From a virus: a stretch of 64,000 bases of DNA. A program made the position numbers and the translations under genes. Position 1 is the first letter of the stretch; every line of letters begins with the position of its first letter. The stretch lies in IMG/VR virus record IMGVR_UViG_3300047322_000608, positions 11,870 through 75,869 of that record. The stretch is one strand, 5' to 3'. Shown piece by piece: positions 1 through 64,000 of the stretch. The notes under the pieces were generated by a model. The model did no database searches. It was not told where the DNA came from and saw nothing but the letters and a program-made list of their open reading frames with translations.

Positions 1-3000
1 CCCCGAAATCTTGCGGCCGACCCCGATTACGTCGTCCAGCAAAGTCGGGTCCTTAATCCCGATCATCTTGGCGACCCATTCCAGGAACCTGGTCCACATG
101 GTTTTGTTGACGCCTGTGGACTTGATCGATCTCAGGAAGTTCTGGAATTGGGGGTTGGAGAACGCTTCCGCAATGAACTCGGCGTGGTTGGTCAGGCCGT
201 ACTGATTTGTCACACCCTGCTTGTCAGCCTGCTCTTTCGCAAATTCGTAAAGGAAGGTCAGCTCTCCTCGGTTCCGGCCGGTCTCCAAGTTGAAGACCGT
301 GTTCCCGTGGACGTATTCATGGAGGAACGTCCGCAATGAACTGCCGTCTGCGAAAGCCGGCTCGTAGACGTTCGCGGTATGGGTCAGGGGATCGTAGCGT
401 CCAGCCGACTCCCTGCCGTCTTCCCCTCTGTGTTCGCCGCCGACCGACAACCTGGTGCCGTGATCGCCGAGAGCTATCAGGTCATTAACGATCTTGCTGT
501 CACCGAAGAGGCCAAGCTTGTTGAGCGCAACGAGTGCCTCGAACGCATTCTTGGATTTAGAGAGGACATCTCGGACAATGCCTTGGAATCGCGGGGATGT
601 GTCCTGGTCTCGGCCAATGTCCGTCGTGGCGAGATGACCCTCTTCGCCAGCCGCCCCGCCGCCTACGCCTTCATCCGAACCTGGCGTTGGTTCTTGCGGT
701 AGGGCGATTTCAGCACCTGTCGATGAAGGTTCAGCCACCCCTTCGCGCTCTCCGCGTCCATGCTCCCCAGCCAGCTTTTGAAGCTCGTCGACAAACCGAG
801 ATCGGAGTTGGCCTTGAGTAATCTCGGGATTGTTTGTGAACTCTTCATGTACGTTATTGTAAGCGCGGAACAGAGACCTGTAAAACTTGTCCAGTTTATC
901 TTCTTTGATGTCGGCAACGGCCTTGGCCACGTCCGGGTTATTCTTGATCGTCTCCGACAATCCTTTGACGACCTCTGCGTGCCGGTCTTTGGGAGCCGTA
1001 TCCAGATCCCAGGATAGTTCGTCGGCAATCGGCTGGGTCCTAGATTTCGAGATCCAGTTAGCTCCTCCTTCAAGGCGCTGCTCTTTCTGGATCGATCCCA
1101 GCTTTGCTTCGGCCGCTTCTGCGACTGGAAGCGGAGCAACTTCCCTCACGGACTGGCTGCCAGCATCAGCCTTCGCTTCCAACTGCGGTTTGATCTTGGC
1201 CCATTCTTCCGGAGTGTATTCGTGAAAGACCTTGGACTGCTTTGCCTCTCCCGTGCGGATCACGCCCAACGGTTTCCAACCCTCCTTGATCAGCGACTCG
1301 TAGCTCTTGGCCGCAATCGCACTGGCCTGCACCCTGTTAACGCGCGGCTTGCCAGTCTGCTTGAGCGTGCCGACAACAATCTTCCCGTCCGGCCGGCGAA
1401 AGACTCCCAGGCTGTTGGTGGATTCGTAGCTGTTACCTTCCTTTTCAATGGCGGATTCACCGGGACGCCCGAACAACCCAACCTCTTCTTTGCCAGCAAC
1501 CGGTTCAAACCAGGCGTTGTAGGATTCTGGGACCTTGGAAAGCCAATCGGAGGAAGCAGGTGTTTCAGATTTCTTTAACGTCGGATAGTCAGCCAGCACG
1601 TTATCGGGAACAGCCTTCCCTTCGGCGAGCGCGTCTCTGACAATCTCTCTGTGGTTCTCGCGGGTCCGGTGTTCAGCGTCGGCCGTAAAAACTCCTCCGC
1701 CAGATTCAATCATCCGCTTGTTCTGAGCAACGACTTCGGCTTGCGTTTTCTCCCAAGGAGCCTTCGTGGAAGGCGCGGCCCCTGCTTCGACCTGGGCAGG
1801 AGCCGCTGGGGTGGGTGGTTTAACTTCCGTCGTCGCGGCCTTTTCGACTGGCACCTTCCTTTCTGCCGCAGGTTTCTCAGACAAAGCTTTGGCACGCGCA
1901 CGAGCCACGGCCGCATCAACCGGACTGGCTTCCGCAGTTGGCGCTTCTACCGTTGCCGTTCCGGTAGTGAGTGCATCGGCGTCGATGCCGATCGTCTTGA
2001 GCGCGGCCTTATTCTCGGGGCTCAGCTCGACCGCTGCTTGCTGTAAGCGATCGCCAGCGCCTGCTTGAGCGCCTTTTTCTTTGAGCTTGGCTTGCTCTTC
2101 CCGATCTTGTGCCTCTTTTTGTAGCTGTGCATTATCTCCGACACGTTGCTGCTGAACGTCGCTCGGCTCTTCCCTTTTTTGAGTGGCATCTTCGACTCCT
2201 TCCCTGATGAATTTGTATTGTTCTTTCTGGCCGGCCGGAAGCTGCTGGATGTACTGCCGATCCGCGTCGGTCATGGTTCCGGCGACTTCCTTGTTCGCGA
2301 TCTCCAGAAGGACCAGCTTCTGTTCCGCGGTCACCTTCCCGTAGGTCTCGGCTACGTGCGTATCCGGAGCGCCCCAGGCTGCATTCCGCAACTCTCTGGC
2401 TTGTTCCCGGGACAGCTCGGACTTGGGGAACAGTTCCTGGATCTCGCGCACGGTCTTGGCTTCGTTCCTGCGAATCTCCTCCACCACGGTCAGGCGCTCT
2501 TCTTCGGGCGTTGCAGGGACAGCAACGTTCTTCGACTCCCGCTTCAACTCCGCTGTGGCCTTGGTCTGCGCTTCCAGGAGTAATCGCCTGGAGTCCATGA
2601 CGGCCTGCTGGGTTTTGGAGATCGGCGCGGTCGGGAAAGGTTCAGGCGGCGCGCCAGGTGTTGGCGCGGCCGGTTGATCCGGCGCTGGAGGCGGAGGTGG
2701 GGTTTGGTCCGCTGCGGCTGATTCGGCAGGCCCAGCGGGGGGAGTTGGTTCTGCCGGAGTTGGCAACCAATCCTTCGTGGGCCCACCTCGCAGGGCTGTA
2801 ATCGCCGCAGCAGGCATGCCCGCCAGAATCCCGGTAGCCGTAGCATTTAGTAATCGGCTCCATTCGTCCTTTGTGAACTCGGTATCCCGCTTCTTGGGAT
2901 CGGCATACCGCTCGCCCAGAATGTTGAAGAACTCCATGGCGCCCATCCCAGAACCAGCGACGAGCAATTCCTTGGGCACCGTCACAGCCTTGGAATCGAT

Positions 3001-3888
3001 CCAGGTCCGAACCGCCTCCGTGGAAGCCTTCTCGCCGAAGATGCCCTTGAGTATCCGCTCGGGGATTACAGCGCCAATGGATGCGCCTGCGCCTGAGATT
3101 AAGGCCCCTACCTTCGCATCCTCTGGCGTGACACCTTCCTGTCCGGAAAGCTCGCCATATGCCCCGCCAGCCCCCAATGCGCCGAAGTTAGCCATGGAAG
3201 CGCCAATGCTCGCCATGTGACCGGCTGCGTCCTTGACGACTTTGGCGACCGGCTTGGAAAGAGCGCTTTCCATGACCTTTCCGGCCGCGAAATCTTCCAG
3301 CTCCTTCCGCTCCACCGCAGTTAAGGTTCCCTCGATTACCTTTCGCAAGGCACTTCGGGCCGCCGCCTGGCCAAAGAAGGTCGCAGCTCCGGCTTCCGTG
3401 CCGGGCCCGGGCGCCATCGCCGTGCCAGCCGCGGCGAACGTGAGCGCTTCGCCAACATTCGGGATCAACTCGCCAACCTTTCCAGCCACGTATTGACCGG
3501 CTGCAGGGAAGCTGGTCATCGCCTGCTGGATTGTGGGGACGCTCGCAGGAGCTTCTTCGGCTGTCTGCTTGAGCTTGCGCTTGTACAAGTCCAGGTAGAA
3601 TTCCTTGGCTCCTTGAGCACCCAGCGTGTCGGAAGCCAAAGCCAAGGCTCCGGCACCAGAAGCTTCCATGCCCAGGACGCCGCGGCTAAATCCGCGTCCG
3701 AGCTGCTCGGTCATGGACGATTGCTGGACCGCTTGCTGTTGCTGGACCTTCTGCCAGTCAGCCAGGAAATCAGGGAAGGCCGATAGCGCTTCGGGTTTGT
3801 ACCGCTCGGCAAATCCCCGCATCACCTCTTCGTCCGGTGTGGTGTCTCCCGGATTATTCTCCCGATAGAATTGGACGAGCGTGTTCAG
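1..3888 (-). CDS. Large polyvalent/internal virion protein (>1296 aa, C-terminus beyond window) with zincin-like metallopeptidase domain
   Basis: Not in the ORF track because it runs off the edge. Frame checked at both ends and at ~2050. Contains TFLHEYVHG (~301-330) followed by EFIAEAFSNPQFQNFL, typical of zincin domains of phage large polyvalent proteins. The N-terminus NTLVQFYRENNPGDTTPDEEV starts at a CTG overlapping the upstream TGA. Confidence 0.8.
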   Translation of the reverse strand, partial: MNTLVQFYRENNPGDTTPDEEVMRGFAERYKPEALSAFPDFLADWQKVQQQQAVQQSSMTEQLGRGFSRGVLGMEASGAGALALASDTLGAQGAKEFYLDLYKRKLKQTAEEAPASVPTIQQAMTSFPAAGQYVAGKVGELIPNVGEALTFAAAGTAMAPGPGTEAGAATFFGQAAARSALRKVIEGTLTAVERKELEDFAAGKVMESALSKPVAKVVKDAAGHMASIGASMANFGALGAGGAYGELSGQEGVTPEDAKVGALISGAGASIGAVIPERILKGIFGEKASTEAVRTWIDSKAVTVPKELLVAGSGMGAMEFFNILGERYADPKKRDTEFTKDEWSRLLNATATGILAGMPAAAITALRGGPTKDWLPTPAEPTPPAGPAESAAADQTPPPPPAPDQPAAPTPGAPPEPFPTAPISKTQQAVMDSRRLLLEAQTKATAELKRESKNVAVPATPEEERLTVVEEIRRNEAKTVREIQELFPKSELSREQARELRNAAWGAPDTHVAETYGKVTAEQKLVLLEIANKEVAGTMTDADRQYIQQLPAGQKEQYKFIREGVEDATQKREEPSDVQQQRVGDNAQLQKEAQDREEQAKLKEKGAQAGAGDRLQQAAVELSPENKAALKTIGIDADALTTGTATVEAPTAEASPVDAAVARARAKALSEKPAAERKVPVEKAATTEVKPPTPAAPAQVEAGAAPSTKAPWEKTQAEVVAQNKRMIESGGGVFTADAEHRTRENHREIVRDALAEGKAVPDNVLADYPTLKKSETPASSDWLSKVPESYNAWFEPVAGKEEVGLFGRPGESAIEKEGNSYESTNSLGVFRRPDGKIVVGTLKQTGKPRVNRVQASAIAAKSYESLIKEGWKPLGVIRTGEAKQSKVFHEYTPEEWAKIKPQLEAKADAGSQSVREVAPLPVAEAAEAKLGSIQKEQRLEGGANWISKSRTQPIADELSWDLDTAPKDRHAEVVKGLSETIKNNPDVAKAVADIKEDKLDKFYRSLFRAYNNVHEEFTNNPEITQGQLRSRFVDELQKLAGEHGRGEREGVAEPSSTGAEIALPQEPTPGSDEGVGGGAAGEEGHLATTDIGRDQDTSPRFQGIVRDVLSKSKNAFEALVALNKLGLFGDSKIVNDLIALGDHGTRLSVGGEHRGEDGRESAGRYDPLTHTANVYEPAFADGSSLRTFLHEYVHGNTVFNLETGRNRGELTFLYEFAKEQADKQGVTNQYGLTNHAEFIAEAFSNPQFQNFLRSIKSTGVNKTMWTRFLEWVAKMIGIKDPTLLDDVIGVGRKISG

Positions 3889-5069
3889 GGGGTTGGGCTA
3901 GGCGAGAGCGGAGCCGTAAACTGATTGGTGTTGTATGGCGGATATGCGGTGGGGAACAAAGCACTGTTCTGCGCAGCCGAATCCTGCAGGAACTTGCGCA
4001 GCCTCAAGTTTGAAAGTTCACTGGGATCGGTGGGAGCAGCCGGAGCGGCGTTGGTCGACGGATAGATCAAGCTGTTGATAAAGTCCGGGCCTTTGTTTAT
4101 CACCGCGCGACCTGCGTTGATGGCGCCCTGAGTTAGAAATCCTCCAGGAGTTGCGGTTTCCGGAGCAACGAACGGTGTTGCCGCAGGGGCAATGGGCGGG
4201 CCTGCCACAGCGCCATTGACACGCGGGGTTGGAAGACCGAAGTTCGGTTGCTTGGAAGGCGGGGCTGGCGGGGGAGCGGATGCTTTAGCATAGGCATCCA
4301 TTGCCTCCGTCTCCACCTTTGGATTGTAAACAAACCCATTCTGCAGCGACTTAACTCGGTCTAGAGCCAGTCGATAGTCAGCAGTCGCTCTAGCAAGTTC
4401 CGGTTTACTGGCCGCTTCCTTCTCGAATTCCGTTGTAACAGTGCTCGTTACCTGGTTCATGGCTTGAACGTAGGCTTCGTACTTCGCTTTTTTCCCGGCC
4501 GCAAATTGCTTGCGGAATTCCGTCAGCTTGTCCGGATTATTTCGTATCAGCTCCCGCTCGGCAACGGTCATTTCCTTAGCCACCATAGGATCGTCCGCAA
4601 TCAATCCTGCCACTCGTGAAGCAAATGCTTTCGGATCCTGGCCCGTATGCCGGAGAATTCCAGACAAAGCAACTCCAGCCGCCCGATTGGCTTCGATGTA
4701 GGTCTTCCCTCGATTGTCGACGTAGGCTTTGGATGCCGTATCAAAGCTTGCATCACTTGGTAGGTCTGCACCGGTCTCGTTAGCCTTGGCAACCATGGCT
4801 CTCCGCTCCTTCTCTTGCTCCTCGTCGCTCTTGAGCTTGAACTCATCCTTCATCCGCTGCAGCACCATGGCGTTAGCCGCAGCAGCCCGTTGGTTTTCGC
4901 CTTCTTCCCGAATCTGTTCGACCTGGCGGGCCTGGTTCAATCGATCCTTCGCCTGCCGATCTTGCATGGCCAGAGCCAGGGCGCCCTGGCTGTAGTTGGT
5001 GACTGGCGAGTAGGCTTGCTGAAAAAGCTGCGCCAGTTGCGCTTGATCATCAAAAGTTCCGCTTGGCAT
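3885..5069 (-). CDS. Putative internal virion (ejection) protein
   Basis: 394 aa, Ala/Gln-rich helical, located between the pilot-like protein and the giant virion protein. Confidence 0.55.
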   Translation of the reverse strand: MPSGTFDDQAQLAQLFQQAYSPVTNYSQGALALAMQDRQAKDRLNQARQVEQIREEGENQRAAAANAMVLQRMKDEFKLKSDEEQEKERRAMVAKANETGADLPSDASFDTASKAYVDNRGKTYIEANRAAGVALSGILRHTGQDPKAFASRVAGLIADDPMVAKEMTVAERELIRNNPDKLTEFRKQFAAGKKAKYEAYVQAMNQVTSTVTTEFEKEAASKPELARATADYRLALDRVKSLQNGFVYNPKVETEAMDAYAKASAPPPAPPSKQPNFGLPTPRVNGAVAGPPIAPAATPFVAPETATPGGFLTQGAINAGRAVINKGPDFINSLIYPSTNAAPAAPTDPSELSNLRLRKFLQDSAAQNSALFPTAYPPYNTNQFTAPLSPSPTP

Positions 5070-5072
5070 AAA

Positions 5073-6119
5073 TTAAACGGTGGGTGCAGCCTCGTAATAC
5101 GAAGAGCCGAACGGATCTGTCGTCTGATTCTGCAAGTTGTACTGGTCCATCGTGAAAGGAGCGTTCGCCGGTTGATTCATCTGATTGATCAACGCGCGAT
5201 TGGCGAAGTAATTCCCAAGCGTGCTCGCCCCGGTCGCTACCCCTTGCCCAACGATCGCGCCAACTCCTGGAACAGGTTGCACGTAAGGCGATCGGAACGG
5301 GACATTCGTTTGCTGGTTTAACTTGAACCAGTTCAGCGGTTGCAACGAGTTGACGTAAGTCGTCCCGGCCGCCGTCGCGGGGAGGGCGCTCATCTGGATG
5401 CGGTTACCTGCCTGCGTCAATGGCAAGCTCAGGTTCTGAAGCCGGGTGTTGATGGCCTGCTGCTTGATTCCGGCCACGTCTGCGGCATTCGCCAGGTCGG
5501 CTTCCGCTCCGACCGTCCCTGCCGCTTGCAAGGCTGGGATGGTTGCGCCGGTCAAAAGGTTCTTTTGGAACGTGCTGCCTCCGCCCGTATAGCCCTGCCG
5601 GGCCCGATCAGCCGAAAGCGCATTCAACCTGGCCTGCAACCCTTCCAGGATGCCTTGCTTCTGCGCGGTCGCGACTGCGCCCCTGGCCTGGAGTACAGGC
5701 GCAATGTTAGCTTCCTGTTGCTGCTCGAGTTGTCCGCTGAACAACTGGTTGACGAGCTGATCACCCGCCACCATCGACGGTTCCAGGCCGGACACGATAT
5801 TCTGATACCCAGCGATCTGGTCAGCCGGTTTCCCGAGTGCGGCTTGCTCAGCCAGGTAGGTCGCATACGCCTGGTTCCCGACGTTCTGCTCTACCCCTGC
5901 CGAAGTGAACGACGGGTACTGCGGCAGGAGCGCGCTTCCAGTCGATCCCCTGCTTTCCAGAAACTGTTGGTATTGCAGTGCCCGATCGGAAGCGGCGATG
6001 GACGCATTTGTTTTGTTCGCGTCCGCTTGTGCTTGCGAGCCAAAGTAGCCGGCGATGCCTGTGCCTGCCGCGCCAATGGCCGCTGCGCCGATAATTGCTG
6101 CGCCTATGCCGATACCCAT
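5073..6119 (-). CDS. Putative DNA pilot/ejection protein
   Basis: N-terminal Gly/Ala hydrophobic segment MGIGIGAAIIGAAAIGAAGTGIAGYFGSQAQ, typical of podovirus ejection proteins; Q/A/G-rich. Confidence 0.65.
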   Translation of the reverse strand: MGIGIGAAIIGAAAIGAAGTGIAGYFGSQAQADANKTNASIAASDRALQYQQFLESRGSTGSALLPQYPSFTSAGVEQNVGNQAYATYLAEQAALGKPADQIAGYQNIVSGLEPSMVAGDQLVNQLFSGQLEQQQEANIAPVLQARGAVATAQKQGILEGLQARLNALSADRARQGYTGGGSTFQKNLLTGATIPALQAAGTVGAEADLANAADVAGIKQQAINTRLQNLSLPLTQAGNRIQMSALPATAAGTTYVNSLQPLNWFKLNQQTNVPFRSPYVQPVPGVGAIVGQGVATGASTLGNYFANRALINQMNQPANAPFTMDQYNLQNQTTDPFGSSYYEAAPTV

Positions 6120-6123
6120 AAAG

Positions 6124-6702
6124 TCATTGTCCTTTCGTTTCGCCCATGAAGATCTCAGTCCAGGCTGAGAGTCGGCCAGTGATCAGGAGGTAGGGCGCCA
6201 ATCGTTTTGGCATCTTCAGAATGATCGCAGTCAGGGCCGTATAAGCGCTCGGGTTGGGGAGAACCTTCACGCCAGCTTCATGCAAGGCCTGGGTGATCTT
6301 GGTCATCGTCCAGCGCCGTTCTTCAAAGTGTTTCATAAGAACCGCGTCGACCGGTTTCCAGATCGGGTCAGCTTCTCCTTCTTCGGTAAAGGACGAGCCC
6401 CATCCAGGCACCTTCTGCTTGCGGGAAATGTAGGAACCAACGATCGATTCGGCCGTGACATCCACGTCCTCGGCCCACTGTAGCAAGGTGTAGGTCTGCT
6501 CGATTGGGCCATGCTTCCCGCCAAAGCAAAGGAGTGCCGCCGCCAGCGAACGGTAGATGTCGCCGCTCCCTTGAGCTGTAGCCGACACCGCAACGGTGCT
6601 CGGGCAAGCCCGGTAGCTACTCTGATGATGGGCCTCGCCAAGCGCGGCCACCAACTCAAGCTCGGCAGGGCTCAGTGGTTCGGTTCTCCAGAACGGTTGC
6701 AT
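6124..6702 (-). CDS. Citrate synthase/citryl-CoA lyase-like protein (truncated fold)
   Basis: Motifs FGGKHGPIE, KVPGWG and LPNP..Y, plus R-L-S-A-W near the C-terminus, match the citrate-synthase C-terminal pattern (GxxHG, xPGFGH, PNxD). Confidence 0.65.
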   Translation of the reverse strand: MQPFWRTEPLSPAELELVAALGEAHHQSSYRACPSTVAVSATAQGSGDIYRSLAAALLCFGGKHGPIEQTYTLLQWAEDVDVTAESIVGSYISRKQKVPGWGSSFTEEGEADPIWKPVDAVLMKHFEERRWTMTKITQALHEAGVKVLPNPSAYTALTAIILKMPKRLAPYLLITGRLSAWTEIFMGETKGQ

Positions 6703-7303
6703 GAGATTGATCGATCATCTTTTTGAACGGGACAGCCGGGTTGCGGTTGTAACGATTGGCCATGATCTGAGTTACACGAAGGTCGCGCAGCAGACGGTAA
6801 CGCGGTTCGTTGAACGGTGTGTTGGGCAGGCAAAAGTCCCAGATCGCGCGGACAATCCCTTCCTTCTCCAGGAAATCGTATGGCACCATCAATTTGCGCG
6901 TGTCCGGCAGGTTCTTCCAAAGATGGGATATTCCCCAACTGACGTGCCGGAAGGCTTCTCTGAGCGAGTCTTTGGTTACTTCGTCGCAGCCAGGAATGTT
7001 CTCCCAGGTCAATGCGTTGAACTCAGACTCCACGCACTGTTCCAAGTCCCGGTGGAGGAAAACGATGCGACAGCTCGGAAAGGTCTCCAGGATAGCCTGC
7101 GGGACATAGCCGAGGTTGGGGTCGGCATCCCCGATGTAGCGCATCAACTTCGGGCCGGACATGACCTTCTTGAAATCGGCGATGCTGCCGCAATCGAAGA
7201 GCGCTTCGTGCCAGCAGAACGAGTCACCAAAGCTCAGGAGGTTAGCCAGCCAAGCGGTTCGGCTTCGGGGAAGTCCGGTTAGGAAGAAGTGCTTGCTGGT
7301 CAT
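6656..7303 (-). CDS. Sulfotransferase-like P-loop protein
   Basis: FFLTGLPRSRTAWLANLL resembles the 5'-PSB loop; ATG at 7303 overlaps the upstream stop (ATGA). Confidence 0.65.
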   Translation of the reverse strand: MTSKHFFLTGLPRSRTAWLANLLSFGDSFCWHEALFDCGSIADFKKVMSGPKLMRYIGDADPNLGYVPQAILETFPSCRIVFLHRDLEQCVESEFNALTWENIPGCDEVTKDSLREAFRHVSWGISHLWKNLPDTRKLMVPYDFLEKEGIVRAIWDFCLPNTPFNEPRYRLLRDLRVTQIMANRYNRNPAVPFKKMIDQSHATVLENRTTEPCRA

Positions 7304-8184
7304 AGGTAATACCCCACCAACTTGATCTCTCCGTCTGCAACGCCCGGAACGCTCTCCGTGATCTGGTAATCGAACTGGAGCGTGTTGGTGATCGGGAACA
7401 CCGCCTGGCTGCCCGTCGCGACGGCATCCGTTCCACCTACCCGCGTCAGCAAGAGTGGAAAGCTCACGTTGTCCTTGCGGATATTGGCGAAGGCCTGACC
7501 ATCGGTTGCTGATGCCCAGCGAAGCGTTGCCTGGAGAATGACAGCCTTGGCATTGGATGGAACACCCAGGCCGGCGAGCACCCCCGCCGCCACGGTCGTC
7601 CATCCAACCGCAGGCCCGGAGGCGTAAATGATGGCCGGACCAGCGGCAAGAAACTGCGGCCCGGTCAACAGGTTGCTCGGCGGAGTTGGATTCAGCAGGA
7701 TGAACTGTGTGCCGTCGTCTTCGACGATGAAGATGCCGGCTGCTTGAATGTCGCCGGCTGAGAGGTCGACCAACCCAGCGCCCGTAACTTTCTTCACTGG
7801 CCGAGCGGCAATCCCGTCTGCGTTCAGCGTGGTTGCTCCCGTGTTGGTCGCCGCCGCCTTAACCACAAATTGAAGCCCGGCGCTGTAGGCCGTCAATGGC
7901 AGCGGAGCGAACGAGATCGCCATTGCGTTGACCGCGCCCGTGTCGACTGCGTAGAAGTTCGAAAGGAACGCCAGCTTGGCCAGGGTAACCGCCCGATCCT
8001 GGATCGCAGCCGTGTTGACCGATCCAGGCTTGAGTGTGCCATTAGGGTTGAGCGCGGCAGCCAGTTGCGCCGCCTGCGCGTTTACCGCCGTTTCGATGTC
8101 CGTTTTGTTCTGATCTTCCTGCGCGGGAGTCAGTGGAATACCTAGCACCAATCTTTTGAGCAACGAAAGTGGAGGGTAAGGCAT
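7300..8184 (-). CDS. Tail fiber/tail-associated protein
   Basis: Contains YAVDTGAVNAMAI...YSAGLQFVVKAAATNTGATTLN, a common phage tail-fiber segment. Confidence 0.65.
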   Translation of the reverse strand: MPYPPLSLLKRLVLGIPLTPAQEDQNKTDIETAVNAQAAQLAAALNPNGTLKPGSVNTAAIQDRAVTLAKLAFLSNFYAVDTGAVNAMAISFAPLPLTAYSAGLQFVVKAAATNTGATTLNADGIAARPVKKVTGAGLVDLSAGDIQAAGIFIVEDDGTQFILLNPTPPSNLLTGPQFLAAGPAIIYASGPAVGWTTVAAGVLAGLGVPSNAKAVILQATLRWASATDGQAFANIRKDNVSFPLLLTRVGGTDAVATGSQAVFPITNTLQFDYQITESVPGVADGEIKLVGYYL

Positions 8185-8190
8185 AAACGC

Positions 8191-8679
8191 TTAGATCAAC
8201 CCGAGTTCCATAAATTCGATTACGAGCGACACTGTCCCGGGATTGGCAGAGTCAACGGTCAAACGTGGAATCAACGTCGCTGCCGTTATCACGCTCGACA
8301 GTGCGGCGATTGACAGCTCTTGGTATGTGCCAACACCGGTCAGCGAAGCGAGCAAGACGGGAGCGATGATGTTGGTTCCGCCAGCCGCGGCGGCCGTGTA
8401 CAGCCCGAGCGTAGCGGCAGAAAGATCGGCCGTTGGGTTGTAAACTAAGGCCCGAATCGGGACGTATTTGGTCGACGGAATGAAGATGGGAGCGAGGTCA
8501 ACAGGCGCTCCAGCCATCAGGTTTAGCAGCCGAACAAAGGCCTTGAGCGTGCCCGCGTATTGGTTGGGCACGGCGCTTTGTGCGAATTGGGGTGCGGCTT
8601 GAAGAGTCGCCTGCCCGGGCACCAAAATATCGTTCTGATCAATCCGGACGGCCATGAGTTGCCTTTGTGTCCAAGGCAA
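8191..8679 (-). CDS. Putative virion structural protein
   Basis: 162 aa, beta-rich, in the tail cluster; the start may be the ATG at 8655. Confidence 0.45.
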   Translation of the reverse strand: MPWTQRQLMAVRIDQNDILVPGQATLQAAPQFAQSAVPNQYAGTLKAFVRLLNLMAGAPVDLAPIFIPSTKYVPIRALVYNPTADLSAATLGLYTAAAAGGTNIIAPVLLASLTGVGTYQELSIAALSSVITAATLIPRLTVDSANPGTVSLVIEFMELGLI

Positions 8680-8682
8680 CCC

Positions 8683-9300
8683 TTACAGCACCAATAATGT
8701 TCCGTCGATAATTAACTGGCCATAGACCATGAATGGCGCCGCGGTGATAATGGCGTCAGAAACCCCGAGCGTGATGACTTCACCGGCCGGAATGCTCTTT
8801 ACGCCGACTGCCGGCCAGGCCCTGCCGTAGCGAGGTCCGGTCAATCCGATGCGTTTCTGATCCAGATCCTGCGCGTCTTGCGTCCCGACAATCGGACTAC
8901 TCGTTCCATGCGTGATCGTGGCGGCGATGTGCGCGGCCAAGCCGGAGCTGACGGCCGCCAGGTTGGCAACGATCGCCGCTAGCTGGGCGGCGATACCTCC
9001 GCTACCTCCTCCTGGAATACCAGCGATCTGCGCGGTGAGCGCGGCAATCTGTTGGTTCAGGCCATCGATCAGAGTCTGCAGGTTGAGTTCGTCGGTTTTG
9101 AACTGGGTTGCGATCTGGTCCAGGTCGCGCTGGAGCAAGTCCTGGAACCGATTCCACCAGCGATCGGAAGCTTCCTGCCAGGCCTTGAGTTCCGGGAACC
9201 GATCAGAGAATGAGTCCGGGATGTCCGGTGGGACCGGTATCTGACCGACCAACGCCAGCGACTGAGCTGGGCCTGGTTTACGGGTGATGGCCATGGTCAA
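8683..9300 (-). CDS. Putative tail-associated coiled-coil protein
   Basis: Heptad segment followed by a Gly linker; coupled to the upstream tail gene. Confidence 0.45.
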   Translation of the reverse strand: MTMAITRKPGPAQSLALVGQIPVPPDIPDSFSDRFPELKAWQEASDRWWNRFQDLLQRDLDQIATQFKTDELNLQTLIDGLNQQIAALTAQIAGIPGGGSGGIAAQLAAIVANLAAVSSGLAAHIAATITHGTSSPIVGTQDAQDLDQKRIGLTGPRYGRAWPAVGVKSIPAGEVITLGVSDAIITAAPFMVYGQLIIDGTLLVL

Positions 9301-11606
9301 CCCCGTGGCAAGCTGCGGCTGTCAATCGGCGCGACGTTCCAAAGGCTGCCGACCAGCCGGCAAGGATCGTCGATGCCGTTGACCGTGATCGAACTCTGGA
9401 AGTAAAAGCGCCTGGACAAGATCGGCACCAGGTTCTGGATAATCGGATTGGCGAGCACCTTGGTTGCGATCAAGGTCGGCACAAGGTTGACGTTCTGGCA
9501 GCCGTAGATCTCCACCGTCATGGGGGTATTCGGGCTTTGCGATGCCATCAGGACCAGGAAGGCGCGGCAATCTTTCTCAGAGAAATCGTTTCCGAACGCA
9601 CCCATGCCACTCTGGAGTTGGCTCGCGTAAGGATTGCGCGATTCGTCGTAGGGCACCACGTCCCGGCGAAAGAAGATCTGGTCGTTGTTATCCCAATCCG
9701 GCGCGCCTTGAGGCTCGTTGGTCTTGCCGTAGATCAGAACGGCGCCATGTCCTGTCCCCATGATAAACCAATCCTGTTCAGCTCCGGAAGCCCGACCCGT
9801 CAACGGCTTGCGCACCGTGCAAGCCGCCGTGATAATCGCCGAGCTGGTTGAAATCGAGTTCCATTTGTAATCCCAGAGCAGGATCTGTTCGGGATAATAC
9901 GATCCTCTGACCGGCCAGACGAAGAGGATCTCGTGCGTGATCCCGTTCTCGGCCGCGAAGATGCGCTCGGTGTTGGCCAGGGTCGCTTGATCAAAGAAGA
10001 TGTTTGAGCAGCTCTCGAACTTCGGCAGGATCATCGGCTGCTGGTTGGTCAGGTCGAACCGGTAGAAGGCATTCCGGCCGGCGTAAATGTGGAACATCTC
10101 AGTCGGCGTCTCCGCCAGCCAGAGCGCGTGCCGATAGTAAAGGCCCTGCTCCTTCTGGATTCGACGCGCGGCAAAGGCGAACGGTTGCGCTGGATCTCCG
10201 AGGTACTGCCCAAGGAAGATCGAGGTGTCCTTGTAGATCACCAATTGATCAGCCAACGGCAGCATTTTTAAGATGGCGCTGCCGTCGTCCTGCAGGTCTT
10301 CAAACCCGACGATGGACCCGATCATATCGGTCGCCTGCACCACAGCGTTTGTTACCGTGCTCTGGGCGAACCCATCCAGAACGACGCTCGCCCCTGTCAC
10401 GTAGAGAATGTTGGCCGTGAAGTTGTCAGCCGTCGCGCCAGCGTGCGGCGCGCCAGCTCCCACCACCGTTATGCTCTCGCCGACCGAAAGGCCTTTCACC
10501 GGGTAGTCCAGCGTCAGGACGTTGGTGTAAGCCGCGATCGAGCCAGGCAGGAGAGCGGCCCACCTCCGCGGCTCTCCTGGCACTCCCCAGATCACCCGGA
10601 ACTGAGTGCGCGTCAGGTACTGGTCGTTGGTGTAGATAGCATACGGATCTGGCGCGGTGTTGAACCAGTTGGCCAGTTGGTCCGGCTGGATCTCCGACAC
10701 GTCCGCACCCATCAGGATGCCGTTGATCTCGGAGATCGTGTTGATTCGGGCTATCCCGTTCTCTCGCAGCTCGTAGATCGGAACAACCGAAAGCTCTTCT
10801 ACCCGGTAGGTGCAGAGGAGGTCGATCCCGTTATTGAAAACCATGTAGCCGTTGATCGAGACCGTCTCCCAACGGTGGCCCAGGTCAGAGTAGCCAGACC
10901 CGATCACGATCCAGTAACCCGGGTTGTCGTCGATGTAGCGGAGCTGGTGCGGCAACGTCCCGGGAGGATAATCGGCCGGGCTCTCCGACCAGTACATCAG
11001 CTCGCTCTCAGGGGTTCCCGGTGGGTAATCCCGCGCCAGCTTGGAAATGTAATCTCCATCCTCCAGCGCGTAGTAGCGGTAGAGCCGGTGATGGCTTCCC
11101 GCGATTACGGCTGTTTGGCCGTTGGGCCTGCGCGCGAGGCCGAGCAGGGTAATCTCCTCATCGGCTTGGGCAAAGAGCGACGTGCCTGAGTCCGGAGATA
11201 CCGGAGTTCCGCTGACTTCGTATTGGAAAGAGTTGCCGGTAACGGCGGTGACGATGAATGAGCCATTGTAGATTGGATCGGTTGCGCCTGTGACGATGAC
11301 GGTTTCTCCTGGTTCAAACCACTGTCCGGAAAGCCTGGTCGCCGTGACGGTTCCTCCCGAGAATGTCAGCGCGTCCAGGACGATGAGTGACGGAAACGGC
11401 TGGCCACCGACCGGCAGGGTCAGGTTGGGGTAGAAGTAGTCGTGTCCTTCGCGGCGAATCTCCTGATCCAGGTCGCGCCGGAAGTCGCGCTTGATTGAAT
11501 AGTTAAACGATCCGCAGTCATCCAAACTGCCGTTTGTAACCAGACTCCCGCCAAGCGCGGGCGCAACTTTGATGGGCCTGTAGCGATCTTTCTGCCGAGC
11601 GGCCAT
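9297..11606 (-). CDS. Putative tail tube/nozzle (head stabilisation) protein
   Basis: 769 aa beta-propeller-like composition (ILKMLPLADQLVIYKDTSIF), in the position of podovirus gp10/gp12-type nozzles. Confidence 0.55.
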   Translation of the reverse strand: MAARQKDRYRPIKVAPALGGSLVTNGSLDDCGSFNYSIKRDFRRDLDQEIRREGHDYFYPNLTLPVGGQPFPSLIVLDALTFSGGTVTATRLSGQWFEPGETVIVTGATDPIYNGSFIVTAVTGNSFQYEVSGTPVSPDSGTSLFAQADEEITLLGLARRPNGQTAVIAGSHHRLYRYYALEDGDYISKLARDYPPGTPESELMYWSESPADYPPGTLPHQLRYIDDNPGYWIVIGSGYSDLGHRWETVSINGYMVFNNGIDLLCTYRVEELSVVPIYELRENGIARINTISEINGILMGADVSEIQPDQLANWFNTAPDPYAIYTNDQYLTRTQFRVIWGVPGEPRRWAALLPGSIAAYTNVLTLDYPVKGLSVGESITVVGAGAPHAGATADNFTANILYVTGASVVLDGFAQSTVTNAVVQATDMIGSIVGFEDLQDDGSAILKMLPLADQLVIYKDTSIFLGQYLGDPAQPFAFAARRIQKEQGLYYRHALWLAETPTEMFHIYAGRNAFYRFDLTNQQPMILPKFESCSNIFFDQATLANTERIFAAENGITHEILFVWPVRGSYYPEQILLWDYKWNSISTSSAIITAACTVRKPLTGRASGAEQDWFIMGTGHGAVLIYGKTNEPQGAPDWDNNDQIFFRRDVVPYDESRNPYASQLQSGMGAFGNDFSEKDCRAFLVLMASQSPNTPMTVEIYGCQNVNLVPTLIATKVLANPIIQNLVPILSRRFYFQSSITVNGIDDPCRLVGSLWNVAPIDSRSLPRG

Positions 11607-11623
11607 GGCTTGTCCTTACAGGT

Positions 11624-12307
11624 TTACCCGCCGTCTTGAAAGACAAATTGGGATTCGCACCCTTCGTAACACGGCCCGAAAAGGTTGAGATCTAATCCGC
11701 TGGAGCTGTGGGTTCCGATCGTTCCAATGCTCATCGACCGGTTAATCATCGGCCTCCATGTCGATATACTTTCCCGTCTCAATCCCCAGTCCACGCTCCA
11801 ATCCCACATCTCGCCTCCCATGCTTGGATCCTGGTAAAACCAATACTTGCGCAGGATCGGGAACAGCTCTGGACGGTAGGCCATGCCGCCACCAAGTAGT
11901 CCGTGTAGGTCAACCCTGACCGCATGAGAATCGTTGCTTTGCGTATCATGCCAGCGCCTCAGACATAAGAGACCACGTTTGCCTGATTCGGAAAAGGCAT
12001 CTGCCATCAGAAGCGCATCCTTGGAAATCACGCAATCATCTTCCAAGTAAAGAACAAGCTCCGCGCCCAGTGCATTCGCAAAGGCCGCGGCCAGGAAGGT
12101 GTTCAGCCGGCAGCCGAGCTTGGCGGGGTTGCGGTTGAAGTGGATGGACCATGATCCGATCCGGGAGATGAGTTCAGCTACCGCCTGGTTAGGTTCGCAC
12201 GAGAAAACCAGGGTCCAATTCTGATTGCCGTTTGCCGCACGGATCGAATCCAGGCATTGAGCGAGCAGATCCGGACGGTCGTTGGTGGGAATACAAATGG
12301 CTTTCAA
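11624..12307 (-). CDS. Glycosyltransferase (GT-A fold)
   Basis: ICIPTNDRPDLLAQCLDSI and LYLEDDC (DxD-like) motifs; WDW. Confidence 0.75.
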   Translation of the reverse strand: MKAICIPTNDRPDLLAQCLDSIRAANGNQNWTLVFSCEPNQAVAELISRIGSWSIHFNRNPAKLGCRLNTFLAAAFANALGAELVLYLEDDCVISKDALLMADAFSESGKRGLLCLRRWHDTQSNDSHAVRVDLHGLLGGGMAYRPELFPILRKYWFYQDPSMGGEMWDWSVDWGLRRESISTWRPMINRSMSIGTIGTHSSSGLDLNLFGPCYEGCESQFVFQDGG

Positions 12308-12324
12308 ATGGCTTTCTTATGCAA

Positions 12325-12885
12325 TCAGTACTTGTGAACGATCCCTATCCCGCAGGTTGTGGATTTAGCGTCTTCCATGATCGTAACTGTTCTCCACTGA
12401 TCCCTTTGGATCTCACTCCAAAGCCTGGAAACCTGAACATCCGGCTGCCCGTGAGGAACAATGTCGTGGAACGCGACGATCCCACCTGGTGCTACCATCG
12501 GCATGTAATTGTCCCAATCTTTGAGGACGGCCTCATAATGGTGATCGGCATCGATAAACAGCCAATCGAACGGCCCGTGCTCTCTTACTTTTTCAACAAT
12601 CGCTTGGTCGTGGGAATTTCCCTGGATCGCTTCAATTGTGCATTGTCCGTTTTCCCAGGATGGGAACTCCTTACGATTGTCGTAGGTTGGATGGTAAATA
12701 TCCACAGCTGCGATCTTGGTTCCAGGCTGGCAGTTGTGAGACCAAGCCCACAAAGAACCGCCGCTAGCCGTCCCCAACTCAAGCACACGTTTAGGGCTGG
12801 CAATAATGAAATGCCTGATTAACCACTCGAATTCCCATCTCCTTTGGAGCAGTGGGAGACCGGCTGGAGGATAGTTTACTTTCAT
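12325..12885 (-). CDS. Class I SAM-dependent methyltransferase (Methyltransf_24-like)
   Basis: VLELGTASGGS, FDWLFIDADHHYE and GGIVAFHD motifs. Confidence 0.85.
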   Translation of the reverse strand: MKVNYPPAGLPLLQRRWEFEWLIRHFIIASPKRVLELGTASGGSLWAWSHNCQPGTKIAAVDIYHPTYDNRKEFPSWENGQCTIEAIQGNSHDQAIVEKVREHGPFDWLFIDADHHYEAVLKDWDNYMPMVAPGGIVAFHDIVPHGQPDVQVSRLWSEIQRDQWRTVTIMEDAKSTTCGIGIVHKY

Positions 12886-13229
12886 GATTCAGATTTGGTT
12901 TTGGATTCCATCAAATCCTGATCGGGCCAGAACTTCTCCTGGAGCGCGCGTTTGGCCAGGTAACGTTTCCGGTTAACCTGCTGCACCTCGCTCGCCCGTA
13001 TCTGGTCTTGCCCAGCCTTTGCGATGGCTTCGAACGTCAACCGATTGGCCTCATGGAGATCGAAGTACTCCGATGATTTCAGGATTGCGTCCAGGTTTTG
13101 AACTTGATCAGCCAGCATTGACATGACCTGCCTAGCCTGCCTTCCGACCCTGAGACCGTTGGCTGCCTTGATCTGGAGGATCGAAAGGAAATCGAAAGCG
13201 AATGCTTCGTCGCACGGGAGGAGGATCAT
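12882..13229 (-). CDS. Hypothetical protein
   Basis: ATG at 13229 coupled to the upstream stop; helical. Confidence 0.55.
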   Translation of the reverse strand: MILLPCDEAFAFDFLSILQIKAANGLRVGRQARQVMSMLADQVQNLDAILKSSEYFDLHEANRLTFEAIAKAGQDQIRASEVQQVNRKRYLAKRALQEKFWPDQDLMESKTKSES

Positions 13230-14791
13230 AATGCCGCATCCCAAGGACGGTTGAAGTTGAAGTAGCGAGCGCGCGGGTCCTGGTGCTGCCATTCCTTTGG
13301 GGGATAACCATGTGCCGCATCCGGGACAGCCACCGTGATCCTGCCCCCCGCAGCGATCATGAGGTGGGCATCGCCCGTATCAACGCCCAGGTACTGTCCG
13401 CACGCTGCGTAGATCCCAGACAGATCTTGCAGGCCAACGAAAGGCATCCGGGTTGCACCTGGAACAGTCAAATAATCTTCCCGCCCGAACTGCAAGAACG
13501 TCCGATCCTTAAACCGGGCCAGGATTGGTTCCCAGAAATCAGGCGGCCTTTGCCTCAGATGCGCCCAGTGGGCAGCGCACGTCGGGACAAAGCAGACCGG
13601 CTTGCTGTAATCAGCGAGCCACTGATGACCTGATTTGATCCGCTCTTCTGGAACGTTAATGACCGGAGTGCTACTCTCGCGATGCAGGCCGAATAGCTCC
13701 AGCTTAACCCTTCCGGAATGAACGCCTCCGACATGTCGGAACACCGGGTAAGCATCCGTGAATTCGATTGGGCAGAGGCCTTCGAAAAGGAACGCGAACC
13801 GTTCCAGCCGGCGCGGTAGTCGCATGATAGCCCGAGCGCCCAGCGCCTTGGCGATCGGCGTCACGCTCAGGGTGTCTCCCATCCCGTCCGCATCGGCCGC
13901 AGGGCCAAGCTCGTAAAACCCGTTGGGGTTGAGATACGGCAGCACATACGGATGTCCGATGTCCGGCCAGCGCACGGGCCCGCGAAAACAGAACTGAGAG
14001 TTGGGGCGCTTGAAGACGCAGTCTGGAGTCTTAGGCGAAGTTTCCTGGATCAAAGCCTTCCCCAAGCCCAAGGCAATTGCATTGGCGCAGCTCTGGTTAC
14101 CGATGAATAGCTGGCAGCCAGCGATCAGCCTGGCCAAAGCCAAGGCATCTGAGCACGGCGCCAGCTCGCAGAACTTTCCGAACTTGGCCGTCCACTCGTT
14201 CCACTCCTGCGTCGTGCCGCAGAACTTCATCCTGAACCCGTAACGGCGCACCGCTTCGTCCCACGGGAATTCATTGTTCTGATACCGTCCAGACCGATGA
14301 ATGACGACAGGGAACTTTGGGTCTTCGATCGGATTCGGCACCGTCAGCCACGGCTTATCCTCTGGCAACGGACCTGTTCCGAATCGTTTCGGATAAGCTT
14401 CGAAGAGCCGCCGCAATCCCAGCTTCTGCCTCTCGGCTGAGTTGGTCATCCAGATCTCACGGAACCGATTGAGATCGTGCGTAACCGATCCGGGCTGGCG
14501 ATCGGCGTATTCAGCCGAAGTCAGGTAAGGTTGGATCTTTAAGAGCGGCAAAAGCCAGCGATACCGCTGCGGATCCCGCTTTGAATTCACGTCCCACTTG
14601 GTGTCCGGCCCGATGTAAAGCTTTCCGCCGCCGATCTCTTTGATGAACAGCAGCGAATAGATGATGTCGCCGATGTCGCCGGAATGGTAGAAGACCTTCT
14701 CTTGCGCCGTCACGATTATTGGCTCCGGAAGCTCGATCTTCTGGGTGGGAAGCCGGACAACTTCTGGCGGCGCTGGCGGAGCTTTGATCAC
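13226..14791 (-). CDS. Tandem GT9 (heptosyltransferase-like) glycosyltransferase
   Basis: Two GT9-like modules: HSGDIGDIIYS...LFIGNQS and GMGDTLSVTP...YLGVDTGDAHLMIA. Confidence 0.75.
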   Translation of the reverse strand: MIKAPPAPPEVVRLPTQKIELPEPIIVTAQEKVFYHSGDIGDIIYSLLFIKEIGGGKLYIGPDTKWDVNSKRDPQRYRWLLPLLKIQPYLTSAEYADRQPGSVTHDLNRFREIWMTNSAERQKLGLRRLFEAYPKRFGTGPLPEDKPWLTVPNPIEDPKFPVVIHRSGRYQNNEFPWDEAVRRYGFRMKFCGTTQEWNEWTAKFGKFCELAPCSDALALARLIAGCQLFIGNQSCANAIALGLGKALIQETSPKTPDCVFKRPNSQFCFRGPVRWPDIGHPYVLPYLNPNGFYELGPAADADGMGDTLSVTPIAKALGARAIMRLPRRLERFAFLFEGLCPIEFTDAYPVFRHVGGVHSGRVKLELFGLHRESSTPVINVPEERIKSGHQWLADYSKPVCFVPTCAAHWAHLRQRPPDFWEPILARFKDRTFLQFGREDYLTVPGATRMPFVGLQDLSGIYAACGQYLGVDTGDAHLMIAAGGRITVAVPDAAHGYPPKEWQHQDPRARYFNFNRPWDAAL

Positions 14792-16338
14792 GCCACTTCA
14801 ACCGCTTTCCACTGCAACGCGAAAGTGTCGACGTTCTCGCCGCGGGTATCGAAGAACGAGAGCTGCAGTCGTTCCCGGCGCGCGGAGATGTAGGTCGACC
14901 CGTAGAATTCGTTGTAACGGAACTGGCTGCCTGTAACCGGTGGGTCATGGAACCCGCGCTTCTGCGCTCCACCCAACCCGCAAGTCACGTAGACCAGGCC
15001 GTCGACTAGGATCCGTTCGTAATTGTGGGCGTGGCCAGAGATAACCATGTGCGCTCCCCAAGTCTTGTAGGGCAAACGGAAAGCGGTGTTGCCGGGGTAA
15101 TGGTTGATGTCCGAGGTGTAGGGTGCCTCGTGCAGGACGACCACGTTCCAGAGATCCGCGCTCGCTTCCAGGAGCGGCTGCAGCCAGGCAGCCTGGGGCG
15201 CTGCCGGAAGATTGGTGTCGAGCACGAAGATGTGGCAGCGATCGTTGCCAGACTGAGGATGCCGAGTTTGCGGGATGAAATCGTAATAGGTCTTGCCCTG
15301 GTTCAGCGCGGCCTGGCGCGTGAGCAACGCCTGCAAGGCCGCTCCGCCGTCTGAGATGATGTCGTGATTGCCGAAGGACAAGTAGAAGTTCGATGGGATG
15401 TACAGCCCGTAATACTTGATCAGGTTGTCCTGAATCGTGATCGGGTCTCCGTCCGGATAGTTCGTATCGCCAAGGTGCATGACGAAGTCCGGTTCCAAGG
15501 TCTTGACCAGAACCGAGACAGCGTCCGTGTTCAGGATCGTAGCCGGCTCCCCCGAATCGCCAAAGGCACAGAACTCGGTGGTATCTTCGTTCGGCTGGCT
15601 CGGATTTGGGCAGCCACCTCCTGACCCATCCCGGCAACAGGTGCTCAATGAATTGGCGCATTTGTTGGCTTGGTTCGGGCTGTCCACATCCAGGCTCAGC
15701 CGTTTACGCTCCATCGAATCGGCAAATAACAGGGCCCGGCGCCGCACATACTCTGCCATGTAGGACCCGTGCTCAGCCAGGTCGTGGTCGACCAGGCGCG
15801 CGATCTTCGCCTTAACGAACAGCCCGACCGCTTCGGCTACGCCCAAGTCGAAAGGAACTTCGTCGTTGTCATCGAACGACGTCTTAACCCCTTCCCAGAA
15901 CAGGCTGATCTGATGCCGCTCTCCGACGCTCGGAAAGATCGTGAACTGCTGGCCCCAAGGATCAATCGCCATTAAGAACTGGGCATTGATAATCCTTGGA
16001 TTGCCGCAGACCAGATCGTAACGGTTGCCCCACGGATAGATGTTGAGCGGCTGGGAAACGCATTGCTGTCCGACCCGCTTGTAATACGCATCCAACGGCC
16101 GGCATTGCTGGCCTTGCGGGAATGACCCGACGCTCGCCAATCCGTCCAGGACTAAGTCGTTGGCGCCGTAGACCGTCTCGTGGCCGCCGCGGTAGAAGGG
16201 AATGATCTGCTGGATCTGAACCACCGAATAGACCAATTGCTGGCCGAGGTAGTTCGGGTTTCCGGTCGCGACGTTGATCCGCTCGTTATCGACCGGCAGA
16301 TCGATCAACACCGTGCCGACGAATTCAGACCATTTCAT
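14788..16338 (-). CDS. Putative head-tail adaptor domain fused to a calcineurin-like metallophosphoesterase
   Basis: C-terminal half has GDSG, LGDTNY, GNHD, HEAPY and SGHAHNYER. The N-terminal ~220 aa is adaptor-like by position and pattern. Confidence 0.7.
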   Translation of the reverse strand: MKWSEFVGTVLIDLPVDNERINVATGNPNYLGQQLVYSVVQIQQIIPFYRGGHETVYGANDLVLDGLASVGSFPQGQQCRPLDAYYKRVGQQCVSQPLNIYPWGNRYDLVCGNPRIINAQFLMAIDPWGQQFTIFPSVGERHQISLFWEGVKTSFDDNDEVPFDLGVAEAVGLFVKAKIARLVDHDLAEHGSYMAEYVRRRALLFADSMERKRLSLDVDSPNQANKCANSLSTCCRDGSGGGCPNPSQPNEDTTEFCAFGDSGEPATILNTDAVSVLVKTLEPDFVMHLGDTNYPDGDPITIQDNLIKYYGLYIPSNFYLSFGNHDIISDGGAALQALLTRQAALNQGKTYYDFIPQTRHPQSGNDRCHIFVLDTNLPAAPQAAWLQPLLEASADLWNVVVLHEAPYTSDINHYPGNTAFRLPYKTWGAHMVISGHAHNYERILVDGLVYVTCGLGGAQKRGFHDPPVTGSQFRYNEFYGSTYISARRERLQLSFFDTRGENVDTFALQWKAVEVA

Positions 16339-16341
16339 AGG

Positions 16342-16578
16342 CTACCTCAGAAAGCTCGCGATCACAGTGAACATGATGCCGAAAATAAAGCCGCATCCGA
16401 AGTACAACCATCGATAGTCCGCTGGAGGATTAAGCTCCTCGTTCATTTTGCGGACTTTCTCGGAAGCGAAGTAAGCCTCCCGTTCCTCTTGATTGACTTG
16501 CTTAAACCATTCCTGGGACCAGGGTTGTAATTCGACGTAGGGGGCCACGCCTGAAGAGTTAAGGCTCAAACATTTCAT
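16342..16578 (-). CDS. Small membrane protein
   Basis: C-terminal hydrophobic helix. Confidence 0.5.
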   Translation of the reverse strand: MKCLSLNSSGVAPYVELQPWSQEWFKQVNQEEREAYFASEKVRKMNEELNPPADYRWLYFGCGFIFGIMFTVIASFLR

Positions 16579-17075
16579 GCCGCTCTCTCCCGGTTGATGT
16601 TGAACTTCTTGCTGTTCTCCGGCCGCGGCAGCTTGGTCCCAATGGTCGCCGTGCTGGCCGCCTGCACTTCGCCGATCTTGATCACTTCGGCAATGTCCTT
16701 GATCGGCCCCACTGCCCCGGTCTCTTTAGAAGCCTTTGACACCGGCTCCGCCACAAGCGCCGCAGGACCCTTGCTGGGCGTTGGTCGCAGCGCGGCTTGC
16801 GGCAAGGTTGCGTTCCAGGGCTTGGAGGTACTCGAACTTGGCACTGGGAGAGCCTTTTTTTTTGTGCTATTCTCCCATTCCTCCTGGGAGATCTCCGTAA
16901 CTCCAGTGGTCGGATTCATGGTCAGCTCGCCCAAAGCGATCTGTTCCTCTTCATTGTCGGTCTGGTAAGCTCCTGGGATGGATCCGCCGTGGCAATCGAG
17001 CGCTTCAAAGATGAAACGCCTCCCATGAGACTGAATCGCCCGGGTCGCGTTCACTGCATAATAGAACTTGGTCAT
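16575..17075 (-). CDS. Hypothetical protein (N-terminal domain paralogous to the C-terminus of the upstream gene)
   Basis: ATG at 17075; VNAT...PGA...NP..GVTEI...WE domain. Confidence 0.6.
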   Translation of the reverse strand: MTKFYYAVNATRAIQSHGRRFIFEALDCHGGSIPGAYQTDNEEEQIALGELTMNPTTGVTEISQEEWENSTKKKALPVPSSSTSKPWNATLPQAALRPTPSKGPAALVAEPVSKASKETGAVGPIKDIAEVIKIGEVQAASTATIGTKLPRPENSKKFNINRERAA

Positions 17076-18076
17076 ACCTGCCATTTCCGTTTCGTCTCCC
17101 GCTCCCAATCATCCTTCGTTATCTCCGTTACGCCACTCGCCGGGTTGCAGGCAACCGCTGCCAAAAGGTTCTGTTCGTGTTCCAGCTCGGTCGCCAGCGC
17201 GCCTGGCAAAGAACCGGCAAAGCTTTCCAACCGTTCGAACGTAAAGGCGTTGCCGTTGATCTTGACCGGTTTGGTGGCGTTGACGCAATGGAAGAACCGT
17301 GCTGTCACCTTCTCCCTGCTGTAAACCACGTCATATCTCCAGACCGGATCCGCCGCGCATTCGCCGCTGTATTGGGATTGGTCCAGCATCTGGATCAACT
17401 TCCCTTTCTTGTCCTGATGAAATATGACGGCGCGCTTGTCGAGGATGCTCAGGCCCGGGACTGACCAGCCTTTGTCATGATGCCGGAAGACGTGTTGAAT
17501 TAGCGGGGTGATTCTGGCCGCCGCCAAGACTTCCGGACCAGCGTGCGTGTCGAATGCTTCGGTGTCAGGACAGTTTACCAGGGACGGCGCGTGCTTGCGC
17601 CAGGCTTTGCCGTAAACCCCGACCCCGGTCATGTGTGGAATATCCCAATCGACTCGGGCCCCCATAAAAGTCTTGCAGTCCAATTGCGCCATGGTCCATT
17701 CCTCTTTCAGGATGTCCAACCAGTTCGGCGTCAGCGGGACTGCGTCCGGCTCGAACCATAGCATGTCGTCCTGGTAGGCGGTGTATTCCGTTTGTTCCAC
17801 ATGGAACAATGCCTGAGAGAACATCCAGTTGGCCGCTCCTGGCCAGCCGCACTCGTGTTCGTCTGGAACGATGGTGTGGACGTCTTGGAAAATGGAGCGC
17901 GCCAAGTTGACGATCTCAACGCAACTGGAATGAATGCTTGCTTGGGCCGAGACGACCAGAAGCAGCCTCTCATCTTGCAGCGAATTGGCGTTTTTGGAAG
18001 AGAGGAACCCCATCCATTTCATCAGCCGCAGGGTTTGGCTGATGTCACCCGGATGGAAAGCTAAGGTTAGAATCAT
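17072..18076 (-). CDS. Glycosyltransferase-like protein with duplicated C-terminal domain
   Basis: GWPGAANWMF, LWFEPDAVPL..WLD.L..EW, HMTGVGVY; GT-A-like. Confidence 0.55.
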   Translation of the reverse strand: MILTLAFHPGDISQTLRLMKWMGFLSSKNANSLQDERLLLVVSAQASIHSSCVEIVNLARSIFQDVHTIVPDEHECGWPGAANWMFSQALFHVEQTEYTAYQDDMLWFEPDAVPLTPNWLDILKEEWTMAQLDCKTFMGARVDWDIPHMTGVGVYGKAWRKHAPSLVNCPDTEAFDTHAGPEVLAAARITPLIQHVFRHHDKGWSVPGLSILDKRAVIFHQDKKGKLIQMLDQSQYSGECAADPVWRYDVVYSREKVTARFFHCVNATKPVKINGNAFTFERLESFAGSLPGALATELEHEQNLLAAVACNPASGVTEITKDDWERETKRKWQV

Positions 18077-18124
18077 CCGCTTATTGCTGCCACGATGCCA
18101 CGGCAACCAAGGCCGTTCAATAGC

Positions 18125-18158
18125 AAAAGCGCCGGAGATCCCCGAAGAACTCCGGCGC
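18125..18158 (-). terminator. Rho-independent terminator after capsid genes
   Basis: Minus strand GCGCCGGAG-n12-CTCCGGCGC-TTTT. Confidence 0.75.
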
Positions 18159-18209
18159 CATGTCCCTACCAAGACATCCGCAACGCAGCCACGCTTTGCG
18201 GAAGATGAG

Positions 18210-18440
18210 TTACGTCGCCGTTACCGTAGTCCAGCCGGTAGCCAGACTGACGTCACTGGCTTTGACGTAGAGCACGCCTAATTCGTCGACACAAACCTTG
18301 CCAACCGAACCGTAGATGACTCCCTCGGGACCGCCCGGGATGAGTGGTGGTTGGCCTGGGGCAGCGTTGTAATCGCTGCCTTGAGTTGCTTTATCCCAGA
18401 GATTTGCTCCGGGAGAATTTAAGGGCGGCACAAGAGCCAT
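18210..18440 (-). CDS. Small virion/capsid-associated protein
   Basis: Directly after the capsid gene; PEGVIYGSVG...LYVKAS..TGW motif; AAAGGA RBS. Confidence 0.55.
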   Translation of the reverse strand: MALVPPLNSPGANLWDKATQGSDYNAAPGQPPLIPGGPEGVIYGSVGKVCVDELGVLYVKASDVSLATGWTTVTAT

Positions 18441-18474
18441 AAAGTTTAATTCCTTTCTGGTTTGATCGTTGCGG

Positions 18475-20136
18475 TTACGAGGTGGGCAAGCAAGGATTCG
18501 CCGTGATCGTCGGGCATCCGGCAGCGATATTCTCAATGATCGCATGCCGGTTCGGAACCTGGATCATCGCGGCGATCGTCTTGCTGTTCAACTGGTAGTG
18601 GTTCACGTTTGGCGTGATTACACAATTGTACAAATTATCTGCGACGTTGGTCTGCCGAGTCGCCGAGGCCGTTCCAGCCAGGCCGATCATGGTGTCCGAC
18701 CAATCCAAGAGCCAGAGGTTACGGCCGCGCGAGCTGTCCAGGCCGCCGTTGGCCGCTTGGAAGACCGCGAGCTGATCGTCGAAATAGGTGTCGGTGATGA
18801 CCGCCAACTGCACCGCTTCATCCGGGAAGTCGTAGATGTTGTAGTTCCAGAGCAACTGCCCTTCGAACGTGATCGCTTCGCCCGCCTTGAAGAACCTGGT
18901 GTACTGCATGCCGTACTTCTTCTGGTAGTACTGGATCATGATCGTCAGGATCGAGTCAGCCAGGAAACGGTCAGTCATGCCGTCGATTCGGTCGATCATG
19001 CCGCTGTCCGTTTCGCGCTGGCGCTTGATCTGGTAGAGGAGGGACTTGATCACGTCCAGGTCCAAGGCCGCGTTCTGGTTATCGATCACCCGGCCGCAAT
19101 CCTGGAGCTGCTGGCGCCAGCCGATCGTGTTGGCCTTGTACTCGAGCAGACAGCTCTGGTTAGCCGGATCTACCACCTGGGGCAGGTTCTGGTAACTGTT
19201 AGGCGTCTGCTGCTCGTTGATCTTCTGGCCGTAGAAGATCGTGTTGTAGTAGGCCCGCTCAGCCAGCATTTCCTGGCGTTTGCGTTGCTTAGCCAATTCC
19301 AAGGTGCGGAACTTCTTGAAGAACTCGGATGTGAGCGGCGCGGTCAACGCCTTCACATACTCGTCGTTGTAGCAGAAGGTCGTCCGGATCGTCTGGAGCC
19401 AGTAAACCAACAGCTTGAGCGTGTTCTCCGAAGCGTCGTTGTAGCACCACGATTCGAAGTTACTTACCGAATTGGCGATCGGTATGATGACGCCGTGAGT
19501 CGGTTGATAGACCGCTTTCTGCGGGTTGGTCAGGGCAGCCCATCCGGCCGCGGTGAAGGGGGGTTGCACGATTAACTTGGCCTGGGTGGCACTGACGTTG
19601 ATCGATTGCAAGATCATGAACTGAACGGTCTGGCCAACGTTGGTCACCGGATCCTTGTAAAGGACGACGATCGATCGGCCCGGCAGGAAATACTTCTCCA
19701 GAGAGGTGAGCGGGGAAGCGAACTGGGATGCTTCGTTTTCCACCGTAAGATCGAACGCGGAAGCGGGCAGGCTGCCTACGCCGGCATTCGGATCAACCAC
19801 GCCGCCGACCAGGTTGAACCAGTTGGCGTTGACCACCGAGCGCTGGGGCACCATGACGAACGGCGAGATGATGGAACGATCCATCGTCAGCGACTGGGTT
19901 TTGATCGGGATGGTGCGGGAAAGAAAAAGGTCGGTTAGAGCCCGCTCGGGCACGCCCGTCATGCGCGCTTCTTTGGTTTGGCCGATGACACGGTCCATGC
20001 GGACTTCGGTGAATCCTTGCGCTTCAAACACATCCGGCGTCATTGCCTGGATGGAAGCTCGGGTGAGGGTGCAGCCGCAACTGTTGTCCACGGAGATCAG
20101 CCGCGGCGTGCAGTTGTTGCCTGGGTAAACTGCCAT
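18475..20136 (-). CDS. Major capsid protein (putative)
   Basis: 553 aa, directly after the scaffold-like gene, strongly biased codon use, own promoter-like region and a downstream terminator. Confidence 0.65.
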   Translation of the reverse strand: MAVYPGNNCTPRLISVDNSCGCTLTRASIQAMTPDVFEAQGFTEVRMDRVIGQTKEARMTGVPERALTDLFLSRTIPIKTQSLTMDRSIISPFVMVPQRSVVNANWFNLVGGVVDPNAGVGSLPASAFDLTVENEASQFASPLTSLEKYFLPGRSIVVLYKDPVTNVGQTVQFMILQSINVSATQAKLIVQPPFTAAGWAALTNPQKAVYQPTHGVIIPIANSVSNFESWCYNDASENTLKLLVYWLQTIRTTFCYNDEYVKALTAPLTSEFFKKFRTLELAKQRKRQEMLAERAYYNTIFYGQKINEQQTPNSYQNLPQVVDPANQSCLLEYKANTIGWRQQLQDCGRVIDNQNAALDLDVIKSLLYQIKRQRETDSGMIDRIDGMTDRFLADSILTIMIQYYQKKYGMQYTRFFKAGEAITFEGQLLWNYNIYDFPDEAVQLAVITDTYFDDQLAVFQAANGGLDSSRGRNLWLLDWSDTMIGLAGTASATRQTNVADNLYNCVITPNVNHYQLNSKTIAAMIQVPNRHAIIENIAAGCPTITANPCLPTS

Positions 20137-20233
20137 AATTCAATGCCTTTCGTTAACGTTGTTCGGTCTTACGATTACGATTAACTTTAAGGCGTTGATA
20201 TGGATAGACCTAGAACAAGCGTCTTTACGGCAC

Positions 20234-20257
20234 AAAAAATCCCGCCCTTCGGCGGGA
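20234..20257 (-). terminator. Rho-independent terminator
   Basis: Minus strand TCCCGCC-GAAG-GGCGGGA-TTTTTT. Confidence 0.75.
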
Positions 20258-20296
20258 CGGGATGCAGATTACTAGATGGTGATCTTGTCGAAGTGG

Positions 20297-21931
20297 CTAT
20301 CCAGCCCAGGCGCTGGCCCCCCCAGACCACTGCCTCTTGAGTTCGTCTTCCGTGAAAACGGTCGGTGAAGAAACGGGTGGAGGCAAGTTGGCCGCTCCCG
20401 GAGCCGGGGTGATTGTGGTCTTGGGTGACTCCTCTTTCTTGGCCGCTGGTTTAGCGGCAGGAGCTTCCTTCTTGGCTGCGACAGCTTTGGCTGGCCGAAC
20501 ATAGCCTTCATCCTCGCGGCGCTTAATCTCGGCTGCTAGGACCGTTTTTGCTTGCGTAGCCGCTGCGACGGCCAGCATGTCGAGCACGTCTTCGTGTCCG
20601 AGCGTCCAATGCCTGGCCTGTTCCGGGGCCGGCATCTTCTCCAACTCTCTCCGGGTAACAAAGGAACGGCCGTTTACTACGCGCATCTCGCCGCCGTCCC
20701 GCGCGAAGATCTGCTCTTGCTGGTCGATGAAGCTGAAAAGGTTCTGCTGGCGCAGAGCTTTTTGATTGGATGGCGCGCTCGCGGGCAACTTCTGGTCATA
20801 CGCCGCCTGCCGTTCTCCGCCGACCAGCTCCAGATACTCGCGGCCCAGGGTCTCTGCCTGGCCCAAGAAGTTCTTCGCCACACTGGCCGCCAGCGGGTCG
20901 ATAGTCGCCGCAGCGTCCCAGGCCTCCTTGCCACCAAATGTGGGGTCCTTCTCTTCGGCCGCCTTGAACACTTCGTGGAACGGCGATTTATCGTCTGGCA
21001 CGAAGCGCTGTGCAACCGTTGCCCGGTACGAGTTGACCGACTTGTCGATCTCCGGTTTAAGTTCCCGCATGCGCTCGGCATGTTCGGTCGCCTCCATCTT
21101 GGGCTTGAATTCCTTTTCGACGTCTTGCCGGACCTGGTCCGCTATCCATTGGCGTTCCAGCTTCTTGCGATCTCCGCTCTGGTAAATCGGCTGGTTCTCC
21201 TCGATAAACGCGGCGAAGTTTTCGTCGGTGTCTGGGTCCCAGTCCGAGTCTTCCTTCCGCTTCTCGTCGATGTAAGAATCGACCTTCTTGAGGTAGTCCA
21301 AGGTCTTCTTGGCCATCGTGCCGTATTTGTCCGGCATGGCTTTGGCCGCATACCTGGCCAGTTCGATCGCTTCCTTCTCCGATTCGCCGAGTGATTCGAC
21401 AAAGTCCGCGTCTGGATCGGCCGCGGCGGGAGCCTCTTCCTTTTTTTCGGGAGCGGGTGGGGCTGCGGGGGTTTCCTTGGCCACGCGCCGAACGATCCCT
21501 TCGACGATGTCTTCGATCGGCTTGGCCTTTTCGACGATCACCTTCGGCTTGGCCGGAGGCGGATCTGAGGGGGGCGCGGCTGGATCCTTGGCAGTGGGCG
21601 CGGCCTTGTCGTCAGCCTTGGCATCACCAGCCTTCGCTTCATCCGGCTTAGGTGGATCTCCTGCTGGTTTATCGTCGGCCGGTTTGGCTGCCTTGGCCGC
21701 TTCGGCTTGCTCCTTCTTGAAACGCGCATGCTCGCCCATGCTGATAAATTCTCCGGAGGGAACGTTGCGCGCTGTCTCCGGCGCTTTCGCGGGAGCGTCG
21801 ACGACCTGGCCGTCCGAAACGGCCTTACCCATGTCGGCGAGGATGGAAGCCATCCAGGGATCGGCGGTAGGTGTTGCGGCAGTGGGAGGAGTGGCGGCGG
21901 GCGGTGGGGTAGTTGTGGCTGCTTCTGGCAT
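20297..21931 (-). CDS. Putative capsid scaffolding protein
   Basis: Pro/Ala/Lys/Glu-rich disordered N-terminus and helical core; lies between portal and capsid. Confidence 0.55.
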   Translation of the reverse strand: MPEAATTTPPPAATPPTAATPTADPWMASILADMGKAVSDGQVVDAPAKAPETARNVPSGEFISMGEHARFKKEQAEAAKAAKPADDKPAGDPPKPDEAKAGDAKADDKAAPTAKDPAAPPSDPPPAKPKVIVEKAKPIEDIVEGIVRRVAKETPAAPPAPEKKEEAPAAADPDADFVESLGESEKEAIELARYAAKAMPDKYGTMAKKTLDYLKKVDSYIDEKRKEDSDWDPDTDENFAAFIEENQPIYQSGDRKKLERQWIADQVRQDVEKEFKPKMEATEHAERMRELKPEIDKSVNSYRATVAQRFVPDDKSPFHEVFKAAEEKDPTFGGKEAWDAAATIDPLAASVAKNFLGQAETLGREYLELVGGERQAAYDQKLPASAPSNQKALRQQNLFSFIDQQEQIFARDGGEMRVVNGRSFVTRRELEKMPAPEQARHWTLGHEDVLDMLAVAAATQAKTVLAAEIKRREDEGYVRPAKAVAAKKEAPAAKPAAKKEESPKTTITPAPGAANLPPPVSSPTVFTEDELKRQWSGGASAWAG

Positions 21932-21934
21932 AGA

Positions 21935-22342
21935 CTATTTTCGGTTTGTGGTTTGCTGTAGCGCGATAATCGTCTCCTCGTATTCCGACCAATCAACGCC
22001 TAGTTCGGCGGCAAAAAGCCGTTCGATGTTGGTTGCGAAGAAATGCTCTCGGCGGTATGGGGCAGCCGGATCGTCTCCAGGCTCAGCTTCATTGGAATGC
22101 TTTCCTTGCCGGCGCTCCTCCTCGAAATTCATGTCGAACGAGTCGACCACTTCCTGGACAATGCTTCGATCCTTGCAAAGGCACACTTCCACAAGCTCAT
22201 GAACGGCGATGAGCGCGGCATGTTTCCAGTTGCCAGTGTCTGACACTTCGATCAACAGGTTGCCGTTATGATCGAATCTCCAGTTTCCGCAGGTCTCGTA
22301 CTGCTGGCTATCGTGTGGGATTACTTTGATCTCGACGTTCAT
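21935..22342 (-). CDS. Hypothetical protein (HExxE, possible metal-binding)
   Basis: LIAVHELVE, EPGDDP.APY..EH motifs. Confidence 0.55.
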   Translation of the reverse strand: MNVEIKVIPHDSQQYETCGNWRFDHNGNLLIEVSDTGNWKHAALIAVHELVEVCLCKDRSIVQEVVDSFDMNFEEERRQGKHSNEAEPGDDPAAPYRREHFFATNIERLFAAELGVDWSEYEETIIALQQTTNRK

Positions 22343-23646
22343 GCGTTAATCTCTTCGTCACTGAATTGAACTCCCAAGGCTTGTCCTTTCTCTATTTCGC
22401 TGACGGCATCCTGGAGCGACTTTGTCCGGACCTCCAGCTTGTAGCCGCTGATCTGGTCCGCGTGTTCTTCGCACGCTTTGATGGCCGCCTTAACCGTAGG
22501 CCCTGTTCCAACAACCCAGCCGATCTCGCTAAACTTGGCTGGTTGCGGGATCACGTAATCGACTCCGCTCAGGCGGCAGTGGAAGAAGAGTTTCACCCAG
22601 CGCCTAACTTCATCCGGGATGGTCACGGCTTGCCAGGCTTCGTCCGCGTGATCGGAGTAGATGACGGCTTGCGCCGAATACTTGGCCGGCTCTCCTTCTT
22701 CGTCTTCGTCCACCTCCGGGTCCACCACAATACCCGCAGCGCCGCTCCACATGATCTCGCCCCAATTGGCGATCATCTCTTGCATGGATTCAGAAGGCGG
22801 TGATCCGCCCCGGGCGGTGACGTCGATCAGATAAGGCCGCTCATCCGGTCCGACCCGTACCTCCGTGGAGAAGAGACCGCGATACTGGTAGGCCTCTAGT
22901 GCGGGAGCAAGCCATTTGTTGACGGCCCGAATATGCTCGTCCAGATCGGCGTAGGGCAAAATCACGCCAAGGTAGCTGGCATCTTTAACTTCCACCCCAT
23001 TGATGGCGTGCGACGGGAATTTGCCGTCGATGGAAAAGCCGTCGTAGCCAATCTCCAGGGCTGGTTCGATCGGCTGTTCGATCAGGAATTGCATGGCGTC
23101 CGCGGCCGCTCCAACAAAGTGCTTAATCTCGTCGAGCTTGGGAATGATCTCCTCGTAAGAAGGCGCGTGGAAGGTCTCCGTATCTCCCCTGGTTAGGCTA
23201 ATCTTCACATGCACGTTCTTGTGCTTCTTGAGATACGCGCGCAAGTTCTCCAGGCCCGTAACCACGTTGTAATCTCCGACCGGCATGCCCAGCCGCTTCA
23301 TCTCCTCTTTGGCTTCCGGCCGGTAGATCTCAAGCTCATCTCCGTTGCGGCCGCCCCAGACTCGTTTGCCTTGCCGAACCAGCTCCTTCTGCAGGTCTCC
23401 GTCGAAGATATAGGGGAAGCAGATCAGGTCCATTTTATGGACCACGTCCCACATATTCTTGACCATGGTGATCTCGTCAAACCCGTGCCCAATCAAGAGC
23501 TGATTGGAACTAGGGGACAAGCTTTTCCAACTTGGATTGTGGTAGTAGACCTCTCCGAATTCCCTGGCCAGGCGGAGCGCCCATGAAGGGAACAGCCCAT
23601 GATCTACGACCAAAGCTCTCTTATCGTTTAGCCGCTGCGCTTTCAC
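22339..23646 (-). CDS. ATP-grasp ligase, phosphoribosylamine-glycine ligase (PurD)-like
   Basis: VWGG...ELEIYR, FLIEQPIE..LEIGYDGF, YRGLFSTE and LIDVTARGGSPP (PurD-type E-x-N-x-R-F-G-x-P equivalent). Confidence 0.7.
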   Translation of the reverse strand: MKAQRLNDKRALVVDHGLFPSWALRLAREFGEVYYHNPSWKSLSPSSNQLLIGHGFDEITMVKNMWDVVHKMDLICFPYIFDGDLQKELVRQGKRVWGGRNGDELEIYRPEAKEEMKRLGMPVGDYNVVTGLENLRAYLKKHKNVHVKISLTRGDTETFHAPSYEEIIPKLDEIKHFVGAAADAMQFLIEQPIEPALEIGYDGFSIDGKFPSHAINGVEVKDASYLGVILPYADLDEHIRAVNKWLAPALEAYQYRGLFSTEVRVGPDERPYLIDVTARGGSPPSESMQEMIANWGEIMWSGAAGIVVDPEVDEDEEGEPAKYSAQAVIYSDHADEAWQAVTIPDEVRRWVKLFFHCRLSGVDYVIPQPAKFSEIGWVVGTGPTVKAAIKACEEHADQISGYKLEVRTKSLQDAVSEIEKGQALGVQFSDEEINA

Positions 23647-26189
23647 CTGGCGTAGGCACTTGGTGCGCCGCCCTCTCCGTCGACTGCCGCCATCGCCTTC
23701 ATTCCTTTGATCGCGGTATCAACCGTGTGCGACTCTTCCGCATGCCGCATCTTCTGCATGCCTTCGGCTCGGTCCATGTTCATCTTCTGCCGGCCCATCA
23801 GGAACTTCATCGGATCGACCTGGACCACGTTCGGCTTGCGATCGATCTCGTCGACCTTGCCGGTCAACTCGGCGACGATCTTGCGCAGTTCCTCGAACTT
23901 CTGACCGAGCGCAGCCACCTGTTGACCGACCTGGGCAATGCCTTGCGCGTCCTGTTCGGCGTGCTGGGTGAGCTGCTGCAGGACCTGCTCCATCTGCTGC
24001 TGTTTGTTGGGGCCCATCTCGTTGGATTCTCCCGGCCCAAGCTCCAAGTTCAGATCCACGGCAGCGCCCGAGAGGCGGAAGATCTCGTTGTAAATCTCGA
24101 ACAGCTTTTCCTTCTTGATGCTCTGGAGAATGATCGGGTTTTGCAGCGTGCTCAAAAGCTGCGTGAGCACATTCGCAGACTGGGTATTAACCGCGCGCAG
24201 GCCGCCGTCTCGGCTCGTGTAGATGTACTCGTAAAGCAGCTTGCTTTTGGTGCCGACAACCGTGTGATAGGCAGGCTCGTCGCGATCGACCCAGATGATG
24301 GATTCGTCGTCTTCGTCGAACACTTCGAACCCAGCCTTATGAACGATGGCCTTGGTATAGCGATTGGCGATGGGCACGCGGATCGTTTGCGAACCGCAGA
24401 TCATGTAGCTCTCGTAGAACACCCGCTTCTTGGCTGCGCGATACTCGTCGATCGCGTCGGAGATAAACCCGTAGATCGTCTCGGTTGTACCGGCCATCAT
24501 GTTGGTCTCGGTCGCAGAGATCTCCCGCGGCGCCGGCTGGCCAAGCTCGTGCGGGGAAAGCGCCATCAACCGCTCGGCCAACTGGATCAATTGACTCATG
24601 GCCTGGAAGATCATGGTGATCGCCTGGCTGGGCGCCGTCTGGACCAGGGTGATGATGTTCTTGGGATCAATCCCCAGCTCCTTCATCTTGGTGCCCGAAT
24701 ATTCAAACACCTTGGTCGCGACGTACTTGTTCTGTCCCTTCACGTCAGCTCGGAAATCCGTCAGCATCTTGGCCCCGTCCGGCCCACTTGCCACCGAATC
24801 AATGTCCACGCACAGGATGCGCTGGAAATCACCCTGCAGCACCATCAGCAGGAAGGACAGGAGCTGTGTCATCTGGTCCTGGTAAGGGAGCAGTTCCATC
24901 CCGATCGAGATGTTGAGCTGCCTGGCATCGTTCTCGTTGATGCCGCAGTAACAGGCCGGCGAGGAGGGAAGGAACTCGGCATAGACCACAGTCTTGTCTC
25001 CTGCCACCTTCATGCGCAGCCAGACCGGGTAAGGATAATCGCCAATGCCCCAGTCCTTCGGGATGATCTTCTTGAAATACTCCGCGATGATCATCGAGCT
25101 GTCGCGCATGTCCTGGGCGTAGAGGCCAAGATTATTCAAACGATCGTTGCGCGCGGATAGGTCCAGGGTGTTGATGTCGCAGGGCGGGATGATCGTGCAG
25201 TAGTATTGGGAAAAGTACTGAGCGTAAGTGGAGAAGAGCTGGACGATGGTTGCGCTGTAGGAGATCGTCGATCGGTTCCAGTACTTCGGATTAGCCGCCA
25301 CGTCTCCGTAACGGATCACGTCCCAGAACCCAATGAACTCCGAACCAACGTCGCAGTTGATACTGCTCATCGGGTAAGCGTTGTCCCAGAAGATCCGGGA
25401 GGGATGCGGGTTGACCCAACCCACCCCTTCTTTGGTGATGACGGTCTTATACTTCGGATCCTTCGGATCGCGCAGTTCCGGGTTGATGTCCGGATCGAAG
25501 ATGGTTTGCTCTTCCCGCTCCCACTTGGCCCGGACGAAATCCAGGCTATGCCCGTAGAGCATGGCATCGCGCATGACCTGGACCTCGTGATGGCGATGAT
25601 CGAACTGGTCGGTCTGGATGTCCATGACCTGGGAAAGAATGTCCGCACGCAACTTTCCTACCTGCGACGTGCTCCGGGGCTCGTACTTGTAGTAGGGGTA
25701 AAGCGACATGTACTTGTTCGCTTGCGCAGCCAGGCGCCGGGTGATGACGGACCGAACCAGGTTGAAGTTGACTTCGAAAAACTTGGGCAGGTTAACGCCG
25801 ACGATATTCCCCTTCTGATCCTTGGTCGTGTACTTGTCGACGTTGGGCAGGTCGTGCAATTGCTTGCCGCACTTGCCTAGATCCAGCCGGCCCTGCGCGT
25901 AAAGCAAAAGCGGGTAGGTCTCCTTGTTGATCGGCGGCGCGTCCCAGGCCACATCGACGGCCGAGTACATCTGATAATTCTGGAGCGCGTAATTGATCTG
26001 CTCGGAGAATCGCCGGTTGATGTCGGACTCAAACCTGTCCCGGAGCTTGATGTCTTTCTCCAGCCGATCCAGATCGTCCTTTGGCAGCGAGTTCTTCTCC
26101 GCTTCGGTCGGGGGTGGTTGCGCGGTGAAGATCTGCCGCAGCCGCTCTTGCGTGCTGCCCATCGCTTCCAGGACGTCCAGGTCAACCAT
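23643..26189 (-). CDS. Portal protein
   Basis: 848 aa, downstream of the terminase; ISATETN motif (podoviral portal TATE) and Q-rich C-terminal barrel. Confidence 0.75.
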   Translation of the reverse strand: MVDLDVLEAMGSTQERLRQIFTAQPPPTEAEKNSLPKDDLDRLEKDIKLRDRFESDINRRFSEQINYALQNYQMYSAVDVAWDAPPINKETYPLLLYAQGRLDLGKCGKQLHDLPNVDKYTTKDQKGNIVGVNLPKFFEVNFNLVRSVITRRLAAQANKYMSLYPYYKYEPRSTSQVGKLRADILSQVMDIQTDQFDHRHHEVQVMRDAMLYGHSLDFVRAKWEREEQTIFDPDINPELRDPKDPKYKTVITKEGVGWVNPHPSRIFWDNAYPMSSINCDVGSEFIGFWDVIRYGDVAANPKYWNRSTISYSATIVQLFSTYAQYFSQYYCTIIPPCDINTLDLSARNDRLNNLGLYAQDMRDSSMIIAEYFKKIIPKDWGIGDYPYPVWLRMKVAGDKTVVYAEFLPSSPACYCGINENDARQLNISIGMELLPYQDQMTQLLSFLLMVLQGDFQRILCVDIDSVASGPDGAKMLTDFRADVKGQNKYVATKVFEYSGTKMKELGIDPKNIITLVQTAPSQAITMIFQAMSQLIQLAERLMALSPHELGQPAPREISATETNMMAGTTETIYGFISDAIDEYRAAKKRVFYESYMICGSQTIRVPIANRYTKAIVHKAGFEVFDEDDESIIWVDRDEPAYHTVVGTKSKLLYEYIYTSRDGGLRAVNTQSANVLTQLLSTLQNPIILQSIKKEKLFEIYNEIFRLSGAAVDLNLELGPGESNEMGPNKQQQMEQVLQQLTQHAEQDAQGIAQVGQQVAALGQKFEELRKIVAELTGKVDEIDRKPNVVQVDPMKFLMGRQKMNMDRAEGMQKMRHAEESHTVDTAIKGMKAMAAVDGEGGAPSAYAR

Positions 26190-26200
26190 AGGTCAATCGC

Positions 26201-26581
26201 TTAGGTGTAGCTGGTCAACCAGGGCTCAGCGGAATTCTCCGCGGTCTGGGGAGGCCGGCTGCGTGGGCCGCCTTCCTGCATTGTCCTTGGCCCCTCCATC
26301 CCTCGCCGCTTGCGATCACGGGATTTGATCGTCATCATCACGGGCTCCTTCGAGTCGGGCTCGGCCTCGATCTTCCGGTCCTCGCTGCCATAGCCGCCTT
26401 CGGAAATAATCTTCTCGATTGCGCACTGAATTCCCTCGGGGTAGCGACTCATGATCTGAAGCTCGACCTTGATTGTACAATGCTCGCCAACCTCCTTTGT
26501 CCCGAATATCTCGCGAACTTCCGGGGCATCGTGAAAATCGATGGTTAGCGTGTTCGGACTTTCCACCTGCGGCGTTTCCAT
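26201..26581 (-). CDS. Hypothetical protein
   Basis: Clean ORF preceded by a promoter-like TTGATC-17-TAGGGT. Confidence 0.55.
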   Translation of the reverse strand: METPQVESPNTLTIDFHDAPEVREIFGTKEVGEHCTIKVELQIMSRYPEGIQCAIEKIISEGGYGSEDRKIEAEPDSKEPVMMTIKSRDRKRRGMEGPRTMQEGGPRSRPPQTAENSAEPWLTSYT

Positions 26582-26651
26582 GTTCGGCCTTTATTTAAGG
26601 TTGACTGTTTCCGCACCCTAGACCCCGTAGCAGCCGTGATCAAGCGTTTAC

Positions 26652-27005
26652 TCAAGCGACCGCCATCGCTCTGGCTCGTTTCTTCGCCGTCAGGATGCGC
26701 CCGGTGTTCTTCTCCACCGTCACCGCTCGGTCGTCGTAGATCGTCCCGAAGCTTGGGTCCTTGCGGTTAGTGACCGGCAAGGTCTGCCCAAGATGTTCTT
26801 TCAGCCATGCACGGATTGGTGGGATGTTCTGCGGATCATCCGCCCGGGCCGTGAAGATGACTACATTGGTTCCTTCGGCCAGCCATTGCTTGACCCTCTC
26901 CAGCATCTTGGGCACGGGCCTCCCGATATGATCGCGGCCTTTCCATAAGCCATCAGTTGCCGCTAAAGTTCCGTCCAAATCAACGGCTACGACTTCCTTT
27001 TTCAT
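26652..27005 (-). CDS. HAD-family phosphatase-like protein
   Basis: VAVDLDGTLA, VIFTAR, K...YDDRAV. Confidence 0.8.
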   Translation of the reverse strand: MKKEVVAVDLDGTLAATDGLWKGRDHIGRPVPKMLERVKQWLAEGTNVVIFTARADDPQNIPPIRAWLKEHLGQTLPVTNRKDPSFGTIYDDRAVTVEKNTGRILTAKKRARAMAVA

Positions 27006-27247
27006 TCTCCACGCTCCTTCCGAATCACCGCCTCACGAGTCGACTGTTCCTCTTTGAGTATCCATTCCCCAACCTGCCCGCGGCGCGCGAACCAGTTGCC
27101 AACGCCGTAAGCCACGTTGACAGTTCCGCATTCCTCGCCTTGCTCGTGACGTGTGCAGAATATCTGAACCGTGTCGAAGTGCTCGCCGAGCTGGAGGCAG
27201 GCCGACTTGGCACGCTCAATATCAGCTTCCTGGTTATTCTCGCTCAT
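27002..27247 (-). CDS. Hypothetical protein
   Basis: ATG at 27247 coupled to neighbouring genes. Confidence 0.55.
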   Translation of the reverse strand: MSENNQEADIERAKSACLQLGEHFDTVQIFCTRHEQGEECGTVNVAYGVGNWFARRGQVGEWILKEEQSTREAVIRKERGE

Positions 27248-27483
27248 TGTCCGTTCCCTTGGATGGATTCGATGGTTGGCGCGGGCTTGATCCTCCGCTT
27301 GTGCGGGTTTCCAACGGTCACGTTGGGTGTGCTCCTCATCTCGATCGGGACGATCTTGTTTGGCTCCTTCCAGATCGATCGGTAGCAGCAGCATGGGCAA
27401 AGCCAATTGGTCTGGCGCAGGGTACGGTCGTCGCTGATGACGGCCCGGCTCGTCATTTTGCTGTGGCATTTTGGGCAGAGCAT
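27244..27483 (-). CDS. Small Zn-ribbon protein
   Basis: CPKC...CPCC. Confidence 0.5.
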   Translation of the reverse strand: MLCPKCHSKMTSRAVISDDRTLRQTNWLCPCCCYRSIWKEPNKIVPIEMRSTPNVTVGNPHKRRIKPAPTIESIQGNGQ

Positions 27484-27490
27484 AAGGTGA

Positions 27491-29056
27491 TCAAGCGGAG
27501 TAGTATTGCGGCTTTATGGCTTCGACAGCTCCGGGGACTTCCGTTCGTCTCGTTGAATAATAGAAGTAACCGTAACTGTAAGAATCGAAGTTGTGGACAT
27601 AGCGGCTCTTCGGCTTCGGCTTGAGCCGATCCTTCGGATCATGCGGCAGGCGCATGAACATTTCCCTGGTTCTCCGGCAGGTCGCCGAGATTAACGTGCT
27701 CCCGCTCACCAGTGAATCGGTGACCAGCCGGACACGCGCTTCAATCGAGAACTCGCCCTTGGGACATTCCTTCATTCGCACGATAAAGCGCTCTGGCAGG
27801 CCGTGCTTCTCCACGTAAGCGCGCGAGATCTTTTCCACATCCCAGACATCGTAGGACCCACCTTCGGCCCGGTACATGTTGAACGCAGAGCTGTCCGAGA
27901 TATGCGTCCAGACGAACTCGAACTTCATCTTGTCCTCCCAGTAACGCATGCGCTCGATGACCTGCGGGATGCTCTTGGCGTAAGGCGTGTACTGCCCGAC
28001 GTAATCCAGCTCGTCCAGGCAAAGGCGGTAAACTTTGTCCAGAGTCGGAACGATCTGCAGGAAATGAATGCTGCTATGCGCTCCGCCCAGGTCGTAACTG
28101 ACGATCATGGGATTCGGGACCACGGGCAGGAGTCCAAGGCCCTTGGCTGCATCGCCGCGGATGAAGAGATCGGAGTAAGCGCCTTCGAACAGGGAATCGC
28201 CTTCTACTCGGTCGACCCATTCGCCGTCGACCAGGCGCGCTTTCATGACCGGGTCATTCTTGACGGCCGGCAGCACGTAGTTCTCGTAGTAGCCTTCCGA
28301 GAGGTTTGGAAGGTTGTCCGAAACTGGAATATGGAAGTGGGCGTAACGGGCGTCCCATGCGCCGGTCTCCTCGTTGACCGGCATTTCGAAGAACCGTTTG
28401 TAAAGCCAGTGGGACGGGCCCTCCGGATTGCAGCAGAAGATGATCTTGGACGGATCGCCGCTCTTCTTCTTTTTGCGGCCGAGCTGCATGAGCAGGCTCG
28501 TGAAGTAGGTGTCGGTCTCCAGGGTCTGAGCTTCGTCAACCAGGATAATGTCAGGCTCACGGCCGCGGACCTTGCCTTCGACCTGATGAGCTACAGGCAA
28601 CGATGCCAGCATGATCATCGACCAGCCGCCGTGCCGGTTGGAAAGCCAGATGTACGGCTTCTTGGTCTGCGGATCGTAGCGGGTCTCCGTCGCTTGAATG
28701 CCGATCCCCTGCTGCCATTCGGGGATCACGTCTTGCAGTAGCTTGTTCCAGGCTCCGCCTTCGGTGCCCATGGCGAACTCTTTCAGAATGATGAAACCCA
28801 GGCAGTTGTCGTTCTTGTAACAGTAATCGACAATCTCTTCGACGCCCAGATGGCTTTTCCCGCTGCCACGCTCGCCGTAGTAGAGCTTGTAGATCGCCTT
28901 GTTGTCGTGCGCTTTTTGCTGGATCGGATTGAGCTTGGGCCGCCAGCCTTTCTGGAACTGGACCTGATGTGAGTCTGGCCTGACCCTCTCCGGATCGGCT
29001 TCCTCGAACTGCGCGACCAGGGCCTCCAGTGCTGCTTTACTCCGAAGAATTCCCAT
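27491..29056 (-). CDS. terL: Terminase large subunit
   Basis: Walker A YGERGSGKS, Walker B ILVDEAQ, coupling motif CCNPEGPSHWLYKRF, nuclease SYDLG and C-terminal HNFDS. Confidence 0.9.
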   Translation of the reverse strand: MGILRSKAALEALVAQFEEADPERVRPDSHQVQFQKGWRPKLNPIQQKAHDNKAIYKLYYGERGSGKSHLGVEEIVDYCYKNDNCLGFIILKEFAMGTEGGAWNKLLQDVIPEWQQGIGIQATETRYDPQTKKPYIWLSNRHGGWSMIMLASLPVAHQVEGKVRGREPDIILVDEAQTLETDTYFTSLLMQLGRKKKKSGDPSKIIFCCNPEGPSHWLYKRFFEMPVNEETGAWDARYAHFHIPVSDNLPNLSEGYYENYVLPAVKNDPVMKARLVDGEWVDRVEGDSLFEGAYSDLFIRGDAAKGLGLLPVVPNPMIVSYDLGGAHSSIHFLQIVPTLDKVYRLCLDELDYVGQYTPYAKSIPQVIERMRYWEDKMKFEFVWTHISDSSAFNMYRAEGGSYDVWDVEKISRAYVEKHGLPERFIVRMKECPKGEFSIEARVRLVTDSLVSGSTLISATCRRTREMFMRLPHDPKDRLKPKPKSRYVHNFDSYSYGYFYYSTRRTEVPGAVEAIKPQYYSA

Positions 29057-29900
29057 TGGCCTCCATTCCAGGGATTATCTCTGGCGGTTCGGGTTGAGCA
29101 ACTTCCTGTGGGATCACGCGCGGGCTAAACCCTGGCCGCTGACTGCGCTTCATCACGCCGCGGACAGGGGCACCGTTATCATCCCGCATTCGCATCCGGA
29201 CCAACGCAAGCTGCGCGCTGCCCTGATACCATGTGTCCTGAATGTCCGATAGCAGTTGGCCGATCGTCGCGTACGATTTGATCAGGTTCTTCTCTTCGGC
29301 TACCCATCCATCACGCTCGTCGCTCGCAAAATCGCCATACTCGAGAATCACCCGACGCACATCTTCCAGCCGTTTCTCGATTGTTCGTTGCTCGGTCTGG
29401 AGCTTCATGGCAGTCGAGAATACGCCAGAGCTGATCATCTCCATGGCGTTAGCGAACCGGTTCTGGCCGAAGTGCTGCATGGCCACAGCAGCATCAACCT
29501 CAGCGGGGCTCAGGCCGATGGAATAAAGATCTCGCCGGAGCTGTCCGAAGGATGTCTCGATCTTATCCGCGATCGCCTCAGCGGATATGCCGCGCTCTTC
29601 CAGACCTTGCTTGACCCCATTAGGGTCTACCACTTGCCTGGTCTCGATCACCGAGAACTTCGGGATGTAATCCCAGTTGATCAGGTGGCCGCACTTCTTT
29701 TTGAAGACGCTCCATTGAACGATGTTCCAGCCAAGTTTTTCTCGAATCTGCTGGATGTGCGGCTGGCCGTTCGGCCTGCGAAACTCCTGCACATAGGAAT
29801 TAACGAGCCGGATCAGATCATCGTCCCGCAAGACGACACGCTTCTGCTTAGAAATGTATCCACCCGTTTCCGGGTTGCGCTCCAAACCAGGCGAACTCAT
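29037..29900 (-). CDS. Putative terminase small subunit
   Basis: Immediately upstream of and overlapping terL; N-terminal HTH-like region and helical body. Positional call. Confidence 0.4.
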   Translation of the reverse strand: MSSPGLERNPETGGYISKQKRVVLRDDDLIRLVNSYVQEFRRPNGQPHIQQIREKLGWNIVQWSVFKKKCGHLINWDYIPKFSVIETRQVVDPNGVKQGLEERGISAEAIADKIETSFGQLRRDLYSIGLSPAEVDAAVAMQHFGQNRFANAMEMISSGVFSTAMKLQTEQRTIEKRLEDVRRVILEYGDFASDERDGWVAEEKNLIKSYATIGQLLSDIQDTWYQGSAQLALVRMRMRDDNGAPVRGVMKRSQRPGFSPRVIPQEVAQPEPPEIIPGMEANGNSSE

Positions 29901-31318
29901 ATCGGCATTTCCTGTTGCGGTTGCGGTTCTGGCGGCTCCGCATCTGCGTAAGGCGATTGGTAACCAGCATCTGAATCAGAGACTTTGGCGCAGGATTCGA
30001 ACCGGGTGTACTGCCGCATAAAGGTGAGCGGGACAGTTCCGGTTGGACCGTTGCGTTGCTTGCAGACCTCCAGGTTGACCGGGGTGGCATCTCCGTCGTC
30101 TTCGTCCGTGTCTCGGGAAGGCTTCCAAAGGATGCCCACAAAATCGGCATCCTGCTCCAAACTGCCGCTCTCTCTGAGATCGGACATGCGCGGCCGGCGT
30201 TCCTTGTCCTTCTCAATTCCGCGGTTGAGCTGACTCAAAGCGATAACGGGGATGCCCAGTTCTTTGGCCAATCCTTTCACACCCTTGCTGATGAAGGAGA
30301 CTTCCTGTTCCCGGCTGTCGTTCTTATTCCGCTCCGCACTCATGAGTTGCAGGTAATCGATCACGAGCAATCCGATCCCGTGCTGCTGCACCATGCGCCT
30401 GGCGCGCGTCCGCAAACCCAGGATGCTTAGTCCGGACTGATCGTTGATCACGATCTTGGAAGCATGCAACCGGCTAGCCGCCGCCGTCAATCTCGGGAAA
30501 TCAGCTTCGGACAGGAACCCAGCCTGAATCCGGCGCACATTGGTTCTGGCTCGGGAGCAGAGCATACGGACAACGAGCGAGGCCTTGGTCATCTCCAGAG
30601 AGAACACTCCGACCGGTATTCCCAGATTCACCGCAACATGGTCGGCGATGTTCATGGATAGGGAAGTCTTCCCTAAACTAGGGCGCCCTGCGATCACGAT
30701 CATTTCTCCGGCATGGAACCCCGTCGTCATCTTGTCCAAGTCCGTGAATCCAGTCCCGATCCCGGTCAAGGCGCCCTGCGAAGAATGCCAGGACTCAATT
30801 TGAGCGAGCGCGTCTGGCAGGAGGGATTGAACGGTCGCCTCCTCGTTCTTCGGCACGCTCCCTTCGGCGAGGTTCAAGATCTCCGTCGCCGCCTGGCTGA
30901 TCAGCTCATCGGGCGAGTCGGTGTTGCCGTAGGCATTGGCTACATTGTCCGTGCAAAACCGGATCAGCTTTCTGGCCTTCCACTTGTCATGCAGGATGGC
31001 CAGGTAATAGCTCAGGTTGGACGCGCTCGGAACGGTATCGCTCAGCGTGGCCAGGTAGGACAAGCCGCCCACTTGATCGAGCAACGCCTGGAACTCGAGC
31101 CAGTTCCGGAGCGTGACCAGATCGATCGGCTCCTGCGCGTCGTACATCTCCACCATGATCCGGTAAAGGTTCTGGTGCGCTTGGTCGTAGAAGATGTCGT
31201 GTCCGGAACCGATGCTCTCGATAGCTTCGGGCATGACCTTGGCCCAATCGAGCATGACGCAGCCCAGGACGGCTTGTTCCGCTTCCTGGTCGTGCGGCGG
31301 CAATCGATCGACGTTCAT
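29897..31318 (-). CDS. dnaB: Replicative DNA helicase
   Basis: PPHDQEAEQAVLG, AGRPSLGKT, VIDYLQLM, ALSQLNR, SDLRESGSLEQDAD, KQRNGPTG. Confidence 0.97.
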   Translation of the reverse strand: MNVDRLPPHDQEAEQAVLGCVMLDWAKVMPEAIESIGSGHDIFYDQAHQNLYRIMVEMYDAQEPIDLVTLRNWLEFQALLDQVGGLSYLATLSDTVPSASNLSYYLAILHDKWKARKLIRFCTDNVANAYGNTDSPDELISQAATEILNLAEGSVPKNEEATVQSLLPDALAQIESWHSSQGALTGIGTGFTDLDKMTTGFHAGEMIVIAGRPSLGKTSLSMNIADHVAVNLGIPVGVFSLEMTKASLVVRMLCSRARTNVRRIQAGFLSEADFPRLTAAASRLHASKIVINDQSGLSILGLRTRARRMVQQHGIGLLVIDYLQLMSAERNKNDSREQEVSFISKGVKGLAKELGIPVIALSQLNRGIEKDKERRPRMSDLRESGSLEQDADFVGILWKPSRDTDEDDGDATPVNLEVCKQRNGPTGTVPLTFMRQYTRFESCAKVSDSDAGYQSPYADAEPPEPQPQQEMPI

Positions 31319-31794
31319 GCCATTTGCGAGATCGTATCGGTGATCTGCCGTATCTCGCGCTTGAGTGTGCAGTAACGTGATCGCGCGTCAGGCGTGTCCC
31401 AAGTCAGACCAAACGCATCCTCGTTGGCGTGTTTATTCTTGAGATCGTCCAGCAATAATTGTTTGGCTTCCTTGATGCGGTACAGCTCCATGACGGAGAG
31501 GGAACGTTCGACTGGCAGAAGGCCTTTCTCTTCGGCTCGAATCATGGCCAGCTCTTCTTCGAACCGGTCCAGGCCTTGGATGACGTTGGAGAATTTAAGG
31601 CATTCGGGGCGGCGGTCTCCGAGCTTGATCAGCTTGTTCAGCCGTTGCAACACCGCTTCCAGATCGGCCTTGGTAAATCCGGATCGGGTGAACTCAAGCC
31701 AGGAAGATTCACGGTTAAAGCGCAGCGCCACGTCCATGCCGGACAGGCGGCAGTAGGTCTCGTGCAGGGCTGCAATCGTTTCAATTGGGCTCAT
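31315..31794 (-). CDS. Hypothetical replication-associated protein
   Basis: Coupled to dnaB. Confidence 0.5.
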   Translation of the reverse strand: MSPIETIAALHETYCRLSGMDVALRFNRESSWLEFTRSGFTKADLEAVLQRLNKLIKLGDRRPECLKFSNVIQGLDRFEEELAMIRAEEKGLLPVERSLSVMELYRIKEAKQLLLDDLKNKHANEDAFGLTWDTPDARSRYCTLKREIRQITDTISQMA

Positions 31795-32093
31795 ACCTTA
31801 TCGTCAGCCAAATGTGTTCCTATCGCGCTGATCAGGCCATTACAAGTCCGGCAGTAAAAATCAGGATCGTAACAGTTCAGCTCTCGGAGAACGCGTCTGC
31901 ATTCCGAAAGCAGTCCAATAACCTGAGAGAACTCCGCTGTCAGCTTATCCCGTTCAGCAATGAGCCTCTGAGCTTGGTCGCTGAGTTTGTCTCGTTCGTC
32001 AAAGACCGTCAGCACCATGAACTTGTTGTCCGCTAATTCCGCTTGCGCCTTCTCGCATTCCTTCTTCCAATACTCTTCCTGGTGGTTGCTCAT
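31791..32093 (-). CDS. Hypothetical coiled-coil protein
   Basis: ATG at 32093; C-terminal CxxC. Confidence 0.5.
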   Translation of the reverse strand: MSNHQEEYWKKECEKAQAELADNKFMVLTVFDERDKLSDQAQRLIAERDKLTAEFSQVIGLLSECRRVLRELNCYDPDFYCRTCNGLISAIGTHLADDKV

Positions 32094-32545
32094 ACTCTCT
32101 GTTCCTTTCGTTTTGAAAATGCTACGCAGACGGCTAATGCTTGCCATTCATCCCCGGCTAACCCGTAGGTCTTGCCTGGGGTTTTCTTCTTTCCGGGCGG
32201 ACCGAGCAGGTCGATCAATCGTTGACGTATGGCCGCATCGTTTGCCTTGACCGATTGGCAGAGGGTAGTCTTGATCTCCTGACGATAGATCATGTGGAAG
32301 CTCGCACCTACCCACCGGCAGTATTCGCAGTATCGGCCAACCCAAAGGACCGTCTGAAACACTTCGGCTCCTACGGGCATGCCAAAGCTCTGCACCATCT
32401 CACAGACCACGGTGCCCCCTTCGGCGAACGCCAGCATGGCATCGAAGTTATCGTACTTGCCATGTCCTAGTATCTCCTCGGTCGCGGTATCGTAGATCAC
32501 AACCGCGCTCTGGGTTGTGCCAGGATCAATGCCAACGATGATCAT
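32090..32545 (-). CDS. RuvC-like Holliday junction resolvase
   Basis: IVGIDPGTTQSA, VVCEMVQ and DEWQALAV (RNase H-fold acidic residues). Confidence 0.8.
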   Translation of the reverse strand: MIIVGIDPGTTQSAVVIYDTATEEILGHGKYDNFDAMLAFAEGGTVVCEMVQSFGMPVGAEVFQTVLWVGRYCEYCRWVGASFHMIYRQEIKTTLCQSVKANDAAIRQRLIDLLGPPGKKKTPGKTYGLAGDEWQALAVCVAFSKRKEQRV

Positions 32546-32958
32546 ATCTCAGACTCGGCAAACTTTCGCCGGAAAGGACTCTTTTCATTCCCTGGTGGAG
32601 TTGCTGGGTATCCGGTTTTGGAATCGATAACGGTGTAACCGGCTTCCTTTAACGCTCTCCTTAAAAATGAGAAGCCGCAGTTGGATCCCAGCCACTGGAT
32701 CATCGTGGCGGCGACAAACCTTTCCGAAGCTGTGACGTTGTGCTGATGTCCGCGATTAGAGAACAGAGCTTGCATCAAACCAACACCGTGATGGCTGGAA
32801 TTGTTGGTAGCGTTTTCTTCCTGCCAGAGTTCTGCGAACGCTTTCTCGAGATTGTTCCACTTCGTCCGCTCGTAGTAGTCGCCACGATTCTTCATGCCAA
32901 GGTTATGCTTGTCCAGGTTGGTCATTGGCAGGAAGCTCGTTTGCGATTGCTGGCTCAT
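32542..32958 (-). CDS. Hypothetical protein
   Basis: ATG at 32958; AATMIQWLGSNCG motif. Confidence 0.6.
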   Translation of the reverse strand: MSQQSQTSFLPMTNLDKHNLGMKNRGDYYERTKWNNLEKAFAELWQEENATNNSSHHGVGLMQALFSNRGHQHNVTASERFVAATMIQWLGSNCGFSFLRRALKEAGYTVIDSKTGYPATPPGNEKSPFRRKFAESEI

Positions 32959-34184
32959 GGCAGCTTCTGGAGTGATGCGCTGACCGGGATGGGCCGAGTT
33001 GTTCCAGCCAGAACCTCCGCCACCTTTGCATCCAACGCTTGCCCCTTGAGCTTGGACTTGGCGCGCACCAAGCCGATGACTTCTTTTTTGGTGATCGAGC
33101 AGAGCTGCGTGAATTGCAGCACGCCGATCGACCATTCGGCTGAGCATCTGGCGTAGACGGTGCTGATGTCTTCGACCTTGGACCTTGGCGTGTTCGGTTT
33201 CAATCCCCATCCTGGGACGCTGGCAGGATCGATTCTCAGCCTGCGCTTGGCTTCGGTCTGCGCCAGGTCGCAGGCATCTCGCAAGGCCGGGACCCAGGCC
33301 AGCAGCTTTGCCATGGCAGCAGGAGGAAGCGCGGAAATCCCCAGCTCAAGTTCGGACTTGTTTGGCGGCTTGGCAACGTGCTCAACGATCGTGATCATGG
33401 CCGCTTGCTGAGCGATCTCGTACTCCGGACAAATCAGCTTGCCGCGACAATGATGGCACTGGACTGGACCGGCTGTTCGTTTGGCGGCCGGGTCCATCAT
33501 GGCAGCAATGTCCATGTGCATTTCCATGACGGCCATCTGGATCGCGTCGGCATCGTAAACTGTGGGTGTTGGGTTCAACGTCTTGGCTGGTTGATTGAGA
33601 TAGGCCGTAGCAGACCGGATCTCGCTGTAGCCCAGAGTCTGCGCGTTCACCGCAATCAACGCGATGTAGCGGCGGATCTGAACGTTAAGCGGCGCTTCGT
33701 CGTGATGGCCCCAGAGCCCTTTCAAGTCCGCTACCAGGATGTCCGCAGGCCCCCCTTCGTTGCCACGGATCCAGACTGCATCCGTTTGCCCGGAGTAACG
33801 CGGCTCACCTTGCGAATCACTAAGCCACCAGCGGGACTCCCGCATTTCGAGCAGCGGCAAGGCTGGCTCCAGGTCAGCGCCGATGCTCGTGAGCCAGGCA
33901 TCCTTCATCTTCGTATCGACCCGCAGCGCTTTCTCGGCGCGATCGATCTCAGCCTGGGTTGCGCCTGGAGATTCCTTCCCGGCGTAGAGCAAATGGATGC
34001 GCTTGCCCGCTTCACGATCTCGGTCGATGTCTTCCGCGAACTCTTCCGCATCTTCTTCCGGTTCGACCTCCGGACAGACTGTGTACCACTGCTTCTGCAG
34101 TTGGAATCGGCCGGCGCAAAGGGAGTCCTCCAGGGCAGAAGAGCCAGAGGGGAGGCCAAGGCGTTCATCAATTGGTTGGGTCAT
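32955..34184 (-). CDS. PD-(D/E)xK / Cas4-like exonuclease (DUF2800-like)
   Basis: SGSS...LCAG, GKRIH, SGQTDAV...ADLKG, QIRRY and QCHHCRGKLICP cluster. Confidence 0.75.
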   Translation of the reverse strand: MTQPIDERLGLPSGSSALEDSLCAGRFQLQKQWYTVCPEVEPEEDAEEFAEDIDRDREAGKRIHLLYAGKESPGATQAEIDRAEKALRVDTKMKDAWLTSIGADLEPALPLLEMRESRWWLSDSQGEPRYSGQTDAVWIRGNEGGPADILVADLKGLWGHHDEAPLNVQIRRYIALIAVNAQTLGYSEIRSATAYLNQPAKTLNPTPTVYDADAIQMAVMEMHMDIAAMMDPAAKRTAGPVQCHHCRGKLICPEYEIAQQAAMITIVEHVAKPPNKSELELGISALPPAAMAKLLAWVPALRDACDLAQTEAKRRLRIDPASVPGWGLKPNTPRSKVEDISTVYARCSAEWSIGVLQFTQLCSITKKEVIGLVRAKSKLKGQALDAKVAEVLAGTTRPIPVSASLQKLP

Positions 34185-34282
34185 AGTTGGTGCCGTCTCT
34201 CCGAGCTGCCACGCTCCCATTGAGTCGCTGGTGTACGGCCAGCCAAAGGGTATCGTTCGCGTTCTCCGTTTCGGCCGAAAGG

Positions 34283-35554
34283 TTACTTCGCTTTGAACGT
34301 CTTGATTGCCGCGCCAATACCCTTCTTGTTCGACGTGAAGAAGGATGCCTTGTCGTCCGGCACATCCTCCCACCGGTTCGGCGGAGTCGCTTTGAACCAG
34401 GGCATCGGCGTGCTCTTCCCCCAGTTTTTGAAGTCGTCGAACGTGTAACCCATTTCCAGGATGACGTCGCGCAGCTTAGCCTGGGCATCCGTGATGACGG
34501 GCTGCGGCGGCTCCGGTTTGGTTTCTTGAACAGGCTCAGTCGCAGGTTCAGTCTGCAACTCAGGCGGCAACGTGGCAGGTTCTGGTTCGGGCTCGGGTGC
34601 AATGGTGATAGCACTGACCTGAGTCGTTGGCGGCTCGGCGTGACCCGTGACATTCGTTTGCGCGGGCTCGGGTTCAGACGGTTTGGTTTCAGGAACGACC
34701 GCTGCGGGAGCTGGCGCAGGCTTCGTCTTGGCTTCCTTCTTGGGATTTACCTTCTGCTCTGGCTGCTCTTGTTCCTTCTTCGCGGGATGTTCGAACAGTG
34801 GCTTGGTTGGCTCGAGTAACGGGAACGCCTCGTCAACGGTCTGGTCCCCTTCCTTGATAGCCGTCCTGAGACCGGTCAGCGTTTCCAGTTGCTCCAGTCC
34901 GACGTCCTCTTCGCCCACCACTCCGAGCACGGCGAACACCCTAGCCTTGTCGATCTTTAAGCTGGTAACCCATGACATGGCTTTGGTCCGTCGAATCTTT
35001 AATGTCTCCGCCGTGCCAATTGCAACAAGCTTCGCTTTCTCGATAAGCGGCTTGAGTAGGGCCTTCGGCACAACCCGGAAGATCGCGTCCCTCAACGCCT
35101 TGCTGATCGTCGCGTTCGCGATCATGATGGCCATATCCTCGTTGTATGGCCTACCGTCCGAGTAGGTTGTCTTGGCTTGCTTCTCGACCGCAATGAAGTT
35201 GTTCGTCTCCAGGTCGTGGCAGACCGCGCGCACACTCACCCTGGTTGGAGTGTAGCCTGAGATTTGAACGGCGCTTCTCAAGTTGCCGTAGCAGGAGGCA
35301 ACGATCTCTGCCATCCGGATGCTCTCGCCTTCGATCGCTTTACCGCCACGGGTGATCTTGAACAGGCAGCTCGCCGCGGTGTCTTCGTCAAGCGTCACCA
35401 TCGCCTCAGCCCGTTTGTAAAACTGCTGGAGGCTTCTCGGGAATTGGTGGGCTGTGCTGATCTGAACGTCGATCTCCGCTCTGGTGATGCTCTCGATCGG
35501 AGCGACTTCAAGCTCGAACTTCCCGTCTTTAACTTCTTCGGTCTCGTTATTCAT
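34283..35554 (-). CDS. Putative ssDNA-annealing recombinase
   Basis: RAEIDVQISTAHQFPRS...GESIRMAE...SKALRDAIFRVVP; paired with the exonuclease. Confidence 0.6.
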   Translation of the reverse strand: MNNETEEVKDGKFELEVAPIESITRAEIDVQISTAHQFPRSLQQFYKRAEAMVTLDEDTAASCLFKITRGGKAIEGESIRMAEIVASCYGNLRSAVQISGYTPTRVSVRAVCHDLETNNFIAVEKQAKTTYSDGRPYNEDMAIMIANATISKALRDAIFRVVPKALLKPLIEKAKLVAIGTAETLKIRRTKAMSWVTSLKIDKARVFAVLGVVGEEDVGLEQLETLTGLRTAIKEGDQTVDEAFPLLEPTKPLFEHPAKKEQEQPEQKVNPKKEAKTKPAPAPAAVVPETKPSEPEPAQTNVTGHAEPPTTQVSAITIAPEPEPEPATLPPELQTEPATEPVQETKPEPPQPVITDAQAKLRDVILEMGYTFDDFKNWGKSTPMPWFKATPPNRWEDVPDDKASFFTSNKKGIGAAIKTFKAK

Positions 35555-35555
35555 A

Positions 35556-35741
35556 TTATCGATTGCTGAGCTGTTCACGGATCGCATCGCTCACCGTAAA
35601 CTTCCTGCCTGGATGGAGCTGCCGTTCCTTGATGACGGCCTGGTTAAGGCTTTCCCAAACCTCAATCGGGATCTTGACCCCAACCGTTCTCATCGCTTGC
35701 TTGGGCGCGTCCGGCCCGGGTTTACTTTGCTTGCGTCTCAT
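35556..35741 (-). CDS. Ribbon-helix-helix DNA-binding protein
   Basis: RTVGVKIP (beta) + EVWESLNQ (helix) + TVSDAIREQL (helix). Confidence 0.7.
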   Translation of the reverse strand: MRRKQSKPGPDAPKQAMRTVGVKIPIEVWESLNQAVIKERQLHPGRKFTVSDAIREQLSNR

Positions 35742-35751
35742 GTTGAGCCCA

Positions 35752-35832
35752 ACCGTAGCGCATGAACGTTTACGCTGTCAAATAGAATTTAATACTTATC
35801 GCTTGACGGCCTTCTCGGTGCGGGTGTATTGC
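35752..35832. promoter_or_regulatory. Divergent sigma70-like promoters
   Basis: Minus strand TTGACA(35781-35776)-18-TACGGT; plus strand TTGACG(35803-35808) with a weaker -10; AT-rich core between them. Confidence 0.6.
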
Positions 35833-35841
35833 TACTGGCAG

Positions 35842-36135
35842 ATGAGAGAACCATTAACTTTGCCGCAAGTAAAACGAGTCCTGGAGTCGGCCTCCCAAAA
35901 CCCGATCGACCCTAACCTGGCTGAGATGATCCCACGCGATCTGCTCAACTACATTCAATCCGCGCCTGATGTTATCGCTCACTTGAGCCACCTTGAAGTA
36001 ACGATCGGCAAGCGCGAGAAGGATTTCCAAGACCTGAACCTGGCCTTGGTCGATTACGCTAACCAGAGCGGGGCCGGCCAGATGATGCTGGACAACTTGA
36101 AGCTCTGCCTGGATCAGGTTCGGATGCGGAGGTAG
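35842..36135 (+). CDS. Hypothetical protein
   Basis: ATG at 35842, first gene of the rightward unit. Confidence 0.55.
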   Translation: MREPLTLPQVKRVLESASQNPIDPNLAEMIPRDLLNYIQSAPDVIAHLSHLEVTIGKREKDFQDLNLALVDYANQSGAGQMMLDNLKLCLDQVRMRR

Positions 36136-36139
36136 AGGC

Positions 36140-36631
36140 ATGAAGCACGTCATCGAATCCTTCTGCATCGACGGTTGCGGCGGAGCGATCTCGCTGATCG
36201 ACGAGCGGCCCGGGAAAAGCGATCACTGGGATTGGAAGTCTCAAATGGCGCACGGCCTGATTCCTCCGCTCCCGTTACCAGCAGAGTTTGTCCGGGTCAC
36301 CCAGCGCGGTAGTAAGCCATCCGTGTTCTTTGACGAGTGCAGCCAACGGCATCCAGCAGCCGCATCCAAGTTTACTGCCTGTGAACGGTCGGCATCGGCG
36401 CAGGCTCACATCAAACAGTGGGCATTTGTAGCAGGCCTTCAGCCTTCGGAACCGGAGCGCGCGATGCGTTCGGAGTTTTGGGATTACCGCAAGGATCTCT
36501 TTCAAAAGGTTCAGGCGCTCACGCCAGCCCAGCTCGCGCAGTTCTTCAACCAGGACCGCGCGCCATTGCCGGTAACGTTCCAGGCGGAGGCCAAGCGGTT
36601 GGAAATTTATCTGCACGATTGGAGTATATGA
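36140..36631 (+). CDS. Hypothetical protein
   Basis: Clean ORF with GAGG RBS. Confidence 0.55.
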   Translation: MKHVIESFCIDGCGGAISLIDERPGKSDHWDWKSQMAHGLIPPLPLPAEFVRVTQRGSKPSVFFDECSQRHPAAASKFTACERSASAQAHIKQWAFVAGLQPSEPERAMRSEFWDYRKDLFQKVQALTPAQLAQFFNQDRAPLPVTFQAEAKRLEIYLHDWSI

Positions 36632-37002
36632 CAGCGTTTATGAAAGCGATAATGATTGTTGTGTTGGCTATAGGAACCTTCCTGCTTGCGAAGCGAACTG
36701 CCCAGCTTGACACGACCACCAAGCTGCTGCGCGCGAACACAGCCATGCTGGAGAAGACGACCAAGAACCTGAACTCCTGCCTCGATGCGAGAGAGTCCGA
36801 TATGGCCTTAACTCGATCTGCTCTGGACGAAGTGAAACAATGGAAAAGTCTCTACGACAGCCTGGCCACGAATGCTTTCCTTCAAGCGCAGACGAACAAG
36901 TTCATGACCGTGAAGTTGAACGGGTCCAAAGATCTGATCTACGCTCGCATGATCGACAACGGTCAGGCAGTGGAAATCGGCCGACTGAGTGATCCCAAGT
37001 AA
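36628..37002 (+). CDS. Membrane-anchored coiled-coil protein
   Basis: N-terminal TM helix followed by heptads. Confidence 0.5.
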   Translation: MTAFMKAIMIVVLAIGTFLLAKRTAQLDTTTKLLRANTAMLEKTTKNLNSCLDARESDMALTRSALDEVKQWKSLYDSLATNAFLQAQTNKFMTVKLNGSKDLIYARMIDNGQAVEIGRLSDPK

Positions 37003-37012
37003 ACCCCACCCT

Positions 37013-37195
37013 ATGCCGAGTCCGTTCCCAACCCCTGAACAGGTCCGCGATCTCTGCCGAAAGTTCGGCGTCACGATCAAACCCCCGCTCACCCAGGTCC
37101 AACTGAACAAAGCCGAGCACGGCAAGCAAAGCCGCCGCGGCAAAACCAAAATCAACCGTTACCTCAACCAACTGAAGCAATCCGAATCCCCATGA
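37013..37195 (+). CDS. Small basic protein
   Basis: Lys/Arg-rich, coupled to the next gene. Confidence 0.4.
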   Translation: MPSPFPTPEQVRDLCRKFGVTIKPPLTQVQLNKAEHGKQSRRGKTKINRYLNQLKQSESP

Positions 37196-37581
37196 AAGCC
37201 ATTGCCATCGCCAGCTTCCTCGTTGTCTCCGCCGCGCTCGCCGCTCCTACCAACGAGACCAAGACCAACTCTGTCGCTGCCAGCAGCATCACCAACGCGC
37301 CGGTCATCTCGCTCTTGACTGTTACGAACGACACCGTTTTCTTTAACGGGAAAGCGATCGGCCGCGTGACAGGCGGGACTAACTTCGTTCCCGTCCCCAA
37401 CATCCAAGAGCTGAGCCAGACCTACGAGAACGGATTTAACGTAGGCGTCCGATACGGCGCCACGGCAGTCAAGCGCAACCCGGACGTGGCCGAATGGGAT
37501 GTGCTAATCAGGATTTCCAAGATCATGCTGGATGCCGACGTTCGTAAACCACAACCGCAGCCGGCCGCTCAGGCAAAATAA
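37192..37581 (+). CDS. Secreted protein (signal peptide)
   Basis: MKAIAIASFLVVSAALA signal peptide; repeated TN dipeptides. Confidence 0.6.
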   Translation: MKAIAIASFLVVSAALAAPTNETKTNSVAASSITNAPVISLLTVTNDTVFFNGKAIGRVTGGTNFVPVPNIQELSQTYENGFNVGVRYGATAVKRNPDVAEWDVLIRISKIMLDADVRKPQPQPAAQAK

Positions 37582-38054
37582 TGAAAACCATCCTGATAAC
37601 CCTGCTCCTCCTTGCCGCCACTCCGCTCCGCTCAGACAACCTGCCGCTCGCCACAAAATGGAGCGGCGGAAATCTCTGGATCTCCAGCGCCGGCGTAAAC
37701 CAGTACCCCATCTGGATCGAGGAACCGTTTTCCTACCGGCTGGAAGGAATACTGACCAACTTCGTGACCAACGTTGTCTCCGTTATGGACCGGGATCCAG
37801 GCATCAAATGCCCGGTGTGCAACGGGCCGGCTCACCATTTGTGCCGAGAGACTGTTTGCGAAGTGACCCCGCGTTACACCCTGCGCATCTGCACCAGCGG
37901 CAAGGATGGAACATCCCGAACCAACGACGCGCTCTTGGCTAAGGGAGGGTCGTTCACCATCACCACGACCAACCTGGTTGATCGCACTGTGCCGCCACTG
38001 GTGCTGACGAATATTGTCATGACTCCGACCAATTACATCATCTTGTCCAGGTAA
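37581..38054 (+). CDS. Secreted protein (signal peptide)
   Basis: MKTILITLLLLAA signal; TN-rich; CPVC...HHLC. Confidence 0.6.
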   Translation: MKTILITLLLLAATPLRSDNLPLATKWSGGNLWISSAGVNQYPIWIEEPFSYRLEGILTNFVTNVVSVMDRDPGIKCPVCNGPAHHLCRETVCEVTPRYTLRICTSGKDGTSRTNDALLAKGGSFTITTTNLVDRTVPPLVLTNIVMTPTNYIILSR

Positions 38055-38061
38055 ACATTCC

Positions 38062-39159
38062 ATGTCACTCACCCTCACCGTTAGCAGCCTGAACGGACAC
38101 GACTTGTCCGCGACCCGCGGCAACCCCTTCCATCCGTTTAAGACGATCGCAGCAGCCCTGGCTCAGACCCGGGACGGAGATCGACTCGAGATCCGAGACG
38201 GGCCTTACGCCGAACAGGGATTGGTCCTGCGTTACGTTAACGGCGTAACCATTGCCGGCATTGGGCAACCCGTCATCACCGCATCAACCCGCGGGCATAT
38301 TCTGCGTATCAACAGTTGCAACGACCTTTCCGTTACCGGCCTGAAGTTCAACGGCACGGGCCCGATCACCGAACCGAACGAGCTTTACTTCGCGCTCGTC
38401 GAGTTGCAGAGCGTCAACGATCGGCTCTCCTTTTCCGATTGCCAGTTCACCAACTCCGGCAATCACGGCCTGGCGCATCTCGCTGGCCCCAGGACCAGCA
38501 GCAACGTGACGGTCGATCGCTGCTCCTTCGAACGTGGCGGCAATTACGGCCGAACCCAAAACCTGATCTGGGATGGCGCCGCTATCGCAGTCGGAGGCAT
38601 CGGCATCCGCATAAGACGGACACGGATCAAGGACTGGCCCCGCGGCATAGAATTCGAGAATCCCTACGGAGATTGCACCTTTTACGTGGACAACTGCGAC
38701 GTCTCCGAGTGCGCGCATGCCGGCCTCTTTATCACTCCAACCGGACCGCAGAACAACATCTCCCGGCAACACTTTACCGGGAAGATCCTTAACTCAAGGT
38801 TCACGAACGGTAAGAAAGTCCCGGGCGGCTTCCTGGCCTCTGGCATGGTGATCTCTGGCGGCCAAGACGTGCTCCTCTCCGGCAATACCGTTTCGGATTT
38901 CCCTGACGGCTGCGGCATCGAATGCTCCGCCAAGTGGGGCCCGCTCTCCCGCTTTATCATTTCCAATAATCACGTCACCAACATCGGCCGCTCCGGCATC
39001 TTGTTCCGGCACGGCCCAGACGGAACGAAGTCTCTCGCAGACGGCCTGGTCTGCGCCAACAACATCCTCGCCAACATCTCCGGAGCACCCATAGACTTCC
39101 TGGCCTACAACATCCAGGAGTCCTGCAACCTGCTCCCTCCGCTCCAGGTCGAGTCATGA
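38062..39159 (+). CDS. Right-handed parallel beta-helix (pectin lyase-like) protein
   Basis: G.....PFKTIAAAL....DGD.LEI.DG.Y start and repeated I..N.....GI beta-helix coils. Confidence 0.8.
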   Translation: MSLTLTVSSLNGHDLSATRGNPFHPFKTIAAALAQTRDGDRLEIRDGPYAEQGLVLRYVNGVTIAGIGQPVITASTRGHILRINSCNDLSVTGLKFNGTGPITEPNELYFALVELQSVNDRLSFSDCQFTNSGNHGLAHLAGPRTSSNVTVDRCSFERGGNYGRTQNLIWDGAAIAVGGIGIRIRRTRIKDWPRGIEFENPYGDCTFYVDNCDVSECAHAGLFITPTGPQNNISRQHFTGKILNSRFTNGKKVPGGFLASGMVISGGQDVLLSGNTVSDFPDGCGIECSAKWGPLSRFIISNNHVTNIGRSGILFRHGPDGTKSLADGLVCANNILANISGAPIDFLAYNIQESCNLLPPLQVES

Positions 39160-39419
39160 AAACCAAACGCCGCTACGACGGCCGCCATGCCATTGACGGC
39201 CTATCCAAACAACGGCGCTACCAACTCCGCAAATGCGCTAGAGGCCTCTGCCCAAAGTGCGGAGCAAAACGAACTCGCTTCGCGTTGTGCGACGACTGCC
39301 ATAGCAAGGACATTGAACGCAACCGCCTCCGACACGGCCACCAACCCTGGCGCAAAGGCCACCGCGGCAGACCACCCAAGCAGCAACTTTCCGCTCCGCG
39401 CTCTGGCCCGTCGTTGTGA
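39156..39419 (+). CDS. Small basic Zn-finger protein
   Basis: GLCPKCG...LCDDC; RGRPPK AT-hook-like. Confidence 0.55.
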   Translation: MKTKRRYDGRHAIDGLSKQRRYQLRKCARGLCPKCGAKRTRFALCDDCHSKDIERNRLRHGHQPWRKGHRGRPPKQQLSAPRSGPSL

Positions 39420-39487
39420 CGGTGTCCTGAGCACTCACTAGTGCAGAGGTTGCGGAGCGTGAACATCCCCCTGGCGCCATTGTTGGT

Positions 39488-40084
39488 TCATTGGCCCGGG
39501 GGGAGAACTTCCCCAGCCGCCGCGTCCAAGAGCCGCTTCATATCCGCTTCCGCAGCCTTAGCCTCCAGCTCCGCCGACTTCATTCGTTCCAAACGATCCG
39601 CTTCCTTCTCATCCCCATCCTCAATCGCCTTCTCCGCCAGACGCTCGTTCAACGATGGGCCGCCAGAACCGCCTCGCTTCGCTTTCCTGGCCTCCCTCTT
39701 CTGCCTAAACTTCTCCTGGGCTAAACGGTTCTGCTCCCTTCGGTCCTCCTCGTTCTGGATCGACTTGTAGTAAGCATAATTGACAACGCGATACGCAAAC
39801 GGACCAATCTTTACAATCCTTCGACCCTCATCACCAGGGGTCGTCGTCTTAGGATCCGGCCGACACAGATATTCGATCGCTCTCTCAATAACATCCGCCG
39901 TCGTCCCGAACGTTGCCGCGATCAAAACCGGATTCATTTCAATGTAACCCCCGTGAACTTTGTCCGGCATCGCCTCCGATATGATGTAGGGCATGAGCGC
40001 GTAAACCTCAATTCCAGCACCGACCATCGAACCACGGTAAAGCTTCGAAAAAATCTTGCCGTAAGTCATTCCTTCTTGTCTCAC
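39488..40084 (-). CDS. Putative replication initiator (replisome organiser-like)
   Basis: YGKIFSKLYRGSM, winged-helix-like middle, PDPKT...EGRRI, VVNY..Y...EDRREQNRLAQEKFR pattern of phage replication proteins. Confidence 0.6.
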   Translation of the reverse strand: MRQEGMTYGKIFSKLYRGSMVGAGIEVYALMPYIISEAMPDKVHGGYIEMNPVLIAATFGTTADVIERAIEYLCRPDPKTTTPGDEGRRIVKIGPFAYRVVNYAYYKSIQNEEDRREQNRLAQEKFRQKREARKAKRGGSGGPSLNERLAEKAIEDGDEKEADRLERMKSAELEAKAAEADMKRLLDAAAGEVLPPGQ

Positions 40085-40947
40085 GCCAAAAACACTACAT
40101 CAACACAAATCTTACACGTAAGCAAAGGTAAGCCGAATCAGCATAGGAGTAATCAAAATAAGCACAGTTAGAGTAAGAGTTAGAAGAGAGAGTTCGTCGT
40201 CAACCTCAAACATGGCGTCATCCATTGAAAACAGGCTGCACTACACTCACGGGTAACCGCAAACACAAGACGAATCACCATCCCAGATTTAGCCCCGGAT
40301 TCCATGAAAGTTGAGAAGGGAGACCCATCACAGCCAGCAGGACCACCCCGCCCTTCCCCGGGACACCCCCACCCAATCGGCTGCCAGGTCGATTCCAGGA
40401 CTGAGCCACATTAAGCCGATAATGTCACCCGATGCTGCTGCTGCTGGCCTTTGCGACTATCGGCGCACAGTAGGCAACGTGGCGGTTGGCTTCCGATGGC
40501 AGGTTACAGACTGCCCACAGAGAGCCCGATAGCCCTACGTCAAACCCCGATGGAATCATCAGGAATGGGAGTTGGGTGAATACACCCAAGTCAGTAGGCA
40601 AGGTATAGTCTCTCCTAACATTCTTAGGCTGACCTAACATTTGGGCTTCCTGGATCTCGGCTTTGAGTAACCTTTTGCCCCCTTTCCTTGTAACCTTGGC
40701 TTGGGAGTAGTGTAGCCGGTCGCTCGTTTGAGCGTTTACCTGACTCGTTTGAGTCAAGCGGCGGTCCTTCCGGTGTCTCGGGTTGAACTGAGCGCAGGTG
40801 TGGGCGGCAGGGGTCGAAAGGCCTGCCATGGGATTACCACGGGGTTTGCCGTAGTTTCCGAGCGTATCGCGATAACCCGTCAAGGCGAAGCAAGGTCGAA
40901 ACGGTCTTAGATACTCCAATTCCTAACGGGATACAGTGGGAACTCAC

Positions 40948-41024
40948 AAGCTTAACGTAGCCCAGTTACTCGTTTGAGTAGCTGGTCGGTGACAAGCCCG
41001 GGGAAACAATACGGAGTCAAGCTT
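40948..41024 (+). ncRNA. Twister ribozyme (type P1)
   Basis: P1 AAGCU/AGCUU, conserved U^AA, P2 CGUA/UACG, GC, P3 hairpin 40962-40985, P4 UCGG-UGACAAGC-CCGG, GA then GUCA pairing with UGAC (T1 pseudoknot). Confidence 0.9.
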
Positions 41025-41052
41025 AACGATAGGAACAAGATACGAGGAATAT

Positions 41053-41481
41053 ATGTCAGCAACCAGTTTGATCAGTTTCGACGCAAGCGCCAACGCGGTA
41101 ACGTCTTACAACGAGAAGATGAAAACCACTACCTTGCGCTTGCTTACGGCGAAGGAGTTCAAGACGGCGCGTGGGCTCAAGGGGAACGCCGCTTCGGTGG
41201 CTTACAATGCCTACATTCGGGAGCATGGTCTGGCGAACACGGCGGGTTTGGCGGCGGCGCTCACGTCGGGTGAGTTGTTGGTTCGTTCGGCGAGGGACAG
41301 CTCGAAGTCCCTGAACGTGTCGTTTGTCAAGAAGTCTGCCATCAAGGACCCGGCCGTGAAGTCTGCCCCTGCCCCCGAAGTCACGGCTCTGGAGACTGAA
41401 GTTGCCAACCTGAAGGCTATGCTGGCTGGGCTTGGCGCGAAAGCGGAAGAGATTGCGGCGGCGCGCCCGAGCGCGGTGTAG
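41053..41481 (+). CDS. Hypothetical protein (first early gene)
   Basis: Strong RBS, biased codon use. Confidence 0.65.
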   Translation: MSATSLISFDASANAVTSYNEKMKTTTLRLLTAKEFKTARGLKGNAASVAYNAYIREHGLANTAGLAAALTSGELLVRSARDSSKSLNVSFVKKSAIKDPAVKSAPAPEVTALETEVANLKAMLAGLGAKAEEIAAARPSAV

Positions 41482-41514
41482 TCGGTCCGTGGCGGGTAAG
41501 TCTGGCGGCAGATT

Positions 41515-41555
41515 GGCAGGGTTGGAGCGTGTCTCCTGCCCTGCCGCTTCTGTTT
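41515..41555 (+). terminator. Possible terminator
   Basis: GGCAGGGT...GCCCTGCC stem followed by CTTCTGTTT. Confidence 0.4.
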
Positions 41556-41590
41556 CTAGAGTCCGTTTAACCTGGAACAAGTACGAACGT

Positions 41591-42487
41591 ATGCAAGACA
41601 TGACTGCGCTGGCGGAGCAAATCCGGCAGCGTATTCTCGCGTCTCAGCCTGCCGCGGAAGTGCCTCGGAAGGCTGGGGATGCGGGAGTTGCTGCCCCTTT
41701 GGGAAGCCAGAGGCAGCATTACAAGTTCCCGTTGTTGCTGGCGGCCGTGGCAAGTGGCGTGGACGCCATTGCCCTGGTTGGTCCGGCTGGAACGGGAAAG
41801 ACGACAGCGGCGCATTCGTGCGCCAAGCTGCTGGGCAGGCGCTTTGAGCCTACCAGCTTCGGTCCGACCACGTCCAAGGCTGACTTGTTCGGCTTTGTGG
41901 ACGCGAACGGGGTCTATCGTGACTCCGCTTTAGTGCGAGCTGCCAGGGATGGTGGCGTGTTCCTGGGGGACGAGCTTGATGCTGGTCATCCTGGGGTTGT
42001 TACGGGCCTGAACATGGTTCTGGCCAACGGCGTGTTCGGCATTCCGACCGGGGTGCTCGAGAAGCACGCGGAGTTCGTTCCCATCTTCGGGATGAACACG
42101 TACGGGACCGGGGCGAACCGGCAATACGTGGGCAGGAACCAACTGGACGCTGCGAGCCTGGACCGGATGGCTGTGATCGAATGGGATTTGGACTGCGGGT
42201 TAGAAGCGGCCATGGTCGGGGTGAACGGGGTGCAATCGCCTGCGTTCGATCTGGGCAAGCACGGGACCATGACAGCGCCGCAGTGGTTGGCGCGGGTTTG
42301 GTCCGTCCGGAAAGCGATTGAATTGCTGGGGGTCCGGCACATCGTTAGCCCGCGGTGCTCGCAGAACGGCATCAAGCTGTTCCGGGCTGGCGTGGGCAAG
42401 GCGCACGTCCAGGAAATGGTGCTCTGGAAAGGGATGGACGCGGAGACCCGGGAACGGGTTGAAGCCAAGGTAAAGGAGATCCTGTGA
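41591..42487 (+). CDS. MoxR/CbbQ/CobS-like AAA+ ATPase
   Basis: GPAGTGKT, FLGDELDA, MNTYGTGANRQYVGRNQLDAASLDR, VSPR. Confidence 0.9.
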   Translation: MQDMTALAEQIRQRILASQPAAEVPRKAGDAGVAAPLGSQRQHYKFPLLLAAVASGVDAIALVGPAGTGKTTAAHSCAKLLGRRFEPTSFGPTTSKADLFGFVDANGVYRDSALVRAARDGGVFLGDELDAGHPGVVTGLNMVLANGVFGIPTGVLEKHAEFVPIFGMNTYGTGANRQYVGRNQLDAASLDRMAVIEWDLDCGLEAAMVGVNGVQSPAFDLGKHGTMTAPQWLARVWSVRKAIELLGVRHIVSPRCSQNGIKLFRAGVGKAHVQEMVLWKGMDAETRERVEAKVKEIL

Positions 42488-43302
42488 GCGCCAAGACCGG
42501 GGTAACGGTTGAGCGCCGGGCCTTTACGGGATGGCATCAATTCGTGGAACAGGTCCGCAAGCCGATGTCCTGGGACGTGGCCGGCCAGAGCACGGCGGAG
42601 CGTTCGTATAGCTGGGCTTTAGGGGCTTCCTACGACGATGCGCTCAAGCTGGCGACTACGGGCTGGGCGGAGGGGTTCAAGGCTGTCTCCCTCAAAGCGC
42701 AGGCGATCTGCAAGGCGCACGGCGGGCTGGACTTGAGCCCGCGCTTTGCGGAATCTGGCGACGAAGTGGACGTCGGGCTATTCCTGGCGGATGAGCCGGA
42801 GTGCATGGTCGAGTATCCGATGGAGCCCAAGCAGCGTCCGGTCGTCAAGATTGTGGTCTCCGCTTCGTTCTCGGGCGGGATTGCCGCGGAAGAGATTTAC
42901 AACCGCGGTGCGGCGATTCTGGCGGCGATAGATCTCCTGGAAGGGGCTGGGGTCCGGGTCGAGGTTGACCTGGACATGGGAACGGAGACCGGGCGCCGGC
43001 AGTTCATCCGCACGATACCGCTCAAAGCGGCCAACGACGCGCTGGACCGGGACAAGCTGGCCTTTGCGATCTGCCATCCGGCGACGTTGCGGAGGCTGAT
43101 CTTCCGACTGCACGAGCAGGACGGGGTGGATGCGTTCGAGCGGATGGGCGGGTGCCAATACGGCCATCCGATCAATCCGGCGCCGCAGGACGGGGCGATC
43201 GTGATCAACGCGCTCACCATGAGCAACGAGGGCGAGTTCCGGACGATGGAGCAAGCGCAGGCGTTCGCGGAGCGGGTCCTGGCGGAAGTAAGCGGCGATT
43301 GA
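42484..43302 (+). CDS. vWA-like partner of the MoxR ATPase
   Basis: GDEVDVGLFL..EPECM, RGAAILAAIDLLE..G.RVEV, LAFAICHPATLRR; coupled to the ATPase. Confidence 0.7.
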   Translation: MSAKTGVTVERRAFTGWHQFVEQVRKPMSWDVAGQSTAERSYSWALGASYDDALKLATTGWAEGFKAVSLKAQAICKAHGGLDLSPRFAESGDEVDVGLFLADEPECMVEYPMEPKQRPVVKIVVSASFSGGIAAEEIYNRGAAILAAIDLLEGAGVRVEVDLDMGTETGRRQFIRTIPLKAANDALDRDKLAFAICHPATLRRLIFRLHEQDGVDAFERMGGCQYGHPINPAPQDGAIVINALTMSNEGEFRTMEQAQAFAERVLAEVSGD

Positions 43303-43369
43303 GCGCGGGCGTCCTTCGGGACGCTCCAGCTCAGTTTCCAGTAAACCGCAACAGAACAAAGGAACAGTT

Positions 43370-43618
43370 ATGGAAAGAACACCTAAAGGTCAGTGTCTGC
43401 AGATGAAACGCGCGGCGATGGCTGCGCTCAGCGTTGGTGACGTGGCGTGCGCTCTGGATTACATGGAGTGCGCCAAAGACGTTGAGATGGCGATGGTGAA
43501 GGAGCAGAGCGAGAGCATCAAGCGAGCAAAGCGCAGGCTGGCGGATGGCGTCCTGGCTCATAACGTGGGCAGTGCGAGCATCGCGCTTAACGGCGATGGG
43601 GCATACGCACGTTCCTAG
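43370..43618 (+). CDS. Hypothetical protein
   Basis: AAAGGAACAG motif before the ATG. Confidence 0.5.
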   Translation: MERTPKGQCLQMKRAAMAALSVGDVACALDYMECAKDVEMAMVKEQSESIKRAKRRLADGVLAHNVGSASIALNGDGAYARS

Positions 43619-43831
43619 CCAATCCTAGAGGCTTTCGGGAGAGAACCGAGACAAGGCACACACCAGGAGGAAATATGCGCGGGGTAAACAAAGCCCGCTA
43701 ACGAAGCAACCACAGGAGCGTGGGCTGCTGGGATAAACCTGAGAGGTTCCCGGCAGCCCCCTTTCTGTTTAGCCCATTTAGGCTGCTGGCAACGTGCTGG
43801 CGGGAATGGGTTAAGGAGAAAGGAACAAGGT

Positions 43832-44038
43832 ATGAGCAAATTCACTTACTGCTATTGCCCTGGCTGTGGTCGCAACAATGTGCACGTGGACGTGGATAGG
43901 GGTGTTCTGCACGATCACCGGAACCGGGGTTACACGGCCAAGTGCACCGGGAGCGGCCGGCCTGCGACGGAGCGCAGGGCTTACCCGTTGCCTTCGGGTG
44001 CCTTTGGGCGGCTGGTTGGCGCCATTGCTGGAGAATGA
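43832..44038 (+). CDS. Small Zn-binding protein
   Basis: CPGCG...HDH...CTGSG. Confidence 0.6.
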   Translation: MSKFTYCYCPGCGRNNVHVDVDRGVLHDHRNRGYTAKCTGSGRPATERRAYPLPSGAFGRLVGAIAGE

Positions 44039-44041
44039 CCT

Positions 44042-44320
44042 ATGCCCAACGATACCCAAGAACAGGTCCAGGACGTTCCGGATTGGATTAGGGCAGGCGA
44101 TCTTCCGAATCTGGATCTTTTCGTTACGCCAGACGATCTGGACTCCATGCAGGCCGACATACGCAAGGTAGAGCAGGGGCTGGCCTTGATGCGGCAGTAT
44201 GCGGAGGCAAAGGCCAACGCGATGCGCTGCAGGCTTAACGGCGCCATTCCGTTGGCGGTCAGGTTCGAGGCGGCCTGCGATCACGTTTACATGCAGATGC
44301 CCGAGTGGGCTCGGTGGTAA
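44042..44320 (+). CDS. Hypothetical protein
   Basis: Ends in MPEWARW; GGAG RBS. Confidence 0.6.
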   Translation: MPNDTQEQVQDVPDWIRAGDLPNLDLFVTPDDLDSMQADIRKVEQGLALMRQYAEAKANAMRCRLNGAIPLAVRFEAACDHVYMQMPEWARW

Positions 44321-44436
44321 GGCGGTAGAGCAACGGAGCAATTTTGCGCGTGCATGGTGGGGTCTCAAAACCTCATGCCTCTGGACTCCAAACCCGGAGG
44401 ACAACATGCACAGCGCCATTGCTTCGCTTTCTGCCT
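44320..44436 (+). ncRNA. Y-shaped structured intergenic RNA, unassigned
   Basis: About 30 bp interrupted stem (CGGAGCAAT/ATTGCTTCG, GCGC/GCGC, GTGCATG/CATGCAC) capped by two hairpins with related loops. Confidence 0.6.
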
Positions 44437-44490
44437 CCCAATTGGGAAGGTGGTAATCGGAATCGGTAGAACAAAGGAACAAGTACGAGT

Positions 44491-44778
44491 ATGGCAAAAT
44501 CATTAGGGTATGCGGGCGCAGTGCGCTCGGCCTATGAGCAGGTATTCACGTTAGCGAGCATCTTCAACTGCACGCTCAACGGCAAAGACGCGGCCTTGGA
44601 CGTGAGTCCCAGATCCGGGCTGGCGATCGTGAAGGCGAAAGACGGCTCGGATTCGAGCTGCTTCAATTGGTCCGTGGTAACGCGGGTCATGAAGGAGCAC
44701 GGCGGCCGGTTCGTCACCCGCGACAACCAGGCGCCGGTCAAGCGATGGGCCGCTAACCCCTTGCTGGCACTGGTATGA
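44491..44778 (+). CDS. Hypothetical protein
   Basis: Full start-associated motif upstream. Confidence 0.6.
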   Translation: MAKSLGYAGAVRSAYEQVFTLASIFNCTLNGKDAALDVSPRSGLAIVKAKDGSDSSCFNWSVVTRVMKEHGGRFVTRDNQAPVKRWAANPLLALV

Positions 44779-44984
44779 ACCCTCCCTTGATTCTCGAGGT
44801 CCAGCATGTTCGGTTCGGGCTCGGTCTGCGAACGCAACGCTGGAGCAAAACGCGCCACGTCATCTTGAACGTGGGCACAGTGGAAGCTCGAGTGATCGTG
44901 CCGAACGAGCGCACGGGTGGCGGTTTGTTCGTCCTGGGCCTGCTCTTGTCTGGCGTGGTCGCTGGGCTGAAAGGGACGCCATGA
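44775..44984 (+). CDS. Hypothetical protein
   Basis: ATGA-coupled on both sides. Confidence 0.4.
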   Translation: MNPPLILEVQHVRFGLGLRTQRWSKTRHVILNVGTVEARVIVPNERTGGGLFVLGLLLSGVVAGLKGTP

Positions 44985-45337
44985 GCCACATCAAAACCTT
45001 GCGCTCCAAGAAGCGTAAATCCAAGCCGATGCTTCCGGTCATGGACAACCTGCGAATGCCTTCCGACCCGGAAGCGCAGAACGACTCCCGATCCGATTGG
45101 GCGGAAGTAGCCATTCGGGCGTTCATGCAAGCCACTGGCTCGGACGCTGGGGATGCTGTCTCCGATCTCTTGGCTGACTTAGCGCACTACTGCGACCGGC
45201 ACGGGTTGGAGCTGGGGCATGAGTTGTGCCGAGCGTGTAGCCATTACGAGGAAGAGACGACCAACGAAGAAGTGGGTGAGAGCGAAGGCAGGCAGTTCAC
45301 CCGCGTTCACATCTCACCCAGAGAGGACCAGCTATGA
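44981..45337 (+). CDS. Hypothetical protein
   Basis: DLLADLAHYCDR motif. Confidence 0.6.
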   Translation: MSHIKTLRSKKRKSKPMLPVMDNLRMPSDPEAQNDSRSDWAEVAIRAFMQATGSDAGDAVSDLLADLAHYCDRHGLELGHELCRACSHYEEETTNEEVGESEGRQFTRVHISPREDQL

Positions 45338-45419
45338 ACATTCGCTTCGGTGAATTCGTTTACCTGGCAGCGTTCGCGGTCGTGATGGCCATTGCGCTGC
45401 ACATGCTGAAAGGAATGGT

Positions 45420-45632
45420 ATGAACATCCTGCCTTTGAAAGTCGTTGACCGGCCGGACGGTACGATTGAGATCCAGCGTGACGACGGAGTTCCGATTGCC
45501 GTCATGTGCCACAGCGCAGCGGCAGCGCAGAACGCCCATGAGATCGTGAAGCGGGTGAACCAGTACGGAGACCTGGTTGCTCTGGTAATGGCTGCCAAAA
45601 CGTTCGTCGCACTCATGGAAAAGATCCCATGA
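45420..45632 (+). CDS. Hypothetical protein
   Basis: NAHEIVKRVN...LV.L pattern common in small phage proteins. Confidence 0.55.
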   Translation: MNILPLKVVDRPDGTIEIQRDDGVPIAVMCHSAAAAQNAHEIVKRVNQYGDLVALVMAAKTFVALMEKIP

Positions 45633-45707
45633 TCCTGGATCTCCTGCTCATAGAGCCCTGGCTACAGGCGCTGGTAATGGCGCTTGCGGCCCGGGCCTAT
45701 CTTTGTT

Positions 45708-46172
45708 ATGCGAACAATCACTTGCTACAAACTGTTTCAAACCAAGCGGACGGCGCCGGGCCGGATCTTCCCGCTCTTCATCGGCAAGGATAAGCCGACT
45801 CCGATCGGCGAATGGGTTCCGGCGCAATTCCTGCCGACCGATGGCTTTGCGCCGCGGCCGGGCTGGCACGTCGGGCCTTTGCCCAAGGCTCAGCATCTGA
45901 TGTGCAAGGACGGGACCATGCCAGCCAGCCGGGTGTGGGCCCAGGTCGAGATCCTGGCGGACGTGGATTACACGCCATTGGCTGCCATTGCACCGACCAA
46001 GGATCTGCGCGGCCAAGTGCCGCACGGTGGATACTATCGCTTCCCCAGGCCGATCAACCAGGGCGGGGAGTGGATCATTGCCGGGCAGATTCGGGTGCTG
46101 CGGCTGTTGTCGGAAGAGGAAGTTCAGCAGATACTCAACAACGCGCATGATACCCAGGCTGCTCTCGTATGA
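45708..46172 (+). CDS. Hypothetical protein
   Basis: YKLF...PLFI...GFAPRPGWH...RVWAQVE...GGYYRF motif set. Confidence 0.6.
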   Translation: MRTITCYKLFQTKRTAPGRIFPLFIGKDKPTPIGEWVPAQFLPTDGFAPRPGWHVGPLPKAQHLMCKDGTMPASRVWAQVEILADVDYTPLAAIAPTKDLRGQVPHGGYYRFPRPINQGGEWIIAGQIRVLRLLSEEEVQQILNNAHDTQAALV

Positions 46173-46929
46173 TTGGATTGTCCTAAACAGTTCGGCGGGA
46201 AAAGACTCGCAGGCAATGCTCGATTACGTGGTTGAGCAGGCCGATGCGGTTGGGTTCCCGCGCTCCAAGATCGTGGTAGCGCACGCCGACCTGGCTAAGG
46301 AAGAATGGCAAGGGACCAAGGAACTGGCCCGGAAACAAGCGGAGCACTACGGGTTGCGATTTGTCGTCATGAAACGGCGCCGCGCGGATGGGTCGGACGA
46401 TTCGATCCTGGCTTATGCGCGGCGGCGCGGTAAATGGCCGAGCAGCGGCAATCGCTGGTGTACGTCCGATTTCAAGCGCGGCCCGATCGGCCGGCTTTTC
46501 ACCAGCTTGGGCGAAGGACTGATCCTGAACTGCCTGGGAATGCGAGCGCAAGAATCGCCGAGCCGGGCCAAGTTGCCTGAGTTCGAGGAAAACAAACGCT
46601 ACACAACAGCAAGCCGGTGCGTGGACAACTGGCTGCCGATCCATTCCTGGACACTCGAACAGGTCTGGGCGCGGATCAAAGCGTCGGGCGTACCGCATCA
46701 TTATGCCTACGACCTTGGAATGCCCCGGCTGTCGTGCTGCTTCTGCATCTTCTCGCCGAAGCCTGCGCTGCTCCTGGCTGGGAAGCACAACCCGGAACTA
46801 TTGGCCGAGTACGTTGCGACCGAGACAGCAATCAATCATTCCTTCCGCAACGGCTTCAAGATCGCCGAGATTAAAGCGGCCCTGGACGCAGGCGAGCAAC
46901 CAGGCAGGGTCCAAGACTGGGTCATGTAA
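46147..46929 (+). CDS. PAPS reductase-family (PP-loop) protein
   Basis: NSSAGKDSQA, RWCTSDFKR.PI, GMRAQES..RA, RLSCCFC. Confidence 0.85.
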   Translation: MIPRLLSYDWIVLNSSAGKDSQAMLDYVVEQADAVGFPRSKIVVAHADLAKEEWQGTKELARKQAEHYGLRFVVMKRRRADGSDDSILAYARRRGKWPSSGNRWCTSDFKRGPIGRLFTSLGEGLILNCLGMRAQESPSRAKLPEFEENKRYTTASRCVDNWLPIHSWTLEQVWARIKASGVPHHYAYDLGMPRLSCCFCIFSPKPALLLAGKHNPELLAEYVATETAINHSFRNGFKIAEIKAALDAGEQPGRVQDWVM

Positions 46930-47007
46930 GCAACACCGCACCGTGCTGCGGGGAAAGCACGGATCTTTTGCAGGCTTCCGACGTGTTCGGTGGCCTGGAA
47001 AGGAACA

Positions 47008-47694
47008 GTGACGAAAACAAAGAACAAGAAACTCAAGTTTAGCGTGGAAGACCTGCGCAAGCTGAACCCCTGCCACGAAGCGCTGGCGTGGGTTGATAAG
47101 CAGCATGGCGAGTCTCCATCGGATCTGTGGCAGATGTGCCCTCGATCGGATTGGATGCTATGGCTGCTTGCACGGGTTCGACCGTTGTCCAAGCCGGAAG
47201 CGGTGACATTGGCGTGCCGGTTCGCGCTCAAAGTCCTGACGGTATTCGAGACCCGCTATCCATACGATAAGCGCCCGCGGCAGGCGATTGAGGCAGCTCA
47301 GGCGTGTCTGAAAGACCCGTCTGCTTCTGCTGCTTATGCTGCTGCTTCTGCTGCTTCTGCTGCTTATGCTGCTGCTGCTGATGCTGCTGCTGCTGATGCT
47401 TCTGCTGCTGCTGCTGCTTATGCTGCTGCTGATGCTGCTGCTGATGCTTCTGCTTATGCTTCTGCTTATGCTGCTTATGCTGCTGATGCTGCTGCTGATG
47501 CTGCTGATGCTGCTGCTTATGCTTATGCTGCTGATGCTGCTGATGCTTCTGCTGCTTATGCTGCTGATGCTGCTGCTGCTGCTTATGCTGCTGATGCTGC
47601 TGCTGATGCTGCTGATGCTGCTGCTGATGCTGCTGCTGCTCGCAAGAAGCAGGCCGACATTATTCGCGAGATCATCGGCAACCCATTCAAGTGA
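47008..47694 (+). CDS. Imm5-like protein with Ala/Tyr/Asp/Ser low-complexity tract
   Basis: DWMLWLL...ACRFA..VL.VFE..YP.DKRPRQAIEAA followed by a 107-codon A-rich repeat; GTG start behind AAAGGAACA. Confidence 0.7.
   Translation: MTKTKNKKLKFSVEDLRKLNPCHEALAWVDKQHGESPSDLWQMCPRSDWMLWLLARVRPLSKPEAVTLACRFALKVLTVFETRYPYDKRPRQAIEAAQACLKDPSASAAYAAASAASAAYAAAADAAAADASAAAAAYAAADAAADASAYASAYAAYAADAAADAADAAAYAYAADAADASAAYAADAAAAAYAADAAADAADAAADAAAARKKQADIIREIIGNPFK
47320..47640 (+). repeat. Degenerate trinucleotide repeat (GCT/TCT/TAT/GAT only)
   Basis: 321 nt composed solely of four codons of the form [G/T][C/A]T. Confidence 0.95.
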
Positions 47695-47912
47695 AGCTCT
47701 CAATTATCCTCTCGGTCTCGGCGATCATCCTGCGGTTCATCACGCCTGGGCCTGGGTCGTGGTACATCATGCGCCGGGATACGCCCTACCACGACATTGT
47801 TGAGACGGCCGGATACGAGACCAACGCCTGCGAGATCGAGCTAGAGATTCCCAACAGCAACCAGGCGGCAATCTACAAACTCCGGTTTTACCCCGGATCG
47901 ACGAATCCGTGA
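47691..47912 (+). CDS. Small secreted/membrane protein
   Basis: Hydrophobic N-terminus, GTGA coupling. Confidence 0.4.
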   Translation: MKLSIILSVSAIILRFITPGPGSWYIMRRDTPYHDIVETAGYETNACEIELEIPNSNQAAIYKLRFYPGSTNP

Positions 47913-47981
47913 ACCCTCAAATCGAACACGCCAGCGTCTACTTCCCACGCAACTGGACGATGGTGCAAAAACTCGCGTGGA

Positions 47982-48173
47982 TTAAGGAAAGGAACGACCC
48001 GCCTTCGCCTTGCGCTTCCGATACGCCTTCCAGCGCCATTTAGCGCCGATGCGGCCTATTCGGGACATCTCCGCTCGGTCCCGGCTGCGGGCCTTACCGC
48101 CTGCGCTCTGGATCGCGCGGCACCTTGCTTTGGGAATGACGGCGAATCCTTGGGGAAGTTTGGCTTCTTTCAT
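47982..48173 (-). CDS. KGG-repeat (general stress protein-like) small protein
   Basis: GFA.....R.RAIQSAGGKA and EMSRIGRIG match the KGG motif. Confidence 0.55.
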   Translation of the reverse strand: MKEAKLPQGFAVIPKARCRAIQSAGGKARSRDRAEMSRIGRIGAKWRWKAYRKRKAKAGRSFP

Positions 48174-48264
48174 TTACGGCTAGAAATACTGCTGTTACTC
48201 GGGGAATTTAGTAAAGGCTTTTCGGGTAGCAGCAATTCGTATTAGCTGCTTGAATACCTGATAT

Positions 48265-48453
48265 ATGAGTCAGGCTACCATTCACGAGAGCAAGGCGACC
48301 TTCCAGGCCGAGGAAAGCTTTCAGCTCCAGCAGCTTCGGATGGAGAACCAGTGGCTGAGGCTACGGATCGAGAAGCTCAAGCTGCACGCGCTGTCTGACA
48401 ATAAGCCCCCGCTGGTGTTGGAGCGAGAGCGGGTGCCGGCGCATAAGAATTGA
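48265..48453 (+). CDS. Small coiled-coil protein
   Basis: LRMENQWLRLRIEKL heptads. Confidence 0.45.
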   Translation: MSQATIHESKATFQAEESFQLQQLRMENQWLRLRIEKLKLHALSDNKPPLVLERERVPAHKN

Positions 48454-48489
48454 AGTTTCGCTTGACGGCGGCGGTAGTGAGTGTGAATG

Positions 48490-48910
48490 TCCGAATGTCC
48501 GTAACGCTTTAAGGTGCGATGCGGCTCGAATGACCCCGCTTGGGAGATTAGGCAAGGCCTGAGCACACCTGCCAAGGTGACTTTAAGGGGTCGCCCCTTT
48601 GAGAGTAGAGCCCTGATTCGCAATCCGTGCGGATCGGGGTTGTTGCTTTCCACCCTGCGGCATCAAAAGGATAGAGCAACCGGTCCGCGGAGTAACCAAG
48701 TAGTCTTGGGGGCGGGGACCGAAGACAAACAAGCCGTCTAGGGTTTGCTCCTCCAGGAACTTCCTTTGGCGGCAACGGCCAAGGGGAGGAGGGAGGGGTT
48801 TCTGAGGTTTTACGCCTCTTTTCTTTCCCCGCAGAACCTTTCTTAACTGGAACTGTTCTTCTGTTCGAGGCACCACGTTTAATCCGGAGTGCCCCGAAGA
48901 AAGGAACAGA
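48490..48910 (+). ncRNA. Large multi-domain structured RNA or leader, unassigned
   Basis: No convincing ORF; consecutive G-U-rich stems and multibranch domains; preceded by TTGACG (48462). Confidence 0.6.
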
Positions 48911-48913
48911 ACT

Positions 48914-49336
48914 ATGCGAATCAAGTTAGAAACGATAGATCCGTGGGCCTTTGTTAAGCGGGCCTATAAGCTGGCTTACGATGCCTGCGGAGGGACAAGC
49001 GGCTACGGCATCTTCCAGGCTCGGGATCGGGTGACGGAGGACGACGTGTTCAAAAACGTGTCCTGTGCGGGGGATTACCCTGGAGGAAACCGTCAAGCCG
49101 AGGAGAGAGCCAAGGACGGCGAGTTCTATGGGGACTACGTGTTCGGTCGGATGGTGAAGCTCGGGATGAGAATTAAGGATGGGGTAGTTGAGATTCGGGA
49201 TTACCGCTGGAGACCGGACTACAACGCATTCGTGGGGAAGTATCCGGACGGCGAAGCGTTGACCAAAGCCACGTTGCTATCGCTTGGAGAGCGGGAGGAC
49301 TCCTACGGTATGGTCGAGGAGAAGGAGACCGCATGA
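48914..49336 (+). CDS. Hypothetical protein
   Basis: YGDYVFGRMVKL motif; motif-type RBS. Confidence 0.65.
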   Translation: MRIKLETIDPWAFVKRAYKLAYDACGGTSGYGIFQARDRVTEDDVFKNVSCAGDYPGGNRQAEERAKDGEFYGDYVFGRMVKLGMRIKDGVVEIRDYRWRPDYNAFVGKYPDGEALTKATLLSLGEREDSYGMVEEKETA

Positions 49337-49659
49337 TTATCGAGAAATCTGCAGAGACGCGGCTGGAGGCTGAGAAGGCGCTCCGGTGTCTGTTTATCGC
49401 GGTAGACGAGCAAGTTGCTCGGGACGTGCGATCCAAGGTTATTACGGCGTTTGAGGACCAGGACGCGAGGAGCCAGTTGCTCATGGACACGATCAACCGG
49501 CAGGTGAAGGAGAACCGGATCCTGGTGGCCGCGCTCAAGGAGTGCTTCACGGACGAGAACGCCAGCGGCATGGTGCTTCCGAAATACGCCAAGCTCCGGA
49601 TGCGGGCGATCAACGTGATTGTGGCGGGAGCGTTGCAGAAAGTGGGGGCGGCGGAATGA
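49333..49659 (+). CDS. Hypothetical protein
   Basis: ATGA-coupled. Confidence 0.55.
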   Translation: MIIEKSAETRLEAEKALRCLFIAVDEQVARDVRSKVITAFEDQDARSQLLMDTINRQVKENRILVAALKECFTDENASGMVLPKYAKLRMRAINVIVAGALQKVGAAE

Positions 49660-50018
49660 ACAAGACATTGGGAAGAGTAAAGAAAACGGCCCGTGGATTC
49701 GAGATTATTGAATTTACGGATCATTACGGTCATGCCTGCAGCGTGCAGCAATCAAGCCTTGCTATCTGGCAGACTCCGGGAACGAGCGCGCTCTGGATGG
49801 GGACGAACGACGCGAATCCGCTCGTGATGCACCGGGATGCTGCGAGTGTCGGAGTTCAAACAGATAAAACCGAAGGTTGGGTGCCGTATCCGATCCCCGA
49901 AGAGGTTCAGTTGAACACTCGGATGCACCTTCACCGCAAGCAAGTGGCGGCGCTAATTCAGCATCTGCAATCGTGGCTGGACACCGGCAGCTTGAAGCTG
50001 CAGAAAGCCAAGGAATGA
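49656..50018 (+). CDS. Hypothetical protein
   Basis: T.RGF...EF.D.YG..CSVQQSSLA...RMHL...QV..LI..LQ.W pattern of a conserved phage protein. Confidence 0.65.
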   Translation: MNKTLGRVKKTARGFEIIEFTDHYGHACSVQQSSLAIWQTPGTSALWMGTNDANPLVMHRDAASVGVQTDKTEGWVPYPIPEEVQLNTRMHLHRKQVAALIQHLQSWLDTGSLKLQKAKE

Positions 50019-50317
50019 ACAACTTTGCCAGGTTAGTGGAATCGAGCCCGTTTTATGGGTTATTTGAGGGCGGGAAGGTGCCGGTCGTCGGGATCTTTCC
50101 AGCCCTTGCAGAGTGCGAAGGGGACGGTGTGCAAGAGGTTTACATGGTGGACATCGATCGGCTAAGCGCGGTGCAGATTAGCGCGATCCTGGACGTGCTG
50201 GGGGGCGGGGATAAAGAGCTACGGCTGGAGGCGGCCCGGGACATCAAAGAGCGGGGTTTGCCGCTCCGGGCCAAGAATGTGGTGTCGATCATTTCGGATG
50301 TGCCCTGGTTTTTATGA
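50015..50317 (+). CDS. Hypothetical protein
   Basis: ATGA-coupled. Confidence 0.55.
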   Translation: MNNFARLVESSPFYGLFEGGKVPVVGIFPALAECEGDGVQEVYMVDIDRLSAVQISAILDVLGGGDKELRLEAARDIKERGLPLRAKNVVSIISDVPWFL

Positions 50318-50559
50318 AAACGACGTGCGCATGGTGCGCTCAGGAACAGGCTAGCCCTCTTCTGCCTTGGGATAGCCACGGGATCTGCGAACGGCACAAA
50401 GCTGTAGTTTTGAAGGAGCTGGCCGAGCTTCACGGAACAATCGAGCAGGAACAGCCTGATTTGGGGCACAAGCAGCCCTGTTTTGGGTTTAGAACGGTTT
50501 TGGCTATCTCGATAGGGTGTTTGCTAGGATGGGCAATTGAGAGGCTTTGTGGACGGTAG
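50314..50559 (+). CDS. Small Zn-binding membrane protein
   Basis: CAWC...SHGIC..H and a C-terminal hydrophobic helix. Confidence 0.55.
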   Translation: MKTTCAWCAQEQASPLLPWDSHGICERHKAVVLKELAELHGTIEQEQPDLGHKQPCFGFRTVLAISIGCLLGWAIERLCGR

Positions 50560-50595
50560 GACTCAAAAACAACGAAATAAACGAAAGGAACAGGT

Positions 50596-50838
50596 ATGGC
50601 TAGAAAGTATGATGCGGATAGGGCCAGGGCGGTCGAGGTTGAGCGCCTGGCGGAGAAGGACCCCGTGTTTGCTGTGAACTTCCGGGCGCTCACAGCTAAC
50701 CATAAGTACAGACAGCTCAGGCCGACCGTGACGAGCTGGCTCATGCGGCAGGCTCAGGCGAGGGAACGCAGGCAGATGCAGCATCAGTTCACTCCGACCA
50801 GGGTCACGGCCCAGGTGGAAAGGGAGTTGTTCGGATGA
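50596..50838 (+). CDS. Hypothetical protein
   Basis: Motif-type RBS. Confidence 0.55.
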   Translation: MARKYDADRARAVEVERLAEKDPVFAVNFRALTANHKYRQLRPTVTSWLMRQAQARERRQMQHQFTPTRVTAQVERELFG

Positions 50839-50963
50839 GTAGCGTGGGGCTCTGCCCGCGTTGCGGCAAGGTGATCTCATTCAGATTCCCGGTTCACGAC
50901 TGCCGCAAGCCCAAGAAAGCTAAAATGGAAAAACCGGCTAAGGGGCAAACCTTTCGCCGGTAA
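50835..50963 (+). CDS. Tiny Zn-knuckle protein (42 aa, below track cut-off)
   Basis: MSSVGLCPRCGKVISFRFPVHDCRKPKK..., ATGA-coupled. Confidence 0.45.
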   Translation: MSSVGLCPRCGKVISFRFPVHDCRKPKKAKMEKPAKGQTFRR

Positions 50964-51048
50964 GGAACAGGTACGGGAGTATGAGGGCCCGCATCCGTGT
51001 GGCCTCTACTCTCGGACCGAAACGAAAATCAGTCAAGAAAGGAACATT

Positions 51049-51513
51049 ATGGGATTGGACATGTATCTGAAAGCCACTCGGTACATCGGCAACTGGGATC
51101 ACACTTCGGAGTCCGAAAGAGCCAGGTATCGCGGAGTCACAGAGGCGATTGGATTCTCCGGGTTCAGTTGCCCTGGTTCGCCGCACTTGGTTGTGGATCT
51201 GTCGGTCGCTTATTGGCGGAAAGCCAACCAGATCCATGCCTGGTTCGTGGAGCACGTCCAGGATGGGGAAGACGAGTGCCGGGAGCACTCGGTCAGCAAG
51301 GAGCAATTGCAGACGCTCTGCGATTTGTGCCAGCAAGTCCTGGACACAAAGAATGCCTCACTTCTGCCGCCTCGGCCCGGGTTCTTCTTCGGCAGCACGG
51401 ACATCGACGATTATTACTGGCAGGATCTCAAGTATACCATCGACCAGCTCAAACCGTTGCTGGAAGATCCGCGGTTCCAAGGCTGGGATTTCACCTACCA
51501 GTCAAGCTGGTAG
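51049..51513 (+). CDS. Conserved phage protein
   Basis: MGLDMYL...YWRKANQIHAWFV...LLP...GFFFGS...YQSSW. Confidence 0.75.
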   Translation: MGLDMYLKATRYIGNWDHTSESERARYRGVTEAIGFSGFSCPGSPHLVVDLSVAYWRKANQIHAWFVEHVQDGEDECREHSVSKEQLQTLCDLCQQVLDTKNASLLPPRPGFFFGSTDIDDYYWQDLKYTIDQLKPLLEDPRFQGWDFTYQSSW

Positions 51514-51517
51514 AAAA

Positions 51518-51570
51518 GCGCGAAACGGGCTTCGGCCCGTCTGCTGGTATGCGCCAGCACCGATGAGCGC
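51518..51570 (+). ncRNA. Hammerhead ribozyme, type II, U4C core variant
   Basis: GCGC-GAAA-CGGGC(UUCG)GCCCG-UC^-UGCUGGU(AUGC)GCCAGCA-CCGAUGA-GCGC. Confidence 0.85.
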
Positions 51571-51595
51571 CCGGAATAAACCACAAAGTCTGCGC

Positions 51596-51625
51596 TTGAC
51601 ATGCGTTAACGAAGTAAACTAGCGT
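51596..51625 (+). promoter_or_regulatory. Sigma70-like promoter
   Basis: TTGACA-18-TAGCGT, 23 nt upstream of the ATG at 51649. Confidence 0.55.
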
Positions 51626-51648
51626 TTAACGAAAGGCAACAGTACGAT

Positions 51649-52548
51649 ATGAGTGATGGCAAATTGATCGATGGCGTCCTGGTCTGCATGACCAAGTCGT
51701 GCGGGATAGCCGGGTCCAAGGTGGACAAGGAGATGACCGCCGAAGTCGAGGACGATAAGAACGCCGGCCACGGAGCTGGCACCTGGAGCAACAAACTCTT
51801 CCCGCCTAAAGCGTGCGGCAAGAAGAACAGCTTCACCAACCTGCGAACGCACATGAGCCAGATGTACCACTGGCACATGGCCAATTCGTTCGTGTTCGAG
51901 AACGAACTGTGGCGGATCCTTCCAACCAAAAGAGTGGAAGCCTACCGCCAGGTCGTGGAAGTGGCAGGCAAGGCGACAGCACACACGCTATTGAACGAGT
52001 TCCTGGACGATTACGAGAACCTGAAGGATCTGGCGCGCAGGCCGCAACCGGACGGACGCGGCGAGTTGTTCAAGGACGACGATTACCCGTCCAAGGAAAC
52101 GATTCGAGCCAAGTTCTTCTACGACGTCAGCTATCGGCCGCTGCCAACGTCGGGCGGGTTGAATCCCAATCTGTTCGCAGAGGCTATCCAGCAGTTGAAT
52201 GAGCTGCACGCGCAACGGTTGGCCGAAGCCAACGCGACCCTGGTCACGCGGTTCCTCGAACCATTCAAGATCCTGAGCGAGCAGTTGAAAGATCCCGCCA
52301 AGCGCAAGATGGCCCCGGTCCTAGACACCATCCGCGAGTTCAGCCAGATCGTCCCGTCGCTGGACCTGTCGGGTAACACCGAGCTGGTCGAGTTGGCCCA
52401 GCAGATCAGCGTCACGTTCGCGGACCTGACGCCGGACGCGATCAAGAAGGACGAAGAAATGGCCAAATTTGTCGGTCAGACAGCCGACTCCGTTATCAGC
52501 GCGCTCGGCCGGTTTGGGAATCTTGGGCAAAGGAAGTTCGCAGCTTAA
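51649..52548 (+). CDS. Conserved phage protein (DUF3150-like)
   Basis: SKVDKEMT.EV...SNKLFP...WRILP...LFKDDDYPS....R.KF pattern. Confidence 0.55.
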   Translation: MSDGKLIDGVLVCMTKSCGIAGSKVDKEMTAEVEDDKNAGHGAGTWSNKLFPPKACGKKNSFTNLRTHMSQMYHWHMANSFVFENELWRILPTKRVEAYRQVVEVAGKATAHTLLNEFLDDYENLKDLARRPQPDGRGELFKDDDYPSKETIRAKFFYDVSYRPLPTSGGLNPNLFAEAIQQLNELHAQRLAEANATLVTRFLEPFKILSEQLKDPAKRKMAPVLDTIREFSQIVPSLDLSGNTELVELAQQISVTFADLTPDAIKKDEEMAKFVGQTADSVISALGRFGNLGQRKFAA

Positions 52549-52568
52549 CCACAAACGAAAGGAATAGT

Positions 52569-53021
52569 ATGTCTCACGTTATTGGAATTACGCTGGTCAT
52601 TAAAGACCTGCACGCACTGGAACAGGCCTGCAAAGACCTGGGCCTGACATTTGTTCGGGATCAGAAAACCCACGCCTGGTTTGGGCGCTGGGTCAACGAC
52701 TACAGCCAGAAGGACGCTGCCTACAAGAACGCCGGCATCAAGCCGGAGAACTACGGCAAGTGCGAACACGCGATCAAGGTCCCGGGGTCGGGCTACGAGA
52801 TCGGGGTTTACAACAATCCGCAAGGTAAGGGCTTCATCCTCGCCTACGACAACTATGGAACCGGGCAGGTCATCCTGCAAAAGCTCGGGAGCGGCCTGGA
52901 GAAGCTCAAGCAGGCGTATGGGGTCGCAAAGGCGACGATCGAGGCGAAGGCCAAAGGTTGGATCGTCTCGAAACAGACGCTCGCCAGCGGCTCAGTCAAG
53001 CTGGTTCTGACGGGTGTTTAA
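52569..53021 (+). CDS. DUF1257-like protein
   Basis: MSH.....VIKDL.ALEQAC.DLG...YEIGV...KLKQAY......EAK.KGW...GSVKLVL. Confidence 0.75.
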   Translation: MSHVIGITLVIKDLHALEQACKDLGLTFVRDQKTHAWFGRWVNDYSQKDAAYKNAGIKPENYGKCEHAIKVPGSGYEIGVYNNPQGKGFILAYDNYGTGQVILQKLGSGLEKLKQAYGVAKATIEAKAKGWIVSKQTLASGSVKLVLTGV

Positions 53022-53024
53022 CCT

Positions 53025-53303
53025 ATGCCAAAGTTCAAAGTTTGGGAAGAGGTCCGTTTGAATACGGCCCGGGAGCGAGCCACGGACTTCCTGGCTGATC
53101 TTCAATCCTGCCTCGTGGATAGGTCTATCAGCGGTCGTACATACGACGCGCTAGTTAACGCCATTGAGTACCGAAAGGTATTTGTCGTGGTCGCAAAGGA
53201 AGTGGATGCGGAGGAGTTTGAATCCTACGAAATCAAAATGCGTGACGGAAAGGCGAAGCTGCCTTGCATGGTGACAGAGGATGACCTTGAAGGAGTTTCG
53301 TAA
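53025..53303 (+). CDS. Hypothetical protein
   Basis: Clean ORF in the operon. Confidence 0.5.
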   Translation: MPKFKVWEEVRLNTARERATDFLADLQSCLVDRSISGRTYDALVNAIEYRKVFVVVAKEVDAEEFESYEIKMRDGKAKLPCMVTEDDLEGVS

Positions 53304-53515
53304 TGGCTTACGGTCCCGGCAAATACTCCGCGCTCTGCTCCCAAGCGATGCTGGACGCGAAGGCGGTTGCCTGCGTCCTGGTTACGCTTGGCGGAGAGCA
53401 TGGCAGCGGATTTGAAGTCGTTGGCCAGCCCGGAGTGGTCTTGGACATACCCGCGATCCTCCGGGAAATGGCCGACTCAATCGAACGCGACGAGAAGAAA
53501 GTAAAAGAACAATGA
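53303..53515 (+). CDS. Hypothetical protein
   Basis: GPGKY..LC...GSGF motif. Confidence 0.6.
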   Translation: MAYGPGKYSALCSQAMLDAKAVACVLVTLGGEHGSGFEVVGQPGVVLDIPAILREMADSIERDEKKVKEQ

Positions 53516-53709
53516 CAAGGCTACCAATACCGGTCGGAGCCCACATGCGCTACCGCAAGAACGGCAGAACGCTTTGGGGTCAGAAGCACGAAAACAAACC
53601 GATCACCTGGACGACAATCGCCCCACCGAAGGGGACTAAACTCTACGTCATCGGTTGGAACAACGGTCAACAGAGCCTGCTGGCCAGCCGCATCGAAACT
53701 CAGGAATGA
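53512..53709 (+). CDS. Hypothetical protein
   Basis: ATGA-coupled. Confidence 0.45.
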   Translation: MTRLPIPVGAHMRYRKNGRTLWGQKHENKPITWTTIAPPKGTKLYVIGWNNGQQSLLASRIETQE

Positions 53710-54005
53710 AAACGCCCGAGCAGCAACTGATCGACAAGATCACAGCCGAATGGGCCGACAAAGGCCAGGTCGTTGAAGGCGGATGGCGGGCGTTCTTAGC
53801 CGTTGGGATGGACAAGAAAGCCCCGCCCATGCAAATCGAGGAAATGCGCAAGGCATACTTCCTGGGCGCGCAACACCTGTTCGCGTCCGTCTTGAACATG
53901 CTCGGTCCTGGTTCCGAACCGACCGAGAAGGAAATGCGAAGAATGGACTTGCTCCGTCATGAAATGGAGCGATTCGTTCTGGAAATGCGACGGAGTAACA
54001 ACTGA
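53706..54005 (+). CDS. Hypothetical protein
   Basis: AP..Q..EMRKAYFLGAQHLF motif. Confidence 0.6.
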   Translation: MKTPEQQLIDKITAEWADKGQVVEGGWRAFLAVGMDKKAPPMQIEEMRKAYFLGAQHLFASVLNMLGPGSEPTEKEMRRMDLLRHEMERFVLEMRRSNN

Positions 54006-54019
54006 CAGAAAGGAACAGA

Positions 54020-54205
54020 ATGAAACAGATTGAAGTTATTGTTTCGCCTGATGGCGAAGTCACAATCGATGTCGTTGGCTTCAAAGGCCAAGGCTGCGAG
54101 AAGGCCACCAAGGCGCTGGAGGAAGCCATGGGCATCACAGGTAAGCGCAATCGCAAACCGGAATACCACGCTCACGAAGCGGCAACCCAAAAGGCATCGG
54201 CGTGA
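54020..54205 (+). CDS. DUF2997-like protein
   Basis: IEVIVSPDGEVTIDVVGFKGQGC..AT.ALE..MG....KPEY. Confidence 0.8.
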   Translation: MKQIEVIVSPDGEVTIDVVGFKGQGCEKATKALEEAMGITGKRNRKPEYHAHEAATQKASA

Positions 54206-54525
54206 GGACCGAATCGATGTTCATCCGTGCCGATGGACAAATCGAAGTGATCGGCGACGTGCCGCTGGAGCTGGAGCAGATCGGCAACTGCCGGCGCGAG
54301 CGTGCCAGCTCGATTGTTCCGCTCCACCTTGGCAAGCGGATCGCGTTCTTGCTGCTGCGCACCATCTTCGGAGAGCGCGGCATCACGGCGGAATGGACAA
54401 GGGCCTGGCGCGGGCCATGGTTCTGCTTGCTCTACGCAACCGGAGAGACCTTCTGCCATCCGTCCAGGCGAGTCTGTTTGGCCTGGGAGCGGGCTAGGCT
54501 GGAACAAATCATGGAGCGACAATGA
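54202..54525 (+). CDS. Hypothetical protein
   Basis: IRADG....RASSIVP...CLAWE; GTGA-coupled. Confidence 0.55.
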   Translation: MRTESMFIRADGQIEVIGDVPLELEQIGNCRRERASSIVPLHLGKRIAFLLLRTIFGERGITAEWTRAWRGPWFCLLYATGETFCHPSRRVCLAWERARLEQIMERQ

Positions 54526-54719
54526 ATGAAGAACAGAGATTAGAATACGAGGCCTGGAAGTCGGTCGCGCGTTGCTGGCCTGGCGATATTAACGATCAGA
54601 AGTTCAACAATGTCCTGAAAGCAATCAGGGTTTGGGGGGAAAGGCTCTCCGCATTGCGTAGGACCCAACCTTCGGAAACTGTGGATCGAGCACGGTTAAT
54701 GGTTGAGTCCAGGTTATAA
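54522..54719 (+). CDS. Hypothetical protein
   Basis: ATGA-coupled. Confidence 0.5.
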   Translation: MNEEQRLEYEAWKSVARCWPGDINDQKFNNVLKAIRVWGERLSALRRTQPSETVDRARLMVESRL

Positions 54720-54751
54720 CATCAAGTCAACCAAAAGGAACAGATACGAGT

Positions 54752-56293
54752 ATGAGCAAAAGCACCAAGGAAACATTGCGCGATTATTTCCGCGCCGGCT
54801 ATTCAGGCCTATACCTGACCAGCTACGAGGAGCAACGGGTCGAATCCGAATTGGCCGCCATCGCCAACGAGATCGGATTTAGCCTTTACTCCTGGACGGT
54901 GACCGATTCACTGTCCGGCCCAGTCGGACACGACAAGCCGACCGTTTGGACTGGGGAAGGCGGCGACCCGCTGAGCCCGATAGAGCTGCTGGACAAGATC
55001 AACGCGGTCTTGCCTGAGAAGTCCATCGTCCTGGCCAAGGACTATCACCTATTCGTCAACGAGCCCAATCCGATCATCATCCGCAAGGTGAAGGATTGCC
55101 TCTTGATCGCCAGGAACAATAACCGGCACCTGGTCATCCTGGGTTGCAGTTTCAAGCTCACGCCTGAGCTGGAAAAGGAATTCACGGTCGTCGACTTCGC
55201 CTTGCCCGACCGGGATCAGCTCGGCGTTGTGCTCAAGGGGATCGCTGACTCGGCCGGCATCAAGGTCAACGGTAACCGGGATCCGATCGTCGATGCTGCT
55301 TCGGGTATGACTACCACGGAAGCTGCGGATGCGTTCGCTCTGGCTGTAGTCGAGAGCAAGAACACGGAGATCGCGCCAACGGTTGTCGCCCGGGAGAAGG
55401 CTCAATGCGTGAAGCGCTCTGGAATTCTCGAAATTCTGGAAGCCAATGAGACGATTGCCACGATGGGGGGATGTGCTGCCGCAAAAGACTGGATTCTGAA
55501 AAGGAGGCACGCCTTTGGTAAAGATGCGAAGTCTTACGGGTTGCCGGTGCCGCGGGGAATTCTCCTCCTGGGGCCGGCTGGTTCTGGCAAAACCCATCTG
55601 GCGAGGATCATCGCAAACGTGCTTGACGTGCCGCTCTTGAAACTGGACGGCGGCAAGTTATTCTCTTCTCTGGTAGGGTCGAGTGAGGCCAATGTCAGGA
55701 ACGCAATCGCCACGGCAGAAGCAGTTGCTCCAGTGGTAGTGCTCGTGGATGAAATTGAAAAAGCGTTCTCTGGTAGCCAGTCCAGTGGCCAAACCGATGG
55801 GGGAACATCCGCTCGCGTCATGGGGACGTTTCTTCAATGGATGAACGACAAGACTAAGCCGGTTTTTGTGGTTGCGACCAGCAACAACGTAAGCCAGCTC
55901 CCACCCGAGTTCCTCAGGAAGGGTCGCTTCGATGAGCTGTTCTTCGTGGATCTTCCCGATCAGGACGAAAGGGAGGAAATTTTCAAAATCCACATTGCGA
56001 AAAGGAATCGCAAGCCGGACGCCTTCAACGTCGCCGCATTGGCATCGGCCACAAATGGGTTCACGGGAGCAGAGATCGAAGCTGTGATAACTGAGTCTCT
56101 GTTCTCAGCGTTTGACGAAAAGATGGAGGTTGAAGACCGCCACGTTCTTGAATCAATATCAGCAACCGTCCCGCTCTCCCGCACGATGGCTGCACAGATC
56201 GAATCATTAAGAACATGGGCCAACGGGAGAACGCGAAAGGCATCGCTTCCGAAGCCTCAAGCTTCGCAGCATGGCCAGCGAAAGATAGCTTGA
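54752..56293 (+). CDS. Ycf46-like AAA+ ATPase
   Basis: YLTSYEEQRV, PRGILLLGPAGSGKT, LVDEIEKAFSG, LPPEFLRKGRFDELFFVDLP, VPLSRTM...I..LR.WA. Confidence 0.9.
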   Translation: MSKSTKETLRDYFRAGYSGLYLTSYEEQRVESELAAIANEIGFSLYSWTVTDSLSGPVGHDKPTVWTGEGGDPLSPIELLDKINAVLPEKSIVLAKDYHLFVNEPNPIIIRKVKDCLLIARNNNRHLVILGCSFKLTPELEKEFTVVDFALPDRDQLGVVLKGIADSAGIKVNGNRDPIVDAASGMTTTEAADAFALAVVESKNTEIAPTVVAREKAQCVKRSGILEILEANETIATMGGCAAAKDWILKRRHAFGKDAKSYGLPVPRGILLLGPAGSGKTHLARIIANVLDVPLLKLDGGKLFSSLVGSSEANVRNAIATAEAVAPVVVLVDEIEKAFSGSQSSGQTDGGTSARVMGTFLQWMNDKTKPVFVVATSNNVSQLPPEFLRKGRFDELFFVDLPDQDEREEIFKIHIAKRNRKPDAFNVAALASATNGFTGAEIEAVITESLFSAFDEKMEVEDRHVLESISATVPLSRTMAAQIESLRTWANGRTRKASLPKPQASQHGQRKIA

Positions 56294-56296
56294 CTC

Positions 56297-56620
56297 ATGA
56301 GCACACCAAAACTCGGATCATGCTGCATCTGCGGCAGGAAGAAGAATGTCCGAAACATCCTCAGTCTTCACACGCCATGTCCTACTCCGGGCAAAGGCTG
56401 GGGTTGTGTGGTCTGCGGGCTGCCTGCGAACGGCGCCATAGCCGTATTGTGCGACGGGTGTCACGACGATTTCCTAGCTGGAAACGCGCAGCTAATGTGG
56501 ATCTGCACCGGATACCCAGGAGTGGACGGTCGAACGCCTTACGTCGCGGAGCATCATCAGCTCTTGGACAAGTTCGACCACGACTATTCCAAACATCCTG
56601 AACACGTCGTCAACAACTAA
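56297..56620 (+). CDS. Cys-rich Zn-binding protein
   Basis: CCIC...GWGCVVC...CDGC. Confidence 0.6.
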   Translation: MSTPKLGSCCICGRKKNVRNILSLHTPCPTPGKGWGCVVCGLPANGAIAVLCDGCHDDFLAGNAQLMWICTGYPGVDGRTPYVAEHHQLLDKFDHDYSKHPEHVVNN

Positions 56621-56631
56621 TCCGTGAACAC

Positions 56632-56838
56632 TTTGGCCAGCAGCAATCGCTGTAGAAGGCGTTCCCAGGCCCAGATGTTTCGTCTGGTTCGCCGTTACAA
56701 CGGAATGGCCATTGAGTTCAGTTCAGCCGTTCGGAAACTAGAAGAACTCGAGAAGGAGGCCTCCTCAGACTACGGCCAATCTTCTCGAGTTCAACTACTT
56801 TCCTTCCCGCTGAACTTCGGATTGCTGTCTGGCCGAAA
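56632..56838 (+). ncRNA. Retron msr-msd ncRNA (candidate 1)
   Basis: 17-bp terminal inverted repeat 56632-56648/56820-56837, unpaired G56649, short msr hairpins including a UUU loop, and a 97-nt msd hairpin 56720-56816. Confidence 0.8.
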
Positions 56839-56884
56839 CTTTGGGCGGTTGGTTCCGATTCGTACCGGAATGGTTCCTTAGCCC

Positions 56885-56916
56885 GCGCCGTAGCCAACCT
56901 AAACGGCGCCCTTTTT
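56885..56916 (+). terminator. Rho-independent terminator after the retron ncRNA
   Basis: GCGCCGT-n11-ACGGCGC-CC-TTTTT. Confidence 0.65.
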
Positions 56917-56920
56917 AATT

Positions 56921-57208
56921 ATGGATCAACCAAAACTGCACCGTGAAATTCTGGAAGTCGGTGACCAAGTCAATTGCGATTGGTGCAACCACGATTATAC
57001 CGCATCCGACCTGTCCGGGGGGTTCCTGTTCGGCAACTATGCGGTCTGCCCGGAATGCGCCGTGGTAAAGATGGAAAGCATCAAGGCGCTAAACGAAGAG
57101 AACCACATCGGGGAGCGTTGTCCGCACGATCTCTCTTTTGCCGACTGGGTCCGAAAGCTGCGTTATCGAACAGCCCAAACCAAAGTCATCATCACCACAC
57201 GAGAATGA
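56921..57208 (+). CDS. Zn-ribbon protein
   Basis: CDWC...SGGFLFG..AVCPEC. Confidence 0.65.
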   Translation: MDQPKLHREILEVGDQVNCDWCNHDYTASDLSGGFLFGNYAVCPECAVVKMESIKALNEENHIGERCPHDLSFADWVRKLRYRTAQTKVIITTRE

Positions 57209-57804
57209 CCGCTACCGAATACCTAGCGCACATCGATCAGGCGATTGCCAAAGCCAATAACCTGCACGGCAAACATTGCTGCGCTAAAGGCTGTCATCAC
57301 TGCTGCTCCGAAGAGTTGCACGTCGACGAGCGCGAGGCTGACCTGATCATCGAGAACATCCATCCCAAGAACCTGAAACAGATTCAGGAGCAGACGGCTG
57401 ACTGGTTGAGCAAGGCCGCTCCACTCCTGGACACGGAAGAAGTCCATGGCGTCATGGCCTGGCGCGCGATTGACAAGCCGTGCCCCCTCCTGATCGATGG
57501 GATCTGCTCGGTCTACTCGGTCCGGCCCATGGCCTGCCGGATGTTCTTTGCCATGGGTAAGCCGGTCGATTGCCAGATGCCGCAACGGCAACAGCAGAAG
57601 TTTGCTAACTTCGACATGGACAAGATGGCGGCTATGATGGTTCCGTTCGTTCAGGACGAAAAAACGGCGGTCATGGATCACCTGGGCGTGTTCCTGGCGG
57701 AGAAGATTCTCGACCTGGATCTGGGCGGGAAGACCAGGACGATTTTTATAACCCAAAACGAAGACCAAGGAAAAGAAGATCGGGCCGTTGAGAGCGTGCC
57801 ATGA
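57205..57804 (+). CDS. YkgJ-family Cys-cluster (Zn/Fe-S) protein
   Basis: CAKGCHHCC...CPLL.DG.CSVYSVRPMACR. Confidence 0.85.
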   Translation: MTATEYLAHIDQAIAKANNLHGKHCCAKGCHHCCSEELHVDEREADLIIENIHPKNLKQIQEQTADWLSKAAPLLDTEEVHGVMAWRAIDKPCPLLIDGICSVYSVRPMACRMFFAMGKPVDCQMPQRQQQKFANFDMDKMAAMMVPFVQDEKTAVMDHLGVFLAEKILDLDLGGKTRTIFITQNEDQGKEDRAVESVP

Positions 57805-57809
57805 ACCTT

Positions 57810-57959
57810 TTTTTCGCGCTGTTGGTGTTGGTTGCTGAGCCTGGTGGCAGGCGTAGGCTAGCCCTGGTCGGATCGACAGGAAAGCGACAAAGCCAACGTC
57901 TCGCGTAGAGACAAAAACGGAACTTCGTGAACGAAGTCCCGTGGGAACGGCGCATAAAA
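57810..57959 (+). ncRNA. Structured RNA upstream of RT (retron-like ncRNA candidate 2)
   Basis: Closing stem GCGCTGTT/AACGGCGC with opposed G57824/G57945, an internal two-hairpin junction and a further 11-bp hairpin 57917-57942. Confidence 0.55.
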
Positions 57960-58010
57960 CATGGCAGCGGTGAGTGAGTGACAAAAGCCTCACCGCTGCT
58001 TCACTTTACG

Positions 58011-58964
58011 ATGCAAAAACTGCTAATCCCAAAGAGCAACGGCCGCACACGCACTGTGTATGTGCCTGATGACGATCTCAAGCGGTCACTCCGCGCGCTC
58101 GTCCCCCAGCTCAACCTTCTGGCCGAAGAGCTGGACATTCACCGCGTTTGCCACGGCTTCACAGAAGGCCGAAGCCCGGTTACCAACGCCAAGTGTCACA
58201 TCGGATTCGAGTACACGGTCTCGTTCGATCTGGAGAACTTTTTCGATAGCGTCACCAAAGACCACGTCTGCCGAGCCTGCGAAGGAAAGCTCAAGGTATC
58301 GGACTGGGCCTTCTTGACTCCGGCATTCCAAGATTGCTTCGTTGACGGAGCAGCTCGCCAGGGACTACCTACATCACCAGCCTTGGCTAACATCGGGTTC
58401 TCGCCGGCTGATCGCGACATCATGGCGCTCTGCCCGAGGGGGAGGTTCGCGGAGCGCCCGTTTGTTTACAGCCGTTACGCTGACGACCTGACGTTCTCCT
58501 GCCGCACCATGGCCACAGTCGAACTCCTGAAAGAGGAGATCCCGCGTATCGTTGAAAAACACGGCTTTAAGATCAACGCAGCCAAGACCAGGATTCAGGC
58601 TGCGGTAGCAGGAAGGCGCATCATCACCGGAGTAGCCGTTGGCCAGCACGACGTCACGATCACGCGCGAGGTGCGGCGCCGCATCCGCGCGGCCCATCAC
58701 CAGGACACAGCCGGGTTGAAGCGGCGCAACATCCGGCGCATGCTCTTCGATCGAAAGCGTTGGAAGACCAGGTTGCCATTGCGCGCCCGGTTCCATTACA
58801 GCATGAAAGGGCTGATCGAATGGGGGAAGCTCAAGATGCCAAAGAATGCCAAGGACCAATCCAAGAGCGCCGTGGTCCGCGCAGCTGCCAGAGTGGTCGC
58901 AGCCGTAGCCGGACAGGACGTGAGCAACCGCATCGTTAAAGCGTGGACCAGGAGGTTCGGGTGA
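58011..58964 (+). CDS. Retron-type reverse transcriptase
   Basis: IPKSNGRTRTV, HGF..GRS..TNAKCH (region X NAxxH), DLENFF, QGLPTSPALAN, YSRYADDLTFS, N..KT and IITGV (region Y VTG-like). Start taken at ATG 58011. Confidence 0.92.
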   Translation: MQKLLIPKSNGRTRTVYVPDDDLKRSLRALVPQLNLLAEELDIHRVCHGFTEGRSPVTNAKCHIGFEYTVSFDLENFFDSVTKDHVCRACEGKLKVSDWAFLTPAFQDCFVDGAARQGLPTSPALANIGFSPADRDIMALCPRGRFAERPFVYSRYADDLTFSCRTMATVELLKEEIPRIVEKHGFKINAAKTRIQAAVAGRRIITGVAVGQHDVTITREVRRRIRAAHHQDTAGLKRRNIRRMLFDRKRWKTRLPLRARFHYSMKGLIEWGKLKMPKNAKDQSKSAVVRAAARVVAAVAGQDVSNRIVKAWTRRFG

Positions 58965-59395
58965 CACCGGACTGGGCCGCTCTTGGTCTAGCTGAGTTTC
59001 GGACATGGTTCGGGATTAACGGCGGCTGCTACGCGGACTTCAAAGATGAGCACGGCCAATACAGGATGGTCGGAGCGGACGGACCGGCAGAGCTGTACAA
59101 GGCTTGCTTGCAGTATGTCACGGTCAAAGAGCAATCATCGGATAGTTACGAACTAATACGGCACGAAGGAAAGACGCCGACCTTGCGCCCGAAGCATCCC
59201 AAGAACATCTCAACTTGGGCTAAGCCTGAACCAGAGACAGTCCCATCGGAATGGACCAAGGCGGCACAGAACCAGTTTAATGAAGAGATTATGGAGGCAA
59301 TCCGAAAGGTCCCGAGCCTCACACCGAAGCAGCCGAAGAACGAACCGTCGAAACCGAAACCCAACGAGAATCCTTGGAAACGTAGATTCGGATGA
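58961..59395 (+). CDS. Hypothetical protein, candidate RT partner
   Basis: GTGA overlap with the RT stop; ends in WKRRFG versus RT WTRRFG. Confidence 0.65.
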   Translation: MTPDWAALGLAEFRTWFGINGGCYADFKDEHGQYRMVGADGPAELYKACLQYVTVKEQSSDSYELIRHEGKTPTLRPKHPKNISTWAKPEPETVPSEWTKAAQNQFNEEIMEAIRKVPSLTPKQPKNEPSKPKPNENPWKRRFG

Positions 59396-60012
59396 CATCA
59401 CCACCATCACAGTACCTTCCATCCCGGCCTGAGCAATTTGTAGGCAAGACGCGGCGTATAGCCGTCGCTCTCTTCGCCAAGGCTCAAGCCATAAAACTGA
59501 ACAACGCCTCCGCCAAATGGCTGTTTACGGGGCCGCCTGGCCTTGGGAAGAGCCGACTGGCCGAAGTCCTCGCCCGGGACCTGGCGCACCACCCAAGCTA
59601 CATCGAGCACCTGAATGGCCAGAGCTTGAACGTGGACTTGGTTCGGGAGTGGGAACGGAACCTTTGCTACAAACCGATTAGCGGCGAACGATCAGCGAAG
59701 GTCATCGACGAGATCGATGCCGCTTCCACCGCGGCCCTAAACGAGCTACGCACTTATCTGGACCGGCTCAAATCTGGAACCGTCGTGATCGCTACCACCA
59801 ACCGGACGATCAAAGAATTGCCGGCCCAACTCCAAACCCGGTTCTTCTACTACCAGTTCGAGCCAGTCACCCCGGACGACTTCGCGGATTGGATGGCAAC
59901 TCAGTTCGGCTTCGACCGATCCGTTGCTCTGGACATCGGCAAACGAAACATGGGATGCGTCCGGTCGGCCATGATAGACTGCGAGGCGCACCTGGACAGG
60001 GAGGAACTGTGA
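59392..60012 (+). CDS. Clamp-loader/RarA-clade AAA+ ATPase
   Basis: P....QFVG, LFTGPPGLGKS, VIDEID, IATTN, LQTRF, G.VRSA. Confidence 0.8.
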   Translation: MTSPPSQYLPSRPEQFVGKTRRIAVALFAKAQAIKLNNASAKWLFTGPPGLGKSRLAEVLARDLAHHPSYIEHLNGQSLNVDLVREWERNLCYKPISGERSAKVIDEIDAASTAALNELRTYLDRLKSGTVVIATTNRTIKELPAQLQTRFFYYQFEPVTPDDFADWMATQFGFDRSVALDIGKRNMGCVRSAMIDCEAHLDREEL

Positions 60013-60203
60013 GACTTGAAGACCTATCTCCTATGCCATTCGGAAAGTATGTTGGAACTCCCATGCAGGACGTGCCAGCGGGTTACCTGCATTGGTTGTG
60101 GGTGAACGGCATGAAGGACGACATTCACTGCAACGTGGCGGATTACATTCGCCGCAGCTTGGACACTCTCAAGAAAGAGCATCCGGATGGGATTTGGACA
60201 TGA
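60009..60203 (+). CDS. DUF3820-like small protein
   Basis: MPFGKYVG.PM.DVP..YL.WL. Confidence 0.75.
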   Translation: MRLEDLSPMPFGKYVGTPMQDVPAGYLHWLWVNGMKDDIHCNVADYIRRSLDTLKKEHPDGIWT

Positions 60204-60388
60204 CAGCCAAAAAGATCGACATGCCGCGCGAGTTTGAATTCGCCAACGACGCCTTCATTCTCGTGCCGGAGTACACGGACGACGGCGCCAAGGCCCAGGC
60301 CGAGCTGGATGCGGCTATGGAAGCCAGGCGCGCGAAAGCCAAGGCCCAGCTCCAGCTTCCTCTGGATAACAACAAACCGAAGTTATGA
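60200..60388 (+). CDS. Hypothetical protein
   Basis: ATGA-coupled; QLQLPL resembles a sliding-clamp-binding motif. Confidence 0.5.
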   Translation: MTAKKIDMPREFEFANDAFILVPEYTDDGAKAQAELDAAMEARRAKAKAQLQLPLDNNKPKL

Positions 60389-60804
60389 GCCAAAAGAAAC
60401 GTTGCTCCGGCGAAGAAGCCTGGAGCAGACGACTCGACCGGTTCGTGCCGATCCTGGTTCGCCTTCTGGCCCGGGACCCAAGAGGACGCCCGCTGACAAC
60501 CGCGGAGATCGCCGAACGGTCTGGCCTGTTCCCGATGGAGATAGAGACCCTGTCCCGCGCCACGTCATGGGATGGCGTCACCATCCCGACTTACCGATCC
60601 TTCTGCCGGGCTTGCAACCTGGACCTGATGAACTCGCAACAGGCCAAACGCAACGAGGTTTACCTAAATGGGAAGCTTGTCAACGGTGTTCGGCAGCCAT
60701 GCCTGTGGTTATTCCTTAAACGCGATCCGGCCTGGGAGACCTACTACCGGCCGCTCATGCTCCTCTACATCGAGTTCATTACCAAGAAATTGAAAACGCC
60801 ATGA
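60385..60804 (+). CDS. HTH DNA-binding protein
   Basis: LTTAEIAERSGLFPMEIETLS; adjacent to the integrase. Confidence 0.6.
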   Translation: MSQKKRCSGEEAWSRRLDRFVPILVRLLARDPRGRPLTTAEIAERSGLFPMEIETLSRATSWDGVTIPTYRSFCRACNLDLMNSQQAKRNEVYLNGKLVNGVRQPCLWLFLKRDPAWETYYRPLMLLYIEFITKKLKTP

Positions 60805-61916
60805 CGCTAACCAAAAACGAATCTGGGTTCTGGGAGGTCCGAGTCAAAGGACCGGACGGAAAGTACAAGAGCAGGTCTACCGGCCGGAGAATGAAAGGCG
60901 AGGCTCTGGAGTTCATCCGCTCCGCGCGCATCGAAGAACTCGAGACGGCGGCCCAACTCGGAGTCTTGAGCCGGGACGTGGCTTCCATCCTGATCAGCGG
61001 AGCCAATCCTTTGACCGTGGCCGAAGCGATCCCGCGATGGAAAGAACACATGGAATACCGGCGCCTTAGCCCGCGCTCCATTGCCAACGCGGTGATCTGG
61101 GTTAAAGCATGGTCCGCCTGGTCCCACCTAGAGAAGAAGCCTTTGTCGGATCTCAAGATCAGCGACCTGGATGGCTGGATCAACGGCGAGGCCTGCGAGA
61201 ACAAGCTGGGTAGCCGGAAGGTCATGCTCTCTGCGCTGCGTTCGTTCTGCGGTTTCTGTCAGGACTCAGGCTGGATGACTGGCAACCCGGCCAATCTGAT
61301 CAAGGTCGACCTGAGCCTGCTCCTGCACGCTCAGAAGGAGACCCTGAAACGGCCGTGCTTCACGGACGAAGAAGTCCAGATCCTAACCGAAGGAACGGGC
61401 CCGGGCGGGGATTGTGAGCATTCCTTCTGGCACGCAGCCATCATCATCGGCCGCTACACCGGACTGCGCATGGGTGACATTGCCTCTTTGCAATGGGCCA
61501 GCCTGAGCTTGGAAGGCAAAGGGTCTTTGGCTGTCTGGACAACGAAGCGTGATCGACGGGTAGAGCTTCCGCTTGAGCCTGAGATCCTACGATCAGTCTT
61601 CTCCTCCATCCCTTCGGAGCACCCGGTCTACCTGTTCAATCACGAACGGGTTCTGAACGCAGACGTCGGCGCACGCTGCTCGCTATCCATGCAGTTCTCC
61701 AGGATCATGCGCGCTCTCCAGATACCGATCGGGAAGACGTTCCATTGCCTGCGCGCGACCTACATCTCAGATTGCGCGGCCAATGGTATTCCAATCCACC
61801 ATATCTCACAGGCGGTTGGCCACGCTACACCGGACACCACCCACGGTTACATCAGGGAGAGCGGATCAACCCAGAGCATCGACTGCAGCGATAATGGCGC
61901 GCAGCCGGCTGTCTGA
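60801..61916 (+). CDS. int: Tyrosine recombinase/integrase
   Basis: Arm-binding-like N-terminus and catalytic R (TGLRMGDI), K, HxxR (FHCLRATY), H (VGH), Y (THGY). Confidence 0.92.
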   Translation: MTLTKNESGFWEVRVKGPDGKYKSRSTGRRMKGEALEFIRSARIEELETAAQLGVLSRDVASILISGANPLTVAEAIPRWKEHMEYRRLSPRSIANAVIWVKAWSAWSHLEKKPLSDLKISDLDGWINGEACENKLGSRKVMLSALRSFCGFCQDSGWMTGNPANLIKVDLSLLLHAQKETLKRPCFTDEEVQILTEGTGPGGDCEHSFWHAAIIIGRYTGLRMGDIASLQWASLSLEGKGSLAVWTTKRDRRVELPLEPEILRSVFSSIPSEHPVYLFNHERVLNADVGARCSLSMQFSRIMRALQIPIGKTFHCLRATYISDCAANGIPIHHISQAVGHATPDTTHGYIRESGSTQSIDCSDNGAQPAV

Positions 61917-62342
61917 GTCCGCGCTTTTGGCAGCTCTTAACGCCTGGATGTGGCGGATGAGAAGGAGAGTCTGCGCTTCGAGTTCACGGGTCGACCACGC
62001 CGGATGGGCTGGATCCAGTTCAATCCTACCGCGCTGGATCAACTTCCAGGATCGACGTAGGGAGAGTTCAATCTCGCCCGGTTTTCTCCCACCGTGGAAA
62101 CCCATATCCCTGGCGATCATGGCTAACGTGGCGAAGCACGGTTTTTGCCGGCCTTGCTCTGTCTCGGCCCAGAGCCACTGCGCGATCCGCACGGTTTCCG
62201 GGTTTCTGATTGGCGCAAGATGCGGGTGATTTGAGAACGCAGCCGGATCGTTTCCGCCGACCAGTAAACTACCCGCTGGCGAAGGTCCATTACCTCCAGG
62301 GCCAGCAGGTGGGCGTCGTGTGGGGACCACGCCTTCACTCAC
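61866..62342 (-). CDS. Hypothetical protein
   Basis: Last gene of the convergent minus-strand unit; start uncertain. Confidence 0.45.
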   Translation of the reverse strand: MSEGVVPTRRPPAGPGGNGPSPAGSLLVGGNDPAAFSNHPHLAPIRNPETVRIAQWLWAETEQGRQKPCFATLAMIARDMGFHGGRKPGEIELSLRRSWKLIQRGRIELDPAHPAWSTRELEAQTLLLIRHIQALRAAKSADSDSRLRAIIAAVDALG

Positions 62343-62347
62343 GGGAG

Positions 62348-62569
62348 TTAGCGTTTAACTCTGCCGAACGCGACCGATCCACCGTGAATCCATTTTGCGG
62401 CGGGAGTGTATTGGAAGTCCGGGTCCGGTGGCGTGCGTTCGTAAAGTGCAATGTCGAACACACCATCTTTTCCAGGAGGCCCTTCGGGGCGCACAAGCGT
62501 GTAAGTGTTCGTTCCGTCGCTGACGCTTTGGTCACCGGGGGCGTTGATCTTGATGGTTGCCATAAGCAT
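62348..62569 (-). CDS. Hypothetical protein
   Basis: Coupled small ORF. Confidence 0.45.
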   Translation of the reverse strand: MLMATIKINAPGDQSVSDGTNTYTLVRPEGPPGKDGVFDIALYERTPPDPDFQYTPAAKWIHGGSVAFGRVKR

Positions 62570-62796
62570 TACGCGGGTGATGGAAGTGCGGCGATGGCTG
62601 GCGGGGCGATGAGCGCGGCTAGACGCGCCTTAGCTTCGGCAAGACCTTCATCGTAAGTCTTTTTAGTCAAAGCGCAGACCGCGTGTACCTGTTCCACGGT
62701 CATAGGCTTATCCCACGTCTGAATCAGTTGCTCGATCAGGTTCACGGCAGTAGGGCCGTAGGTGATAAGCAGTTGGGCAATCATGGCACCGGTCAT
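62569..62796 (-). CDS. Hypothetical protein
   Basis: Coupled small helical ORF. Confidence 0.5.
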   Translation of the reverse strand: MTGAMIAQLLITYGPTAVNLIEQLIQTWDKPMTVEQVHAVCALTKKTYDEGLAEAKARLAALIAPPAIAALPSPA

Positions 62797-63167
62797 GGGG
62801 TTCCTTTGGTTACTGGCTTGGCTTTGCCATAGCTAAACGTGTTGATAAGCTGGAGAAGGGATGTCTGCGAGGCAATCAGCGCGTCTTTTGTCGCCTTGAG
62901 AACGGTCTTGTCGCCATTGGAGGCGGCGTAGGCTTTATCCGCAACGTCGGCCGCAAGCTGGAATTGCTGGTAGGCGTTACGCACCGCGAGGTCTTGCGCC
63001 GGAGTCACCGGGTTGGCAGCGGCGTAAGTCCACCAGCCTTCCATTGCGGCCATGCCTACTTGCACGGTGCTGACGATTATTTTGCCCGTTGATTGGCAGG
63101 CTGGCGTGAGCAGCAGCGCGAAAGCCAGAATGGCAAGTGCACTAGTTTGAACAAGTCGATTTCGCAT
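62793..63167 (-). CDS. Putative lipoprotein (lysis-module, spanin-like position)
   Basis: Signal peptide with LTPAC lipobox-like Cys. Confidence 0.5.
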   Translation of the reverse strand: MRNRLVQTSALAILAFALLLTPACQSTGKIIVSTVQVGMAAMEGWWTYAAANPVTPAQDLAVRNAYQQFQLAADVADKAYAASNGDKTVLKATKDALIASQTSLLQLINTFSYGKAKPVTKGTP

Positions 63168-63275
63168 TTCGTTTATCCTTCTTTTTGGGTTTCTTGGTTT
63201 CAGTGGCTTCGCGGATCGTGATGCGTTTAATCTGCCCCGGTCGTCCAATGCCAGTTACAAATAGGGTGCGCTCTT

Positions 63276-63533
63276 TCATGGCTTGGCGATGGGTTCGACC
63301 GGCACAACCGGAGTCGGCGTTTTGCCAGTCACTTCTTCCGTGCTCTTGTTATTCTGACGCGCCGTGAAGCCGACAAGCCCAACAGCTAATGCGTTCAGGA
63401 ATGGCACCCAGGGTTTGATGTAATTCGCGCCGGGAGCGTTGTCCGGGATGAGCGTGGAGGCGGCGGAAAACACCGCGATCAATCCGCCGAGTTTCGGTAG
63501 CCATGATGGACCGAGGGCAAAGTTAGTTGTCAT
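63276..63533 (-). CDS. Putative holin
   Basis: Two TM helices followed by ARQNNKSTEEV. Confidence 0.55.
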   Translation of the reverse strand: MTTNFALGPSWLPKLGGLIAVFSAASTLIPDNAPGANYIKPWVPFLNALAVGLVGFTARQNNKSTEEVTGKTPTPVVPVEPIAKP

Positions 63534-63536
63534 TCG

Positions 63537-63848
63537 TTAATTTTCGTTATGTCGCGCCCCCCGCTCCAGCTCGCGCTTGATCCAGGCGATGTCCGCTTTA
63601 AGAGTCGAGAGGTCGTCGCGCATGTTTTCCAGCGCGGTAATACGGCGCTCATGCTGGACAATTGAGTTAAGCACGCCCATTTTGGTAAGCTCTTTCATGT
63701 CCATCTCGTTACTGCCCAAGCGGCTGGCAATATCGCCCACCTTGTCGTTGAGCTTTTGCCAGACAATGGCGATTGAAACGATGCCCCCAACTGCCGTGAC
63801 GAGATGCCCGATATTGAACGACCAGAACCCGCTCATAAGCAGCTCCAT
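63537..63848 (-). CDS. Membrane protein with coiled coil (lysis-module-like)
   Basis: N-terminal TM followed by HERRITALE heptads. Confidence 0.5.
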   Translation of the reverse strand: MELLMSGFWSFNIGHLVTAVGGIVSIAIVWQKLNDKVGDIASRLGSNEMDMKELTKMGVLNSIVQHERRITALENMRDDLSTLKADIAWIKRELERGARHNEN

Positions 63849-64000
63849 ATTTTGTTGTCATGGGATCACCGCGATTGCCAGATAACTTCACGAGTGAAAT
63901 GTAAACATCGGATGCCCGACCATCGAGATTTGGCTTGTCTTTGTAGTTAGGTATGGCGAGGCTAGAAGCGTGGCGACCGCCTCCCTGTAAGAAGCGGGCA

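Follow-up and report, generated by a model that had tools for sequence, protein, structure and literature searches.

The window analysed here is a 64,000-nt stretch of DNA, bases 11870–75869 of the 75,869-bp IMG/VR record IMGVR_UViG_3300047322_000608, which represents an uncultured phage; all coordinates refer to this window unless stated otherwise. DNA of the phage is present in soil and rhizosphere metagenome runs. Judged by its gene content, the genome looks like that of a tailed phage. The terminase large subunit (27491–29056), a DnaB-like helicase (29897–31318) and an exonuclease (32955–34373) are encoded on the minus strand, and a beta-helix protein (38062–39159) and an integrase (60801–61916) on the plus strand. 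Searching GenBank phages by blastn, both with the locus and with the ribozyme described below, gave no meaningful match, and the terminase reached a best identity of only ~26% among GenBank phages. No tRNA or tmRNA was found in the window. A giant ORF of 2,912 aa occupies positions 1–3825 on the minus strand and extends to genome base 6956; its C-terminal 1,275 aa had no Pfam or PHROG match. A match to the Rfam family isrG at 47366–47661 (+) was rejected as an sRNA: it is a low-complexity GCTGCTGAT tandem coding repeat within ORF 46990–47694 (bias 18.3).

The locus of interest lies between two divergent sets of genes. On the minus strand, positions 39488–40069 encode a 193-aa protein of unknown function, whose ATG at 40069 is preceded by AAGAAGGA. 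The coding score of this ORF is 0.20, compared to a mean of 0.28 for long genes. The plus-strand ORFs that overlap the same region (39441–39770 and 39953–40171) have negative coding scores and look spurious by this measure, and the minus-strand ORF is probably a real gene. Because the nearest upstream gene is on the minus strand, the 983 nt from 40070 to 41052 form a divergent intergenic region, within which transcription of the plus-strand genes (41053 onward) must start. For the same reason, the operon must begin within 40070–40947. This 878-nt plus-strand leader is non-coding, with no frame of positive coding score and no Rfam match. We found no sigma-70-like promoter or intrinsic terminator in 39900–41200, so the RNA fragment upstream of a cut at 40953/40954 could span anything from a few nt to ~880 nt. 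An initial annotation of the locus, made from the sequence, had described a ribozyme at the head of an early operon. The position at the head stands, given the orientation of the upstream gene, but the word "early" is unsupported, as the DnaB-like helicase and the exonuclease are encoded on the other strand.

Several other features can be read in the leader. Two copies of CCTAACATT lie 19 nt apart at 40606–40641, and the arms of a long-range inverted repeat, 23 nt long and 83% complementary, lie at 40535–40557 and 40832–40854, 274 nt apart. Pairing of 40683–40723 with the ribosome-binding site (RBS) region, at -18.2 kcal/mol, was considered as an anti-Shine-Dalgarno structure and rejected, since 91 of 400 random genomic windows equal it.

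The plus-strand operon opens with a gene for a 142-aa protein (41053–41481; coding score 0.24) and further encodes an AAA_5 ATPase, a DUF7192 protein, a PAPS-reductase-like protein, an AAA+ protein and an integrase. The first start codon is preceded by a 28-nt spacer (41025–41052, +), in which we read AGGAACA and a GAGGAA Shine-Dalgarno motif (41043–41048). The 142-aa protein belongs to no Pfam, PHROG or NCBIfam family. It has 12 homologues of 40–74% identity, all of them metagenomic; neither the single protein nor an alignment query retrieved relatives from IMG/VR, and two scans of JGI metagenome contigs found none. Its sole relative in a cellular genome is encoded at 3001–3336 of a contig from a Verrucomicrobiia MAG (L123; 54% identity), which is a weak hint of a verrucomicrobial host. 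No twister or hammerhead was found upstream of the homologous gene in L123. The ATPase encoded after the first gene has homologues of 35–37% identity in three IMG/VR contigs.

Between leader and spacer, at 40948–41024 on the plus strand, lies a complete type-P1 twister ribozyme with the optional P3, delineated by the Rfam family RF03160, the minimum free energy (MFE) fold and a descriptor. It ends 28–29 nt before the first start codon, with the Shine-Dalgarno motif in between. P1 is formed by two copies of the palindrome AAGCUU, at 40948–40953 and 41019–41024. The first copy is followed by the AA of the conserved core (40954–40955), and as the family consensus has this AA directly before P2, the scissile phosphate is predicted between U40953 and A40954. 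P2 pairs CGUA (40956–40959) with UACG (41010–41013) and leads into the conserved GCC (40960–40962). The optional P3 (40962–40985), a hairpin of 9–10 bp with the loop GUUU in the MFE fold, holds the third copy of CUCGUUUGAG. P4 (40986–41001) pairs UCGG at 40986–40989 with CCGG at 40998–41001 and closes the loop UGACAAGC (40990–40997), which consists of UGAC (40990–40993), the 5' strand of T1, and the conserved AAGC (40994–40997). Immediately after the 3' strand of P2, the consensus alignment places the conserved G41014 and A41015, followed by GUC(A) as the 3' strand of T1 (41014–41019 in all). We take G41014 to be the counterpart of the catalytic guanine of the family.

Both tertiary contacts have the sequence complementarity that they call for. 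In T1, (U)GAC at 40990–40993 is complementary to GUC(A) at 41016–41019, and in T2, GC at 40996–40997 is complementary to GC at 40960–40961; T2 adds little independent information because both of its sites are invariant positions of the family. In isolation, the 77 nt have an MFE structure made up of exactly P1 (6 bp), P2 (4 bp), P3 (10 bp) and P4 (4 bp). When the twister is folded in a 381-nt context, the MFE structure exchanges P1 and P2 for long-range pairs, but this structure is no better than those of shuffles (z = -0.86) and for that reason we give it little weight. Checked against the sequence, all the elements listed in the initial annotation lie where it had placed them, including the 99 nt that it counted from A40954 to the ATG at 41053. 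The type-P1 identity, cleavage site and catalytic G41014 that it proposed likewise map onto the family consensus by Rfam alignment, MFE fold and descriptor.

The match to the Rfam model of twister-P1 (RF03160) runs end to end, from model position 1 to 68, with all stems paired and a score of 37.5 bits. A local scan gives an E-value of 1.8e-6, and a search of the entire 64-kb window on both strands with all 4227 families gives 1.5e-4. Agreement with the model extends to the conserved AA, GCC, U..CAAGCCCG and GGAG. A search with this model had been suggested in the initial annotation as a check of the assignment; the full-length match supports it, but 37.5 bits falls short of the family's gathering score (67.2 bits), and an Rfam scan at that threshold is blank for the twister. 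The same holds for six other IMG/VR twisters that share its T1 variant, UGAC for UCCC, and score 41.8–47.7 bits. The gathering threshold thus shuts out the whole UGAC variant group and is not informative for it. Part of the deficit arises because the covariance model cannot score the T1 pair and penalises GAC/GUC as mismatches to CCC/GGG.

Statistical and comparative evidence point the same way. A descriptor composed of AA, a 4-bp P2, GC, a 3-bp P4, U-NNN-AAGC, GA and a 3-bp T1 matched a single site in the window, the twister, and none in 300 dinucleotide-preserving shuffles, with both strands searched. Among seven viral twisters, which are not homologous to one another, P2 covaries (CGUA/UACG, UGCA/UGCA, UGUA/UACA, UCCA/UGGA and CCCA/UGGG), and the six other IMG/VR twisters show compensatory changes in both P1 and P2. 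These pairings were taken from the descriptor parse, as MAFFT misaligned copies with P3 against copies without it. When viral twisters were picked on their 5' half alone, the 3' half was complementary in all of them. The exact pattern of P2 and core of our twister had 0 matches in viral contigs, and neither IMG/VR nor the JGI metagenome contigs yielded a homologous locus with a twister, so the covariation is not one within a lineage. On these sequence criteria, we consider the identification as a type-P1 twister secure. In a massively parallel assay, ~94% of predicted natural twisters were active in vitro, changes were tolerated except in the catalytic residues and the pseudoknots, and P3 mattered little (PMC11662667). 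The positions critical in that assay are all intact in the phage twister.

The placement of the twister just ahead of a start codon is shared by many viral twisters. Two scans of IMG/VR with 14-mers, combined with the descriptor, yielded 52 distinct twisters. Of these, 54% lie at most 40 nt upstream of the next ORF start on the same strand, compared to 17% for positions drawn at random from the same loci, with median distances of 38 nt and 181 nt, respectively (Fisher p = 6.5e-9); the ORFs are naive calls of at least 60 aa and the contigs are partly related. The effect is large and agrees with the phage locus, in which 28 nt separate the end of P1 from the ATG. In the course of the survey we also observed many IMG/VR contigs with two or three twisters on the same strand inside a few kb, often each just before a small ORF (among them L150, L174, L181, L188 and L259); in L109, two twisters lie ~400 nt apart.

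A related gene cassette in other phages is also associated with ribozymes. In the contig of a distant phage (L121), an AAA_5 ATPase gene and a homologue of the DUF7192 gene (E = 2e-19) are bracketed by two type-II hammerheads, at 2574–2630 and 4755–4813 (33.6–33.7 bits). A second contig, L120, is nearly identical to L121 from the RBS onward and unrelated upstream, which marks a mosaic boundary. In the place of the first hammerhead, before the identical RBS and gene, L120 carries a promoter-like site of sigma-70 type, TTGACA-18-TATTGT (10/12), at 2577–2606, and its upstream genes face away. We read this contrast to mean that the same 5' region has a ribozyme in front when it lies inside a polycistron, and a promoter when it heads the unit.

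Considering all of this, we think it likely that the leader of the plus-strand operon contains a genuine twister that cleaves itself and thereby provides the first cistron with a defined, folded leader beginning with a 5'-OH. Members of the family are known to cleave to a 5'-OH and a 2',3'-cyclic phosphate (PMC8782182). During transcription of the leader, the 77 nt would fold into P1, P2, P3, P4, T1 and T2 and would be cut co-transcriptionally between U40953 and A40954. The upstream leader would depart with a 3' end of ...AAGCUU and a 2',3'-cyclic phosphate, and the mRNA would start with 5'-OH-AACGUAGCC... The body of the ribozyme, minus six nt, would remain attached to the mRNA, compactly folded and knotted, and end 28 nt before the start codon. 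For the 3' fragment of the twister, the 5' end is reported to lie buried inside the folded structure (PMC8782182).

With such a cut, the 5' end of the first cistron would be short, well defined, structured and free of phosphate, wherever transcription had started. The ribozyme would thus do the job of a promoter at this spot and uncouple the first cistron from the long structured leader, and the folded 5'-OH end may protect the mRNA from decay that depends on the 5' end. A role in the leader of the first cistron seems to us the most likely one for the twister. We infer the cleavage itself, and any effect on the stability or translation of the mRNA, from the features of the locus described above.

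The twister is not fixed in the phage population. Contigs of four DNA runs were aligned to 39900–41700, an interval over which the population contigs show 0 substitutions and one joint only. DNA contigs from two soil/rhizosphere runs, X4 and X5, join position 40946 to 41018, so that exactly 71 nt are absent and the flanks are otherwise identical. From this joint, the presence/absence module was placed at 40947–41017, with an ambiguity of 11 letters. The joined contig of X5 is 309 nt long (149 + 160 nt per side), has 0 other differences and stands at the depth of its flanks; the path through the twister is nearly absent, and the twister-less form is dominant in this run. X4 has both alleles, with and without the twister, and X7 the twister-bearing form.

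A repeat search showed that the module is flanked by an 11-nt direct repeat, CAAGCTTAACG, with its left copy at 40947–40957 and its right copy at 41018–41028 (+). A repeat of at least 11 nt at the same spacing occurs at 0.16% of random window positions. Six of the 11 letters follow from the palindromic AAGCUU of P1; the remaining five, C and AACG, are not explained by it. Loss of the 71-nt unit from DNA yields the same sequence as excision at the RNA level between two AAGCUU^AACG sites. The joined contigs come from DNA runs, and a repeat of 11 nt is too short to collapse an assembly graph built on 31-mers; the twister-less form therefore exists as DNA. The simplest reading is a slippage deletion between the 11-nt repeats across the hairpin-rich 60 nt, and a recent insertion of the 71-nt unit is a possible alternative to deletion. 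No direct repeats flank the six other viral twisters, and the CAAGCTTAACG pair is thus not a general insertion signature.

The natural twister-less allele implies that the ribozyme is dispensable for the phage. The twister is an accessory module that can be gained and lost, and its benefit, if any, is modest or conditional, given that the twister-less allele has identical flanks. The twister could then be a neutral or selfish passenger, active or recently active, that brings the phage no benefit, is gained by illegitimate recombination and is lost by slippage between the 11-nt repeats. The exact presence/absence in otherwise identical DNA of two runs, the dominance of the twister-less form in X5 and a flanking repeat that is improbable by chance are all in keeping with this, as are the related locus L123 without a twister and the ribozymes at mosaic boundaries in L120 and L121. 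We nevertheless consider such a passenger unlikely. Phage twisters are placed non-randomly just 5' of the starts of cistrons, which suggests selection on their position, and the catalytic and pseudoknot positions of this twister are all intact. The lack of flanking repeats at the six other viral twisters also argues against it. A dispensable twister that nonetheless supplies the first cistron with its 5' end is the reading we prefer.

The P3 of the twister is one of three similar hairpins. The other two lie in the leader at 40721–40734 and 40741–40756 (+) and share the apex CUC-GUUU-GAG; the 3' side of the second, GAGUCAAGC, repeats positions 41014–41022 of the twister. The 10-mer CTCGTTTGAG has three copies in the 75.9-kb genome, at 40723, 40744 and 40969, all on the plus strand and within 260 nt. 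Each copy forms the apex of a hairpin, the third being P3, and the outer stems differ from each other in a compensating way. In addition, the local similarity of the twister to 40712–40759 is above that of 99% of random windows (p ~0.008). The resemblance between hairpin 2 and the twister suggests common ancestry or a common ligand. Paired copies of CTCGTTTGAG in viral contigs (19 loci) were considered as relatives of this arrangement and rejected, all being unrelated tandem repeats. Prompted by the 2,912-aa ORF, we also considered N4-like hairpin promoters for the three hairpins; this idea was dropped, as the C-terminal 1,275 aa of the ORF match no family and the phage has an integrase.

The three hairpins raise a further possibility, in which the 71-nt unit, i.e. 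the body of the twister and one copy of CAAGCTTAACG, would be a mobile or intron-like cassette that is recurrently gained and lost, and P3 would in addition be one of three identical protein-binding hairpins that make cleavage of the leader conditional. We consider this combination distinctly improbable. It is more doubtful still that the twister is a switch on a regulated ribozyme/protein platform instead of a constitutive cutter, with P3 and the leader hairpins binding a phage or host protein in a boxB/nut-like manner and cleavage tuned by binding to P3 or by pairing of GAGUCAAGC with hairpin 2. The clustering of the 10-mer on one strand within 260 nt of leader, the compensating differences in the stems outside the apex, the 9-mer GAGUCAAGC common to hairpin 2 and the 3' end of the twister and the similarity to 40712–40759 would fit a switch of this kind. 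However, the analysis turned up no candidate for the binding protein, and P3 is a peripheral element whose influence on cleavage was small in the large assay (PMC11662667). Paired 10-mers in other viral contigs proved to be unrelated tandem repeats, and the similarity statistics are modest and post hoc.

Finally, we give hardly any credence to an inactive look-alike, whether a chance match to the consensus or a decayed copy, trapped for example by the flanking leader structure: the score under the Rfam gathering threshold, the loss of P1 and P2 in the 381-nt MFE fold and the lack of conservation of the twister in relatives would fit one, but comparable viral twisters score alike, that fold is no better than shuffles, and against it stand the E-value of 1.5e-4 for the window, the 0 matches in 300 shuffles, two intact pseudoknots with the catalytic G and A, and a 94% base rate of activity (PMC11662667). 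The probable self-cleaving twister in the leader of the first cistron can be compared with several known systems.

The phage element has the same P1, N^AA loop, P2, GCC, optional P3, P4 with U-NNN-AAGC, GA, T1 and T2 as the type-P1 twister (RF03160; Roth et al. 2014). It differs in its T1, GAC/GUC instead of the consensus CCC/GGG, a variant common to at least six other twisters of viral contigs. Its P1 is the palindrome AAGCUU, its P3 is long and contains the motif repeated in the leader, and its score is below the gathering threshold. Structures of the type-P1 twisters Osa-1-4 from O. sativa and env22 are covered by two reviews (PMC5408937, PMC6154101).

The position of the twister resembles that of hammerheads in other viruses. 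In halovirus HF2, a hammerhead lies before the first ORF of an early polycistronic transcript, and the mapped 5' end is at most 3 nt from the cleavage site (Perreault et al. 2011, PMC3088659). Like the HF1/HF2 hammerhead, the phage twister is a small self-cleaving ribozyme in a polycistronic leader before the first ORF; unlike it, the twister is of another ribozyme class and in a virus of another host domain. Prophage hammerheads flank genes or short gene blocks (PMC3088659), and bacterial twisters occur in the same gene neighbourhoods as hammerheads, close to genes of phages (PMC6765202).

In our phage, the twister precedes the block with the AAA_5 ATPase and DUF7192 genes, and a candidate type-II hammerhead lies 10.5 kb downstream on the same strand, at 51518–51575 (+), directly after a stop codon. 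The candidate (28.0 bits, E = 0.16) falls short of the type-II family (RF02276), which has the conserved core CUGANGA...GAAA with cleavage after GUC and a threshold of 37 bits; its own core reads CCGAUGA (U4C). The U4C change is reported to reduce hammerhead activity strongly in vitro and yet to be viable in a viroid (PMC3088659). As a partner ribozyme of the twister, the candidate is unproven. Compared to the clustered prophage hammerheads (PMC3088659), the gene block of the phage is much longer, and its candidate has the U4C change and scores 28 bits. A TTGACA hexamer lies downstream of the candidate, at 51596–51601.

The arrangement also has a counterpart in engineered systems. RiboJ-type insulators, which are engineered and hammerhead-derived, place a ribozyme between promoter and RBS, where cleavage strips the transcript of its variable 5' leader so that it begins with a structured 5'-OH; they standardise expression and often raise it. 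By analogy, the phage twister may be a natural equivalent of RiboJ.

Phage twisters were already known, and the picture of the twister family is unchanged by the findings at this locus. What is added is a natural pair of alleles with and without the twister and, in a related cassette, the substitution of a promoter for a ribozyme. The function of bacterial and phage twisters is an open question (PMC6765202), and this locus offers a usable case: a divergently transcribed phage operon whose leader carries a twister 28 nt ahead of the first start codon. Natural isogenic alleles with and without the twister coexist in soils, which spares the engineering that a comparison of the effect of the twister on expression would otherwise take. 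A hammerhead and a promoter in the same place before a homologous cassette, in turn, are consistent with the view that phage ribozymes, much like promoters, generate independent 5' ends.

Follow-up and report, generated by a model that had tools for sequence, protein, structure and literature searches.

A shared C-terminal peptide on a retron-type reverse transcriptase, its downstream partner and a Cdc48-like ATPase module of an uncultured phage

The docking tails of proteasome activators, HbYX in PAN, Rpt and archaeal Cdc48 and GQYL in both mycobacterial Mpa and Bpa, are flexible C-terminal peptides of AAA+ rings that are shared with unrelated proteins using the same docking site. In phage T4, the hydrophobic and acidic C-terminal tails of gp43, gp33 and gp55 dock on the gp45 clamp, and here too unrelated phage proteins reach one ring-shaped hub through one C-terminal peptide. 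Arg-rich end motifs likewise address type-II/classic AAA+ unfoldases in the Vps4 MIT-MIM, p97/Cdc48 VIM/VBM and p97 C-tail-PUB/PUL pairs. ClpX C-motif 2, with the consensus R/H-x-K/R-K-hydrophobic and the MuA tag QNRRKKAI as an example (PMC3983244, PMC12723719), also places a terminal basic cluster with a hydrophobic residue on phage proteins (RRKKAI in MuA; PMC3983244).

The Ycf46/Ycf35/DUF2997 set spans cyanobacteria, plastids and many phages without an assigned function, and our literature searches on the cellular set returned only mentions of gene content and no function. Cyanobacterial Ycf46 also carries a conserved, Arg-containing C-terminal tail, AEYQRMEF. In five cyanobacterial genomes the exact terminal RMEF occurs only on the Ycf46 ATPase, other proteins with this ending not exceeding the control level, whereas phages have copies of the tail on further proteins, here including a reverse transcriptase (RT).

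The window analysed here, 64,000 nucleotides of a 76-kb uncultured phage, holds in one block homologues of the Ycf46/Ycf35/DUF2997 set and of the DUF3150 protein of mobile elements, and encodes five proteins with a short C-terminal Arg-Arg/Lys-hydrophobic peptide. From sequence comparisons we favour, with slightly better than even confidence, the view that WxRRFG is the RT version of a conserved C-terminal motif and an address tag to one receptor in, or associated with, the Cdc48-like ATPase. In contrast to HbYX and GQYL, none of the five tails contains Tyr, the motif need not be terminal, no 20S-like core particle is evident, and the putative clients are DNA-metabolism enzymes rather than alternative caps. 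Unlike in the Vps4 and p97 systems, we detected no MIT, N-domain, PUB or PUL domain, and the motif of the putative clients is also present on the ATPase itself. Compared with T4, no sliding clamp is encoded here, and the tails are basic instead of hydrophobic and acidic. The new element is that a retron-type RT is among the putative clients of a tail system, a combination of which our literature searches found no description.

The tails of the RT and its partner

The RT and the genes that follow it are arranged as follows:

58011..58964, plus strand: retron-type RT (Pfam RVT_1, E 2.6e-21; phrog_2825, E 2.5e-40)
58944..58961, plus strand: RT tail W-T-R-R-F-G, codons TGG ACC AGG AGG TTC GGG; the protein ends KAWTRRFG
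58961..59395, plus strand: partner, a 144-aa orphan protein; its GTG start and the RT stop overlap (GTGA)
59375..59392, plus strand: partner tail W-K-R-R-F-G, codons TGG AAA CGT AGA TTC GGA; the protein ends NPWKRRFG
59392..60012, plus strand: 206-aa clamp-loader-like AAA+ protein (Pfam AAA, E 9e-12, and DNA_pol3_delta2; phrog_5846/168)

The RT reading frame opens at GTG 57978, and the homologues begin at ATG 58011, which is the better start. By its sequence the protein is a retron-type RT: it carries an NAxxH motif (VTNAKCH) and a VTG-like motif (IITGVAV), both read directly from the sequence, and its closest relatives are retron RTs. The best solved relatives are the Ec86, Ec83, Ec67 and Ec78 RTs (E 5e-35 to 1e-29), with that of Ec86 nearest (E 5e-35), and in PADLOC the best match is RT_III-A, with retron RT models at E 1e-44. 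An Rfam search of 56500-60500 returned nothing at E<=1. The AF2 model of the RT (mean pLDDT 87) consists of a folded core of about residues 11-285 and a low-confidence C-terminal extension, in which residues 323-328 have a pLDDT below 50. The original prediction that the tails of the RT and its partner follow an extension beyond the folded core agrees with the modelling: the last residues lie below a pLDDT of 50 in both AF2 models, that of the RT and that of the Ycf46-like ATPase.

For the partner, GTG 58961 is most likely the start codon, rather than 58943. The protein is laid out as an N-terminal part, a Pro/Lys-rich linker and the tail. Searching 5.8 billion proteins for homologues retrieved only the partner itself, and it had no match in Pfam, PHROG, PADLOC or the ESM Atlas. 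In the single fairly close metagenome locus a YkgJ-like gene follows the RT; in locus L169 an 81-aa reading frame follows it, which shares the partner's EP(S/T)xPKPN linker, at an E of 0.008 that is too weak to use, and has no tail. The clamp-loader-like AAA+ protein, which lacks a tail, is translationally coupled to the partner, whose stop codon shares bases with its ATG (ATGA). Homologues of this AAA+ protein lie near a Ycf46-like ATPase in loci L161, L164 and L166.

That the RT and its partner end alike in spite of different codons had been noticed from the letters alone, and on re-reading both tails are present. Their DNA differs at 6 of 18 bases, which rules out a recent duplication of the tail; a comparison of the RT C-terminus with the partner, at E 0.023, also stayed below significance, and we rejected this origin. 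The AGGAGG at 58950-58955, which forms the two Arg codons of the RT tail, also serves the partner gene as its Shine-Dalgarno site, and both tails close with TTC GGN TGA, with the start codon of the next gene overlapping. As a general cause, however, a Shine-Dalgarno or DNA artefact was rejected because the codons differ, those of homologues and of other tails being CGC AAA, AGA AAA, CGA AAG and CGT AGA.

Within the window alone the excess of tails is modest (p about 0.02-0.04). Of 92 called proteins, 4 have the pattern R[RK][FILM]x1-6 before the stop, where 1.3 would be expected (p about 0.04), and a pair with 5 of the last 6 residues in common arises in 2% of shuffles. It is the conservation in homologues that makes the tail more than chance. 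An R-x-hydrophobic tail is present in 113 of 120 RT homologues (40-76% identical), with R or K in the middle in 93, and the consensus is [FWY]-x-R-[RK]-[FIL]-x; R325 is at least 90% conserved, and the linker ahead of it is variable.

These data bear on the reading that the tails have no specific partner, being generic anchors to nucleic acid or membrane, or that the identity of the RT and partner tails reflects chance together with overlapping start, stop and Shine-Dalgarno constraints. The overlapping signals and the weak window-only statistics speak for it, and MinD-type membrane tails look similar to the phage tails. Yet conservation of the motif extends over hundreds of sequences, including homologues with non-Shine-Dalgarno codons such as CGC AAA and AGA AAA, tails such as SQHGQRKIA are not amphipathic, and a purely electrostatic anchor is excluded because relatives have acidic spellings. 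We consider this reading largely refuted by the conservation data and very improbable.

The Ycf46-like ATPase module

Three further proteins of the window had been noted to carry related tails, and all three endings (GQRKFAA, GQRKIA and PFRRKFAESEI) are there. Two of them belong to a module upstream of the RT, and the third lies in the replication/recombination block:

51649..52548, plus strand: DUF3150-like 299-aa protein (1960 relatives, of which distant members match Pfam DUF3150)
52525-52545, plus strand: tail of the DUF3150-like protein, G-Q-R-K-F-A-A
52569..53021, plus strand: DUF1257 (Ycf35)-like 150-aa protein, without tail (Pfam DUF1257, E 1.7e-3)
54020..54205, plus strand: DUF2997 61-aa protein (Pfam DUF2997, E 7.5e-17), lying under a longer out-of-frame ORF
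54752..56293, plus strand: Ycf46-like AAA+ ATPase (phrog_8638, E 1e-129; Pfam AAA and AAA_lid_3)
56273-56290, plus strand: tail of the Ycf46-like ATPase, G-Q-R-K-I-A
32542..32958, minus strand: 138-aa protein, fold unassigned
32545-32571, minus strand: tail of the 138-aa protein, R-R-K-F-A-E-S-E-I

By sequence the ATPase is of the Ycf46 type: when it is aligned over its whole length with ycf46 homologues from five cyanobacterial genomes, the identity is 37-42% (E 1e-107 to 1e-116). Its predicted fold is Cdc48/p97-like, with a degenerate D1-like domain and an active AAA domain, and its top Foldseek matches are Cdc48/p97 D1-D2 tandems (E 2e-18). Of 120 homologues, 116 end in [RK][RK][FILMV]x0-5. 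The tail is disordered in AF2; docking in cis on the ATPase's own N-domain was rejected, as the monomer model leaves the tail free.

The AAA+, DUF1257, DUF2997 and DUF3150-like genes form a single co-oriented block (51649-56293), with the DUF1257 (Ycf35) and DUF2997 genes beside that of the ATPase. The DUF1257-like protein of the window scores 19 bits against a Pfam cut-off of 22.2, its homologue in L161 passes (E 1e-6), and it aligns with the cyanobacterial Ycf35 neighbours of ycf46; a search for solved structural relatives of DUF1257 found none. DUF2997 proteins themselves bear tail-like ends: the window protein ends TQKASA, and its homologues end [QE][RK][IVL] followed by further residues. 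One subclade of DUF3150-like proteins ends FGxxGxRKFA(A), and some DUF3150-like proteins end ARRFAESEAA, very similar to the tail of the 138-aa protein. The gene of the latter is flanked by an exonuclease-like gene and one for a RuvC-like resolvase, with a DnaB-like helicase adjoining, and the ESM Atlas gave nothing usable for it.

Two tail versions thus coexist in one genome, aromatic-x-RRFG on the RT and partner and GQRK[FI]A on the AAA+ and DUF3150-like proteins, and therefore two sites are possible.

Tails and their spelling across phages

In a count over 54 loci, 35 of the 75 members of six families ended in the strict tail, compared with 25 of 1240 other ORFs. It is kept in the RT, AAA+ and DUF3150-like orthologues, so that the prediction survives the refutation it had itself named, namely tails that are not conserved in orthologues. 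In L003, for instance, the orthologues end TRKIAKAA (AAA+), TRKIAKAA (DUF3150-like) and NRKITA (RT). At the level of sequence, the same peptide closes the ATPase and two or more unrelated proteins encoded alongside it, and it is conserved in their orthologues.

The tail also goes with the ATPase gene. The tailed RTs of the window, L001, L003, L004, L008 and L015 have an AAA+ gene within 10 kb. Of ten viral records whose RT has no tail, nine lack the AAA+ gene, two of those nine being complete; seven RT and AAA+ matches had contigs of the same length. DUF1257 and DUF2997 were weighed as candidate receptors; one tailed phage lineage has no detectable gene for either nearby, and DUF2997 proteins have tail-like ends of their own. 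It had been proposed that the hub is, for example, one of the three AAA+ ATPases or a host factor, and a link is supported for the Ycf46-like ATPase, since tails occur when it is present and follow its spelling; the CobS/MoxR-like protein (41432-42487) and the clamp-loader-like protein have no tail and show no link to it.

A strict degron would also explain this association: the phage Cdc48-like ATPase would thread the tail through its pore, tagged proteins, the ATPase included, would be unfolded, disassembled or passed to a protease, and the partner would be a decoy substrate. The ATPase is indeed a classic-clade AAA+ with a Cdc48/p97-like fold, and the tails are terminal, disordered and strictly associated with its gene. 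We nevertheless regard this as doubtful, since the module has no evident protease partner, the motif lies as far as 10 residues from the end in some AAA+ tails (NMRKLSIAIGNDEE), and an ATPase bearing its own degron requires an extra assumption.

Over about 90 phages the spelling of the tail varies, and it changes in concert. Acid-type tails (R..h[DE]h) are found on 17 of 454 ORFs in loci with an acid-type AAA+ and on only 3 of 664 where the AAA+ is basic-type (Fisher p 8e-5). The spelling on DUF3150-like orthologues switches together with that on the AAA+ protein: the pairs are SRAATLDL/SRASVLEL in L245, GRRIDA/GRVIDIE in L249 and GRAIDA/SRVMDVE in L251, as against VRKVR in L260, where the other tail begins GRRKIV. 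L169 has the tails RVL, RVI and RAI, and L165 has RVIRR three times. As judged from sequence, client spelling follows ATPase spelling across phages, though the spellings also largely follow the ATPase phylogeny, the acid clades falling mostly in one superclade; shared descent hence accounts for part of the concordance. Inside the RK clade, a permutation of within-genome tail identity fell short of significance (p 0.08). When the ATPase body was searched by covariation for residues that compensate charge, the controls failed, and a clade-weighted charge scan of acid against basic spellings returned only clade markers (positions 16 and 197-210). Positions 177 and 181 were rejected as compensatory for RK versus RV tails, since RK-tailed proteins of the L003 type have T/A there.

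The spelling also bears on whether the tail is a MuA-type host ClpX signal (C-motif 2) for turnover by ClpXP or remodelling by ClpX. Many AAA+ homologues end [KR]-x-R-[RK]-[LIM]-A-A, matching the C-motif 2 consensus. The A-W-T-R-R-F-G of the RT and the P-W-K-R-R-F-G of the partner lack its first basic position, however, and acidic spellings such as RALDL in related phages follow their own ATPase. What the RT tails go with is the phage ATPase rather than a host factor that is present everywhere, and cyanobacterial Ycf46 keeps a different tail. We judge a host ClpX degron unlikely.

A putative address code

The reading we prefer, an address tag to the ATPase module, can be put as a mechanism. 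The core R-[RK]-hydrophobic with 1-6 further residues would be the signature by which a phage-borne, Ycf46-like (Cdc48-fold) module is marked, a tail on a flexible extension that would act as an address tag. Five proteins, namely the ATPase, the DUF3150-like protein, the RT, the partner and the 138-aa protein, would all offer this tail to one common receptor, for which the D1-like ring of the ATPase, its pore, a cofactor or a platform binding the ATPase's own tail are candidates. We infer from this that tagged clients bind and are brought within reach of a protein-remodelling motor, with recruitment, remodelling or turnover as conceivable outcomes. The partner may be a competitor or an adaptor for the place of the RT, because its translation is coupled to that of the RT and it carries an exact copy of the RT tail version on a Pro/Lys-rich linker.

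More specifically, but only tentatively, we suggest that phages may use a so far undescribed address code, set by the Cdc48-like ATPase module, in which acquiring the peptide would be enough to connect a protein to the machine, and that it has captured a retron-type RT together with a dedicated decoy or adaptor in this phage. If this were true, the activity of the RT or the fate of an RT-msDNA particle would be gated by an ATP-driven remodeller, which would be the first link of a retron RT to an AAA+ unfoldase. A viral retron-type RT with a tailor-made partner in a tail system suggests a control route for phage RTs, and, should the code prove portable, engineered phage systems could make use of the tail as a tag for recruitment.

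The identity of the clients is relevant to a last alternative, in which the tail docks on another host hub (sliding clamp, SSB, the receptor of the FtsZ tail or the replisome) and the ATPase and clients are merely recruited there. The clients are DNA-metabolism proteins, and F-x-R-K resembles the C-terminal FLRK of FtsZ. On the other hand, the tail is unlike both the clamp motif QL[SD]LF and the acidic logic of SSB tips: the five tails do not match QL[SD]LF or a QxxLxP-like motif, and although a few RT homologues (GQRKLIP, GQRRFSIP) come close, the Gln and the second hydrophobic residue are missing from most tails. For a conserved host target one would also not expect spellings that diverge so widely among related phages and are tied to the ATPase tail, and we hold such a hub to be improbable.

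For an address tag to the ATPase module, the peptide common to the ATPase and to changing co-resident proteins offers an experimental handle for listing clients. Those in the window include the RT and the replication-block protein; related phages add a RecA-like protein and an SF2 helicase to the putative clients, and together these point to DNA metabolism.

Tails of the window and their conservation in homologues

The RT and its downstream partner end in the same peptide, which the original prediction took to be alike as protein and not as DNA. Indeed, 6 of the 18 bases across the six tail codons differ, and the identity is hence one of protein. The three further tails that it had named were all found at their ORFs, while the other 11.9 kb of the genome, outside the window (bases 11870-75869 of a complete virus record of 75,869 bp), hold no additional tail. 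The tailed proteins, and two genes lying among them, are as follows.

Tailed proteins and genes of the ATPase module (window positions)
58011-58964, plus strand: RT (ORF opens at GTG 57978, homologue start ATG 58011), ends in KAWTRRFG
58961-59395, plus strand: partner, likeliest start GTG 58961, ends in NPWKRRFG
51649-52548: 299-aa DUF3150-like protein, ends in GQRKFAA
52569-53021: DUF1257 (Ycf35)-like gene, between the genes of the 299-aa protein and the ATPase
54020-54205: DUF2997 gene, 61 aa (E 7.5e-17), beneath a longer out-of-frame ORF (54030-54497)
54752-56293, plus strand: 513-aa Ycf46-like AAA+ ATPase, ends in GQRKIA
32542-32958, minus strand: 138-aa protein, ends in PFRRKFAESEI

Thus the window contains two flavours of tail, aromatic-x-RRFG in the RT and partner vs GQRK[FI]A in the ATPase and the DUF3150-like protein. 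The pattern R[RK][FILM] with 1-6 residues after it ends 4 of the 92 called window proteins (1.3 expected; p about 0.04), and in 2% of shuffles some two proteins agree at 5 of their last 6 residues. Such statistics from the window alone are modest, and the decisive evidence that the tail exceeds chance is its conservation, which we found in the RT, the ATPase and one DUF3150-like subclade when homologues were checked as had been suggested. R-x-hydrophobic lies near the C-terminus of 113 of 120 RT homologues (40-76% identical), with R or K at the middle position in 93, and their consensus reads [FL]G-x-[FWY]-x-R-[RK]-[FIL]-x; in the alignment the tail Arg is at least 90% conserved and the preceding 30-40 residues are variable. 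Likewise, [RK][RK][FILMV] plus 0-5 residues ends 116 of 120 ATPase homologues, typically as GRKLA or LRRLAA. The family of the 299-aa protein comprises ~2000 representatives, with the ending FGxxGxRKFA(A) in one subclade and different endings in remoter members. Codon choice varies freely across these tails, excluding a Shine-Dalgarno constraint or a DNA motif as their cause.

The tail was also expected to lie beyond the folded core, in agreement with the models of RT and ATPase, whose ends are both of low confidence. The RT core is confident to about residue 285, a helix at 298-327 is weakly predicted and residues 323-328 have pLDDT below 50, and the ATPase AlphaFold model is disordered from about residue 491 onward. 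Short linear motifs typically sit on extensions of this kind.

The RT, its partner and the coupled gene chain

We identify the RT as retron-type from its RVT_1, NAxxH and VTG signatures; its nearest solved structures are the Ec86, Ec83, Ec67 and Ec78 RTs, and its top PADLOC models are retron RT_III-A, XIII and II-A. Translation probably starts at ATG 58011 rather than GTG 57978, as nearly all RT homologues begin at this methionine (M12), whose conservation in their alignment is at least 90%. No known RNA family was detected with Rfam (E<=1) around the RT, at window 56500-60500.

The likeliest start codon of the partner is GTG 58961, which overlaps the RT stop (GTGA) and lies 5 nt past AGGAGG, so that the two Arg codons of the RT tail (AGG AGG, in the region 58950-58963) double as the partner's ribosome-binding site. 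Its own stop overlaps ATG 59392 of a gene for a 206-aa clamp-loader-like AAA+ protein (ATGA), and RT, partner and AAA+ protein therefore form a translationally coupled three-gene chain. A search for partner homologues among 5.8 billion proteins returned the partner itself alone, and family, Atlas and defence libraries gave no match; we hence class it as an orphan protein. In another RT locus, an 81-aa ORF directly after the RT (L169:17780-18025) has a partner-like linker, EP(S/T)xPKPN (E 0.008), at which it stops (PKPNHA) with no tail, and could represent a relative of the partner by position that lacks the tail.

Association of the tail with the ATPase

The ATPase belongs to phrog_8638 (Ycf46-like), is 37-42% identical to ycf46 homologues of five cyanobacteria, and its AlphaFold model superposes on the Cdc48/p97 D1-D2 tandem. 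Since the DUF3150-like, DUF1257, DUF2997 and ATPase genes neighbour each other, the tails sit on and around a Ycf46/Ycf35/DUF2997/DUF3150 module, for which a literature search found no functional study. DUF2997 homologues of other phages have tail-like ends themselves (QRVKA, QRIGI, ERIRH, QKVGG). The gene of the 138-aa protein is flanked by genes for an exonuclease-like protein and a RuvC-like resolvase, with a DnaB-like helicase adjacent. Elsewhere, the early region of the window encodes a CobS/MoxR-like AAA_5 ATPase (phrog_249) followed by a DUF7192 protein (41432-43302), and a PAPS-reductase-like gene (45988-46929).

We clustered the ORFs (greedy calls) of 54 related viral loci into families. 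Six families (the ATPase and a second AAA+, the RT, a small protein and two DUF3150 groups) have the strict tail in 35 of their 75 members, vs 25 of 1240 other ORFs (2%, chance level), many of the loci being mutually related and the counts overstating independence; several of the 25 are small ORFs adjoining the ATPase. The tailed RTs (window, L001, L003, L004, L008 and L015, four of these five other loci being closely related) have the ATPase within 10 kb. Among 10 whole viral records with a tail-less RT, nine lack the ATPase, two of them complete genomes, and the tenth has it 50 kb off with tailed neighbours of its own. Seven pairs of RT and ATPase homologues come from contigs of equal length and are thus probably on the same contigs. 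One ATPase homologue, P0132 (804 aa), contains an intein-splicing domain (PF14890) and is on a 61,319-nt contig, as is the RT homologue P0033.

All five cyanobacterial Ycf46 homologues examined end in the conserved, Arg-containing AEYQRMEF, and other cyanobacterial proteins with exactly this ending are not above control level. As Ycf46 does not share its tail there, we conclude that the tail is native to the ATPase and was copied onto other proteins in phages. In one phage lineage (L172, L179, L183, L184, L187, L193, L194 and L197) the ATPase lies within a replication block comprising a DnaB-like helicase, Toprim primase, SF2 helicase, MerR, RecA-like protein, the ATPase and a SAP-domain protein; in this tailed lineage DUF1257 and DUF2997 were not detected within 10 kb.

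Co-resident proteins also follow the local spelling of the ATPase tail, which varies (RALDL, RTIDL, RRRIM, VRKLRK and others) in 80 further loci around remoter ATPase homologues. Acid-type tails (R..h[DE]h) end 17 of 454 non-ATPase ORFs beside an acid-type ATPase vs 3 of 664 where the ATPase is basic-type (odds ratio 8.6, p 8e-5), and a misclassified acid locus accounts for one of the three. Orthologues within a single family change their spelling together with the ATPase: the DUF3150-like protein ends in SRASVLEL, GRVIDIE, SRVMDVE, GRRKIV.. or GQRKFAA where the ATPase ends in SRAATLDL, GRRIDA, GRAIDA, VRKVR or GQRKIA, respectively, and at L169 ATPase, RT and DUF3150-like protein end in RVL, RVI and RAI. 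RVIRR ends three proteins at L165 (10340-11869), where the tails have identical first nine bases, CGGGTTATC, between unrelated flanks; either codon bias or the copying of a short DNA patch could account for this. Spellings largely track the ATPase tree, and a generic identity permutation within the clade of RK-type ATPases gave p 0.08. A striking local expansion is seen on a 548-kb viral contig (L277), where the ATPase ends in PRDLDL and R[WLF][DE]ILDL closes five small ORFs of 74-263 aa.

A putative address tag

On the most economical reading, the tail would serve as an address tag, a common peptide that every tailed protein offers to a single receptor. This receptor would co-evolve with the tail and be either a part of the Cdc48-like ATPase or a factor working alongside it. 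The window's clients would be DNA-metabolism proteins, namely the RT and a replication-block protein, and Arg-hydrophobic ends are likewise seen on a RecA-like protein and an SF2 helicase of other phages. The partner is coupled to the RT and has a Pro/Lys-rich linker that ends in the RT's own tail version; it would fit a protein that competes for the RT's place or serves as an adaptor there. The putative clients include a retron-type RT together with a dedicated orphan partner. As to the receptor, the ATPase does not bind its own tail in the monomer model, and covariation scans of the ATPase body for receptor residues failed their controls; of the other candidates, DUF2997 proteins have tail-like ends themselves, and neither DUF1257 nor DUF2997 was detected near the ATPase in the tailed lineage mentioned above.

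A close rival to the address tag is a strict degron, read by the pore of the phage ATPase. A ClpX C-motif-2 degron is unlikely, as neither the RT tail nor that of the partner matches its consensus (taken from PMC3983244; MuA tag from PMC12723719). Furthermore, some relatives spell the tail with acidic residues, and its occurrence goes with the phage ATPase rather than with a host factor present everywhere. Docking tails common to AAA+ rings and unrelated proteins are known as HbYX and GQYL, Vps4 and p97 have Arg-rich client motifs, and T4 gp43, gp33 and gp55 have clamp-binding tails in common. These are the nearest functional parallels of the putative address tag; however, the window tails lack the penultimate Tyr that is the hallmark of HbYX/GQYL, and they do not match the clamp consensus. 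By these checks the window tail system, which also departs from the C-motif-2 consensus, falls outside those families.

A second, acidic tail system may exist, to judge from two sets of endings. In the five cyanobacterial loci, a ~116-aa protein just upstream of ycf46 ends in a conserved EEELVPC, and a phage family adjoining the DUF3150-like gene (e.g. L003:36-1085) ends in EEEEEPCEA.
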